Positions 1-46,275 are shown, numbered from the stretch's first letter. The stretch: DNA of 46,275 nt from Candidatus Sigynarchaeum calidifontis (GCA_030587475.2 JAUQYZ020000146.1:1-46275); one strand, 5' to 3'. Notes: generated by a model from the sequence alone, not told the origin. Made by a program: numbers and translations.

Positions 1-1
1 T

Positions 2-3000
2 GGTCTTTGCATTAGCCCCGGCATTTCCGCTCAATGCTCTCCCGGAGATCGCTTCGGTGCCCGACCACGTCGCGTTGATGAGCACAACGGCGGTCGTCGC
101 CGTCGGGGACGCTGTTACCGAAAAGACCTGGTCCCTCGTGCCGGCTGACGCAACGAGCACGGCCACGGTATTATCCTGGGACAAGTGGGTGTACGAACCG
201 AACGTGAGCGTCGCATCCACCGTGGCGGATGCACCGCCCGTGTTGGAGAATGTGATCGTGACCGTGAAGCTCATGCCGCCCACGTACGGGCCGGCCCCGT
301 TGGAGCCTGAAATCACCAGGTTCGAGATGGAGACGACTGCTTGCGACAAGACAGTGACCAGTACTGTATTGGCGCCTTGATTGCCGGAGACGGGACGGTT
401 GGAGTATTGCTCGGTCCCGGACCAGGTCGCGCCGATCGTGACGCTGGCGGGGGTCCCGCCGCTGGCGATCGTGACCGTAAAATCCTGGAAGCCCGTCCCG
501 GATGCAGCAACCGTGATGCCAGAGGGATTGTTCTGCGACATAAAACCGTAGCCACCGAACGTGAGCACCGAATCGACGTTCAAGACAGCCGTGCCACCCG
601 AGTTCTGATAATTGACCCGGATGCCGAAGCTCATGCCGGCGACGTACGTCCCGTTCCCTGTCGTCCACACGATGCTCGTGATGGCGATGTTCGAGACGGT
701 CTGGACGAGGATCGTGTCCGTGGTGGTCGCGGTGATGTTGACGGAGCCCGTGGTGTTTTTCGTCGCGGTGAACCTCGAATCGATGATGATGGCTCCTATC
801 GACGCGCCGGATTGGATCGTGACGTTGAAAGTATATTGCATAGAGGTTTGTCCAACTATTGTAATTCCCGTGAAGCTCACCGGGCTGCTTGTGAAGCCAG
901 AACCTCCAAAGAGCAAGTTCAAGGTACCCGCGGACAAGGACAAGTACTTGTCGTTGTTCGTGATGGTCACTTGGGTGAGGAAAGTGGCATACCCGCGCAC
1001 GTATGCTGGTTGATTCGTTATGTCTACCACGGTCATTTGCAGCTCGTTAGGTACGAAGATGCTGATCGTGTCTGGCGTGCTGGCCGCGTCATCGGAAACT
1101 ATTCGTCCCGAAATTTCCTCCACGCATGTAAAATTCGCGTTGATCATCACGCTCCGGGGTAATGCAGAAGGTAATACGGTCACGTTGAACCGGAGCACCC
1201 TCGATCCACCCGCCGCGATGGAAATCCCCGTGTACTGCGTCACGTTCGGGCTCAAATCGCCGGCAGGATTGAAGAGGAGCCGAGCGATTCCGCTGCTAAC
1301 TTGGGTCCCACCCGCGTTTCTTAAGACGACCTCCACGATGAACGATTGGTTGCGCAAGTATTGCGGCTGGTTCGTGATATCGGTGACCGTGTCGACGAAA
1401 GCATTCGCTTGGGCTTGTAAGGACACCCCTACCGTGTCGGCGGGAACGTCACCACTGAGCGAACGACCCGATATTGCTTCGATTCCCGTCCAGGTCGCCG
1501 TGATCGTGACCGCGGCGGTTGATGCACCAGCTGCAGCGGTTATCGTGAAGACTTGTGATGGCGTTCCCCCGGGATTAACGGTGATGGCCACGGGATCACT
1601 CCAGGAGAGTCCCGTGTAGGAACCGTCGTCAATCGTCGCATCGACATTCGTCGCAGCCGTCCCGCCGGTGTTCCCGTACGTGACCGTGATCGTGAAACTC
1701 ATGCCGGCAACGTACGGGCCAGGACCGTTGCTGCCAGACACGACCATGCTCGTGATAGCCACGTTCGCCTGCGCCTGGATGGACACCGTGAGGGTATTAG
1801 TGCCCGCATTGCCGTTCAATGCCCGGCCGGAATATTGCTCGGTTCCGGTCCACGTCGCGTTGATCGTCACAGTCGCGGTCGGGGCATTGGCCTGGATCGT
1901 GAGCTGGAAGTCTTGGGAGCCGGTTCCACCACCAGCAGCGATGTTCACGCCGCTCGGGTTGGTTTGCACGATGTACCCGTAGCTGCCGCCGTTAAAGTTG
2001 AGAACCGAATCCACGCTCAAGGCCGTCGTGCCGCCCGTGTTTGTGTAACTGACCCGGACGTTGAACACCATGCCGCCCACGTAAGTTCCCCCGCCCGACG
2101 TGTACACGATGCTCGTGATCGAGACCGCGGCCCGGGACTGGATGGCAACTTCCAGGTCGTTCGTGTCTTCCGTTGCACCACTCACGACCCTGCCCGAATA
2201 ATCTTCCACGCCGGTGAAGGACGCGTCGATGATGGCCGGGTTGATGCTCGTGGCGCCCACCGCGACCGTGATAAGGAAGTCTTGCCTGGCCGTGCTGCCA
2301 GCAAGAACGCTGATCGATGCTGACCCGTTCGAAGTGAGGTGCGGGTACCCGTTATAGTTCAAGCTGGTCACGAGGGACTGCACGGTCGTGCCGCCGGTAT
2401 TCTGGTAATTCACCCGGATCACGAACGTCTCGCCGCCGATGTATGGCCCGCTCACGGTCTGGTCCACGATGCTTAATATGATGATGTTCGCCCGGGACTG
2501 CACGGGAAGATCGAGATCGTTGTTGTCGCCCGTCGCACCGCTCAATGTCCTGTTCGAGTATTGCTCATACGCCGTGTACGACGCGTCGATCGTGAGGGTC
2601 TGGGTGGTTGCCGATGTCGCCAACGTTATCAAGAAATCCTTGTAGACCGTGTCCCCCGTCGCGGGAATGGTGATGGGGCTCGTGGCGTTGGCGCTCGCGT
2701 ACGAGTACCCGTTGAAGTTCAAGCTCGTCACGAGATTAAACGCCGCCGTGCCGCCCGTGTTCACGTAAGCGACGCGGATGACGAAGCTCTCGCCGCCAAT
2801 GTATGGACTGCTCGCGGTTCGATCGATGATGCCCGTGATCTGCACGTTTGCTTGCGCTTGGATGGCGATGTCAAGGTCGTTCGAGTCGGTCGTCGAGTCT
2901 GACACGCCCCGTCCCGTGTACTGTTCCGTGCCCGTGGCCGTGGCATCTATCTGGACCGCGGGCTGGTTCGGAGCACCCGATGCTATGTACACCATGAAAA

Positions 3001-3930
3001 CCTGGCTCGCGCTCCCGAATGCGGGAACGGTCACTGATGTCGACGTGCCGAAGGTGACCGAACCAGACGATGATGACAGCGCCGAGGTAACTCCGAGGAT
3101 GGCAGTGCCTCCCGAGTTCAGGTAAGTGATGCGGATCTGGAAGCTCTCTCCACCCACGTATATTGCAGGGGATCGGAAAGCAACTAGCACGATGTTCTGG
3201 ATCGCAAGGTTCCCTTTGCCTTGGATATTGATGCCCAGCGGTCCGACCATGCTCCGCACCGTGAACAGCCTGCCCGAGATGTCCTCCACTCCCGTCGCGG
3301 TGAAATTGATCGAGACGTACGCGTTCGTCGCGCCGGCCATCACGGTCACGATGAAGGTTTGATATTCGATGCCAGCGGCGGGGACATAGACGGCCATCGC
3401 GTCCCCCGCTGATAGGAATGTGTATCCCCCGAAAGTCAAGGTGGCGTCCACCATCGCCCCGGTCCCGCCGTAGTTCGTGTATTCAATGCGTACTTGGAAC
3501 GTTTCTCCTTCGACGTAGATGCCCCGGCCGATCACGTCCAGGATCTGCGTGACTCGGACATCAGCTTTCGACTGGACGATCCACCAGCTCTTGACGTTCG
3601 AAAAGCCCCGGTAAAGAGCCTCGCCGGTTAGGATGTCCGAGCCCGTAACCCACGCGTCGATGGTAATGTTCAAGCCGCACGTCGCGTAGTCCTGGGCAGT
3701 CACCTCGAACTCGAAGAATTCTGAACGGCCCGCCTGGATGCTATTTGGTATCGAGAAGGTCTTGTACACGATATAATCGATGCTATAATCGGAACCCGCG
3801 TTCCGGAATGTCAAGCCGACATCGTTGATGATCGCATCGTTCGCCGCGTGGTTGAATATCTCCACGTTCACGAGCACGAGCTGCCCACGGACTATCGCGT
3901 GCGTCGACAGCACCGTGGTGATCTCGATCG
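2..3930 (-). repeat. About 11 tandem ~120-aa Ig-like (CARDB/DUF11-like) repeats inside the giant protein
   Basis: Motif Y(V/I)(G/A)GxxFx(I/V)xVxYxNxGGT...I.A.(W/F)TG.E.(Y/I)SGR recurs with ~360-nt spacing (near 3510, 3150, 2790, 2430, 2070, 1700, 1350, 990, 640, 280, plus a degenerate copy near 3900). Confidence 0.85.
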
Positions 3931-6900
3931 TGCTTTTCACGAACTGGATCGTGGCGCCCCCGACATTGCCGGCCTTGTCCCTCGCGAAGAATCGCCAGTA
4001 GATCGGCACGTTTTGCGGTAGCGAGTCCCAGACCGAAGTGTCCATCGACCCGTTCGCCGTGAAGTAATACGGGCCAAGGAATGTGCCTGGAGCGCCGACA
4101 CCGCCACTGCCGCCGGGGATGTAAACCTCGTACCACGAGAGCGCGAGCGAAGATTCCGAGATCACGACCGTGAACGACGGCCGCGTGCAGATATAGCTAC
4201 CATTCCCAGGGGCTAGTATCGAGACGTCGGGAACCTTTGTGTCATAATAGAACGGCACCGATATCGAGTTGACGTTGCCCAACCCGTCACTTGCCGTGTA
4301 CACGACCGAGGTAAAGGCATTCGGCACGAGGGCGTTGAGGTAAATCGTGTCCGTGCCGATGTATTGCCACGGGGAGTCTCGCGTGTAGGAAGACCACGGC
4401 ACCGGCGAGAACGTATACGTGTTCATCACCCCCGTGTTGTTGCGCGAGAGCGTGATAGCACTCTGGTCTCGGACCAGAAACTCGTGCGTGACGGTTTGCA
4501 CGTTCGTGTAGACCTTCACGTCGTCGACGAGCCACCCGCGATAATTGTTCAAAGCCCCATCCATCGAGTCGAAGGTGAAGTTGAGCCATAACGAGCGAAC
4601 CCCCGCGTACGCGCTCAAGTCCAGCACGACCTTCTGCCACGGGGCGATGTAACCGTTCGCTTGGTAGATGGGCGGCGACCACGTGACCTTGTCTATCGAC
4701 ACGTAGACGAACGAGTAGTCGTACGTGCCATTCTCGCCGTTCCGCCAGTGGTAAAACTCCAGGAACGCGGAGGTGACGCCGGTCAAGTCGATCGCCATGC
4801 TCACGATGGAGCCCCGCGCCCTTGCTCCAGTATTGAAGGTTCCCGTGTCCTCCCGTCCAAACCACATGGATTGCCCGTAGGAACGGTAAGAATCCGGCCA
4901 GATGCTCCAATACCCCGTGTAGTGCCACAATCCCGTGATCTGCTCCCACCTGATCGCCGTGCTGTCGAAGTTGTCGTGGAACCGCGTCACGTTACCGCCA
5001 ACGAGATTGATGGCATTCCCGAGGGAAATGATCTCCGGCGACCTTTTGTCGATGATGGATGTCTTGTTGTAAATGTAGATCTGCCACCCGTAGCCGTTGC
5101 TGTAAACCAGCGAGAGCATCTCGAGTACACCATCCGCATCGACATCACAAATCTCTGTCGTAACGGTTTTGGACGACGGGAGGACGATAGGCTGGCCGGG
5201 ATTACGCGATCCCAGCGTGCCAGTTGTCGAGTTGAGGAAGTCCGAGGCACGATCATTATCCCAATAAGACATTCGATATGCGTACGCGTTTGCCGTGAGC
5301 ATCATTATAATGTTCTGGGTCCATTTAGTGCCCGAAGGCACTGGCCCTGCATAATTGCTTGCTTGGAACCAATCGACGCACTGCCCGGCCGGGTTGATGA
5401 TCCCCACTGCCATGGGCGCGCTCGTCCAAGGGATATTCCATCCGATATACTGATGGGTCTGGTTATTCGTACTATTCACCTCATCAAGGATCAAGAAAGT
5501 TTCAGAATTGAACGTGAACCCCGCGGGGAACGTGTAAGTGTTGTAGTAGGCGTTGTTGTGGTAGATCGCGACCGTCCAGCCCGTCATGACTTGTGTCGGG
5601 CCTTGGTTGTAGAACTCGATCGCGTCTGCACCCGTGCAGACTTCGTTGATGACGATGTGTCCCAGGTCTTCTGCAGCGTATCCCTCGGCGGTGGTAGAGG
5701 ATTGCGTGTTGTTGGTCAAGGGGTTCACGACGGCCGAGAAGTCATGGTTCCGTTTCTGGCTCGCGCTCGTCGTGCCACCCACGAAGATCTCTTGGATGGT
5801 GTCGTAATCGACGTTTTCAATGGCCATGTCCAGGTATTGCGTCTTGAAGTTGTTGTAGTCGTAAAAGAGGGTTCGATATTTCAAGATAAAATCCGTGCCG
5901 TTCCATTGCATCACGTGGGTCGTGCCATAAACGTTACCTGTGCCAGAATAGGAATAATACCCGACCGTGCAAATCTCTGGCGTCCCGTCATAATCCATGT
6001 CGGCGATTTCGAGAGCATTGACACTGCTGGCGTATGACACGATATATCCAGGAGATCCAGTGAATGGATAGGTCTTCCAATAATATGCATAGGAACCCGT
6101 CGTGTAGACCATCCACACGGCCATGCGACGATCCGTGATCGACAGCGTCGTGCGGCTCACCTCCATCATGCGCACGTCCGCGTGGTTCGTCGGCTGGTTC
6201 CCGACAGTGAAGTTGGTCGAGTTCCCGCCCGTGATGATCTCGTAGTGCCCGTTCTTGTCGATGTCGGCTATCTTCACGGTCGAGATGCGCCCGGACAAGG
6301 AGGTGTGATAGTTCCGGTAGGTGCGAGTGCTGGTGGTTGCCACGTACTTCGTGCCGTCGAATTTCATGATGACAAACCCGGGGCGCTCGAGGCCCTTGTC
6401 CCAGTAATGCCCGGCACACACGATCTCGTCGATTCCATTGTAATCGAGATCCATGGCGTCTAGCGCGAGGAACTCCGTGTAATAATACGTGGAACCACCG
6501 CCAACGGCATCTTGGAAGCGGTAGCCGGGGGCATTCGGGAAGACCGAGTTGAACGGGTCGCTCCCCGATATCGTGTTGTTGGTGAAGAACGGGTCGGTAT
6601 CGTATTTGCGGTTCATGTTGTACTGGAGCATCCAGTTGATGCCAAACTTATACATTCCTGGGCCGTACAAGGCACCCGTCACGACGATCTCCGGAACGCC
6701 ATCGCTGTCGATGTCCTTGACGAGCATGCTCCTCATCGAGAAACCCAGGCCTCCGGACGCGGGCGGAACGTTAAATTGCTGGGAAGCAATGAGGATCACG
6801 TTATCTCCCATCTTCCGGTACACTTGAAGGTAGAAAGGATAGCCTGGATTCATAAGATCATTGCATAACAGCACGATTTCGTTCTGACCATCGAGATCCA

Positions 6901-9900
6901 CGTCTCCCGCCTTCATATCAACGTATTCCATGCTGACCGGGTTCTGGGACGCGATGATGGGCATGATGCTCGCGTCGTCCTTGGCCAGCGAGCCGCGGTC
7001 TTGCTTCTCGGGGAGGAGATTCATGAGGCTCAAGCAATGATAATATTTCGTGTAGGACGCCCAGTAAAAATTGGCACCCAGGATCAAGTAGCGTGCCCGG
7101 TTCTTTTTAACGGGGCCTTCGACGATCCTGGCCGCGAACGCCGATTCCGATCGCTCGAACGGGTAGTAATTGCCCTCGAATTCCATCTTCCCGTTTTCAT
7201 AGACGAGCTTGTGATACCCGGGCACGCCTTTCGTGCCTTTCAAGGTGGTGAAGAAGAGTTGGATTTCAATGTTGTAGTCCTCGTCCGGGTTGCTCGCGAT
7301 CACGTCTTTCACGAGAGTCGAGTATCTCGAGCCTGCCGAGCCCGCCTGGAGCACGGGCGTTTTCGAGAAGAGGTCGAATTCGAAACGCAAGGGCGCCGGA
7401 TCCAGGTCGAGACGTAAATCATCGATGATCAGCTGGCCGGCATACCCCGGGCTGAGCTCGAAAGACGCTATGTTGACTTGTTGCCACGCGTCCTCGCACC
7501 GCTGATTGATCACGATCAGCATCCCGTCATAAGTCACGTTGATGAACGAGCCCCAGGCGGCGCCGCTGATAGATACATCCACGCGTAGCCGGTGCCACAC
7601 GCCGTCGATCCAGTCATAACCCGTGTCGGTGAATGCCGTGCTCCAGTTGAAACCAATGTTGTTAGCACTGTCTACGGCAAGACGGAAAAAATTTTGCGAG
7701 GCGCCGCTGCCCTGATAGAGGTTCAAGAGCTGGAACGAACCCATATTCTCTCGCACGGTTTTTGCCCAGAACTCGATCGCCCCCTTGTTGCTCTCGGTGA
7801 AGCCTGATACCATGGCACGCGTCGGCGTCGAGATCATGTCGCACCGGTCGGAACCGTCGTTCCGCTTGAGGACCATCACGCTATCGATGGCATCCGCGCG
7901 CGATTCAAGGGCCACGTTGCCGGAAAACGTCCATCCGCCGCGTGCGAAACCGTCCTGGAACGCCTCGGTGCGCCAGCTCAGGTCTATGTCGTCGATCTGG
8001 GTTTTATAATTGATGTACGATGAGCCGGTATACGTCGCGATCTCGACGTGGTCGAACTTGGTCGGGGCTCCCGTGAACTGGATGGTGTATGACGAGCCGA
8101 AGACGGATCCACCGATCACCAAGCTCCAGCCAACGCCCATCCTGTACTGTATCTTGATCGTGTACCACGTGTTCGCAGTCACGGGCATGCTGGTACTCGT
8201 GAGGGTGTTGAAATTGTAGTAATAAAACAAATTGTTATAGATCAGGAACCGGCAAGAGCCCGTGGGGGTTTCGGTCGGCACGCCAACCGTGTCGTAGATC
8301 CCATCGGCTAGGTAGACGATCGTGGGCCGCGCGGTGTTGTTGGTCATAATCCGGAAGCTCACCTCGCCCATGTTGGGCACCGTGCCGGGCAATTCCCACC
8401 ATGCTTGGGCAAGGCCAACGGTGCTGGACGAGTCTGTCACTTGCAGCACCTTGTTCGTGCCCGATCGGACGACCGTGGCCGAGCATAGATTGTTACACGC
8501 CGACCGCCAGAATCCTTGATTGTTGATTTCACCCAGCTTGTAGTTTTCGAAAGTTTCTTCGAGGTAATATGTTTGCCGGGTCTTGATCACGACTTGCGCC
8601 GAGTAATTCCCGCTAGGCGATGATCTATGGCTGACGGTGCATACCACGTCCTTTAACCCATCTTGATTCACGTCCTTGATGTCCATGGCCGTGATTTCCG
8701 AATCTGCGAAGCCTTTACGGTTATATAACTTGAAATCGTCGATATAAAACTGGTTGTTGGCCGCGGAACCCGACGTGAAGAAGCATACCTGCCCGAGAGC
8801 CCCTCCAGCGCTCGTCCCGGTGATGAGATCGGGGGTCACGACGTGGCCGTCCAACGCCAGGTTGTAGAGGCCGGCGCTGCCGGCCATGCAATCGAACGTG
8901 ATGCCGAGCCTGGTCCATTTTCTCGCTTCCATGCGGTGTCCCGACCAATACCACCCATTAATTCCCCAATCGAACAGGTATAAATGCCCCCCGTTGATGA
9001 GCAACCGGCCAAGGATCTCGCCCGTGCTGGCATAGAAGTAGATGTAAAAGGCGTTGCTTATCGACTCGGCCGCGAGGTCCACCTCGAAAGTCACGTTGGC
9101 TATGCCCGCGAAGTTGTTCCACAAGTAGATATTGCCCGAGGGATCCGTGTCGGAGAACGAGAGGACCTCGAAATGGTCGCCGTACTTTTTTATCGTCTTC
9201 AGCTCGCATAAATACGAGTTGGAAGCGTCGCTCCACCCGTCGATGCCGTGCGGGTTCGTGCCCATCGTGTACTTGCCGAAATCGATCTCTTTCACGACCT
9301 CTTGCTCGCTGCTCGGAAAATCGAAGCTCACGTACTTGAACGCCCCGGACGCGTAGTTCAGCGTCATGATCACGGGTTGCTTCGGGCTCGACGTTAATAC
9401 CCGCTGATACCCTCCGAGGACGATCTCGGTGAGGTTGTCGAAGTTCAAGTCCACGAGGTCCAGGTCGTTCCAGACAGCTGAATAGACCATGCCACCTTGA
9501 TCGAGCACGTAATTATTCATCGCGCTGACCGTGTAGATCGCGTTGTATATCTGGTCAAATGCGAAGACAATGCTCTGGTCGCCATTTCCTGCAGAGGATG
9601 CGACTGCAGTCGAGACGAGATCCAGCTTGCCATCGCCGTTCACGTCGCCGAGCTTCAGCGCCGTGACGGTCGTGTTCCACGTGCCGTAAGAGGCTTCCCA
9701 TTCGGCGTCCCAAATAATCGGGTATTGCAGGACGTACCGCCGGTACAAGCCGCGGACCTGGTTCCCTTTCGTGATGTTTCCACCCAGGATTATCTCGAGA
9801 TTCCCGTTGTTGTTCACGTCGCCAAGGGCGACCGAGCTCCACGCGCTCATATATGATGACGATCCCGTATACCAGCCCACGAAAACAAAACTGGGGGTGG

Positions 9901-10309
9901 GCGCGGTCTCGTTTATCTCGTAGAGCATGAAGGCCCACGTCGTGTTCGAGGTCCCGTACGTCCCGGTCCACTGCTTCCCCGCGACGACGACGTAGTATTT
10001 CTTGTTATAGACGGAATACCCGTACGCCATGTCTTCTACCTTGACGTCGTATGAAGAAGAAGGCGTGTATTGGGCGAGTAACTCGGGATCCAGGTAGATC
10101 GACTCGTTGATGGCGGGGGGATTGACTGCCCCTTTCCCGCCTTGTTCGTCATCGGGAACGCCAAAGCCCGGCGATCCTTTTTCCTCATTTATTATGTTAG
10201 CAACGGGCATCCCGCCGAGCATTAACGGCGCGAATGTCCCCAAAACTGTCACCAACAGCGGCAACAGCGATTTGAATTGCTTTTGATGAAACACGTTTCG
10301 TGCGCGCAT
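2..10309 (-). CDS. Giant secreted/cell-surface protein, 3'-partial, at least 3436 aa: signal peptide, FG-GAP beta-propellers, 3 LamG-like domains, lamin-tail domain, MAM-like domain, tandem Ig-like repeats
   Basis: Hand translation from ATG 10309 gives MRARNVFHQKQFKSLLPLLVTVLGTFAPLMLGG (signal-like). The same frame reads as coherent protein at each point checked down to position 2 (...GTEAISGRALSGNAGANAKT). Its absence from the ORF track fits there being no stop inside the window. FG-GAP-type loops include GDVNNNGNLEIILG, GDVNGDGKLDLVST, KDIDSDGVPEIVVTG and ADMDYDGTPEICTVG. Confidence 0.92.
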   Translation of the reverse strand, partial: MRARNVFHQKQFKSLLPLLVTVLGTFAPLMLGGMPVANIINEEKGSPGFGVPDDEQGGKGAVNPPAINESIYLDPELLAQYTPSSSYDVKVEDMAYGYSVYNKKYYVVVAGKQWTGTYGTSNTTWAFMLYEINETAPTPSFVFVGWYTGSSSYMSAWSSVALGDVNNNGNLEIILGGNITKGNQVRGLYRRYVLQYPIIWDAEWEASYGTWNTTVTALKLGDVNGDGKLDLVSTAVASSAGNGDQSIVFAFDQIYNAIYTVSAMNNYVLDQGGMVYSAVWNDLDLVDLNFDNLTEIVLGGYQRVLTSSPKQPVIMTLNYASGAFKYVSFDFPSSEQEVVKEIDFGKYTMGTNPHGIDGWSDASNSYLCELKTIKKYGDHFEVLSFSDTDPSGNIYLWNNFAGIANVTFEVDLAAESISNAFYIYFYASTGEILGRLLINGGHLYLFDWGINGWYWSGHRMEARKWTRLGITFDCMAGSAGLYNLALDGHVVTPDLITGTSAGGALGQVCFFTSGSAANNQFYIDDFKLYNRKGFADSEITAMDIKDVNQDGLKDVVCTVSHRSSPSGNYSAQVVIKTRQTYYLEETFENYKLGEINNQGFWRSACNNLCSATVVRSGTNKVLQVTDSSSTVGLAQAWWELPGTVPNMGEVSFRIMTNNTARPTIVYLADGIYDTVGVPTETPTGSCRFLIYNNLFYYYNFNTLTSTSMPVTANTWYTIKIQYRMGVGWSLVIGGSVFGSSYTIQFTGAPTKFDHVEIATYTGSSYINYKTQIDDIDLSWRTEAFQDGFARGGWTFSGNVALESRADAIDSVMVLKRNDGSDRCDMISTPTRAMVSGFTESNKGAIEFWAKTVRENMGSFQLLNLYQGSGASQNFFRLAVDSANNIGFNWSTAFTDTGYDWIDGVWHRLRVDVSISGAAWGSFINVTYDGMLIVINQRCEDAWQQVNIASFELSPGYAGQLIIDDLRLDLDPAPLRFEFDLFSKTPVLQAGSAGSRYSTLVKDVIASNPDEDYNIEIQLFFTTLKGTKGVPGYHKLVYENGKMEFEGNYYPFERSESAFAARIVEGPVKKNRARYLILGANFYWASYTKYYHCLSLMNLLPEKQDRGSLAKDDASIMPIIASQNPVSMEYVDMKAGDVDLDGQNEIVLLCNDLMNPGYPFYLQVYRKMGDNVILIASQQFNVPPASGGLGFSMRSMLVKDIDSDGVPEIVVTGALYGPGMYKFGINWMLQYNMNRKYDTDPFFTNNTISGSDPFNSVFPNAPGYRFQDAVGGGSTYYYTEFLALDAMDLDYNGIDEIVCAGHYWDKGLERPGFVIMKFDGTKYVATTSTRTYRNYHTSLSGRISTVKIADIDKNGHYEIITGGNSTNFTVGNQPTNHADVRMMEVSRTTLSITDRRMAVWMVYTTGSYAYYWKTYPFTGSPGYIVSYASSVNALEIADMDYDGTPEICTVGYYSYSGTGNVYGTTHVMQWNGTDFILKYRTLFYDYNNFKTQYLDMAIENVDYDTIQEIFVGGTTSASQKRNHDFSAVVNPLTNNTQSSTTAEGYAAEDLGHIVINEVCTGADAIEFYNQGPTQVMTGWTVAIYHNNAYYNTYTFPAGFTFNSETFLILDEVNSTNNQTHQYIGWNIPWTSAPMAVGIINPAGQCVDWFQASNYAGPVPSGTKWTQNIIMMLTANAYAYRMSYWDNDRASDFLNSTTGTLGSRNPGQPIVLPSSKTVTTEICDVDADGVLEMLSLVYSNGYGWQIYIYNKTSIIDKRSPEIISLGNAINLVGGNVTRFHDNFDSTAIRWEQITGLWHYTGYWSIWPDSYRSYGQSMWFGREDTGTFNTGARARGSIVSMAIDLTGVTSAFLEFYHWRNGENGTYDYSFVYVSIDKVTWSPPIYQANGYIAPWQKVVLDLSAYAGVRSLWLNFTFDSMDGALNNYRGWLVDDVKVYTNVQTVTHEFLVRDQSAITLSRNNTGVMNTYTFSPVPWSSYTRDSPWQYIGTDTIYLNALVPNAFTSVVYTASDGLGNVNSISVPFYYDTKVPDVSILAPGNGSYICTRPSFTVVISESSLALSWYEVYIPGGSGGVGAPGTFLGPYYFTANGSMDTSVWDSLPQNVPIYWRFFARDKAGNVGGATIQFVKSTIEITTVLSTHAIVRGQLVLVNVEIFNHAANDAIINDVGLTFRNAGSDYSIDYIVYKTFSIPNSIQAGRSEFFEFEVTAQDYATCGLNITIDAWVTGSDILTGEALYRGFSNVKSWWIVQSKADVRVTQILDVIGRGIYVEGETFQVRIEYTNYGGTGAMVDATLTFGGYTFLSAGDAMAVYVPAAGIEYQTFIVTVMAGATNAYVSINFTATGVEDISGRLFTVRSMVGPLGINIQGKGNLAIQNIVLVAFRSPAIYVGGESFQIRITYLNSGGTAILGVTSALSSSSGSVTFGTSTSVTVPAFGSASQVFMVYIASGAPNQPAVQIDATATGTEQYTGRGVSDSTTDSNDLDIAIQAQANVQITGIIDRTASSPYIGGESFVIRVAYVNTGGTAAFNLVTSLNFNGYSYASANATSPITIPATGDTVYKDFLITLATSATTQTLTIDASYTAYEQYSNRTLSGATGDNNDLDLPVQSRANIIILSIVDQTVSGPYIGGETFVIRVNYQNTGGTTVQSLVTSLNYNGYPHLTSNGSASISVLAGSTARQDFLITVAVGATSINPAIIDASFTGVEDYSGRVVSGATEDTNDLEVAIQSRAAVSITSIVYTSGGGTYVGGMVFNVRVSYTNTGGTTALSVDSVLNFNGGSYGYIVQTNPSGVNIAAGGGTGSQDFQLTIQANAPTATVTINATWTGTEQYSGRALNGNAGTNTLTVSIQAQANVAITSMVVSGSNGPGPYVAGMSFTITVTYGNTGGTAATNVDATIDDGSYTGLSWSDPVAITVNPGGTPSQVFTITAAAGASTAAVTITATWTGIEAISGRSLSGDVPADTVGVSLQAQANAFVDTVTDITNQPQYLRNQSFIVEVVLRNAGGTQVSSGIARLLFNPAGDLSPNVTQYTGISIAAGGSRVLRFNVTVLPSALPRSVMINANFTCVEEISGRIVSDDAASTPDTISIFVPNELQMTVVDITNQPAYVRGYATFLTQVTITNNDKYLSLSAGTLNLLFGGSGFTSSPVSFTGITIVGQTSMQYTFNVTIQSGASIGAIIIDSRFTATKNTTGSVNITATTTDTILVQTVSNIAITSIVWTTGNGTYVAGMSFGIRVNYQNSGGTAVLNVDSVLTFGGYGFMSQNNPSGITVAASGTGFQDFTVTIASGGTPASVTIGATWSGTEQYSNRPVSGNQGANTVLVTVLSQAVVSISNLVISGSNGAGPYVGGMSFTVTITFSNTGGASATVDATLTFGSYTHLSQDNTVAVLVASAGTRDQVFSVTASPTATTAVVLINATWSGTEAISGRALSGNAGANAKT

Positions 10310-10337
10310 GTGCGACCAACCTTTCCATTGAAAGAGA

Positions 10338-10520
10338 AAATCGGGCTAAATCGGGTTGAACGCGTCCGTTACAACCCTGGAAGTAGTTACATGAAATAAG
10401 CGTGCAAAAATATATTAATTTTTGCCGGCGATCTTGGGGGAGGTTCACCCGTGCAAGAATCGGGCCATTACTTTCGCCCCGATCTCGTGCCGGGTTGGCA
10501 TGGCCCGATTTTTGTTTTTT
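10338..10520. promoter_or_regulatory. Repeat/hairpin-rich upstream region of the giant gene (ATCGGG motifs, inverted repeat, AT-rich TATA-like tract)
   Basis: AAATCGGG at 10338 and 10348. Perfect inverted repeat AATCGGGCCAT (10458-10468) / ATGGCCCGATT (10500-10510). AAAATATATTAATTTT at about 10407-10422. Confidence 0.45.
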
Positions 10521-10602
10521 GTCAGCAAGGCTTGTCGCTTTTACATGTTGGATAGTGACCTGGAAAGGGTATTTACACGTGCAATGAACGTGGACAAATT
10601 CC

Positions 10603-11301
10603 CTATCCAGAGAAACCGGGAGCGATTTGCAAGATACCGCCCCACACCTCGCTGTTAACCATGAACCGGCTACCATTTGTCGCGGGATCGGAAGAAGCAT
10701 ATATGATGTTCAACTTGAGCAGCTTGTCAATGTGATACTGGACTGTCGATGGGTTCATGGCGAGCCGCTGTGAGATTTCTGCGATCGACGTGTTTGGCGT
10801 TGAGAACACGTCGTATAGGATCCGGTACGTCGTGTCCTGGCGTATCGTGCACAAGATCTCGTCGTAGGCTGATTCGGCGAGGTTTGCAGGGTAATAGGCT
10901 AAGAATTTTCCGAATCGCTTGCTTCGTAAAAAGCCGAACTTTTCGAGCATCTTGAGATGCCAAGCACTTTCCGCGTTGTCGATGTTCATTGCCCGCCTGA
11001 TGTCGCGAACGTGGCATCCGGGGTTTTTCGTGATGTAGTCGACGATCTGGGAGCGCAGCGGGTTTGCCAGGATGTCCTGGTAAGTCAACTTGCTGCCCTC
11101 TACCAGTATTTTTTTCTTGATCAAGCTGTATATCGCGGCGTTGATTTGTGGAGGGGGCACCCCCAGGCGGCTCGTCGCGAGCGCGAAAAGTTCCCCGATC
11201 TTGAGCGGCCGGTTCGTCTGGTTGATTAAATCCACCGCTAGCTTGAACACCGATTCCTCGATGCCCGAAGCGATATCCGGGGTTCCAGCGGGGGATTCCA
11301 T
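10603..11301 (-). CDS. Multi-winged-helix transcriptional regulator (COG3398-like)
   Basis: ORF 10603-11370, likely ATG at 11301 (MESPAG). HTH motifs RSQIVDYITKNPGCHVRDIRRAM..WHLKMLEKFGFL and SIAEISQRLAMNPSTVQYHIDKL, plus an N-terminal wHTH-like unit. Confidence 0.85.
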   Translation of the reverse strand: MESPAGTPDIASGIEESVFKLAVDLINQTNRPLKIGELFALATSRLGVPPPQINAAIYSLIKKKILVEGSKLTYQDILANPLRSQIVDYITKNPGCHVRDIRRAMNIDNAESAWHLKMLEKFGFLRSKRFGKFLAYYPANLAESAYDEILCTIRQDTTYRILYDVFSTPNTSIAEISQRLAMNPSTVQYHIDKLLKLNIIYASSDPATNGSRFMVNSEVWGGILQIAPGFSG

Positions 11302-11419
11302 GCTGCCAAGACACCAGGCGATAGACGTTTGTTCCTTGCCAGTTCTATACTTCGTTACAACGGGATGCAATTAAAGGTTTAAACCACGATCACGTATGTT
11401 TTCCTAACCGACTAATCCC

Positions 11420-11428
11420 TATATATAA
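11420..11428 (+). promoter_or_regulatory. Putative TATA box for a leaderless uvrC transcript
   Basis: TATATATAA begins 26 nt upstream of the uvrC ATG, roughly the spacing expected for an archaeal leaderless mRNA. Confidence 0.45.
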
Positions 11429-11445
11429 TTGACCCGAACACCCCC

Positions 11446-13314
11446 ATGCCCCCGTTCACCTTTAATGCCGCGGTCTTCGCGGACTCGCCCGGCGTGTACT
11501 TGATGAAAGACGACCGGGGCCAGGTGATCTACGTCGGGAAGGCAAAATCGCTGAGGAAGAGGCTCGCCTCGTATTTCCAGGACTTGTCGGAACGTGGCGA
11601 CACCAACGCCGGCAAGATCCGGGCGCTCGTCGGATCCATTCGGGACATCGACACGATCTCGACGAATACCGAGCGGGAAGCCTTGCTCCTCGAAAACGAG
11701 CTCATCAAGCTTCACCAGCCCGTCTACAACTCGAGGCTCAAGGACGACAAGTCCTTCCCCTACATCATGATCACGTGCGAGGAAACGTATCCTCGCATCC
11801 AGGTCATCCGCGGCGTGCATTTCTACTCCCCGAAAAACTTGTTCTTCGGCCCGTACACCGACAAGGGATCCGTCATCAAGATCCTCCGCGTTTTGCGCAA
11901 GATTTTCCCTTATTGCTCTTGTTCGAGCGAGATCCCGCGAAAAAAGCGCAAGCCGTGCCTCTACCACCACATGAAGCTGTGCCCGGCACCTTGCGCCAGC
12001 CAGGGCGACGACGAGGCTCGCCGCGCTTACATTGCCAACATCAAGGACGTGATCTTGTTCTTGCGCGGGAATTACGCGGAGCTGCTTCGCCGCTTGAAGC
12101 GAGAGATGGATGCCTTGTCAAAAGCCATGGACTTCGAGCGCGCCGCGGCCGTGCGGGACAAGCTCGTTGCCCTGGACAAGATGTTCAAGCCACAGTCGGT
12201 GATCTCCCCGGAATACCCGGATCTCGATACCATCACCCTCGCGAAAAACGACGACGAGATCGCCATTCTTGTCATGGAAATCCGCGAGGGCCGCCTCATC
12301 GGGAAGATACCGTTCATCTACACGAATAACGCGAGCCCTGAGGAGGAGATATTGAGTAGCTTCATCGCCGGTTATTATAATCCCGACAAGGTATCATTCC
12401 CGGCTATCGTGCTCTTGAACAAGCCCGTGGACGACCTCGACCTGGCACGCGACGTGCTCGCGCGCAATTCCAACGGCAAGATCAAGGATGTCATCATCGC
12501 AAGGGGCCATGGCGAGAATGACGGCAATGAAAAGGCATACGCGAGCTTGCTCGATATCGGGCGAAAGAACGCGTTTTTCCTCCTTCACAAGCGCCAGCTC
12601 AACCGGGAACTCGCGTCGTTCGACCACCAGGACGCGTTGCAAGAACTCGCGAGGGTGCTGGACCTGGACAGGGTACCTTCCATCGTCGAGGGTTATGACA
12701 TCTCGAACATCCAGGGAAAATTCGCCACGGGCTCCAAGGTGTGCTTCAAGGATGGCAAACCATACAAGACCGAGTACCGGCGATTCAGGATCCAATCCGC
12801 CGCCACTCCTGATGATGTTCGCATGATGGCGGAGCTCATTTCCCGCCGCTTCGCCCGGGTGGTGGATGGACGGGATACAGCGCCCGATCTCGTGATCATC
12901 GACGGGGGGAAGGGGCAAATGAACGCCGCGCTGGAAGAGTTGGGCAAGTTAGGCCTCGATCACCTCTCAATTATCGGCCTCGCCAAGCGGGATGAGGAGA
13001 TCTACGTGCCGGACGAGGTGGAACCGATCGTCCTCCCGAAGGATTCGAAAGCATTGCTATTCTTGCAGAAGGTACGCGATGAGAGCCACCGGTTCGCGTT
13101 AAAATATCACCACGAGCTCGCCTCGAAACAAATCGATGTGCTCGAAGACGCGCTCAAGGAAATCGACGGCATCGGGGAACAGCGGGCCATCACCCTCCGC
13201 AATCACTTCAAGACGCTCGATGCCATGAAAGCAGCGTCGCTGGAGGAACTCGAGATCGTCGTGAAATCAAAAAAAGCAGCTTCCACGATTTACCAGCATT
13301 TCCACGGGGTATAA
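11446..13314 (+). CDS. uvrC: Excinuclease ABC subunit C
   Basis: GIY-YIG PGVYLMKD..IYVGKAKSLRKRLASYF, Cys cluster, UVR motif MDFERAAAVRD, RNase H-like EGYDISN and DLVIIDGGKGQ, RDESHRFA, C-terminal HhH IDGIGE. Confidence 0.97.
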   Translation: MPPFTFNAAVFADSPGVYLMKDDRGQVIYVGKAKSLRKRLASYFQDLSERGDTNAGKIRALVGSIRDIDTISTNTEREALLLENELIKLHQPVYNSRLKDDKSFPYIMITCEETYPRIQVIRGVHFYSPKNLFFGPYTDKGSVIKILRVLRKIFPYCSCSSEIPRKKRKPCLYHHMKLCPAPCASQGDDEARRAYIANIKDVILFLRGNYAELLRRLKREMDALSKAMDFERAAAVRDKLVALDKMFKPQSVISPEYPDLDTITLAKNDDEIAILVMEIREGRLIGKIPFIYTNNASPEEEILSSFIAGYYNPDKVSFPAIVLLNKPVDDLDLARDVLARNSNGKIKDVIIARGHGENDGNEKAYASLLDIGRKNAFFLLHKRQLNRELASFDHQDALQELARVLDLDRVPSIVEGYDISNIQGKFATGSKVCFKDGKPYKTEYRRFRIQSAATPDDVRMMAELISRRFARVVDGRDTAPDLVIIDGGKGQMNAALEELGKLGLDHLSIIGLAKRDEEIYVPDEVEPIVLPKDSKALLFLQKVRDESHRFALKYHHELASKQIDVLEDALKEIDGIGEQRAITLRNHFKTLDAMKAASLEELEIVVKSKKAASTIYQHFHGV

Positions 13315-13350
13315 AAAAGAACAGAATAACCTTTTTACTATTGACAAAAT

Positions 13351-16300
13351 TCAAAGCTCCCCGGTCTTCAGTTTCTTTATCAATTCTTCCTTCCGCTGCT
13401 TTTCTTGCTCGAGCTCGGCGGCGAACTTTTGCACTTGGGTTATTTCCCTCGCCCATTTATCGCCGAGACCCTTGAAGATGTCGAGCGCCTGGTTCGCGAA
13501 TTCAACCGCCTTGAAAATCTTCTTGTCTCGCTGGTATTTCTTGGCCTCATCGATCAAGGCGAATGCCTTGTCGATCCGGGCTTGCTCGGTGCTCGCGGTG
13601 TCCGCGACCAGCTTTCTTGCCTGCTCGGCCTTGACCGTTTCCACTTGCTGCCGGATCATTGCGGCCTCCTTGGCCCAGCCGACTGATTCGAAAATGCCGA
13701 TTGCTTTCTCGTAACACGCGAGCGCATCCTCGATCTGCCTTTCCCGCAAGCATTTTTCGGCCTCGTTGATGGCATCGTATGCCAACTTCGTCTTGGCAGC
13801 CTCTTGCTGCTTGGAAACGTTTTGTTGCTCGTCATCGATCTCTTTCTGTACCTTCTTGATCTGGGAAACCACCGCTTCTTGCTCCCGGTTCCAACCGATG
13901 GACTTGAACTTTTCGATGGCCTTCTGGTACGCCTCGATGGCCTCCACGCGCTTTCCTGCCTTGTGCAACCGGTGTCCTTCGTCGATGATCTCGTACGCCT
14001 CATCGCCGATCAATTTCTCGCGCTGGCGCGGGCTCAAGGGTGTTTCGGCAGCTTCCGTCTTCTTGTCCTTGACAACGTCGGGAGCGCTTGTCCGGGCAAT
14101 AATCGACATGATCTCTTGCTCGCGCTTTGTTGCCTCGATCTTCGCGGCGCGTGCCCGTTCCTGGTCGCGCTTTTCTTGCGCGGCGACGATAAGATCCTTG
14201 ACGTCTTGGATCTGCGAGATCCAGTTCAATTCCTCGGCGATCGCGAGTGCTTCCTTGTAGACTCCCACCGCGCCATCATAATCGCGGTTCTTCATCAACT
14301 CTTGCGACTTCGCAAGCACGTCGAGATATTTCGCCTCGAGTGCCTTGATATGCCTTTTCTGCTCGATCGCTGCTTGTTTCTCCGCTTCGGACTGCTGCCG
14401 TTCTTGTTCTTGAACGAGACCCATCGTCTCGGATAGCTGCTCCACGCCACGGGTGTACGAACCCGTCTCGTCGACGGCGCGCTCGATCTTCATGAGCATC
14501 TTCTCGCGCTGCGCGCGCTTCTCCCGAATCATCTTGATCGTGTCGAGCACGGAGGCGGCCTCGTTCGCCCAGCCGTGCGCGACCATTAACGCGTGCGCCT
14601 TCTCGTACGCTTGCTCAGCTAGCGTCAGTTCCTCTTTCTTGAAGAACTTTAGCGCTTCATCGAGCGTGCGGTCGATTTCGTCCCTCGCTGCCTTCTCGGC
14701 TTTTTTCTTCTCTTCCAATTTCGTTGCAATAACATTTTCCCGCTGGAGCCGCTTGAGTGCAGCTGCCTGGCGCCCGTCAAGCTCCGTGGTCGTCTTGCCC
14801 TCGGCTTTTGCCTTCTCGACCTGTGATTGTTCGAACGCCTCCTTCTCGATGAGGAAATCTCGCTCTTTCTTTCGGAGAATTTCGATCGATTCCTCGATCT
14901 TGACGGCCTCGCTTATCCAGCCGGCCTCCTTGAAGAGGCCAAGCGCCTTCCGATAGAGGCGGATGATTTCCGGGTACTCGTTTTCCTTGAAGAGCTGGCC
15001 GCCGAGGATCTTGGGCTTCTTTTCGAAGTCATCCAGCGCCTTGCCGGCATCCTCGAGTGCCGAGAAAGCCGCATCGCGCTTCTGCTTTTGCTCCAGCTTT
15101 TTCTGCATTATCTCGGTCGACATCGCGTCGGCCTTGACTTGCGACGGCGGGGTGATGATGGGTTCCTTCGCCGCGGCATATTTGTCCTTGGATGCAGCGA
15201 GTTTCTTCGCAAGGGCCTCGACGCCGGCGTCGCGTTCTTTCTTGATGCCTTCCGCGGTAGCATTAACCTTCTCCGCCTCCGCTGTCCAGCCAGCCTCCAG
15301 GAATTTATCGCGTGCGTCCTGGTAAAGTTGGATCGACTCGTTGTAGCGCGCCCGTTTCGCATCCACCGATACGAAATTCGGGCTGCCGGCTTCTTTCAGC
15401 GCGAGGTTCGCCTTGTCAAGCAATGCCATTGCCTCGTCGATGATCGCCGTCTCCCTTGCCTTTTTCTCTTGAAGTGCTTTTATTCGCTCGGCTTCCTTTG
15501 CCTTCGCGGGTTCGATCTCTTGCTGCCGCTGGCTGATCGTCCTTTCCGTTTCCTCCTTGGCTTGCTGCTTGAGTTCCTCCCGCTTCTTCAATTCCTTGAT
15601 CCGAGCCTCGCATTGATTGATGGAATCCTCGACGACCCCGATTTCCCTGGTTGCACCGATTCCCTTGAGTTTCTGAAGGCTTTCCCGGTAGATTTTCAAG
15701 GCATCATCGTAATTCTTCTTCTTGAAAAGATCCGATGCACGTTCCATGAGATCGAGGGCCTCGTTGTAGACTTGTTTCTCGCGCGCTTTTTTCTCCTGGA
15801 TGGTGAGCTGCTGTTGCGATATCACTGCATGTTTTTTCTCCTTTTCGCGAGCATCGTTGATCAAGTCCTTGAGTATTACCACCTTGTCGGCCCATTTCAG
15901 CTCCTCGGCGACCGGGATGAGACTATTGTAGATCTGGATGCCCTCATTGAATCTCGCATCCGTGATGAACCTCGATGCCTTCTCCATTTCTTCGAGGAAA
16001 AACTGCTCCTTTTCTTCCGCCACCTTTTTCTTGACGAAATAATCGCCCAGGCCGGGACCCGACGATGTACCTTGCAGCTCCTTCTCCCGCTGGGCGAGGT
16101 ACTTTTCCTCTTCCTCTTTTGTCTTTTGCTTGAGCTCCTCCTTCATCTTCAAAGCTTTGATCTTGGCCTCGCACTGGTTGATCGATTCCTCGACGATCCC
16201 AATCTCCCGGGTTGCATCAATTTCCTTGAGCTTCGGAAGGCATTCCTTATAGGCAGCCAAGGCGTCCTCGTAATACTTCTTGTTAAAATATTCCGATGCA

Positions 16301-16623
16301 CGACCCATGAGGTCGAGGGCCTCGTTGTAAATGAGTTTCTCGCGGGCCTTCTTCTCCTGGAGGGTGAGCTTGAGCTGGGATTCGGCGGCGACTTTTTTCT
16401 CCTTCTCGCGAGCTTGGTAGATCAGGTCCTTGATCGTTGTCACCTTGTCTGCCCATTTCATTTCTTCGGCGACCGGGATGAGGCTCGTGTATAGCTGGAT
16501 ACCTTCCTCGAAGTTTGCTTCCTTGACGAGTTTCGATGCCTTCTCCATCTGTTCGAGGAAGAATTGCTCTTTTTCTTCTGTTAATTTCTTCTTTTCGAGG
16601 TATTCACCCAATTTTTCCGACAA
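13351..16623 (-). CDS. Large all-helical protein with about 11 TPR/MIT-like three-helix modules joined by charged coiled coils
   Basis: 1090 aa, E/K/A-rich, with a recurring pattern A..L...A......(Y/F)..A...Y..A...F...GW..EA..I. Confidence 0.85.
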   Translation of the reverse strand: MSEKLGEYLEKKKLTEEKEQFFLEQMEKASKLVKEANFEEGIQLYTSLIPVAEEMKWADKVTTIKDLIYQAREKEKKVAAESQLKLTLQEKKAREKLIYNEALDLMGRASEYFNKKYYEDALAAYKECLPKLKEIDATREIGIVEESINQCEAKIKALKMKEELKQKTKEEEEKYLAQREKELQGTSSGPGLGDYFVKKKVAEEKEQFFLEEMEKASRFITDARFNEGIQIYNSLIPVAEELKWADKVVILKDLINDAREKEKKHAVISQQQLTIQEKKAREKQVYNEALDLMERASDLFKKKNYDDALKIYRESLQKLKGIGATREIGVVEDSINQCEARIKELKKREELKQQAKEETERTISQRQQEIEPAKAKEAERIKALQEKKARETAIIDEAMALLDKANLALKEAGSPNFVSVDAKRARYNESIQLYQDARDKFLEAGWTAEAEKVNATAEGIKKERDAGVEALAKKLAASKDKYAAAKEPIITPPSQVKADAMSTEIMQKKLEQKQKRDAAFSALEDAGKALDDFEKKPKILGGQLFKENEYPEIIRLYRKALGLFKEAGWISEAVKIEESIEILRKKERDFLIEKEAFEQSQVEKAKAEGKTTTELDGRQAAALKRLQRENVIATKLEEKKKAEKAARDEIDRTLDEALKFFKKEELTLAEQAYEKAHALMVAHGWANEAASVLDTIKMIREKRAQREKMLMKIERAVDETGSYTRGVEQLSETMGLVQEQERQQSEAEKQAAIEQKRHIKALEAKYLDVLAKSQELMKNRDYDGAVGVYKEALAIAEELNWISQIQDVKDLIVAAQEKRDQERARAAKIEATKREQEIMSIIARTSAPDVVKDKKTEAAETPLSPRQREKLIGDEAYEIIDEGHRLHKAGKRVEAIEAYQKAIEKFKSIGWNREQEAVVSQIKKVQKEIDDEQQNVSKQQEAAKTKLAYDAINEAEKCLRERQIEDALACYEKAIGIFESVGWAKEAAMIRQQVETVKAEQARKLVADTASTEQARIDKAFALIDEAKKYQRDKKIFKAVEFANQALDIFKGLGDKWAREITQVQKFAAELEQEKQRKEELIKKLKTGEL
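15570..16610 (-). repeat. Internal tandem duplication with a 561-nt (187-aa) period in the helical-repeat gene
   Basis: GGCGACCGGGATGA at 15907 and 16468. EEKEQFFLE.MEKAS...LIPVAEE.KWADKV...QEKKAREK...ATREIG..E.SINQCEA.IK occurs twice. Confidence 0.9.
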
Positions 16624-16795
16624 TGCATGTGACCTCGCTATTCATGACGCGGCGGATGGCCATGATATTCACGATTCCGGCGATCGTCGCGAAAAAATGC
16701 AACATGGCCGAGAACGCTTCCACGTCCGATGTTCGCGTCGCTGTTTCGTCTTGCTATCATTTTCGTCTGGGTGCTAATAATCTTTTTTTCGCACG

Positions 16796-18331
16796 ATGCA
16801 ACTCGACCTCATCATCAATCATTCGGACAAGTGGCGAGGTTTGAACGCGATCGACGTGCGGGTCAACCCGGCGCTGAAGGCGGGGGATTTCGGAGCTTTT
16901 TGGAAGAAAATGGTGGGCGTGGGGAGCGCGTTCTTGCTCCTCCGAAAGGATTTACTCGATCAAGTCGAGCAAGCGGTCAACGATATCGGTTTCGAGTATT
17001 TACGGTTCCACGGCATCTTGTCCGACGACGTTGGCCTCGTGCAGCAAGCCGACAAGGGCGCGGGGGAGATCGACGAGGATTGCTTGAATTTCACGAACGT
17101 CGACGCGATATACGACGCGCTCGCGGACATTGGCATCAAGCCCTTTGTAGAGCTATCCTTCATGCCCACCGAGCTCGCGAGCGGCACCACGCAAGTGTTC
17201 AAGTACCCATCCAACGTGACGCCGCCTGCGAGCTATCCCCTCTGGGGCTCGCTGGTACGGCATCTCGTGTCGCACTGGAAGGAAAGGTACGGCGCGGACG
17301 AGGTGCGGGACTGGTATTTCGAGGTCTGGAACGAACCGAACCTGAAAAACTTCTGGATGGGCACCATGAACGATTACTTCGCGCTCTACGACCACGCCGC
17401 GCGAGCGGTCAAGAGCGTTGATTCGCGGTTCAAGGTGGGCGGGCCCGCATCCGCGGCAGGGGGCTGGATCGCCCCGTTCCTGGAGCATTGCCAGGCCGCC
17501 GGCGCCCCCGTCGATTTCGTGAGCACGCACGTGTACCAGGTCGACGGCCCGAGGCGGGCGGCGGGCGAGTTGCCCTTTGCGGGTATGCGCCAGGTGATCG
17601 CGGGGGCAAGGGCGTCGATCGATGCCAGCGCCTTCCCCGAGCTGAAGCTACACGTGACCGAGTGGGGGTCGACGGTCAATCCATTCGATGCGGTGCACGA
17701 TTCATCGAACCAGGCTGCTTTCATCTGCAAGACCATCACGACCATGAACGGGCTCGTCGACTCGTTCTCGTACTGGACCGTCTCCGACATTTTCGAGGAG
17801 CTGGGCCTGCCTGACCGGGCGTTCCACGGGGGTTTCGGCATGAACACGCTGCACGGCGTGCACAAGCCCGCGTACAATGCCTTCAAGCTGGTAAACAGGC
17901 TCGGGCGGGAGATCTGCGAGGTGCAGCCCGCTCAACCTGGCTTGCCCAAGGGGGCGGAAGTATTCGCCACGAGAACGGCCTCGGAGGTGCGGGCATTGGC
18001 GTGGTACTACGTGCTGCAAGGCACGGCACCAGCACCGGAGCCGCTGAAAGTATCGTTAAGAGTGATGAAAGAGGCCCCCCTCGACGCGAGCGAGCTTGAT
18101 TTCTCGGTTCTCGAGCTGGGCAAACAAAAAGGCAATGCTTTCGAGGCGTGGAAGGCCATGGGATCGCCCCGGAACCCCTCGCCAGATCAAATCGACGATC
18201 TCAAGGATTCGGCCGAGCTCGGCGACGATGACGTCATGACCGGGGAAGCAAGCCAGGACGAGAAGCAGATGACGGTAAACATCACGCTGGAGCCAGAATC
18301 AGTGAAATTGATACGGATATTCAAGGCGTGA
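16796..18331 (+). CDS. GH39 family beta-xylosidase (XynB-like)
   Basis: LRFHGILSDD, KPFVELSFMP, acid/base FEVWNEPNL, DFVSTHVY, nucleophile HVTEW, SYWTVSDIFEE..FHGGFG. Confidence 0.92.
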   Translation: MQLDLIINHSDKWRGLNAIDVRVNPALKAGDFGAFWKKMVGVGSAFLLLRKDLLDQVEQAVNDIGFEYLRFHGILSDDVGLVQQADKGAGEIDEDCLNFTNVDAIYDALADIGIKPFVELSFMPTELASGTTQVFKYPSNVTPPASYPLWGSLVRHLVSHWKERYGADEVRDWYFEVWNEPNLKNFWMGTMNDYFALYDHAARAVKSVDSRFKVGGPASAAGGWIAPFLEHCQAAGAPVDFVSTHVYQVDGPRRAAGELPFAGMRQVIAGARASIDASAFPELKLHVTEWGSTVNPFDAVHDSSNQAAFICKTITTMNGLVDSFSYWTVSDIFEELGLPDRAFHGGFGMNTLHGVHKPAYNAFKLVNRLGREICEVQPAQPGLPKGAEVFATRTASEVRALAWYYVLQGTAPAPEPLKVSLRVMKEAPLDASELDFSVLELGKQKGNAFEAWKAMGSPRNPSPDQIDDLKDSAELGDDDVMTGEASQDEKQMTVNITLEPESVKLIRIFKA

Positions 18332-18338
18332 TAAGTAG

Positions 18339-18668
18339 TCAGTTGCTGGAGGAGTCGATCGATTTCAATATCCGCTCGGCCACCTTCCCCGTGTATTCGT
18401 CGTTCGCGCGCGTGAGCGGGGCATCATCGAGCATCTTGGAGAGGTGCTCGATCACCTCGACGTGATGCAGCCCGGTCAACGCCACGATTTTTTTCAAGGA
18501 AATCTTGCCGTCCTTGTACATTTGAGCCAAGACCGGAAAAAGAACCTAGTTTTTCCCCGCGTCGAGCAGATCCCTGGCGATGACCGATTTGGATACCTTC
18601 CGTTCCTCCGCGAGAAACGTGATGATGGCGTCCAGCGACTCGTCGATTCGAATGTTGATTTGAACCAT
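18339..18668 (-). pseudogene. RHH/UPF0175-like antitoxin interrupted by an in-frame TAG (18546-18548)
   Basis: One frame reads MVQINIRIDESLDAIITFLAEERKVSKSVIARDLLDAGKN*VLFPVLAQMYKDGKISLKKIVALTGL. The N-terminus is ribbon-helix-helix-like and the C-terminal YKDGKISL motif is UPF0175-like. Confidence 0.65.
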
Positions 18669-18837
18669 GATGATCAACTTGATACATGTTGTAACAATCG
18701 ATGGTGCCAGGGATATCATCAACAAACTCGGGGGTACCCTTGATATCGAGAAAGAAGCAGTAATCATGGCTAGACTCCACGATGAAGAAACCGCGGAGGT
18801 GTCTAATCGATGGCAAGCCTTAAAAACCAAGAGATGA
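18667..18837 (+). CDS. Short putative VapB-type antitoxin or antitoxin remnant (56 aa)
   Basis: MMINLIHVVTIDGARDIINKLGGTLDIEKEAVIMARLHDEETAEVSNRWQALKTKR*. Its stop overlaps the PIN gene start (ATGA at 18834-18837). Confidence 0.45.
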   Translation: MMINLIHVVTIDGARDIINKLGGTLDIEKEAVIMARLHDEETAEVSNRWQALKTKR

Positions 18838-19211
18838 CACCATATCTCCTCGATACAAACGCTATAATCAACTAGCTTCGCAAGACCGGCAAAAAGGAGA
18901 TCAATCACGAGTTTTTGACAACCATTGTCACTGCAATCGAGTTCCCCGTGGTCATTACCTTTCCTAAGGCCTCGCTTATCATGCCCTCGCACGACATGTA
19001 CGCGAAAAGTATCGAATACGCGGCCAAGTTACGAGAAAAAGGATCACCCATCCCCGCGATCGACGTCATCATCGCAACCATCGCGGTAAAAAAGGATGCC
19101 ATCCGGGTTTCCGACGACGACCATTATGCATCGTTCCATACGATCGAACCGGGTCTAAAGAGAATCGGCCTGGAAGCCTTCCTTTCCAGAAATATCAATC
19201 CGGAAGAATAA
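18834..19211 (+). pseudogene. vapC: VapC-like PIN-domain toxin with an in-frame TAG at codon 14 (18873-18875)
   Basis: MTPYLLDTNAIIN*LRK...TTIVTAIEF...KLREKGSPIPAIDVIIATIA...VSDDDHY. All PIN motifs lie in one frame across the TAG. Confidence 0.8.
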
Positions 19212-19340
19212 GATAATGGCGCTTCGGCATGTCCATGCCGGATCGAAGGAACGATCGTGGCTTTTCGTTCAACCCGTCGACGACCTCAAGTTTAAAAGGT
19301 TGCATTGCACACATGCCGTTGTTCGATCGTTTGCATAGGT

Positions 19341-19348
19341 TTTATAAG
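19341..19348 (+). promoter_or_regulatory. Putative TATA box of the Zn-ribbon/SPFH operon
   Basis: TTTATAAG about 70 nt upstream of ATG 19415. Confidence 0.35.
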
Positions 19349-19414
19349 AATACTGTCGAACAATGGAAGTGGAGTTGTTCTCAACAGTTTTAAACATACC
19401 CAGCGTGAATCAAA

Positions 19415-20092
19415 ATGCTATTCGGTTTCTTCAAGAAAAAGGACAAGAAGGAAATGAAAGAAGCCCCGAAATTCAGATGTTCTAAATGCGGGGCAGAAAA
19501 CCCGGCAGAAGCGAAATTTTGCTTGAGTTGCGGGGCCGATATGGCGGGCCAGCGAGCTGCGATGAGCAAAACAGCCGAGGCGGATCGAATCACCGATGAT
19601 TTCAAGGATAAAGGTGGTTTCTGGCAAAAAATCATCCCCGGCTATCATGGTTACAAGCAGAAGGAGCTCAGGCGGGAATCGGACAAGCTCGTTCGTGATC
19701 AACTCGTCAAGATGCTTCAAGGTGCGAAGAAGGACATAACGGCCATCCAAGAGGAGGCCGTGTCGTCCGCGCCCGACCTGGTCCCGAAACTCGAGGACAT
19801 GCTGACCGAGTTCGACACGTTCCTCAAGAAAATACAATACGCCGATTACGGCATGGGCGGGCTGTTCGACTCGGAAAAGATCAAGGAACCCGAGCTGGAG
19901 AAGCTCATCGCGTTCGACAAGAGCATGATCGAGACCGTCATGAGCCTCCAGGCGGGCATCAAGGAGCTTGGCGGGGGCTTGACCGAGGACGGGGCAGATA
20001 AGATCAAGCAGCTGCGATCGTTCATCAAGGACGCGATCAAGTACTACGCGCAGCGGGACGAGTACATCCGCGGCTGGAAGCCCACCACCTGA
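19415..20092 (+). CDS. Double-Zn-ribbon plus helical-bundle protein of unknown function, SPFH-associated
   Basis: MLFGFFKKK N-terminus, CSKCGAENPAEAKFCLSCGA, then a helical domain IPGYHGYKQKELRRESDKLVR...ADYGMGGLFD...LEKLIAFDKSM. Confidence 0.8.
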   Translation: MLFGFFKKKDKKEMKEAPKFRCSKCGAENPAEAKFCLSCGADMAGQRAAMSKTAEADRITDDFKDKGGFWQKIIPGYHGYKQKELRRESDKLVRDQLVKMLQGAKKDITAIQEEAVSSAPDLVPKLEDMLTEFDTFLKKIQYADYGMGGLFDSEKIKEPELEKLIAFDKSMIETVMSLQAGIKELGGGLTEDGADKIKQLRSFIKDAIKYYAQRDEYIRGWKPTT

Positions 20093-20131
20093 CACGAGGA
20101 GTTCGCTAGAGCTTAGAGAGTAAATGAATAG

Positions 20132-21133
20132 GTGAAAGACATGTTCGGAAGAGAAGTCGTTGAATGGAAGAATCCAAAGAAAGAAGACATCATGTACAAG
20201 TACCCCGACGAGAGGCTATCCTGGGGTGCCACGATCATCGTCAAGGAGAACCAGTGGGCGGTGTTCTTCAGGGATGGGAAGGCCTATGACGTGTTTTCGG
20301 CTGGGCGCCACGTGATCAGCACCGCCGACGTGCCGCTGCTCGGCAAGATCATCAAGAGCGTCACGGGAAACGTGTTCCAGGCCAACGTGATCTTCGTCAG
20401 CAAGGCGCAGTTCGACGGGAAGTTCGGTGGCCAGGGCCAGACGCAGGAACTCGCCCCGCTCAAGTTCAACGGGCAGTACTGGTTCAAGGTCCAGGATCCC
20501 CAGATCTTCGTCAACGAGATTTGCGGCAACCAGTCGGTCTTCACGAGCGACGCGGTGAACGAATACCTGCGCGGCTACTTCAACGAGCACTTGATCGACA
20601 CGCTCAGTGGCTACACGCTGCGGGCAGTCTACGGCAAGCTCGACGAGACCTCGCTCAGCTGCAAGGTCAAGCTACGAAAGGACTTCGAACGCATCGGGCT
20701 CGAGCTCGTCGACTTGAAGTTCATGAAGATCGACACGGACGAGAAATACCGCGAGCGGTTGTTCTTCATGCAAACCGGCGGCGTCGGCGCGGCTGGCGTG
20801 CTGGAAGCCGAGACCCGCAAGGGCATGGCCGAATCCCTCGGCAAGTCGCCCGGCGCGGCCATGGGCGCGGGCATGATGATGATGGGCCCCGGCGGCATGG
20901 CCCAGCCCGGCTTCGTGGGATCAGCAGGCGGAGGGGTCGCCATGCGCTCTTGCCAGAAGTGCGGCGCTCAATCGCCCGCGACGAGCAAGTTCTGCAACAA
21001 TTGTGGAGCACCCTTCCCCAGCGAGGCCCCTGCCGAGGGCGGTGGAGCCGCTGCTCCAAAATTCTGCCCGGAATGTGGCTCCAAGACAGGGGGGGCAAAA
21101 TTCTGCCCAGAATGCGGGAAAAAACTCGTGTAA
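20132..21133 (+). CDS. SPFH/band-7 domain protein (YdjI-like) with C-terminal Zn ribbons
   Basis: IIVKENQWAVFFRDGK..F.AGRH, FNGQYWFKVQDPQIF, FERIGLELVDL, a Gly/Met-rich GAAMGAGMMMMG segment, then CQKC..CNNC and CPEC..CPEC. Confidence 0.9.
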   Translation: MKDMFGREVVEWKNPKKEDIMYKYPDERLSWGATIIVKENQWAVFFRDGKAYDVFSAGRHVISTADVPLLGKIIKSVTGNVFQANVIFVSKAQFDGKFGGQGQTQELAPLKFNGQYWFKVQDPQIFVNEICGNQSVFTSDAVNEYLRGYFNEHLIDTLSGYTLRAVYGKLDETSLSCKVKLRKDFERIGLELVDLKFMKIDTDEKYRERLFFMQTGGVGAAGVLEAETRKGMAESLGKSPGAAMGAGMMMMGPGGMAQPGFVGSAGGGVAMRSCQKCGAQSPATSKFCNNCGAPFPSEAPAEGGGAAAPKFCPECGSKTGGAKFCPECGKKLV

Positions 21134-21153
21134 GCCAGGTTCTATCAGCACCT

Positions 21154-21180
21154 ATTTCTTTTTCTTGTTTTCCTTGTTCT
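21154..21180 (+). terminator. Oligo-T archaeal terminator after the SPFH gene
   Basis: ATTTCTTTTTCTTGTTTTCCTTGTTCT starts 21 nt after the TAA. Confidence 0.5.
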
Positions 21181-21377
21181 GAAAGCGACTGGCAAGTTTT
21201 CTCCAAGGATCCGGGTCAAAAATATAATGAAATGAAACGTGTCATTACTTCGATAGATTTTTACATTAGGGCCGACTTCAATATCGATGGAAACCGACAA
21301 GTTATAGTAAATCTCGACGTGTTACTTTGAAGGGGAGACTGATTCTTCACCGAAATCCCGATCTTGATGAAAAATTA

Positions 21378-22190
21378 TCAAATATCAATACCGTGGTCTT
21401 TCAGAAGCCGCTCGAGCTTTTCAGCACGAGCCTTCTCCTGGTCAGCACGAGCCTTCTCCTGGTCAGCACGAGCCTTCTCCTGGTCAGCGCGGGCCATTTC
21501 TTTCTCGAGACGCGTCGGTAGTCGACTTGCCGAATCTTTTCTTACGAGGATCAGCCGGTATCGAGGCTGGGTCTTCTCGTGCTTGCCCTCCAGCTGCTCG
21601 ATCCCGAACCGAAACGGGATGGACGCTCCCACGTCGATGAGTTCTGCCACGATGATCCGCCCGGTCTCGTCCACGCACGAGTTCCGTCGCTCTTCTATCT
21701 TGTATGATCCATCATCTTGCAATTGGTAAACCCTCACGAACGGGGGACGGTAAAATTTCGTCGCTACATCAAACGGGGCAAATACCACGTAGACCGGGAC
21801 GCGAAGCAGTCGACAGATGTCGAGGTTCTCGCTTAGATCTGCCCTCCACGTGCTTTTAGACATGATGTTGACCACGAGCGCCGGGATCCGGTTTTGATGG
21901 TCGATTGCGCGGTAAGAAGACAATGTATACGAGATCGAGAAATCGAGGAAAAACGAGATGTCGAATTGGACGTCGATCTCATCATCATCATGTTGAAAAT
22001 AATGGTGCAGATCGAGCAAAGCGTGATGTTGGGGAAAATTTGTCGTGAGAACATCGTGCAAATAGGCGACCTCGAGGGAATGCGGCTCGCTTTCACGCCT
22101 GCCTATCCGTGGGTGGGCTTGATCGAACATGTCCGGTTCCATGGAATTGATACGCGTGGATTTGAACGGGGCGGTGCCGTCTTGGGTCAT
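21378..22190 (-). CDS. Uma2 (DUF820)-like PD-(D/E)xK fold protein with a C-terminal EKARADQ coiled-coil repeat
   Basis: ESEPH...L...DLHHYF...QFDI...PALVVNIMSKSTWRADL...LRVPVYVVFAP follows the Uma2 pattern. The tail reads RLPTRLEKEMARADQEKARADQEKARADQEKARAEKLERLLKDHGI. Confidence 0.75.
   Translation of the reverse strand: MTQDGTAPFKSTRINSMEPDMFDQAHPRIGRRESEPHSLEVAYLHDVLTTNFPQHHALLDLHHYFQHDDDEIDVQFDISFFLDFSISYTLSSYRAIDHQNRIPALVVNIMSKSTWRADLSENLDICRLLRVPVYVVFAPFDVATKFYRPPFVRVYQLQDDGSYKIEERRNSCVDETGRIIVAELIDVGASIPFRFGIEQLEGKHEKTQPRYRLILVRKDSASRLPTRLEKEMARADQEKARADQEKARADQEKARAEKLERLLKDHGIDI
21421..21488. repeat. Perfect 21-bp coding tandem repeat, 3 copies plus a partial copy
   Basis: TCAGCACGAGCCTTCTCCTGG at 21421, 21442 and 21463, then TCAGC. 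Encodes heptad EKARADQ-type repeats on the minus strand. Confidence 0.95.
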
Positions 22191-22655
22191 TGCTGGTTGC
22201 CTCCGAAATCGAGATCGCTGTTTTCACACATCCAATACCAATCGACCTATTAATAGGCCGATGGTGAATCATTCAAAATCGAGCAACGGCTCAATTGCCA
22301 CCAAGCACCATCAACACGATCGACGCTATTCATTCAGGTCCAGAAGCTCATATCAGGACCAGACGGCACCAGTACGGATACTTGCCATGAAATAGCGGAC
22401 GCACGCGTTCATCTAAGGAGTGCATTGCGTGGAGGAAACAAGATCAAGATTATATTCTTCCCCTAGATGCATATCACGAAGCATGCTTGCCGCGGCATGC
22501 GGTTTTGCCAATCAATCTTGCGGAACCGCTGCCAGAAGGGGCAAGTGAACTTATAAATTCTCGCACGCGCTGATGATATTTGGGTTCGCCGGTGCGAGAA
22601 GGGTTCGTAACTTGTCTCGCAAGAAGAACGTGAATGCACGGTAGAACACGACGAG

Positions 22656-23228
22656 GTGATCTCGATGACCGCCCCGATGCTGTGGGACAAGACATACAAG
22701 TTCATATGGGGAGGAGAAGGCGGTGTCGGCAAGACCACGCTGCTCCAGCGGTTCATGTACGACGAGTTCAACCCCGCCACGCCGCTCACGGTCGGCGTCG
22801 CCTTTAACACGTGTGCTGTCGAGCGCCAGGGACGCAATATCGGGCTCGCCCTCTGGGATCTCGGCGGGCAAGAGCGATTCAGGTTCATCCAGAGCATATA
22901 CATGGAAAAATCGAACGCTGCTTTCGTCGTGTTCGACATGTCGAACCTGGGCACCCTGGGCCAGGTTCCCGACTGGACCAAGATGATCCGGCAATACAAC
23001 GACCCCAACATCCCCATCGTGCTCGTGGGCACGAAGATGGATCTCGTGCCGAACGAGGACCTGGAGAACATCCACGCCATCGCGAACCAGACCGTCGCCG
23101 ATAACGGCATGTATTGCTACGCGCCGACGTCCGCGAAGCTCAGGCTCAACGTGGACGAGATCATCTACTACATGATCGACTTGATCTTGTACCAGGAATA
23201 TTACAACGCGCCTCAAGCGCAAGTTTGA
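22656..23228 (+). CDS. Rab-like small GTPase (Ras superfamily)
   Basis: G1 GEGGVGKT, G2/RabF1-like LTVGVAF, G3 LWDLGGQERFRFI, VVFDMS, G4 variant GTKMD, G5 TSAK. No C-terminal Cys motif. Confidence 0.93.
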   Translation: MISMTAPMLWDKTYKFIWGGEGGVGKTTLLQRFMYDEFNPATPLTVGVAFNTCAVERQGRNIGLALWDLGGQERFRFIQSIYMEKSNAAFVVFDMSNLGTLGQVPDWTKMIRQYNDPNIPIVLVGTKMDLVPNEDLENIHAIANQTVADNGMYCYAPTSAKLRLNVDEIIYYMIDLILYQEYYNAPQAQV

Positions 23229-23400
23229 CCACGACGCTCGACCGGTTCACTTGCACTGGCAGCCGGATTTCTACCCGCCTTGCCATGCCAGAACGCTGTC
23301 CGAAGGTTCTGGTTTTGCTCGGAAGCACTTATGTTAACTTTAATACCACATGGCCATATGTGTTATCCGTATGGTGCTTTGAACCTATACAGTGATTCAC

Positions 23401-24504
23401 ATGGCTGCTGAAGGAGAACAGAGCTTGGTTCGCAAGTGCCCGACTTGCGGGGCGACCATCACCGTTTCGCCAGAGGATCTGGTGATCACGTGCAAGTTTT
23501 GCGGCGAAACGATGGAGGCAGGGGGGAACAAGATCCCTGACCACAAGATGCTTCCCTCGCAAGAACGCTCGGCGATCCATGCCAACATACAAGATTTCTT
23601 GAAAAAGAACAAGATAAAGCAAGGTGCCTCAATCGAGGAGGTCAAGGCCTCGTACATTCCATGGTGGATCGTGCCGTTCACGTCCCAGACCCATTACTAC
23701 GGGGTCCTGAACAGCACGGTGACCCGCCAGAAGACCGAGACTTACAGGGACGCCGAGGGCAAGACCCGGACGAGAACCGTGAGTTATTCGGTGCCCGTGT
23801 ACAAGCCCGAGGAAGGCGATTTCTCGCGCAGCGGCAGGGAAAACGTGATCGCCCGCAAGCACACGGTCTTCTACGGTTTCGACAAGTTCGCGTCAACAAT
23901 TTTTTTAGACAACATCGAACCCTTCGACTTCCAGAAGGTCAAGAGGCACGATGCCGAGTTCATCAACGCCGAGGTGAACGCGCGCGAGGCCCAGCAAGAA
24001 GCCTACGGCCGGGTGGAGAACGAGAACCGCTCCATCGCCGCGAGCAAGGTAAGCAAGCTCGTGCGTTGCGATTCGAAAGTCACGCTGCAATACCCGACCT
24101 ACGTGCACGCGCCGCTCTGGACGGCTCGCTACAAGTTCCAGGGCAAGATCTACAAGGTGAGCGTGGCGGGCGACAGTGGAAAGGTCGTCAAGGGGGAGGT
24201 CCCGCTCACGCTCGGTAGGCGTCTCACGAACTTGATCATCGGGCTCGTCATCATGGTCGTGGGCGGCATCGTGGCGCAGATCGGCTACCAAAATGCGCTG
24301 ATTCCGGACAACGAGATGTGGATCGTTGTAATGGTTTTTGGTTTGGTCGCGATGGTGATCAGCTTTATATTCACTTCGACCGCCTTCCGCATGCAGCTGG
24401 AGAAGTCGGACAAGATCAGCAAACCACCGAAGAAGAAGGCAGCGCCCGCCGCGGCGCAAGCCGCGACACAGGCACCGGCACCGGCGCCGCAACCGGAGGC
24501 ATGA
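23401..24504 (+). CDS. YdjG-like Zn-ribbon protein with 2 C-terminal TM helices (paralogue 1)
   Basis: CPTCGA..CKFCG, YIPWW, APLWTARYKFQGKIYKVSVAGDSGKVVKGEVP, then two hydrophobic helices. GTG 23392 is an alternative start. Confidence 0.8.
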   Translation: MAAEGEQSLVRKCPTCGATITVSPEDLVITCKFCGETMEAGGNKIPDHKMLPSQERSAIHANIQDFLKKNKIKQGASIEEVKASYIPWWIVPFTSQTHYYGVLNSTVTRQKTETYRDAEGKTRTRTVSYSVPVYKPEEGDFSRSGRENVIARKHTVFYGFDKFASTIFLDNIEPFDFQKVKRHDAEFINAEVNAREAQQEAYGRVENENRSIAASKVSKLVRCDSKVTLQYPTYVHAPLWTARYKFQGKIYKVSVAGDSGKVVKGEVPLTLGRRLTNLIIGLVIMVVGGIVAQIGYQNALIPDNEMWIVVMVFGLVAMVISFIFTSTAFRMQLEKSDKISKPPKKKAAPAAAQAATQAPAPAPQPEA

Positions 24505-25529
24505 TCGAGATGGTCAAAGTCACATGTCCAAACTGCGCGGCCGATCTCGACGTGGCCACGGATGCCCCGATCCACACGTGCGATTTCTGCGGTACCGCGA
24601 TACAAGTCAGCGCGATATTCGGCGGCGAGGGGGTGGCGGCGGGTGGAGCCAAGGAAAGCTTCATCATCAAGGATCACTTCATCATCCGCTGCCACTACAA
24701 CCAGGACCAGGTCAAGAACTTGCTCGTCGACTGGGTGAAAAAGATCCCGGGCGCGCCGCAAGACTTCGAGGAATCTGCCAACATCAACGAGATCAAGCTG
24801 AAGTTTTACCCGATCTGGGTCGGCGAGTACGCCGTGACGTCGGATTACGTTGGCATCGATGACTGGCCGAACTTCAGCCACCCCGCGCCCGACAGGCCCG
24901 GCTGGTTCGAGCATGTATCATATAGCCCGAGACAAGAGTCCGGCCGCGTCATTCGCGAGTACCAGATCCCGCTCATTGCCCTGCCCGAGCAGCGCATACC
25001 GGTCTACCTGCGCGACTACGCCGTGACGACCACCGGAAAGGAATATTTCGATATCAAGCACGTGAAGATGCTCAGCGGCGAAATAATCGATTCCGCGCTG
25101 AAGATGAATGAAGCCAAGGCGAACATGAACCAGCAAGTCATCGACCGGCAGACCCGCGAGATGCACAAGGAGGTCAAGCAAATCCAGAGCCGCAACGACG
25201 CGATCGAGGAAAAGGGCGTGTATTACATCCATTTTCCCGTGTACCATATAAGCTTCGTATACAACGGGAAGCAGCATGACGCTCTCATCGATGGCTCTTC
25301 CGGCCGCATCATCAACGTCAAGGTTCCCATGAGCACGGAATTCAAGGCAAAGGCCACGGGTGGGGGGCTCGCAGCCATCGGCATCGGTGCAGCGCTGATC
25401 ATCATGGGACTCCTCTTGCCGACACTTATGCTCGTCGCTGGCATCGCGATCGGCGCGTGCACGATCGTCGTCGGTATCTTGATCTTCTCGCTCCTTACGC
25501 GCAAGCAGGTCTCCGAAAAACAACGATGA
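24501..25529 (+). CDS. YdjG-like Zn-ribbon protein with 2 C-terminal TM helices (paralogue 2)
   Basis: The start overlaps the upstream stop (ATGA 24501-24504). CPNCAA..CDFCG, FYPIW, FPVYHISFVYNGKQHDALIDGSSGRIINVKVP, two TM helices. Confidence 0.8.
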   Translation: MIEMVKVTCPNCAADLDVATDAPIHTCDFCGTAIQVSAIFGGEGVAAGGAKESFIIKDHFIIRCHYNQDQVKNLLVDWVKKIPGAPQDFEESANINEIKLKFYPIWVGEYAVTSDYVGIDDWPNFSHPAPDRPGWFEHVSYSPRQESGRVIREYQIPLIALPEQRIPVYLRDYAVTTTGKEYFDIKHVKMLSGEIIDSALKMNEAKANMNQQVIDRQTREMHKEVKQIQSRNDAIEEKGVYYIHFPVYHISFVYNGKQHDALIDGSSGRIINVKVPMSTEFKAKATGGGLAAIGIGAALIIMGLLLPTLMLVAGIAIGACTIVVGILIFSLLTRKQVSEKQR

Positions 25530-25555
25530 TGCAAAGAAACGTTGGAAAAAAAGGA

Positions 25556-27688
25556 CTACTTGAATTTCTTTATTTTTTCCCTGATCTCCTTGATTTTTTC
25601 GGCGATCTTGTCCATCTCGGCCTTGAGATCGGCGAGCTTTTGTTCGTAGGTGGGTTGCTTGATGATGCCCTTGTCGAGGTCGGTCCGGAGATCCTTGCGG
25701 GCGCGCTCGATGGCATATCGCTTGCCCTCCAAGGCGATGAGCGCCTGGTAGAGCCCGTCCTTGGTGTCGGGCAGCGCCTCGATGTCCACGTCGGAACCGA
25801 TCGGCGTTGCGGGCCGTGGCTGCATAGTTGCGGCCTTCCCCGCACCCTGTCCTGGTACGACGGTGGAAGCTTTTGCATCGACCATGCCACCAGGACGGAA
25901 CAGCGAAAGGCTCGACCCCTGCGTGGATGCCTTCCGATCGCCCCGCTTGCTATCAAGACCGCCCATGAACAGGCTCATCGAGTCGACAGGCCCCGGCTCG
26001 ACCGCTTGCCCCGTTTTCTTGATCTCCTGGAGGCGCGATTTCTTCGGCTCCTTGTCCATCACGTCGACCGAGATCTTGCTGCTCGCCTCTTTTTCCCCGT
26101 CGGGTTCGGGGGTTTTGACCGGGCGCTTGAACGTGACAGGCCCCGCCCCTTGGTCATCTTTTACCGCCTTTGTTGGCACGTCCGACACGCTGCTGTCCAT
26201 CGCCTCGTCCAAGATCGACGAGATCTTGTCGTCATCCCACGATTCTGCTGCGTCGAGAGCCTCTATAACGTCTTTCTTCGTCGTCGCTCCAGCCTTGGCG
26301 GGTTTCAAAGGAATTGCAGGTTGCACGTTATCATCTGCGCTCCACGCGTCGATCTCCTCTGGCGACACCTCCATTGGTGTAATGTATTCGTCCTCGACGG
26401 GTGCTGCCTTCGGAATGGCGGCTGGAGCTTTTTGTGCCTTGGCTTTATTCTCGTCCAGACGTTGGGCAACTCTTTCGACGACGTCCTCGACAATCTCGTC
26501 GTTCGGATCCTTGGGGACGGCCTTGCCAATTTGGATTTTTACCGGGATAGGCTTGACGACCCGTGGAGGAGGGGTTTTTGCGAGTACGGGACCCTCGATC
26601 ACGTCCATTTCCGAGAACAAGGCACCTCCCTCCCCTGGAGATTCTGGCGGGGCCTCGGGCGCACTTTTTTCTTGCGTGTTTTCGCCGAGTTCATTATCGA
26701 GATTTATGTTATCGAGATCAGGCACGAGGATCTTGATGGGTTTTGGAATGAGGAGTGGTTTCTCGGTGCTCGAAGGTTTTGGCGAAATTGATTGGATGGG
26801 TTTGGCTGCAAAAGCTGTTTGCTTGGTGCTGATTGCTGGCACCGCGAGTTTGGCTTGCGGTTCCTCCTTTTCGGAAGTCTTCTCTACGACTTGTGAGGGT
26901 GTTTGCACGGCCATGATGGGCTTGATGAGCTTGACCGGTTTCACGCGGATCTCGAGCTTTTTCTCTTCGACGAGGGCCTTGAGTGGCACCGGGGACGAGG
27001 TCTCGTCGATAACGGGTGTTTCGATACTTTTCAGTGCCCCCGTCGGGGATGGTGCCGCTACGGACGCGGCGGGCGTGGCATTCCCTGCAGTGGCCGGCAC
27101 CTTCACGGGAGGGATCTTGAACACGGGCTTGAGCACGGGCACGGTTCTCTCCCTCGGCACCGCTGATGAACCCATATCCGATTCGATGCTCGCCGGCGGT
27201 TTTACATCAGATGGCATGGCGGGTATCGATGGTGGCGCGGGTTTTTGGGGTGATGCCCCGAGGACAATTGGCTTCAACAACGACGTCGCGATCGGCTTGG
27301 CTGGCGGGGCGATGCCGGGCTTTTCTTGTGGCGTGGATGCCGTGGGCTTTTCAACGGGCTTTTGAGCCTTCGGAAGGATCCCCGAGTTCTCGGCGAACGA
27401 CGTGAAATTGGTCATGAAACCCTTGATCTTGGCAACAAGATCCTTCATTTCCTTGAACCAGTACGCGTAAACATCCCATTCGCCTAAAAGCTTTAATATA
27501 TCCTTCACATCAGCCTGAATTCCATTTGGAGCCTTCAGCTTGACGAGAAAGTCAGACATCGCAGTGAAATTGTTCGTGAAGTCCTTTTTTTTCTTGAGTT
27601 CTGCGTCCGTGTCGAGGTCCTTTTCAAGGCACGCTTTTACATCGGTTTCAAGCTGCTTGAAAAGTGCCAGGACCGATTCGCGTTCCAC
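25556..27688 (-). CDS. 710-aa protein: helical N-domain, long Pro/Lys/Ala-rich disordered linker, C-terminal steadiness-box (Vps23 core)-like helical hairpin
   Basis: Low-complexity centre. C-terminus DVDIEALPDTKDGLYQALIALEGKRYAIERARKDLRTDLDKGIIKQPTYEQKLADL. The CDS is solid, while the domain call rests on my manual alignment. Confidence 0.75.
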   Translation of the reverse strand: MERESVLALFKQLETDVKACLEKDLDTDAELKKKKDFTNNFTAMSDFLVKLKAPNGIQADVKDILKLLGEWDVYAYWFKEMKDLVAKIKGFMTNFTSFAENSGILPKAQKPVEKPTASTPQEKPGIAPPAKPIATSLLKPIVLGASPQKPAPPSIPAMPSDVKPPASIESDMGSSAVPRERTVPVLKPVFKIPPVKVPATAGNATPAASVAAPSPTGALKSIETPVIDETSSPVPLKALVEEKKLEIRVKPVKLIKPIMAVQTPSQVVEKTSEKEEPQAKLAVPAISTKQTAFAAKPIQSISPKPSSTEKPLLIPKPIKILVPDLDNINLDNELGENTQEKSAPEAPPESPGEGGALFSEMDVIEGPVLAKTPPPRVVKPIPVKIQIGKAVPKDPNDEIVEDVVERVAQRLDENKAKAQKAPAAIPKAAPVEDEYITPMEVSPEEIDAWSADDNVQPAIPLKPAKAGATTKKDVIEALDAAESWDDDKISSILDEAMDSSVSDVPTKAVKDDQGAGPVTFKRPVKTPEPDGEKEASSKISVDVMDKEPKKSRLQEIKKTGQAVEPGPVDSMSLFMGGLDSKRGDRKASTQGSSLSLFRPGGMVDAKASTVVPGQGAGKAATMQPRPATPIGSDVDIEALPDTKDGLYQALIALEGKRYAIERARKDLRTDLDKGIIKQPTYEQKLADLKAEMDKIAEKIKEIREKIKKFK

Positions 27689-27855
27689 CTTGAACCACTC
27701 GGATGATGTCTATTCTTTTTAACGAGGTCTATCGATATAATCTTGACCGAGGTTATGCATCTATGCTTATGGGTGCCAAAGCAATAGATTTTTAACGCGT
27801 AAAAGGATATTTTACGTAAGTCACCCTTCCCAACACCATCGAGTTGAAATGAAAA

Positions 27856-28311
27856 ATGCCCGACGAGTTCAACTTTGATGACATTGACAAGATGCTGGCA
27901 CCCATCGACAAGGAAGCGAACAAAGCAGAAATGATCGCGAAACTTAACGCGGCATTTGCAAGTGGCGCAACCCCCTTCATTGATTACACCCAGAGCTATG
28001 TCTATCTTGTTTTTCCAACACCGGATGGCAAGGAATGGAACGAACTCTCGTTCATCCGCGAGGATGGAAATTTAACCAAGTCAAAACAGGATCCGGAAAC
28101 GGCGGTTCATGATATCAAGGAAGAAATTGTCCGTGGCTTGTCAGAAGTTACCGATATAAACGTGAACCAGATCACCAGCATTGCTACGACTTATGCCAAG
28201 GATCCCAAATCGTTCATCGCCGAGATGATCAAGATCCTTCCCCCGAGCGCCCCGGTGCTGCGCAGCCAGGCCGATCTCCCGAAAGTCATCGACATGGTAA
28301 AAAGCGCATAA
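27856..28311 (+). CDS. Hypothetical protein
   Basis: 151-aa ATG ORF with globular composition, divergent from the 710-aa gene and followed by a T-rich tract. Confidence 0.7.
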   Translation: MPDEFNFDDIDKMLAPIDKEANKAEMIAKLNAAFASGATPFIDYTQSYVYLVFPTPDGKEWNELSFIREDGNLTKSKQDPETAVHDIKEEIVRGLSEVTDINVNQITSIATTYAKDPKSFIAEMIKILPPSAPVLRSQADLPKVIDMVKSA

Positions 28312-28354
28312 TTCGCATTTCACGGACTTTTTATCCCTTTATTTCGTCATATAC

Positions 28355-28861
28355 GTGATGCCATCGTGGTGGCAAAAACGAGTGGAGTTTGAAGCAACAA
28401 TGGTCGAGATAGAACCGATCGATGCACAGTTTAGGAAAATCAAGCGTCGCTTCGACGAGGACCCGAAAGACTGGCGTGTCCTCTCGGATATCGACCCGCG
28501 AGGCAATAAAGACATGTTCATCAGCCAGCGGGAAGATCTCTGGCAGATCAAGACCAAGCCCTTAAGCCCCATCACGGGTATCGCCCGGTCGTGTCATATA
28601 CGCAATTTAGACGAGGAAATCCAGCGTGAGATTCGCGCGCGAGGCATGGACGGGGAAAAATACCTTTTTTCCATGATGATCCCGCAATCGCGTAACGAGG
28701 CTTTGTTCGCGACCGGCATCGAGAGTTTTGCCAACTCGAAATCAAAAAGGCTCAAGGAAATGTTAAGCGAGAAGGAAAAGCATCTCGAAAAAGACCTCGC
28801 GGACGACGTGGAAAAAACCTTCGAGAAACAGCAAGCTCAGCGGCGCAATCTATTCATTTAA
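28355..28861 (+). CDS. Hypothetical protein
   Basis: 168-aa ORF co-oriented with its neighbours (DPKDWRVLSD...LWQIKTKP). The start may be the later ATG (MVEIEP). Confidence 0.7.
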   Translation: MMPSWWQKRVEFEATMVEIEPIDAQFRKIKRRFDEDPKDWRVLSDIDPRGNKDMFISQREDLWQIKTKPLSPITGIARSCHIRNLDEEIQREIRARGMDGEKYLFSMMIPQSRNEALFATGIESFANSKSKRLKEMLSEKEKHLEKDLADDVEKTFEKQQAQRRNLFI

Positions 28862-28918
28862 AACATTTATTCGTTCTCCCAAGATTTAAATCGCCTCGGT
28901 CGCCATTGATAGTCGCAC

Positions 28919-30835
28919 ATGAGGCCGTTCAACGTTGCAACGTGGCGGGAGGATTTCAAGGACCGGGAAATCCAACCGGACCAGCTCGATCGGATCGTGA
29001 CGCCAGGCGCCCGCTTGTTTTTGGGTAGCGGATGCTCCGAGCCTGTTCTCTTGACGAACCAACTCGTCAAGGAAAACTGGAAATACCCGGATGTACAAGT
29101 GTTGCACTTCTTTTCCTTGTCAAACCAGAAATTTTTCAACAAGCAAAATCCTACCAGCTTTCGCCACGTCAGCATGTCGATGATCGGCTCGCCCGAGCTG
29201 CGTCAAGCCATCCACGAGGGCTTGGCTGATTTCGCCCCGATAAGCACCGCGGAGATCCCGCGCATGATCACGGAGCAGAAGATCCCCGTCGACGTTGCCT
29301 TGATCCAGGTGGCCCCGCCAGGCCGCAATGGCTTTTGTTCCCTCGGCATCAACGTCGACATCAACCAGGCCATCATGAAAACGGCCAAGACGGTCGTGGC
29401 GCACGTGAACCCGTCGATGCCGAGAACGCTCGGGAACTCGTTCGTGAAATTCCAGGATCTCGATTATTTCGTTTACAAGGATCACCCGTTGCTCGAGATA
29501 CCGCCGTTCCAGCCGGATGACGTGCACGGGAAAGTGGCACGCAACGTTTCCCGCCTCATCGAGAACGGCTCGACTATAAACATGGGCACGGGCAAGACTT
29601 GCTATTTCTTGCCGAAGTACTTGCACGACAAGAAAGACCTTGCCTTGTATGGAGAAGTATTTCCAGAGACCATCGTGGATCTCATTAACAATGGCATCGT
29701 GAATTGTGCTTTAAACTATTATCCAAATATCATAACTTCATTTATCATTGGAACACGGAAATTTTATGATTATGTGCACGAAAACCCGTTTTTCAACTTT
29801 CAACCGACGGAGTTCATTCTCAACATCGAGAATATCATGAAAAACCGCAAGCTCTGCTCGGTGTATGGCGCGCTGGCGGTTGACTTGCTGGGGCAGGCAT
29901 CGAACCACCTTGGCACGAACCTGGTTAGTGGAACCGGCGGGGAACCAGAATTCATGCGCGGCGCGGCGTTGTCACGCGGCGGGAAGGCGATCGTTGCCCT
30001 CCCAAGCACGACTGCCGACGGCAAGACACGCATCGTCCCGTTCCTCCCGCCAGGGCCAATTGGTCTCCGCGACATCGACGTGCACTACGTGGTCACCGAG
30101 TGGGGCATCGCTTTCTTGCATGGCAAGACGATCCGGGATCGCGTGCTCCAGATGATCTCCATCGCCGCTCCAGAGCACCGGGCTTGGCTGCTTGAAAAGG
30201 CAAAGGAACTCAATTACGTCTTCAAGGACCAGATCCTGCCTGCGACAGCTGATGGCGTCGCCGTGATCTGCCCCGATATCGGCTGGACATACATGACGAA
30301 GGATAAAGGCCCCATCAATTTCAGGCCGGTCAAGCCAACTGACGAGCGCTTGCTCCAGGAATTATATTATGGCCTCTCCGAGAAGGATCGCATGCATCGG
30401 TTCTTGTCGCACCGGAAGGTGTTTTCGCACGAGGACATCCAGGCGCGCATGGCGTGCGACTACCAGACCCGCATGTTGATCGTCGGCACGACCGGCACGG
30501 AGCAAGACTTGCGCGTGGTGGCCGAGGGGGCCTATTATCTCGAGCCCCACACGAACCACGCAGAGATCAGCGTCACTGTGGACTCGAACATGCGTGGACA
30601 AGGCCTGGCATACCATATCTTCGAGAAAATGATCGAGCTCGCCATGGAACGTGGCATTGGCGGTTTCTTTGGCGAGATAACGTCTGATAACACGGCGATC
30701 TTCAAGATACTCAATAAATTACCGTACAAGGTCGTTTTCAAGCAACACGAGGAAACTTTTGAGTTCTCGTTCAATTTTTCGGACGTGAAAAGTGAAAAGG
30801 GTGATGTTGGCCACAAATACAGGCACGACATCTGA
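28919..30835 (+). CDS. Acetyl-CoA hydrolase/4-hydroxybutyrate CoA-transferase family protein fused to a C-terminal GNAT domain
   Basis: LGSGCSEP, DVALIQVAPP..GFCSLGINVD, VNPSMPRTLG, SGTGG..FMRGAALSRGGK, VHYVVTEWGIA. GNAT part: FRPVKPTDE...RF...AEISVTVDSNMRGQGLA. Confidence 0.9.
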   Translation: MRPFNVATWREDFKDREIQPDQLDRIVTPGARLFLGSGCSEPVLLTNQLVKENWKYPDVQVLHFFSLSNQKFFNKQNPTSFRHVSMSMIGSPELRQAIHEGLADFAPISTAEIPRMITEQKIPVDVALIQVAPPGRNGFCSLGINVDINQAIMKTAKTVVAHVNPSMPRTLGNSFVKFQDLDYFVYKDHPLLEIPPFQPDDVHGKVARNVSRLIENGSTINMGTGKTCYFLPKYLHDKKDLALYGEVFPETIVDLINNGIVNCALNYYPNIITSFIIGTRKFYDYVHENPFFNFQPTEFILNIENIMKNRKLCSVYGALAVDLLGQASNHLGTNLVSGTGGEPEFMRGAALSRGGKAIVALPSTTADGKTRIVPFLPPGPIGLRDIDVHYVVTEWGIAFLHGKTIRDRVLQMISIAAPEHRAWLLEKAKELNYVFKDQILPATADGVAVICPDIGWTYMTKDKGPINFRPVKPTDERLLQELYYGLSEKDRMHRFLSHRKVFSHEDIQARMACDYQTRMLIVGTTGTEQDLRVVAEGAYYLEPHTNHAEISVTVDSNMRGQGLAYHIFEKMIELAMERGIGGFFGEITSDNTAIFKILNKLPYKVVFKQHEETFEFSFNFSDVKSEKGDVGHKYRHDI

Positions 30836-30934
30836 TCCATGGCTCGATATGGTAATGTCATTTGCCAGATGGACGGGGGGTGGGTCGCGTCATGCGTCAA
30901 TTTTCTTAAGTCGATGGGTGTCATCTAATTCATC

Positions 30935-32911
30935 GTGGCATCGACGAAGAAAACGGCGGGGCACCCGAATGCTGCGTGCAGCCAAGGCGCATTCATCCGG
31001 ATGAGCGCGGTTGCCAACATGCTAGTCTGGGGCGCGCTGGTAGGGCAATACCTCTACTATATCCTGGCGTCCGGTGCCTTGTTCATTGCCGTTGTCGGCG
31101 AGTTCTTCATCGTGTGTCTCGGGGTGTTGCTTTCCTACGGAACCTTTGCCCTCTCGAGGAAAAACTCGCTCTTCTTGCGGATCCTGGCGATATCCATTCA
31201 ACTAGTATTTTCCCTTGTCTATACCATCCTCGTGGCATTTATCAATGGTCCCTTCACTGTACCATTGTTCATTGCCGAGGTGGGGCTCGCGGCACTCAAT
31301 TTCGTCGCGCTTGTCGACCACCTCGGGGGAATTAAGAGATTAATGACCGGCCAATGCCGTCTCGGTAGGCCAGGGCCGACACGCAAGGAAAAGGCCACGC
31401 CGGCCATTGTTGTTGCCGTCGTGGTAGCCCTCGGTGTCGCATCATCAAATTCATTCTGGATGACCATCCCGATACGTGCACCCGATGGCGCGACGACCAC
31501 GAGCAGTTTCTGGGGCGGCCCGGACCTGGTAATTACCACGGCCTTGGTTGATGTGCTGCCCGTGGACAACTGGACGCTGCATATCGCGCCGGCGGACCTG
31601 CCGTCGCCACCCCCGAGTTACGGAAACGGGTCGCTGTGTTACATATTGCACGTCTACCAGGGTGGGAACATCACGAAGGATTACATGAACTACACGAACG
31701 GCGCTCGATCGTACCCCAACGGGACCATCATACTCGCCGATCCGTTGCCATCGATGATAGAAGCCGTGAACGTTAATTTTTCCTACGTGGAAAATTGGCG
31801 GGTCTTGCAAATGCTGGGTTCTACGAACGCGACGGTCATCGTGAACTGGTTCGGATCCTATGTCGATGATCCAAACCCGTTCCACCATATCCGAGACACG
31901 TATTTTTGCCAACTCTTCGATTATTGGCACGTCAAATTTTTCATCCAAGTCCATGCATTCGGGGAATTCTCCAACGTGTTTAATTATCTGAATGTCGTGC
32001 CACGAGCAATCCGGGCGCTGGACTGGGGGGTGCAGTGGCAGCAGTTCCGGGGGGTGTGTTTCGATTGCGAGCAGGAAAGTTATCCGATGGCCGCGGGTAG
32101 CCAGCCGGGGTCGCCGCCATTGTTCCCGGGAACGCTCATCCCCGACGCGTGGGGGAGCTGGCGCCAGACGTGGTACTGGATGAACAACGTGAACGAGACC
32201 ATGTTCGCGCAAGCAAGGGCGGCCTACGAGGGCTGCTATCGGCACGCGCTGGCTCTCGGGAAAGAAGTCGAGATCGTGCTGGGACCGAGCGATTTGAGCG
32301 AGTATGTCGACGATGACGAGGATTACCACTCGAACCCGGCGATTCCCTTCACGACCATGCCGAACGTTCGATACGCGCAGATGTCCTACCATGACAATGA
32401 CCCGAGCGGGCAATTCGCGCTGTACCGCGACTGCGTGGAGCAGCTGCGCCAGCTCGGGGACCGGGGCTCGGGCATCTTGACCGGCTGGATCCATAACGAT
32501 GCGAAATACTACACGCCGGACGAGGCCGGCTTCCAGCGCTACGTGGACGATTGTCTCATCGCGCAAGCGACGGGCATAACCGAAATTTTCCACGCGCCGC
32601 TCTACAACATTCAGCACGAGTGGGGGGACGATGCAATCACGCGGTTGCACGATGCACTCAACAATGCCGAGAAAAAAGCGATCACGATCAAGGTTGTCCA
32701 GTTCACGAACTATTTTTTTTGGGATTTTTGGAAAAATTTCAACAAGCCAGGGCTGTTTATTTTCGTACTTTGCGCGTTCGCGTTCGGCATCGTGATCGAA
32801 GCCCGTTCCGTGAAGAAACCAGGAAATGCGAGCTACAAAAGGAATGGAGAGAAAAACCAACTAAAAATAACCCGCACCGGGAATGTGCCGGTAACGAACT
32901 TGTCGTTGTAA
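30935..32911 (+). CDS. Multi-pass membrane protein with a large extracytoplasmic glycoside-hydrolase-like (TIM barrel) domain
   Basis: About 5 N-terminal TM helices, an aromatic-rich soluble domain with FRGVCFDCE, several N-x-S/T sequons and one C-terminal TM helix. Confidence 0.65.
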   Translation: MASTKKTAGHPNAACSQGAFIRMSAVANMLVWGALVGQYLYYILASGALFIAVVGEFFIVCLGVLLSYGTFALSRKNSLFLRILAISIQLVFSLVYTILVAFINGPFTVPLFIAEVGLAALNFVALVDHLGGIKRLMTGQCRLGRPGPTRKEKATPAIVVAVVVALGVASSNSFWMTIPIRAPDGATTTSSFWGGPDLVITTALVDVLPVDNWTLHIAPADLPSPPPSYGNGSLCYILHVYQGGNITKDYMNYTNGARSYPNGTIILADPLPSMIEAVNVNFSYVENWRVLQMLGSTNATVIVNWFGSYVDDPNPFHHIRDTYFCQLFDYWHVKFFIQVHAFGEFSNVFNYLNVVPRAIRALDWGVQWQQFRGVCFDCEQESYPMAAGSQPGSPPLFPGTLIPDAWGSWRQTWYWMNNVNETMFAQARAAYEGCYRHALALGKEVEIVLGPSDLSEYVDDDEDYHSNPAIPFTTMPNVRYAQMSYHDNDPSGQFALYRDCVEQLRQLGDRGSGILTGWIHNDAKYYTPDEAGFQRYVDDCLIAQATGITEIFHAPLYNIQHEWGDDAITRLHDALNNAEKKAITIKVVQFTNYFFWDFWKNFNKPGLFIFVLCAFAFGIVIEARSVKKPGNASYKRNGEKNQLKITRTGNVPVTNLSL

Positions 32912-33195
32912 CAGAGAATTCGTGTGCACGCGGGTTCTCGCCATATTCTCATGAATCGGAAGGATAGGGAATCTTAGCAACAAAGAACTCGTGCGTTAAT
33001 AATGCCTAGACCTTCGAGCCACGTTTTAAATATCGCAAACCCATGTTCACGGACAAGTCATGCCAACTGGAATCGAGCGCGGGATGCTCGTCGAATTCCC
33101 TCGTTCTGGATGGCGCGGGTGGCCGATTCTATTTTCAGTCGGGCGCTCGCATTTACTCAACGAAACAATTGAATAAATCAATCCGTGAGTGCATC

Positions 33196-33957
33196 ATGTC
33201 TGCCACGTTCAAAACATTGTTGAAAGGTATACTCAACGCCTCCATGTTCGACGCGTTCGTTGGTAACTACCGTACAACCATGGCCAACTTTAATTTGCTC
33301 GAAAATGCGGAGGATGCATTTTATTGGACGTTCCATGCACAAGTTCGAACGCTCTTCAACACGTATTTCAAGCTTACCGTAAAAGGCGAGGAAAATATAC
33401 CCATGAAAGGGCCTGTTATCTTTGCACCGAACCACTCTTCCTTCCTCGACCCGATCGTCGTTTCCGCTAGTGCGAGTTTTTGGCAAATTCACTGGCTCGG
33501 CAAGTTCGAGCATTTTGTCGAAGACCCCATCGTCAAGAGCATTTTTTCCATGTGGTCAGCGATCCCGATCCAGCGGGGCAAGAGCGACAAGGCCGCGCTC
33601 GACAAGGCCATCGCTATCCTTAAATCGGGGAAACCGGGTCACTGCATCGGGATCTTCCCTGAAGGCACGCGTTCGCTCGACGGCCACATCGGTAAACTGC
33701 ACAACGGCGCGGCCAAGCTCGCCGTCACCTCGGGCGCGACCGTCATTCCCGTCGGGATGGTGGGCATGATCCGTGCCTTGAAAAAGGGTTCTATGCTTCC
33801 CAAGCCGGTACCGGTGGATCTAGAGTTCGGGAGACCGATTTACACGGACCACATCAAGGGCAAGCAAGATGATTGGGGGCTCGTGACCGACGTGACCAAG
33901 CAGATCGAGGCAGAGCTCAAGCGCATGGTTGGCGACCGCAACGTCATTAACAATTGA
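33196..33957 (+). CDS. Lysophospholipid (1-acyl-G3P) acyltransferase family protein, PlsC-like
   Basis: Block I PNHSSFLD, block III IFPEGTRS, PIQRG and VIPVG. The ORF extends to 33043, but ATG 33196 is preferred. Confidence 0.9.
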   Translation: MSATFKTLLKGILNASMFDAFVGNYRTTMANFNLLENAEDAFYWTFHAQVRTLFNTYFKLTVKGEENIPMKGPVIFAPNHSSFLDPIVVSASASFWQIHWLGKFEHFVEDPIVKSIFSMWSAIPIQRGKSDKAALDKAIAILKSGKPGHCIGIFPEGTRSLDGHIGKLHNGAAKLAVTSGATVIPVGMVGMIRALKKGSMLPKPVPVDLEFGRPIYTDHIKGKQDDWGLVTDVTKQIEAELKRMVGDRNVINN

Positions 33958-34018
33958 AAGCCTCCTTTTTTCCTGACCTTTCATTGCTCGAAAGCAATAA
34001 CGGAATGTTGATGGCATC

Positions 34019-34759
34019 ATGGAACAGAATCCAGAAAAGCCGGCCAGCAGCCGCGTCGTCTCGTCGCAAACATTATCCTCGTTGATCGACGAGAGCTTGT
34101 ATTCCATGTACAAGATCATCGAAGCGGTTGGATTGGGTGCCGCTTTCAAGCGAAGTTCGTGGAACATCGGCACGGGTGCCTTGAAGGAGGTTCTCAAGAA
34201 CATCTTCAACCTCAAGGTGCACGGCAGGGAAAACATCCCCGCGACCGGGGCCGCGATCACGTGCGTGAAATCGTCCTCGGGGGCATACCCGTTCCTCGCG
34301 TGGGTCGCTGCCGCCGAGTCGCAGAACCGCATCCTCCACCAGGCATTCGACATCGAGTTTTTCAAGATCATCGGGCTCCGTTCGGTGCTCAACTGGCTCG
34401 ACAGCATCGAAATTAAGGAAGGCGGTATCATCGGGCCTGAAAAGGAACTTATAAAAAAATATCTTGCTGACAACGAGCTAATCGGCTTGTCCGTGGAGAA
34501 TGTCAAGAAGTCCGGCGATAAAGAGGAAGCCGTCCTCTCGATCGAAATGATCGAGATAGCCAGGGATGCCGGCGTTCCGATCATTCCTATCCAGATCTCG
34601 AACGCCGAAGGCGTGGTCGATGCCAAGGCTCGTAAGATTTTGCTCAACAAGAAGATCTCGATCACGATTCTCGCGCCTTACGCGAAGCATCTCGACAAGA
34701 ATAGCTCGGTGAAAGACTGCCTCGTCGAGCTACGCGAGCTGGTCACGCCAAAAGAATAG
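34019..34759 (+). CDS. Degenerate PlsC-like paralogue lacking catalytic motifs
   Basis: Shares FNLKVHGRENIP..G and AGVPIIPI with PlsC. NHxxxxD is replaced by VKSSSGAY and FPEGTR by SVENVK. Confidence 0.7.
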   Translation: MEQNPEKPASSRVVSSQTLSSLIDESLYSMYKIIEAVGLGAAFKRSSWNIGTGALKEVLKNIFNLKVHGRENIPATGAAITCVKSSSGAYPFLAWVAAAESQNRILHQAFDIEFFKIIGLRSVLNWLDSIEIKEGGIIGPEKELIKKYLADNELIGLSVENVKKSGDKEEAVLSIEMIEIARDAGVPIIPIQISNAEGVVDAKARKILLNKKISITILAPYAKHLDKNSSVKDCLVELRELVTPKE

Positions 34760-34815
34760 GGATCGGGCTCCTCTCTTCTTTACTATAATCCCGTGCCAAG
34801 ATTGAAAACGAGCAT

Positions 34816-35478
34816 CTAACTTGAGCCGAACATTACCTTGCCACGTTGCAAGCCGAGCTTGAGAGCGGCGATGTTTGTATCTGCGTCACGCATCTCCCGG
34901 CGGATGACTGTCTCGCACGTTTCCACCGTGAAATCGAGAATGCCCGCCGCAAGCGCGAAGCCAAACATGACCATGTTCATCTTCTGTGCATCGTCCAGCT
35001 CTGCGATGGCGAGCTCCGTCGCGTTTAAAAAACGCACCTTGCGTGTTTCACCGCTGTATCCGGCGAGTATCGCCTTGATCTCGTCCAGGGCCGGATAGAT
35101 CTCCTTGCCAGCAGTCACCATGATGGGCGGGATCGTGCGATCGTTCACGACGAACGTGGTCTTGTCCGAGGCGAATTGTCCCGCGTTGCGCAGCACTTCG
35201 ATGGGTTCTAAGCCGATGACGAGATCCGCGTCGCCATAGCAGATGATCGGGGAGAAGATGTTCTCCCGGAAGTTTGGCGATTTTTTTCGCTGCAACCGGC
35301 AATGGCTGGATATCGCGCCCTCGCGCTGAGCGAGACCATGCATTTCTGAACCGAATATTCCCTCGTATCCCGCCTCCGCGGCGATGAATTCAACGAGCCG
35401 CTTGAGCGTGATCACGCCTTGCCCCGCCGTGCCGACGATCACGACGTTGACGATGCAAGTGTCGCCCTGGTCGCTCAT
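34816..35478 (-). CDS. iorB: Indolepyruvate:ferredoxin oxidoreductase subunit beta
   Basis: GTAGQGVIT, SEMHGLAQREGAISSH, ADLVIGLEPIEVLR, NMVMFG. Coupled to iorA by a 1-nt stop/start overlap. Confidence 0.9.
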   Translation of the reverse strand: MSDQGDTCIVNVVIVGTAGQGVITLKRLVEFIAAEAGYEGIFGSEMHGLAQREGAISSHCRLQRKKSPNFRENIFSPIICYGDADLVIGLEPIEVLRNAGQFASDKTTFVVNDRTIPPIMVTAGKEIYPALDEIKAILAGYSGETRKVRFLNATELAIAELDDAQKMNMVMFGFALAAGILDFTVETCETVIRREMRDADTNIAALKLGLQRGKVMFGSS

Positions 35479-37442
35479 TACCCCTCGATCCTCCGCAGTT
35501 GCAATTTCGTATCCAGGTGGGGATTGACCGTCGTCTTCTTGACCCGGTTATGGGGGCAGATCTGCTTGCAAACCGAGCAGGAACTGCAACGGTCGTCATC
35601 GATTTTCATTACCGTCATGCCCGTGAGCTCGTCGGTCGTCCGTCGCATGGCCGGGCAGGAGAGCATCTCCGTGCACTTCTCGCATAGCACGCAGTTATAT
35701 ACCTGGTACGCGTCGTGCGCGTATTGCTCGTTGCTGGACTTCAGTTTGCGTCGCTCGGCATCGTAGGCACGCTTGGCCATGAGCGCGCATTCCCGCTGGC
35801 AAATGATGACTTTCAAGCCGTCTTGCTTGAGCCCGTCTTGTATCGCACGGACGGTCTTCTCGACATCGAACGGGTCGACGGTCTTTATCCACTTCACGCC
35901 CATCGATGACACGAGCGGCTCGAACGAGATTTTTCCCTTGCCGACGGGGGGCTGGTGACCGGTCATGGCCACCCATCGGTTGTCGAAGACGATGAGGAGC
36001 ACGTTGGCGTCGTTGGCAATGGCATCGGCGAGGACAGGTAGCCCCGTGTGCATCAAGGTCGAGTCGCCGATCAAGGCGATGATCTTGTCATTCGTTTTTT
36101 TGGACAGCCCGATCGCCGCGCTCAAGCCGCCCGACATGCATATGATGAAATCTGACATCTTGAGGGGCGGGTTGATCAGCATCACGTAGCAACCGATGTC
36201 GCCGGCGATGATCGTCTTCGGATCGGTCAAGTCCTTCGTCGCCTTCTTGATCGCCATGCCCATCGCCCGCTCGGGGCAACCGGGGCAGAAGGTCGGGTAA
36301 CGGGAGGGAATCTTGGCCTTGTAGGAGTTGAACATGTCCTGGGATCTCTGGACGCGTGCGCTCGGTGCCTTCCCCGTGAGCTTCGCAATGCAGCTCGCGA
36401 CGAGCCCGGTGGAAAACTCGTTGAACCTCGGGAACACATCACTACCAACGATGGATGCGGTTATCCGGTGTTTTTGCGCGATGGCCCGGATGTCCATCTC
36501 CAAGAAAGGTTCCAGCTCCTCCACGATGATCACTTGATCGAGATCTTTCATGAAGGACACTATCTCATCCTCGTTGAGGGGATAGGTGAGGCCGAGCTTC
36601 AGCACGGGCACGTCGTCGAGCCCGAGCTGGTGCAGCGCTTCCATGGAATAGCCGAAGGGAATCCCGTAGGAAACCAGCCCGGTCTTCGCATCGCCCGGGA
36701 AGACCTTGTTCAAGTTAAACGTCGGGGCATCCCTCGTGAACGCGTTGATGCGCTCGTAAAGGCGGACGTGGTTGTTTATCGCGTACGGCGGGAGCGAGCA
36801 ATACTTGCTCGTGCTCCTCGCGAACTCGCCCTTGGGTCTCGGCGGGAGCTTGAAATCCCCGATCTCGACCATGCCGCGCGAATGCGCGCTGCGGGTCGAC
36901 GTGCGGAAGTAGATCGGGAGGTCGTACTTCTCGGACAAGTCGAACGCGATCTTTATCCAGTCGTGGCATTCTTGCGGGGAATGCGGCTCGATCATGGGCG
37001 TGTGGTGCATCCACGTGAAGAATCGCTCGTTTTGCTCGTGGTGGCTCCCCAGGGAACCAGGATCCGAGCCAACGACGAGCACGAGCGCACCCGGATTGGG
37101 TCCAGCGAGGCTGACCGAGTGGAGCGCGTCGGACGCCACGTTCATACCGACATGTTTCATTGGGTTAAGAGCTCGAATGCCAGCCCACGCTGCACCTGCA
37201 CAACTAGACGTGGCGACGGCTTCATTGACGGACCAATGATGCACGATGTATTCTTGCAACTCTGGTTGCTGTTCTAAAATATCCTTGAAGGTTTCCCCGA
37301 TATCACTGGTGGGCGTGCCCGGATATTGCGCGACGAAGCCCACGCCGGCCTCGAGGCACCCCCGAACGAGCGCTTCGTTGCCGAGGAACAGATATCGTTC
37401 CCCACTCCTTGCTTGAGGGGTAAACCGGATATCGATCGCCAT
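35478..37442 (-). CDS. iorA: Indolepyruvate:ferredoxin oxidoreductase subunit alpha
   Basis: LGNEA..RG..EAGV...YPGTP, MKHVGMNVASD, PTFCPGCP, GDIGCY, TPP motif GDST..H.G...DN..AMTGHQ, C-terminal ferredoxin Cys motifs. Confidence 0.95.
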   Translation of the reverse strand: MAIDIRFTPQARSGERYLFLGNEALVRGCLEAGVGFVAQYPGTPTSDIGETFKDILEQQPELQEYIVHHWSVNEAVATSSCAGAAWAGIRALNPMKHVGMNVASDALHSVSLAGPNPGALVLVVGSDPGSLGSHHEQNERFFTWMHHTPMIEPHSPQECHDWIKIAFDLSEKYDLPIYFRTSTRSAHSRGMVEIGDFKLPPRPKGEFARSTSKYCSLPPYAINNHVRLYERINAFTRDAPTFNLNKVFPGDAKTGLVSYGIPFGYSMEALHQLGLDDVPVLKLGLTYPLNEDEIVSFMKDLDQVIIVEELEPFLEMDIRAIAQKHRITASIVGSDVFPRFNEFSTGLVASCIAKLTGKAPSARVQRSQDMFNSYKAKIPSRYPTFCPGCPERAMGMAIKKATKDLTDPKTIIAGDIGCYVMLINPPLKMSDFIICMSGGLSAAIGLSKKTNDKIIALIGDSTLMHTGLPVLADAIANDANVLLIVFDNRWVAMTGHQPPVGKGKISFEPLVSSMGVKWIKTVDPFDVEKTVRAIQDGLKQDGLKVIICQRECALMAKRAYDAERRKLKSSNEQYAHDAYQVYNCVLCEKCTEMLSCPAMRRTTDELTGMTVMKIDDDRCSSCSVCKQICPHNRVKKTTVNPHLDTKLQLRRIEG

Positions 37443-37624
37443 GCTAGTCTTTCTCTCTGGTTATCGTGAATCTTAAGTTCCCGACGGCATAAAAGATTCC
37501 ACGTGGGCGATAATTCGGGAAGGAGGAATGTAAAGTAAGATAAGCTCGACGTGGTAAATTCATCGATGAATCTCATGGTTACACGAATATCAAGCGTGCA
37601 GTCGAGGTACTCGAGGGGCTGGTT

Positions 37625-39151
37625 TTAGGCGATCGACTTCAAGTCGGTGAATAGCCCCGCGTCCCTAACCGTCTCGTAAAGTTTCGTGTACACGGCCATG
37701 ATCTGCTTGTATTTTTCTTGTGCGGCCTTGTCAGGCTGGATCTTGTCCTTGATCACGATGAACTCGTTAGCCGCCTTCGATACGTCCTTGAACAGCCCCG
37801 CACCGACCGATGCCAGCAGCGCCGCGCCAACGGCAGTCGATTCCTCGTATTGCGGGCGGGCACAAGGCACGCCGGACACGTCGGCAAGGATCTTGCTCCA
37901 GATCTGGCTCCGGCTCCCGCCGCCCGTGAGCCGCAGCTCGCTCGTGTCGAGCCCCATCTCCTTGAAGATGTCCAGATTCTTCTTTACGTCGAACGACGTG
38001 CCTTCCATGATGGAGCGGTAGATGTCGCCGCGCTGGTGGCCCGCGGCCAGGCCGAAAAGGGTACCCCTCGCGTCTGGATTCCAGTAAGGCGCGCCCGCGC
38101 CGACGATGAACGGCAGGAAGAGCAGGCCCTTGGCACCGACTGGCGATGTTTCGGCCTTCTTGTCGATGACTTGATATGGAGACTTTTTAATGGCAGCAGC
38201 TTCATCGCACTCGGCGTGACCGAGCGTGTCGCGCGCCCAGCGAAGCAGCGAGCCCGTGGAAAACATCGAGGCCTCGACCACGTAGGAATTTTCGATGGCG
38301 GCGCATGAGCACAGCACGCGTGCCTTCGGGTCGAGCTTGACGCTGGCCGCGAAGGAGATCAGGAACGTGCCCGTGCCCATGGTGCACTTGACTCGCCCCT
38401 TCTCGGTCACTCCGACCCCGAGCGCTGCGCATTGCTGGTCGCCCCCACCTGCCACGACGAGCGTGCCCGGATCCAGGCCCGTGCCGGCGCTTGGCAGGAC
38501 GTTTCCCGCGACCTTGCCCGGCGGGAGCGCGTCCGGCAGCTTCGCGACGTCGATTCCCGTTCCCGCGAGCATCTCGTCGCTCCATTCGCGCTTGTTGATG
38601 TCAAAAAGCATCGTGCGCGAAGCGTTCGAATGATCGGTGATGAACTTGCCCGTGAGCTTCTTCACGATGAAATCATGGACGAGGAGAAACTTTGCAGCCT
38701 TGTTGTAGACGTCCGGCCGATTGTTCTTAAACCAGAGGATTTTCGATGCAGAGAAATAGGGATCGATCGTGAGGCCCGCGATCTTATAGACCACATCCTT
38801 GCCAATCTTGTTCCGGATGAAGTCACATTCCCTCGTCGTGCGCCGGTCTTGCCAAACGATGGCATTTGCGAGCGGGTTGCCGTCCACGTCCACGGGAACG
38901 ATGGTCTCCCGCTGGTTGGTAACCGCCACGGCCTTGATATCTTTCGGGTCGGCCTTCGTCTTCCTCAATACCTCGGAGATCATCTCGCGGGTGGTGGACC
39001 ACCACGCGGTCGCATCTTGCTCGACTTCAGCGGGGGATGGATAGAAGCTCGCCCATTCCTTGTACGCGGATCCCTCCATCTTGCCTTTATCGTTGAACAG
39101 CACGGCACGGGTGCCCGTGGTGCCTAGATCTAAAGCCATCACGTGTGTCAT
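37625..39151 (-). CDS. FGGY-family carbohydrate kinase (glycerol kinase/xylulokinase-like)
   Basis: LDLGTTGTRA, TNQRET, NAIVWQDRRT, IDPYFSASK, TDHSNASRTMLF, GDQQ, GTGTF, GAPYW..ARG, TGGG. Confidence 0.92.
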   Translation of the reverse strand: MTHVMALDLGTTGTRAVLFNDKGKMEGSAYKEWASFYPSPAEVEQDATAWWSTTREMISEVLRKTKADPKDIKAVAVTNQRETIVPVDVDGNPLANAIVWQDRRTTRECDFIRNKIGKDVVYKIAGLTIDPYFSASKILWFKNNRPDVYNKAAKFLLVHDFIVKKLTGKFITDHSNASRTMLFDINKREWSDEMLAGTGIDVAKLPDALPPGKVAGNVLPSAGTGLDPGTLVVAGGGDQQCAALGVGVTEKGRVKCTMGTGTFLISFAASVKLDPKARVLCSCAAIENSYVVEASMFSTGSLLRWARDTLGHAECDEAAAIKKSPYQVIDKKAETSPVGAKGLLFLPFIVGAGAPYWNPDARGTLFGLAAGHQRGDIYRSIMEGTSFDVKKNLDIFKEMGLDTSELRLTGGGSRSQIWSKILADVSGVPCARPQYEESTAVGAALLASVGAGLFKDVSKAANEFIVIKDKIQPDKAAQEKYKQIMAVYTKLYETVRDAGLFTDLKSIA

Positions 39152-39239
39152 GTCTTATCGAATACAGATGTGGCCGTGGGTGAAAAAAAGCTATGGGCGC
39201 GTGGATCCGTTTTAATGTGCCGGCCAAGTAAGCAATACC

Positions 39240-40223
39240 ATGGGCAAGAAAACGAGTATTCCGGGCACGAAGGAAACCAAGGTGGCCGCGGCGACGGTGG
39301 CCGGTGGGCCGAAGAACGTTAAGAAGCTACGTTTTGGCGTCACCGTCGACATCCAGGCGGCACTCGAGCTTGCCATGGGTGGAGAGGGCGCGAAATCCGG
39401 GGTTCCCAGGTTCGAGAACATCGACCCGGTCGCAGTCGTCCGCCAGGCATACGAGCGCCACGGCATCAAGGTCATCGAGCTGCCCGCGGACGCCAACTAC
39501 GTGCTCTCGAACATCTTGACGCGTGGCCTCGTTCCCTTGAGCAAACTCCGCGACGAGCTCGGCGTCGAGTACACGATCCACCTTCCATTCTTTAACCTGG
39601 CCCTGTGCTCGCTCAACCAGCACATTCGCGCCGCGAGCATCGAGACCATCGTCGAGAACATCAAGGCTTGCGAGCAAATAGGCGGGATCAACAACTACGT
39701 GCTGCACGTCACGGGTGACATCGAAGACTCGATAAATTCGTTCGACATCGATATGCACTACAAGGAACTCGCGTGGGGCTACTTCCTCGACAAGGGGTAC
39801 CAGTCCCTGGAAGAGATCATCTCCCGGACGGGCGTCGCACCCGCCAAGATCTGCGTGGAAAACATGGAGGGCGTGCCGTTTTCCAGGACGTGCGATATCC
39901 TCGTGAACGACCTTGGCGTGTCGATCTGCCTTGACGTGGGACACGCCATCCTCCAGGGGGAGGAGCACCCCGTCGACTTCATGACGCGGTGGAAGGACAA
40001 GGTGCACGAGATCCACCTCCACAACGTGCTGCAGAAGATCTACCAGCGTCGGGTCCGGGTCTACGATGATCACCATAGCATCAAGCATGGCGTGCTCGAG
40101 GTGGTCGCCTTCCTCCACCATCTCGAAGCAATGGCCTTCAAGCACCCCGTGCTTCTCGAGATCGAGAAACAGCTAGAGGTCGCAGAATCGATCGCGTACC
40201 TGCGCGAAATGGGTTTTTTATGA
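39240..40223 (+). CDS. AP endonuclease 2/sugar-phosphate isomerase TIM-barrel protein (CbiR-like)
   Basis: TIHLPF, YVLH, CVENM, CLDVGH, EIHLH, DDH and LLE metal-binding pattern. Confidence 0.8.
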   Translation: MGKKTSIPGTKETKVAAATVAGGPKNVKKLRFGVTVDIQAALELAMGGEGAKSGVPRFENIDPVAVVRQAYERHGIKVIELPADANYVLSNILTRGLVPLSKLRDELGVEYTIHLPFFNLALCSLNQHIRAASIETIVENIKACEQIGGINNYVLHVTGDIEDSINSFDIDMHYKELAWGYFLDKGYQSLEEIISRTGVAPAKICVENMEGVPFSRTCDILVNDLGVSICLDVGHAILQGEEHPVDFMTRWKDKVHEIHLHNVLQKIYQRRVRVYDDHHSIKHGVLEVVAFLHHLEAMAFKHPVLLEIEKQLEVAESIAYLREMGFL

Positions 40224-40390
40224 AGGTTTCCTAATTTCATTTGCTTCCCTTTTCACCTTTACTTCAATCCTGGCCTTCAACTTGGTACCGGCGCAAGCTT
40301 GAACGAAATCAATAGATATGCTTTTATTCGGCAGCAGTAATTGCCATGTGCGCACGAGAGCTATTATTGATACTATGAGGCATAAATGCA

Positions 40391-41023
40391 ATGGACATCG
40401 AAAAATCGAAAAAACTATACTCGCTCGTCTGGCTTTTCGCGTTGATCGACATCGCGCTTGCAGCAGCCATGATATTATTCGTCGTACTTGAACGGTACCC
40501 GACATATCTATACGGTTTTATACCCGTCCAGCAAATTACCATCAGCATGGCGATCCCGACGGCGGGAGTGGCCGTCGTGGCGATGATCGCTGCCATGCAA
40601 GGAAAAGCAAAGGTATCGGAAGACGAGAAGACCGTCTTCATCATCGCGATCTTGTCGCTGATGTTCATGGGCGCTTGCGCGGGCCTTTTCGGCTACTTGA
40701 TCGGCCCCGCGGCCAACACGGTCGGTCCGCTCGACCACGTCATCACCCACGAAGAAAGCGATCCCAATTACGCGCTTGCAGTCCAAAGCCTGCCCCTCGC
40801 CGTTCTATGCCTTCTCATGGCCATTGCAGGAACGGGACTGAGCGCGCTCGGGACGGTCGCGAGCATCTTGAACATCGTAAACATCAAGATGGGGCAAACC
40901 GCTGCCCGGCCGGGCACGAGCCCGCCACCGAGTACCGGGCCGAAATCTAATTTTTGCGCTTCGTGCGGCGCCTCGCTCGACAGCGGGGCGAAGTTCTGCA
41001 AAAAATGCGGAAAACCAGCCTGA
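40391..41023 (+). CDS. 4-TM membrane protein with a C-terminal double Zn ribbon
   Basis: Four hydrophobic helices, a Pro-rich linker, then CASCGASLDSGAKFCKKCGK. Confidence 0.8.
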   Translation: MDIEKSKKLYSLVWLFALIDIALAAAMILFVVLERYPTYLYGFIPVQQITISMAIPTAGVAVVAMIAAMQGKAKVSEDEKTVFIIAILSLMFMGACAGLFGYLIGPAANTVGPLDHVITHEESDPNYALAVQSLPLAVLCLLMAIAGTGLSALGTVASILNIVNIKMGQTAARPGTSPPPSTGPKSNFCASCGASLDSGAKFCKKCGKPA

Positions 41024-41075
41024 TATCCCAATTTTAATGCTTTTTTTTCATTTTTGGGAAAAAAGGAGTGATAAT

Positions 41076-42998
41076 TCAGAAAATCCGGGGCACCACGGTC
41101 ACGTAGACGAGGGACAAGATCAAGCCAAGCACGACCGCCGCGCCTGGCAAGTTTCTCGTGAATTTCGTCGTGATCAAGGCCATTAAAACGAAGCCGGCAA
41201 TGATCCCCAAGCTCAGAATTGTAAGCAGTTCCTTGAACATGAATTGCAGGCTCCCGATCGTCCGCAAGTCATAATCGGGCAATCCGATGTTGAACAGGAC
41301 CGTCCCGCAAGTATGAATGCCACCAACGAGGAAAGCCATGAAAATCGCCTTGATAAACCAGTTGTTAAAAAGTTTTTTGAGTTTCTTGGGCTTTACGATA
41401 TCCACGAGAAGCTTGTATAACTCCTGGAAGTAGGTCGCGTCGATGAGCAAGAGTGCGACTATCCCGGGAAGGATGTACCAGAACAAGACGGGTAAAAATA
41501 TGCCCGTGGCTCCTTGAAAAACGTACGGGACGACGGTCATCCTGGAATACACCCGCGTGGTGAGCAAATTGTAAAGCCCCACGTAGATCCCGAACGCTGC
41601 GAACGCCGCTCCCACGGACACGATGGTCTGCCGGCCAGTCAAACCGAGCTCGCCGTACCACGATGACGACCGCTCGCCCCTCGCCTTTATGATCGCCACC
41701 GGAATGAGGGGCAAGATGGGGAAGATGATTGTCTTCAGCACGAGCGAGATGGGCGACGCGAGGGACACGAACCCGACGATCACGAAGCTCGCGATGTACA
41801 CCCCGATGTAGACCACTTGGCGAATCAAGGCTCTTGATGCAGCGAGTTGGGCTTGTTGCGCGGGCGTGATGACGGCCGGTTCTGCAGCTTTTTTCGCCTT
41901 GGAAGCGCGTTCGGTGGCTTTTTGCCATACAAGCTGCAGCGTGAGCACGATCGTGAAGAACGCGAACACGGTGGTCACAAGCAAGGCGATGTACATGGCC
42001 TTGTACGCGTCGTTCATCGAGGTACCGATCGCGTCCCGCTCGAACAGGAGTACTTGGTCGTACGTCCGGCTCGTGTCGTGTCGCAAGTGCTCGTCGTACC
42101 AGAGCGTCGCGTTGGCAAGCGCAGCTTCGAAACAAGTGCGCGAGGTGTTCAAGGGGTAGGGATCCGAGAGGTCGTGGCCGGAATGGTAGGTAAGGAACTT
42201 GTAATCAGTCCGGTTTCCAAACGGGTTCACCGTGGCGTTGAGATCCAGGGCGTGGACGATCGGCACGGACGTGTCGTTCCAGCCGTGGATGATCATAAGG
42301 TTGCGGGGATTCGTGGAGTTGCATTGTATCAACGGCGTGCGGATGTCGATCTCTGTCTGATTGTTCAGGTCAACCGGACTGCCGATCAAGCTCATCCTGA
42401 ACCACTCGGTCGCGAGCACGCGGCTCATGTTCGATGGCCCCGATGCCTCGACCGTGCAATTAATCCGGGAATCTTTTGCCCCAAGCAGCAGGGCGAGCAA
42501 AGCACCCATGGAGTGGCCGAACACGCCAACCGCCGACTTGTTCACCATGGGAAGATGCGTGGAGGATTTGACCCAGGTGATCAAATCTTGCAAGTCCTTG
42601 ACGTCATCGACACCGAAGCTGAAGGGGCCCGTGTGGGAATTCTGGCCGCGCGTGTCGGGGACGAACACGACGTAACCGTTCGCCGCTATGGTAAGGGCTT
42701 GCGTCAAGATCAATTCCTTGCTGCTGCCAAGCCCGTGAATGACCAGAACGAACGGTACGCTGCCGGCTGGCTCACCCTTCACGTTGTCCGGCACGATCTC
42801 GTACATCTGGTAGCTGTACCCGTCGAACGTCGACATGGTTCGAAGATTGATGGTAAAACCGCTCGCGTACCGGTCAGCCAGCTGCGTCGCCGCTCCCCAG
42901 CATAGTATAGTCACCCCAAAGCTCGCGGCGAGGCAGATGCCGACCACGATAGCCGCTCGCCTCTGGGATTTGCCGTTTCGAGACTCTTTCCCGTTCAT
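41076..42998 (-). CDS. Membrane-anchored alpha/beta hydrolase with a multi-TM C-terminal region
   Basis: N-terminal TM, IHGLG, nucleophile GHSMG, HGWNDTSV and SGH (Ser-Asp-His triad), then about 8 TM helices. The ORF extends to 43031. Confidence 0.88.
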   Translation of the reverse strand: MNGKESRNGKSQRRAAIVVGICLAASFGVTILCWGAATQLADRYASGFTINLRTMSTFDGYSYQMYEIVPDNVKGEPAGSVPFVLVIHGLGSSKELILTQALTIAANGYVVFVPDTRGQNSHTGPFSFGVDDVKDLQDLITWVKSSTHLPMVNKSAVGVFGHSMGALLALLLGAKDSRINCTVEASGPSNMSRVLATEWFRMSLIGSPVDLNNQTEIDIRTPLIQCNSTNPRNLMIIHGWNDTSVPIVHALDLNATVNPFGNRTDYKFLTYHSGHDLSDPYPLNTSRTCFEAALANATLWYDEHLRHDTSRTYDQVLLFERDAIGTSMNDAYKAMYIALLVTTVFAFFTIVLTLQLVWQKATERASKAKKAAEPAVITPAQQAQLAASRALIRQVVYIGVYIASFVIVGFVSLASPISLVLKTIIFPILPLIPVAIIKARGERSSSWYGELGLTGRQTIVSVGAAFAAFGIYVGLYNLLTTRVYSRMTVVPYVFQGATGIFLPVLFWYILPGIVALLLIDATYFQELYKLLVDIVKPKKLKKLFNNWFIKAIFMAFLVGGIHTCGTVLFNIGLPDYDLRTIGSLQFMFKELLTILSLGIIAGFVLMALITTKFTRNLPGAAVVLGLILSLVYVTVVPRIF

Positions 42999-43058
42999 GC
43001 ATAGGAGTTCGTAGTTGGCTTTGAAAAGCACATCGCTTGGCGCGCGAGGAGGATCGGC

Positions 43059-43760
43059 TCATCGAAACGCGTCGAGGCTGGAAAAGCCGCCCGTGCCCTT
43101 ACGCGAAGGAGCGCTCTTCTCCACGCCGTCCCGCTGGGGCCGCTGGCTTTTTTTAACGGGGGAGGGTGGCGGCGTGTTCTCGACGATTTCGCGAGCTCGA
43201 TCGACGAGGTACCGGTCGGCAACAGACTCATTGCGATGTTGTGGAATGTCGATGCGCGTCAAGTGCGGCTCCTGTTTTACAAGACAAGTCAGCGCCATGA
43301 TGCGGTGCTCGTGGACGTGTCCCTCGAGCACGTTCGGTTCCAGCTCGGCACCCCCGATCTGGATATTCTTCATCTCCAGGTATTTCTCGACGAACGCGCG
43401 CCCCTTGTCCGTGAGCATGTACCCCGCCGTCTTGTTGCCGTTGGTAGTAACCAGCTGCTCGATGAGAAGGGCTTTCTTGAGTTCCTTGAGATGATAATCG
43501 AGATCCGACGTGGAAATGCTGTTTTTTTTTGAATCGATCGCGTGTTGTATGGCTGAAAACGGTTGCAGCGCTTCCCCCATCAAGCGTGCGTGGTTCAAGA
43601 ATTCCAGCGTGGCCGCCCTGACCCGGTGCGATATTATCAGCAGTATATGATCCACCTGGGGCTGATACGTGCCTTTATGCCGATCCGGGGGTACCAGGAG
43701 CCGCTTCCGTCTGACCGCAACCATCGCGCATCGGTTACCTTTGAACGTGATCCATGTCAC
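43059..43760 (-). CDS. Winged-helix (ArsR-like) domain protein with a disordered C-terminal tail
   Basis: ISHRVRAATLEFL...FSAIQ...STSDLDYHLKELKKALLIEQ...YMLTDKG. ATG 43724 is an alternative start. Confidence 0.7.
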   Translation of the reverse strand: MTWITFKGNRCAMVAVRRKRLLVPPDRHKGTYQPQVDHILLIISHRVRAATLEFLNHARLMGEALQPFSAIQHAIDSKKNSISTSDLDYHLKELKKALLIEQLVTTNGNKTAGYMLTDKGRAFVEKYLEMKNIQIGGAELEPNVLEGHVHEHRIMALTCLVKQEPHLTRIDIPQHRNESVADRYLVDRAREIVENTPPPSPVKKSQRPQRDGVEKSAPSRKGTGGFSSLDAFR

Positions 43761-43987
43761 ATATGCTTCTCGTCGCCATAAGAACGTTGCGCCGATATAC
43801 GTGCAACTATACAGCGCGTGTCGTTCACCACGATGGCCGTGTCGTCGTGACCGACAAAAATATTGGATGTCAAGCCGGTCATGTCCCTATACCGCGTGTT
43901 CTTGCGAAACGGCATTCCTTTAAAACTTAGCCGCTGACATAAAAAAGAAACAAGTTTTCTCTTCGAGCTACACACGGATGATCCACG

Positions 43988-45307
43988 ATGGCTGAAACGA
44001 AATCCCCCAGAATCACCGGAGAACCGAATCAATCGCATTCCATGACGATCCCCGTCGATGAAAGGCAAATCCACATAGAAAAACCCGATGTGGTCGCGAT
44101 CGTGAAGGTGGATGATTACACCCCGACCGCCGTGAAGACAGGACTCCAGCGGTTGCTCGATCTACTCGATCCCTCCTTCATGAAAAATTCGCTCGATGGG
44201 AAGACCGTTCTCTTGAAGGTCAATAGCATAGCACCGAAAGCGCTCGCATGTACCAGCCCGGTCGTTGTCGAGGAGCTGGGCAAGATATTGCAAGGTAAAG
44301 GCTGCAAGAACGTGCTCGTGGGCGATTCGAATTTCAACAAGGTGGTCACGTCCGTGACACTCAAGACCGTAGGCTTCAATGCTGTCGCCGAGCGGCTCGG
44401 AAATCCGGCGATTAATTTCTTCGATCATGGCTGGGTTCCTGTTTCGCACGTGTCATTCCTGGCCGAGAAGATCTTGAGCATCCCGGAACCCGTGGCCAAG
44501 GCAGACATCGTGATCAACTTGCCACGGATGAAAACCCACGCGGGCTTCGTATTTACCGGGGCGATCAAGAATTTCTTCGGTCTCCACGCGCACAAGAACC
44601 GGATGCACTTGATCCACAAGGACAAGGTCGATTTTCAGCACTTGCTCGGCGACATCAACCAGGCAGTGCTCGTGTCCGCGCCGGGAACGGCGACCAAGCC
44701 CGTCTTGCACCTGATGGACGGCATCGTTGGGATGGACGGCAAGGGGCCGGCTGGAGGCAAGGCACGGGCGTTCAATGTCTTGATCGGCTCGTTCTCGCCC
44801 GTCGCGGTGGACGTGGTCGCGTACACGCTCATGGGCGGGAATCCGTCCGACTTGGAGGCGATCCAGTCGCTGGGCAAGCGGAACGGCTGGCCAACCACCA
44901 TGGATCGATTGCATATCGTCGGTGACGACTGGAAGCCCCTCGTCCAGAAGGCATCGCTGCCACCACTTTCGGTGCTCCGCAGCGGGGCGCAAGGCGAGGC
45001 CAGCGCGAGCAGCTTCATGATGTGGGCAACGCAGGTCGTCATCCGGGTCAACCAGCGGCGCTGCAAGAAGTGCTTGACTTGCGTGAAGCATTGCCCGGTC
45101 CAGGCATTGTCCAAGCAAGGAAACAAGATCGTGCTCGACAGCTCGAAATGCATAAGTTGTTTCTGCTGCGGCGAGTGCTGCCCGAACGACGCGCTCGTCT
45201 CGCGCATCCGCCTTAGCGAGGTACTAGAAAAGGTGCTTATCGCGTCCTTGATCGTCGCCGTTATCGTGATCATCCTTGTCTTGTTTGCAACGCTCCCCTA
45301 CACGTGA
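43988..45307 (+). CDS. DUF362 domain protein with a 2x[4Fe-4S] ferredoxin domain and a C-terminal TM helix
   Basis: VLLKVN, INLPRMKTH..FTGAIKNFFG, LMDGIVGMDGKGP, PVAVD, CKKCLTCVKHCP and CISCFCCGECCP, hydrophobic C-terminus. Confidence 0.9.
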   Translation: MAETKSPRITGEPNQSHSMTIPVDERQIHIEKPDVVAIVKVDDYTPTAVKTGLQRLLDLLDPSFMKNSLDGKTVLLKVNSIAPKALACTSPVVVEELGKILQGKGCKNVLVGDSNFNKVVTSVTLKTVGFNAVAERLGNPAINFFDHGWVPVSHVSFLAEKILSIPEPVAKADIVINLPRMKTHAGFVFTGAIKNFFGLHAHKNRMHLIHKDKVDFQHLLGDINQAVLVSAPGTATKPVLHLMDGIVGMDGKGPAGGKARAFNVLIGSFSPVAVDVVAYTLMGGNPSDLEAIQSLGKRNGWPTTMDRLHIVGDDWKPLVQKASLPPLSVLRSGAQGEASASSFMMWATQVVIRVNQRRCKKCLTCVKHCPVQALSKQGNKIVLDSSKCISCFCCGECCPNDALVSRIRLSEVLEKVLIASLIVAVIVIILVLFATLPYT

Positions 45308-45315
45308 GAAACGGC

Positions 45316-45825
45316 TCACATGCGCCCGCCGCAGTGCGGACATTCCATCAATCCTTGATCCACGAGGGTCCCGCACCAGCTACACCTGACCTTGACGATC
45401 TCCTTGATGATGACTTGTTCTTTCTCGATAACTTGCGCCGGGGCCGAGATCCCACGGGGCCGGTCTGTCGTCAATGCTTGGTTTTGGACCGGATTTTGTA
45501 CGGGCGGCCCGCTTGCGATCGGCGCACTGGACATCACCGAACGCGGTCTCGCGTCGGTCATTGGCGCCACTGGTGCCACCGGAGGAGGAATTGCACTCGT
45601 TGGAACTACTTTTTTGCCCTTGATTTTTATTATAGTCGAAATGGAAGACAGAATGACGAGCCCAAGAATTACTACCAGACTATAATAGACTATCAAGGCT
45701 ATCGTTTCGTCACCTTCAAACGTGGCATAGAAGAGCGTGTCGCCGTAGGAAAGGAAAATCACCTCGAGGAGACCGCAAAAAACGATCGAAAAAATGGCGT
45801 TGTTCAAACGCGTGTTCGTTGTCAT
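45316..45825 (-). CDS. 2-TM protein with a Pro-rich linker and a C-terminal double Zn ribbon
   Basis: Two TM helices and the tail IIKEIVKVRCSWCGTLVDQGLMECPHCGGRM. Confidence 0.8.
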   Translation of the reverse strand: MTTNTRLNNAIFSIVFCGLLEVIFLSYGDTLFYATFEGDETIALIVYYSLVVILGLVILSSISTIIKIKGKKVVPTSAIPPPVAPVAPMTDARPRSVMSSAPIASGPPVQNPVQNQALTTDRPRGISAPAQVIEKEQVIIKEIVKVRCSWCGTLVDQGLMECPHCGGRM

Positions 45826-46088
45826 CGGTTTTCATGTCACCATTTCGTACATGTTTCCATGATGAAGAGTTGCCTTCCTAAAGAAGGAACGGGTTGTTGT
45901 TTGCCCCGGATCGAACCGTGTATCAACAGACCTTCTAACATGGCTGAACAAGCCCCATTTCATGAGAACTGGTTATAAACGCCCCGCACAATTCGGGCAC
46001 TCCGCCAATCCTTGATCCACGAGGGTCCCGCACCAGCTACACCGAACCTTGACGATCTCCTTGATGATGACCTTTTCTTTTTCGATAA
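45350..46088. repeat. 82-bp near-identical direct repeat (45350-45431 and 46007-46088)
   Basis: Manual alignment gives 77/82 identical nt. It encodes the shared Zn-ribbon cassette. Confidence 0.92.
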
Positions 46089-46275
46089 TGCGGGGTGAAG
46101 AAGGGGAGAGGGAAGCCCGCGCGGGAACCGGGGGGGCCGGGGACGTCATTGAGCCCGAGACCGGGGGATTCGTTGCAATGTTTTGCACCCGCTGCGCGGT
46201 TCGGGCGGTCGCGCTCGCGCTCGCGGTGGGAACTGGACTAGCCGGTTTTGGCGGAGCATTCTTTTCCGCGATATA
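45973..46275 (-). CDS. Paralogous Pro-rich/double-Zn-ribbon protein, 5'-partial
   Basis: The frame is open to the window end (YIAEKNAPPKPASPVPT...) and ends IIKEIVKVRCSWCGTLVDQGLAECPNCAGRL*. Confidence 0.8.
   Translation of the reverse strand, partial: YIAEKNAPPKPASPVPTASASATARTAQRVQNIATNPPVSGSMTSPAPPVPARASLSPSSPRIIEKEKVIIKEIVKVRCSWCGTLVDQGLAECPNCAGRL

Follow-up and report, generated by a model that had tools for sequence, protein, structure and literature searches.

The locus at positions 19,415–25,529 of the window (the whole 46,275-nt stretch of DNA analysed, Candidatus Sigynarchaeum calidifontis, JAUQYZ020000146.1:1-46275) is probably a lokiarchaeal, PspA-free form of the widespread YdjI/YdjG (SamI/SamG) membrane-scaffold module, formed by two gene dyads; its Rab-like GTPase and Uma2-like genes would be non-core, with the GTPase gained in the ancestor of the genus. 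All six ORFs were confirmed at the coordinates first given for them, and their Pfam domains match those named in the original prediction, which had placed a Psp-associated membrane module under small-GTPase control. Of that interpretation, the YdjI/YdjG-type genes lacking PspA and TPM stand and the GTPase control does not.

A soluble YdjI-type SPFH protein and its helical partner

The SPFH protein (20132–21133, + strand) is modular, with a Band_7_1 domain (PF13421, E 2.5e-21, 76.7 bits against a cut-off of 24 bits; also Band_7, PF01145, E 2.1e-17), a Gly/Ala/Met-rich linker and two C-terminal zinc ribbons (DZR and Zn_Ribbon_1 matches at residues 274–329; Cys 274/277/288/291 and 312/315/325/328). 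A low-complexity linker ahead of C-terminal ribbons is a feature of the YdjI type. No 19-residue window reaches a Kyte–Doolittle value of 1.6, indicating a soluble protein, unlike FloA/FloT. A Band_7_1 domain joined to two zinc ribbons in a protein free of hydrophobic segments matches the published YdjI architecture (Band_7_1 plus zinc ribbon, no membrane segment; PMC8581546; PMC11237479). The protein is the sole strong Band_7_1 match in its own genome and is 46% identical to a Thermofilum SPFH protein adjoining a YdjG-like pair. The predicted T-rich tract after its stop codon is present (21150–21185, + strand, read from the sequence) and is a candidate archaeal oligo-T terminator; similar T-runs follow the SPFH gene in four other loci (L022–L025).

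G1 (19415–20092, + strand) encodes a soluble protein of 225 residues and lies 39 nt 5' of the SPFH gene, with which it makes up the first dyad. Its description as a helical zinc-ribbon protein holds, with one ribbon and not two (Pfam Zn_Ribbon_1, E 1.4e-8; Cys 22, 25, 36 and 39), after which comes an all-helical region with a four-helix domain (AF2 model, pLDDT 77). Hydropathy gives no hydrophobic segment. It matches the NCBIfam family LIMLP_15305 (E 7e-12, far under the family cut-off), and the G1 family is uncharacterised. Homologues sit directly 5' of the SPFH gene in L023, L032, L047, L048, L065, L070, the P0020 contig and also in Thermofilum (L051); in the last of these the genes overlap.

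A coupled pair of YdjG-like membrane proteins

The second dyad comprises G5 (23401–24504, + strand) and G6 (24501–25529, + strand), whose likely starts, ATG 23401 and ATG 24501, refine earlier ORF bounds of 23392–24504 and 24498–25529. The G5 stop and G6 start overlap as ATGA with GGAGG immediately 5', making the translational coupling originally claimed for these genes plausible. They are remote paralogues of each other, at 20% identity (BLASTP E 1e-13). Pfam assigns neither to a family; each has one N-terminal CxxC-x14-CxxC ribbon, and there is a weak match to PF08271, a match also reported for YdjG, which is described with two ribbons (PMC11237479). Among the six proteins of the locus, only G5 and G6 have hydrophobic segments by hydropathy, at their C termini (residues 269–331 and 285–335), with two TM helices predicted in each (G5 AF2 model; hydropathy). 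The G5 model (AF2, pLDDT 84) has a cytoplasmic domain formed by a very long β-hairpin and an α+β subdomain, and ends in a two-helix membrane hairpin. Whole-model searches returned no fold match for the central domain, with none in Foldseek at E ≤ 1e-3 and a VIA list filled by the TM hairpin.

A profile of the G5 family recovers 2192 cluster representatives at E ≤ 1e-3. One is a 400-residue Lachnospiraceae protein that carries two zinc ribbons and whose gene has PspA_IM30 on one side and a Band_7_1 plus zinc-ribbon gene on the other (hhalign probability 99.5%, E 3.8e-22, 251 columns). This placement between pspA and a YdjI-type gene upholds the 'YdjG-like' label; the assignment to YdjG, judged from a pspA-linked Clostridia homologue and published domain descriptions rather than from the B. 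subtilis YdjG sequence itself, appears to hold.

A putative TATA-like motif, AACTTTAATA (23336–23345, + strand), lies ~55 nt 5' of the G5 start, in agreement with the separate TATA-like boxes noted originally. The same motif (AACTTTAAWA / ACTTTAAAA) precedes the G5 orthologue in G001, L028 and L032, and is kept in L032 though that locus has no GTPase.

Two dyads are the conserved unit

Comparison of related loci shows that the conserved unit is two dyads, G1 with SPFH and G5 with G6. In six related loci the SPFH gene directly adjoins the pair, and in seven more it lies within 6 kb, giving 13 loci with the window included. SPFH, G5 and G6 are contiguous in G002, G009, G013, G019, G021 (P. syntrophicum MK-D1, where the G5 orthologue is DSAG12_01089) and L048, and G1–SPFH stands 5' of the pair in L023, L032, L047, L048, L070 and the P0020 contig. 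G5 and G6 stay side by side in all orthologous loci, and so does the pair in Thermofilum (L051, L052). In one genome (G005), G1–SPFH is on one contig and G5–G6 on another, so the dyads behave as units. Across the module and several flanking genes synteny is stable, with identity dropping with taxonomic distance.

Among 41 relatives, nine genomes have a strong Band_7_1 match and eight of these carry G5; in the ninth G5-bearing genome the contig opens at this gene, and any SPFH gene 5' of it would fall outside the sequence. Three loci (L049, L059 and L071) have an orthologous pair and no nearby SPFH gene, so the pair does not depend absolutely on SPFH; L056 and L069 also show none, but their sequence reaches just 3.1 and 2.0 kb upstream. 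Further afield, a YdjI-type SPFH gene is linked to a YdjG-type gene in Thermofilum and Lachnospiraceae loci, the order in Thermofilum L051 being YdjG-like pair, a G1-like 172-residue protein and SPFH. Together with the hhalign match to the pspA-adjacent protein, synteny in Lokiarchaeia and Thermofilum bears out the reading of the SPFH and zinc-ribbon/TM genes as a YdjI/YdjG-type module.

A variable insertion site between the dyads

As predicted, one opposite-strand gene interrupts the five co-oriented ones (21378–22190, − strand). Its product is Uma2-like, with a score under the Pfam cut-off (PF05685, E 7e-5, 22.8 bits against 27, 64 residues covered) and a C-terminal (EKARADQ)x3 repeat. It has three paralogues elsewhere in the genome (49–68% identity) and is absent from every related locus. 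The junction instead holds a DUF3782/PD-(D/E)XK gene, a Polbeta/HepT pair with PLDc_2, PIN with PLDc_2, or a TPR protein. This cargo differs in every genome and so is not a fixed partner; the Uma2-like gene is variable cargo and not part of the module.

The GTPase gene (22665–23228, + strand; 187 residues from ATG 22665, in an ORF opening at GTG 22656) lies 5' of the YdjG-like pair. Its product is Rab-like, as claimed: it matches Ras (PF00071, E 2.6e-36), all of its best 60 PDB matches are Rabs (top E 8e-27), and GGEGGVGKT, DLGGQ, TKMD (G4) and TSAK are conserved in the alignment. The C terminus (...YYNAPQAQV) has none of the geranylgeranylation cysteines of eukaryotic Rabs, cysteine being found only at positions 50 and 151. 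Among 20 related loci with sufficient upstream sequence, the gene occurs in four, all from genus-level relatives (orthologues only in G001, L028 and L030/L031). The other 16, same-family genomes included, lack it; in these the dyads are directly adjacent, have unrelated genes between them or are located apart. Presence tracks relatedness: every GTPase-bearing locus has a G5 with 82% or more identity to that of the window, and the GTPase is missing at 71% and below (16 loci). In G002 the best GTPase match is on another contig (55% identity), and the closest paralogues (53–56% identity) are surrounded by a sialidase-like BNR gene, a hydrolase, DUF362 and a TIM-barrel gene. This distribution speaks against a module put under small-GTPase control, as do a junction that collects cargo, the unrelated contexts of the paralogues and the TATA-like motif that G5 keeps for itself. 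Absence of the GTPase from this locus in relatives, which the original prediction had named among the observations that would refute it, is largely what the comparison shows. The synteny comparison proposed with the original prediction, which looked for recurrent linkage of GTPase and YdjI/YdjG homologues, finds that linkage confined to one genus; the gene reads as a recent genus-specific insertion and not a conserved part of the module.

Control restricted to the genus is a narrower alternative: a GTPase without a lipid anchor, captured beside the YdjG-like anchors, could take these anchors, or alternatively the SPFH scaffold, for its membrane receptor or effector, bringing the module under GTP/GDP control. 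In each of the four genus-level loci the gene lies immediately 5' of G5 and on its strand, while other cargo differs each time, a constancy compatible with acquired functional linkage, and it is under purifying selection (87–97% identity, all G motifs intact). With neither a C-terminal cysteine nor a hydrophobic segment, any membrane association of the GTPase would need a partner. Beyond the 16 loci that lack it, its paralogues' contexts and the separate G5 motif, we note that 63 Ras-family matches in a 4.99 Mb genome give any 6-kb locus an ~8% chance of holding one, that L030 has ~800 nt and two small ORFs between the GTPase and G5, and that four such close kin amount to about one evolutionary event. 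We consider genus-restricted control unlikely, and its fuller form, a Rab-like GTPase recruited in one Lokiarchaeial genus with the YdjG-like anchors as receptor and SPFH scaffold assembly switched by GTP, quite unlikely. If true, a GTP-switched SPFH scaffold would give membrane microdomains specified by a GTPase a precedent among prokaryotes.

Two further alternatives reach beyond the GTPase. The junction's collection of a Polbeta/HepT pair, PIN, PLDc_2 nucleases, a PD-(D/E)XK-like gene and Uma2 could point to a conflict or defence system, in which the SPFH scaffold and zinc-ribbon membrane sensors trigger or guard against viral membrane damage and the neighbouring toxin–antitoxin and nuclease genes are functionally related. 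We regard this as very unlikely: the cargo has no fixed member, the identity of the stably syntenic module and flanking genes drops with taxonomic distance as vertical inheritance would have it, and PADLOC yields no significant match (one weak, E 2e-4, over the G5 zinc-ribbon region). The other alternative makes G1 a cryptic PspA/ESCRT-III analogue that polymerises on damaged membrane after SPFH recruitment, completing a Psp-like repair module. G1 is indeed helical with a long hairpin (helices 77–118 and 120–141 in the AF2 model), lies immediately 5' of the SPFH gene and is a near-constant companion of this SPFH type among the loci examined. Against this, hhalign gives the G1 family a probability of 0.2% with a PspA, the fold search ranks IncA and designed repeat proteins highest, generic helical bundles at Z 10–11 that fall inside the tool's stated noise range for helical models, and four Snf7-family genes are present elsewhere in the genome, making such a role for G1 highly improbable.

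Proposed organization of the module

We favour the PspA-free YdjI/YdjG-type module, organized as follows. Dyad 1 supplies the soluble zinc-ribbon/four-helix protein G1 and the soluble YdjI-type SPFH protein, and dyad 2 the paralogous YdjG-like proteins G5 and G6. The large zinc-ribbon-headed domains of the latter are predicted to be cytoplasmic, with the C-terminal helical hairpin holding each protein in the membrane. By analogy with B. subtilis, the G5/G6 pair may act as the receptor at the membrane to which the SPFH protein docks; SPFH oligomers would then build a scaffold beneath the membrane. G1 would travel with SPFH as an adaptor or effector, standing in for PspA. The Uma2-like and Rab-like GTPase genes would occupy a variable insertion site between the dyads, outside the core, the GTPase having probably arrived only in the ancestor of the genus.

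Comparison with known systems

In B. subtilis, YdjG and YdjH recruit soluble YdjI to the membrane, all three being encoded in the pspA-ydjGHI (pspA-samGHI) operon (Scholz et al. 2021, PMC8581546; Baur et al. 2026, PMC13713150; Ravi et al. 2024, PMC11237479). The locus resembles this operon in its soluble Band_7_1 SPFH protein with C-terminal zinc ribbons, in the YdjG-type zinc-ribbon membrane proteins encoded alongside and, presumably, in the logic of membrane anchors recruiting an SPFH protein. It differs in lacking PspA and TPM/YdjH, neither of which the original prediction had seen at the locus: profile searches find no PspA (PF04012) anywhere in its own 89%-complete genome and none above cut-off in 22 relatives, and no TPM (PF04536) in its own genome. 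With both partners absent, what holds mechanistically in B. subtilis may not apply to this module. Here the YdjG-like gene has become a coupled pair of duplicates, whose products each combine a single ribbon with two TM helices, whereas published descriptions give YdjG two ribbons and a single TM segment; a zinc-ribbon/four-helix protein is encoded 5' of SPFH, and two separable dyads replace the single operon.

The Thermofilum module, a PspA-free archaeal counterpart, shares the small helical protein, the YdjI-type SPFH and two zinc-ribbon/TM-hairpin paralogues. Unlike it, the Lokiarchaeia form has an N-terminal zinc ribbon on the helical protein, the order helical–SPFH–pair instead of pair–helical–SPFH, and dyads parted by a variable insertion site, occupied in this genus by the Rab-like GTPase. 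A literature search found no printed description of archaeal PspA-free YdjG/YdjI-type modules. Archaeal 'Meth_adaptin' ESCRT loci encode SPFH/zinc-ribbon proteins for which joint action with the membrane-remodelling machinery has been suggested (Makarova et al. 2024, PMC10936438). These share with our locus an archaeal SPFH protein with zinc ribbons; no ESCRT-III, Vps4, ESCRT-II or adaptin-appendage gene is found at the latter, and the Snf7-family genes of the genome sit on other contigs. The GTPase resembles published Asgard Rab-like GTPases (Tran et al. 2024, PMC10933270) in its Ras-superfamily fold nearest eukaryotic Rabs and its want of a prenylation cysteine, and, like them, has dozens of paralogues per genome, generally not in an operon with regulators. 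It differs from them in being fixed beside a YdjG-like pair within one genus and in a G4 motif that reads TKMD, not NKxD.

A conserved PspA-free scaffold and anchor module

The locus is a real, conserved membrane-scaffold module. It lies in a Lokiarchaeial (Promethearchaeota) genome, and its close homologues carry the labels Lokiarchaeota, Promethearchaeota or Sigynarchaeum. All six open reading frames of the original prediction exist; start codons and the number of G1 ribbons needed small corrections. On the forward strand, G1 (19415-20092) encodes a zinc ribbon and, after it, a helical region and ends 39 nt before the SPFH gene (20132-21133), whose product joins a Band_7_1/Band_7 domain to a double zinc ribbon; a Ras-family GTPase (22656-23228) and the paralogues G5 (23392-24504) and G6 (24498-25529), for which Pfam has no family, lie beyond a reverse-strand gene with a sub-threshold Uma2 match (21378-22190). 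G5 and G6 are distant paralogues (E 1e-13), each with a single N-terminal CxxC...CxxC ribbon, and their genes share an ATGA stop/start overlap with GGAGG upstream. Hydropathy places the only hydrophobic segments of the locus at their C termini; they are membrane-anchored, with positively charged cytoplasmic tails, and the G1 and SPFH proteins are soluble. A PADLOC scan of the locus gave no meaningful match. As predicted, PspA and TPM are missing: neither domain was found in the 89%-complete genome, PF04012 has no match over cut-off there or in 22 relatives, and ESCRT-III (Snf7) genes are present elsewhere in the genome. The module thus appears to operate without PspA in this organism and its relatives. 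Among the relatives examined, G5 occurs in 8 of 9 genomes with a strong Band_7_1 match; in a ninth genome with G5, the gene sits at a contig start.

Close relatives of G5 number about 60, and their labels are nearly all Lokiarchaeia or related Asgard groups. Profile A1, made from 23 of these sequences and searched against 1.84 billion proteins, matched 2192 cluster representatives at E<=1e-3, of which 377 reach E<=1e-10, and family members occur in Lachnospiraceae, Thermofilum and Cyanobacteriota. The Lachnospiraceae homologue (400 aa, two ribbons, weak PF08271 match) is flanked by a PspA_IM30 gene and a Band_7_1 plus zinc-ribbon gene, a pspA-ydjG-ydjI arrangement lacking ydjH. Alignment of A1 to it with hhalign (probability 99.5%, E 3.8e-22, 251 columns) extends from the ribbon through the long hairpin to the end domain of alpha+beta type at the C terminus. 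Thermofilum encodes, in order, a G5 homologue (397 aa), a paralogue (292 aa), a 172-aa protein and a Band_7_1 plus double-ribbon protein 46% identical to the window's SPFH protein. In published accounts YdjG combines zinc ribbons (Pfam TF_Zn_Ribbon) with a transmembrane segment and, in its centre, an uncharacterised domain; YdjI is soluble, a Band-7 protein whose C terminus bears a zinc finger and which requires YdjG/YdjH to reach the membrane (PMC9239133, PMC11237479, PMC8581546). G5 and G6, called YdjG-like here, agree with these descriptions; their link to Bacillus subtilis YdjG is an indirect one, through the pspA-adjacent Lachnospiraceae homologue and the published accounts. With that homologue as query, 1700 relatives were retrieved, the best 120 of which are 49-91% identical to it; none of these 120 bears the name YdjG.

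Gene order around the anchors varies in places. A Freyarchaeota chromosome (CP147778.1, locus L059, 8732-12028) has the first paralogue tandemly duplicated as G5-G5-G6, with no SPFH gene in the 8.7 kb upstream or 9 kb downstream. Contig L052 carries the paralogue pair alone, with a G1 homologue 3.4 kb downstream of it.

The G5 AF2 model (pLDDT 84) runs from the zinc ribbon through a helix, a beta-hairpin, a helical stretch and a helix packed on a four-stranded sheet to two transmembrane helices. The hairpin (residues 80-153, window about 23638-23859) is unusually long, with strands of ~40 and ~29 residues; its tip is charged and Thr/Arg-rich. Upon oligomerisation, modelled hairpins of this kind could come together as a sheet or barrel at the cytoplasmic face. 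Searching the ESM Atlas by shape returned clusters of the same overall build (TM 0.53-0.64) from Thermoproteota, Bathyarchaeota, Bdellovibrionota, Chloroflexota and Bacillota, PF08271 being present in 15% of members of the Bacillota cluster. A Foldseek search of the PDB found nothing at E<=1e-3; beta-pore-forming toxin stems, at E about 0.01, mirror only the long hairpin and were rejected. A wide VIA search with the whole model filled with transmembrane hairpin matches, uninformative on the central domain, and neither the SPFH protein nor the G5 profile matched any PDB sequence. No solved structure matches G5 in these searches.

G1 is a conserved partner of this SPFH type, since it is placed directly beside the SPFH gene across loci: homologues lie directly upstream in L023, L032, L047, L048, L065, L070 and the P0020 contig, and the Thermofilum 172-aa protein is another (tblastn E 2e-22), its gene overlapping the SPFH start. 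The family has no Pfam model and matches NCBIfam LIMLP_15305 below threshold. Its model is a ribbon plus four-helix bundle (pLDDT 77), with look-alike clusters of ~165-183 aa, also lacking a Pfam family, in Chloroflexota, Acidobacteriota, Bathyarchaeota and Methanobacteriota. G1 as a structural substitute for PspA is unsupported: hhalign finds no similarity (probability 0.2%) and fold searches return generic helical bundles only. Our literature search found no printed description of the family.

By analogy with B. subtilis (PMC8581546, PMC13713150), G5 and G6 would together serve as a heteromeric receptor in the membrane; the SPFH protein would dock to it on the inner membrane face and oligomerise there, with G1 as a putative adaptor or effector.

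The flanking genes are conserved together with the module at family level and absent from the more distant family of Promethearchaeum syntrophicum MK-D1 and its relatives. We compared the window with L047, L048, L032, L028, L030 and L026. A TPR-like gene (1020-1090 aa) lies divergently upstream of G1 in L047 and L048, and in six loci G6 is followed by genes for a disordered protein of ~700 aa (minus strand) and two proteins of ~150 aa. The window's flank genes are at 13351-16623 (-), 25556-27688 (-), 27856-28311 (+) and 28355-28861 (+); there, an insertion (16796-19211) with a glycoside-hydrolase-like gene and remnants of toxin-antitoxin genes separates the TPR-like gene from G1.

The GTPase and the variable junction

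The Rab-like GTPase encoded between the SPFH gene and G5 had been proposed to control the module, with recurrent linkage expected across Asgard loci. We collected 20 distinct loci in which a G5 orthologue of 42% identity or more is preceded by at least 2 kb of sequence. Only 4 have the GTPase: the window, the same-genus genome G001, and metagenome contigs L028 and L030/L031 (= L068), all with a G5 that shares 82% identity or more with that of the window. It is absent from the other 16, so that the linkage is essentially missing in relatives, and it shares its junction with the Uma2-like gene. Where it is lacking, the G1-SPFH and G5-G6 dyads are contiguous in G002 (same family, with 200 nt between the SPFH stop and G5), G021 (MK-D1), G019, G009, G013 and L048. 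They are split by a 1273-aa TPR protein and two more genes on the minus strand in L032, by two AsnC-like genes in the P0020 contig, by a 191-aa gene of no family in L047 and by a 1.9-kb gap in L070; the L047 gene, considered as a divergent GTPase, has neither a Pfam match nor a tblastn match to the GTPase. G005, L049, L056, L059, L069 and L071 have no SPFH gene nearby, the G1-SPFH dyad of G005 being on a separate contig from G5-G6. What stands of the predicted YdjI/YdjG-like module is its conserved PspA-free scaffold and anchor genes, borne out by synteny and the hhalign match; the GTPase as controlling part is not supported.

Functional coupling would fit the fact that, within the genus, the GTPase is the sole constant item at the junction. 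The interval between SPFH and GTPase there differs in every locus: the Uma2-like gene in the window, a DUF3782/PD-(D/E)XK gene and two others in G001, a Polbeta/HepT toxin-antitoxin pair and a PLDc_2 nuclease in L030, and PIN plus PLDc_2 in L028. Even GTPase-G5 spacing reaches about 800 nt in L030, with two small ORFs inside. The four GTPase-bearing loci are close kin and amount to about one evolutionary event. Given 63 Ras-family matches in the genome, a Ras-family gene would fall in any 6-kb stretch with a chance of roughly 8%. Among reference genomes an orthologue occurs in G001 only (87% identity), the next best matches being 53-56% paralogues on other contigs in unrelated neighbourhoods. 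In the window, G001, L028 and L032, a TATA-like AACTTTAAWA precedes G5 at a distance of ~55 nt; because it is kept in L032, which has no GTPase, the G5-G6 pair most likely has a promoter of its own. The predicted T-rich tract 3' of the SPFH stop is present; a sigma-70 promoter and hairpin-terminator scan, a model not applicable to archaea, stayed at background level. Complex prediction of the GTPase with the cytoplasmic parts of G5 and G6 scored 0.02 (mark 0.32) and is neutral on binding. Among sequencing runs, RNA runs included, a search listed none that contains the locus. We regard the GTPase as most likely an incidental genus-level insertion, and genuine coupling with the module as improbable.

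The protein itself has intact motifs conserved among orthologues (GGEGGVGKT, DLGGQ, TKMD, TSAK), 60 of its 60 best PDB matches are Rabs and it lacks a C-terminal cysteine, features typical of Rab-like GTPases in Asgard archaea; these are numerous and as a rule share no operon with their regulators (PMC10933270). Two further GTPase genes lie near related loci. On the chromosome of G003 (same family), which has G1-SPFH and no G5/G6 detected nearby, a 45%-identical Ras-like paralogue (L064, 2734-3243, -) sits 5.4 kb upstream of G1 on the opposite strand, probably by chance because each genome holds dozens of paralogues. In the P0020 contig, from a 62%-identity relative, a DRG/Obg-type GTPase (MMR_HSR1 + TGS, 9254-10390) directly downstream of G6 belongs to another class and is probably a housekeeping neighbour.

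The junction behaves as a hot spot for insertions, its defence-island-like cargo differing from genome to genome (window 21134-23400; L020 8975-11797; L028 1-5820; L030 1217-6020; L032 2205-8000), comprising the Polbeta/HepT pair, PIN, PLDc_2 nucleases of ~600 aa, the DUF3782/PD-(D/E)XK gene, Uma2 and the 1273-aa TPR protein. At its C-terminal end the Uma2-like protein has three tandem EKARADQ heptads and then a short helical tail (window 21378-21500, -). Its gene has three paralogues in the genome (49-68% identity), the closest co-oriented and ~200 nt downstream of one of four Snf7/ESCRT-III matches (C165:10419-10919 and C165:11132-11851).

Discussion

To our knowledge, YdjI/YdjG (SamI/SamG) have so far been studied in Bacillus only, as a membrane receptor for PspA. 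Here the scaffold-plus-anchor pair is conserved without PspA in Asgard archaea and Thermoproteota; its anchor is duplicated and an unstudied helical protein accompanies it, which suggests that the SPFH/YdjG core is an older, self-sufficient unit whose effectors are interchangeable. The PspA-free module with its helical partner extends to Lokiarchaeia, including cultured P. syntrophicum MK-D1, which carries scaffold and anchor around DSAG12_01089; Asgard cell biology thereby gains a concrete, testable membrane-scaffold module. Since the window's GTPase is a probable genus-level insertion at a fast-turnover junction, caution is due before function is read into the many Rab-like GTPase neighbourhoods.

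Our literature search found no printed description of a PspA-free archaeal YdjG/YdjI module. Other ESCRT loci of archaea contain SPFH/zinc-ribbon proteins (Makarova et al. 2024, PMC10936438), whereas no ESCRT gene is linked to the window locus. The nearest characterised system is pspA-ydjGHI/samGHI, from which the window locus differs in lacking PspA and TPM, in its duplicated YdjG-like anchor, in the added partner G1 and in being split into two predicted transcription units across a variable junction.
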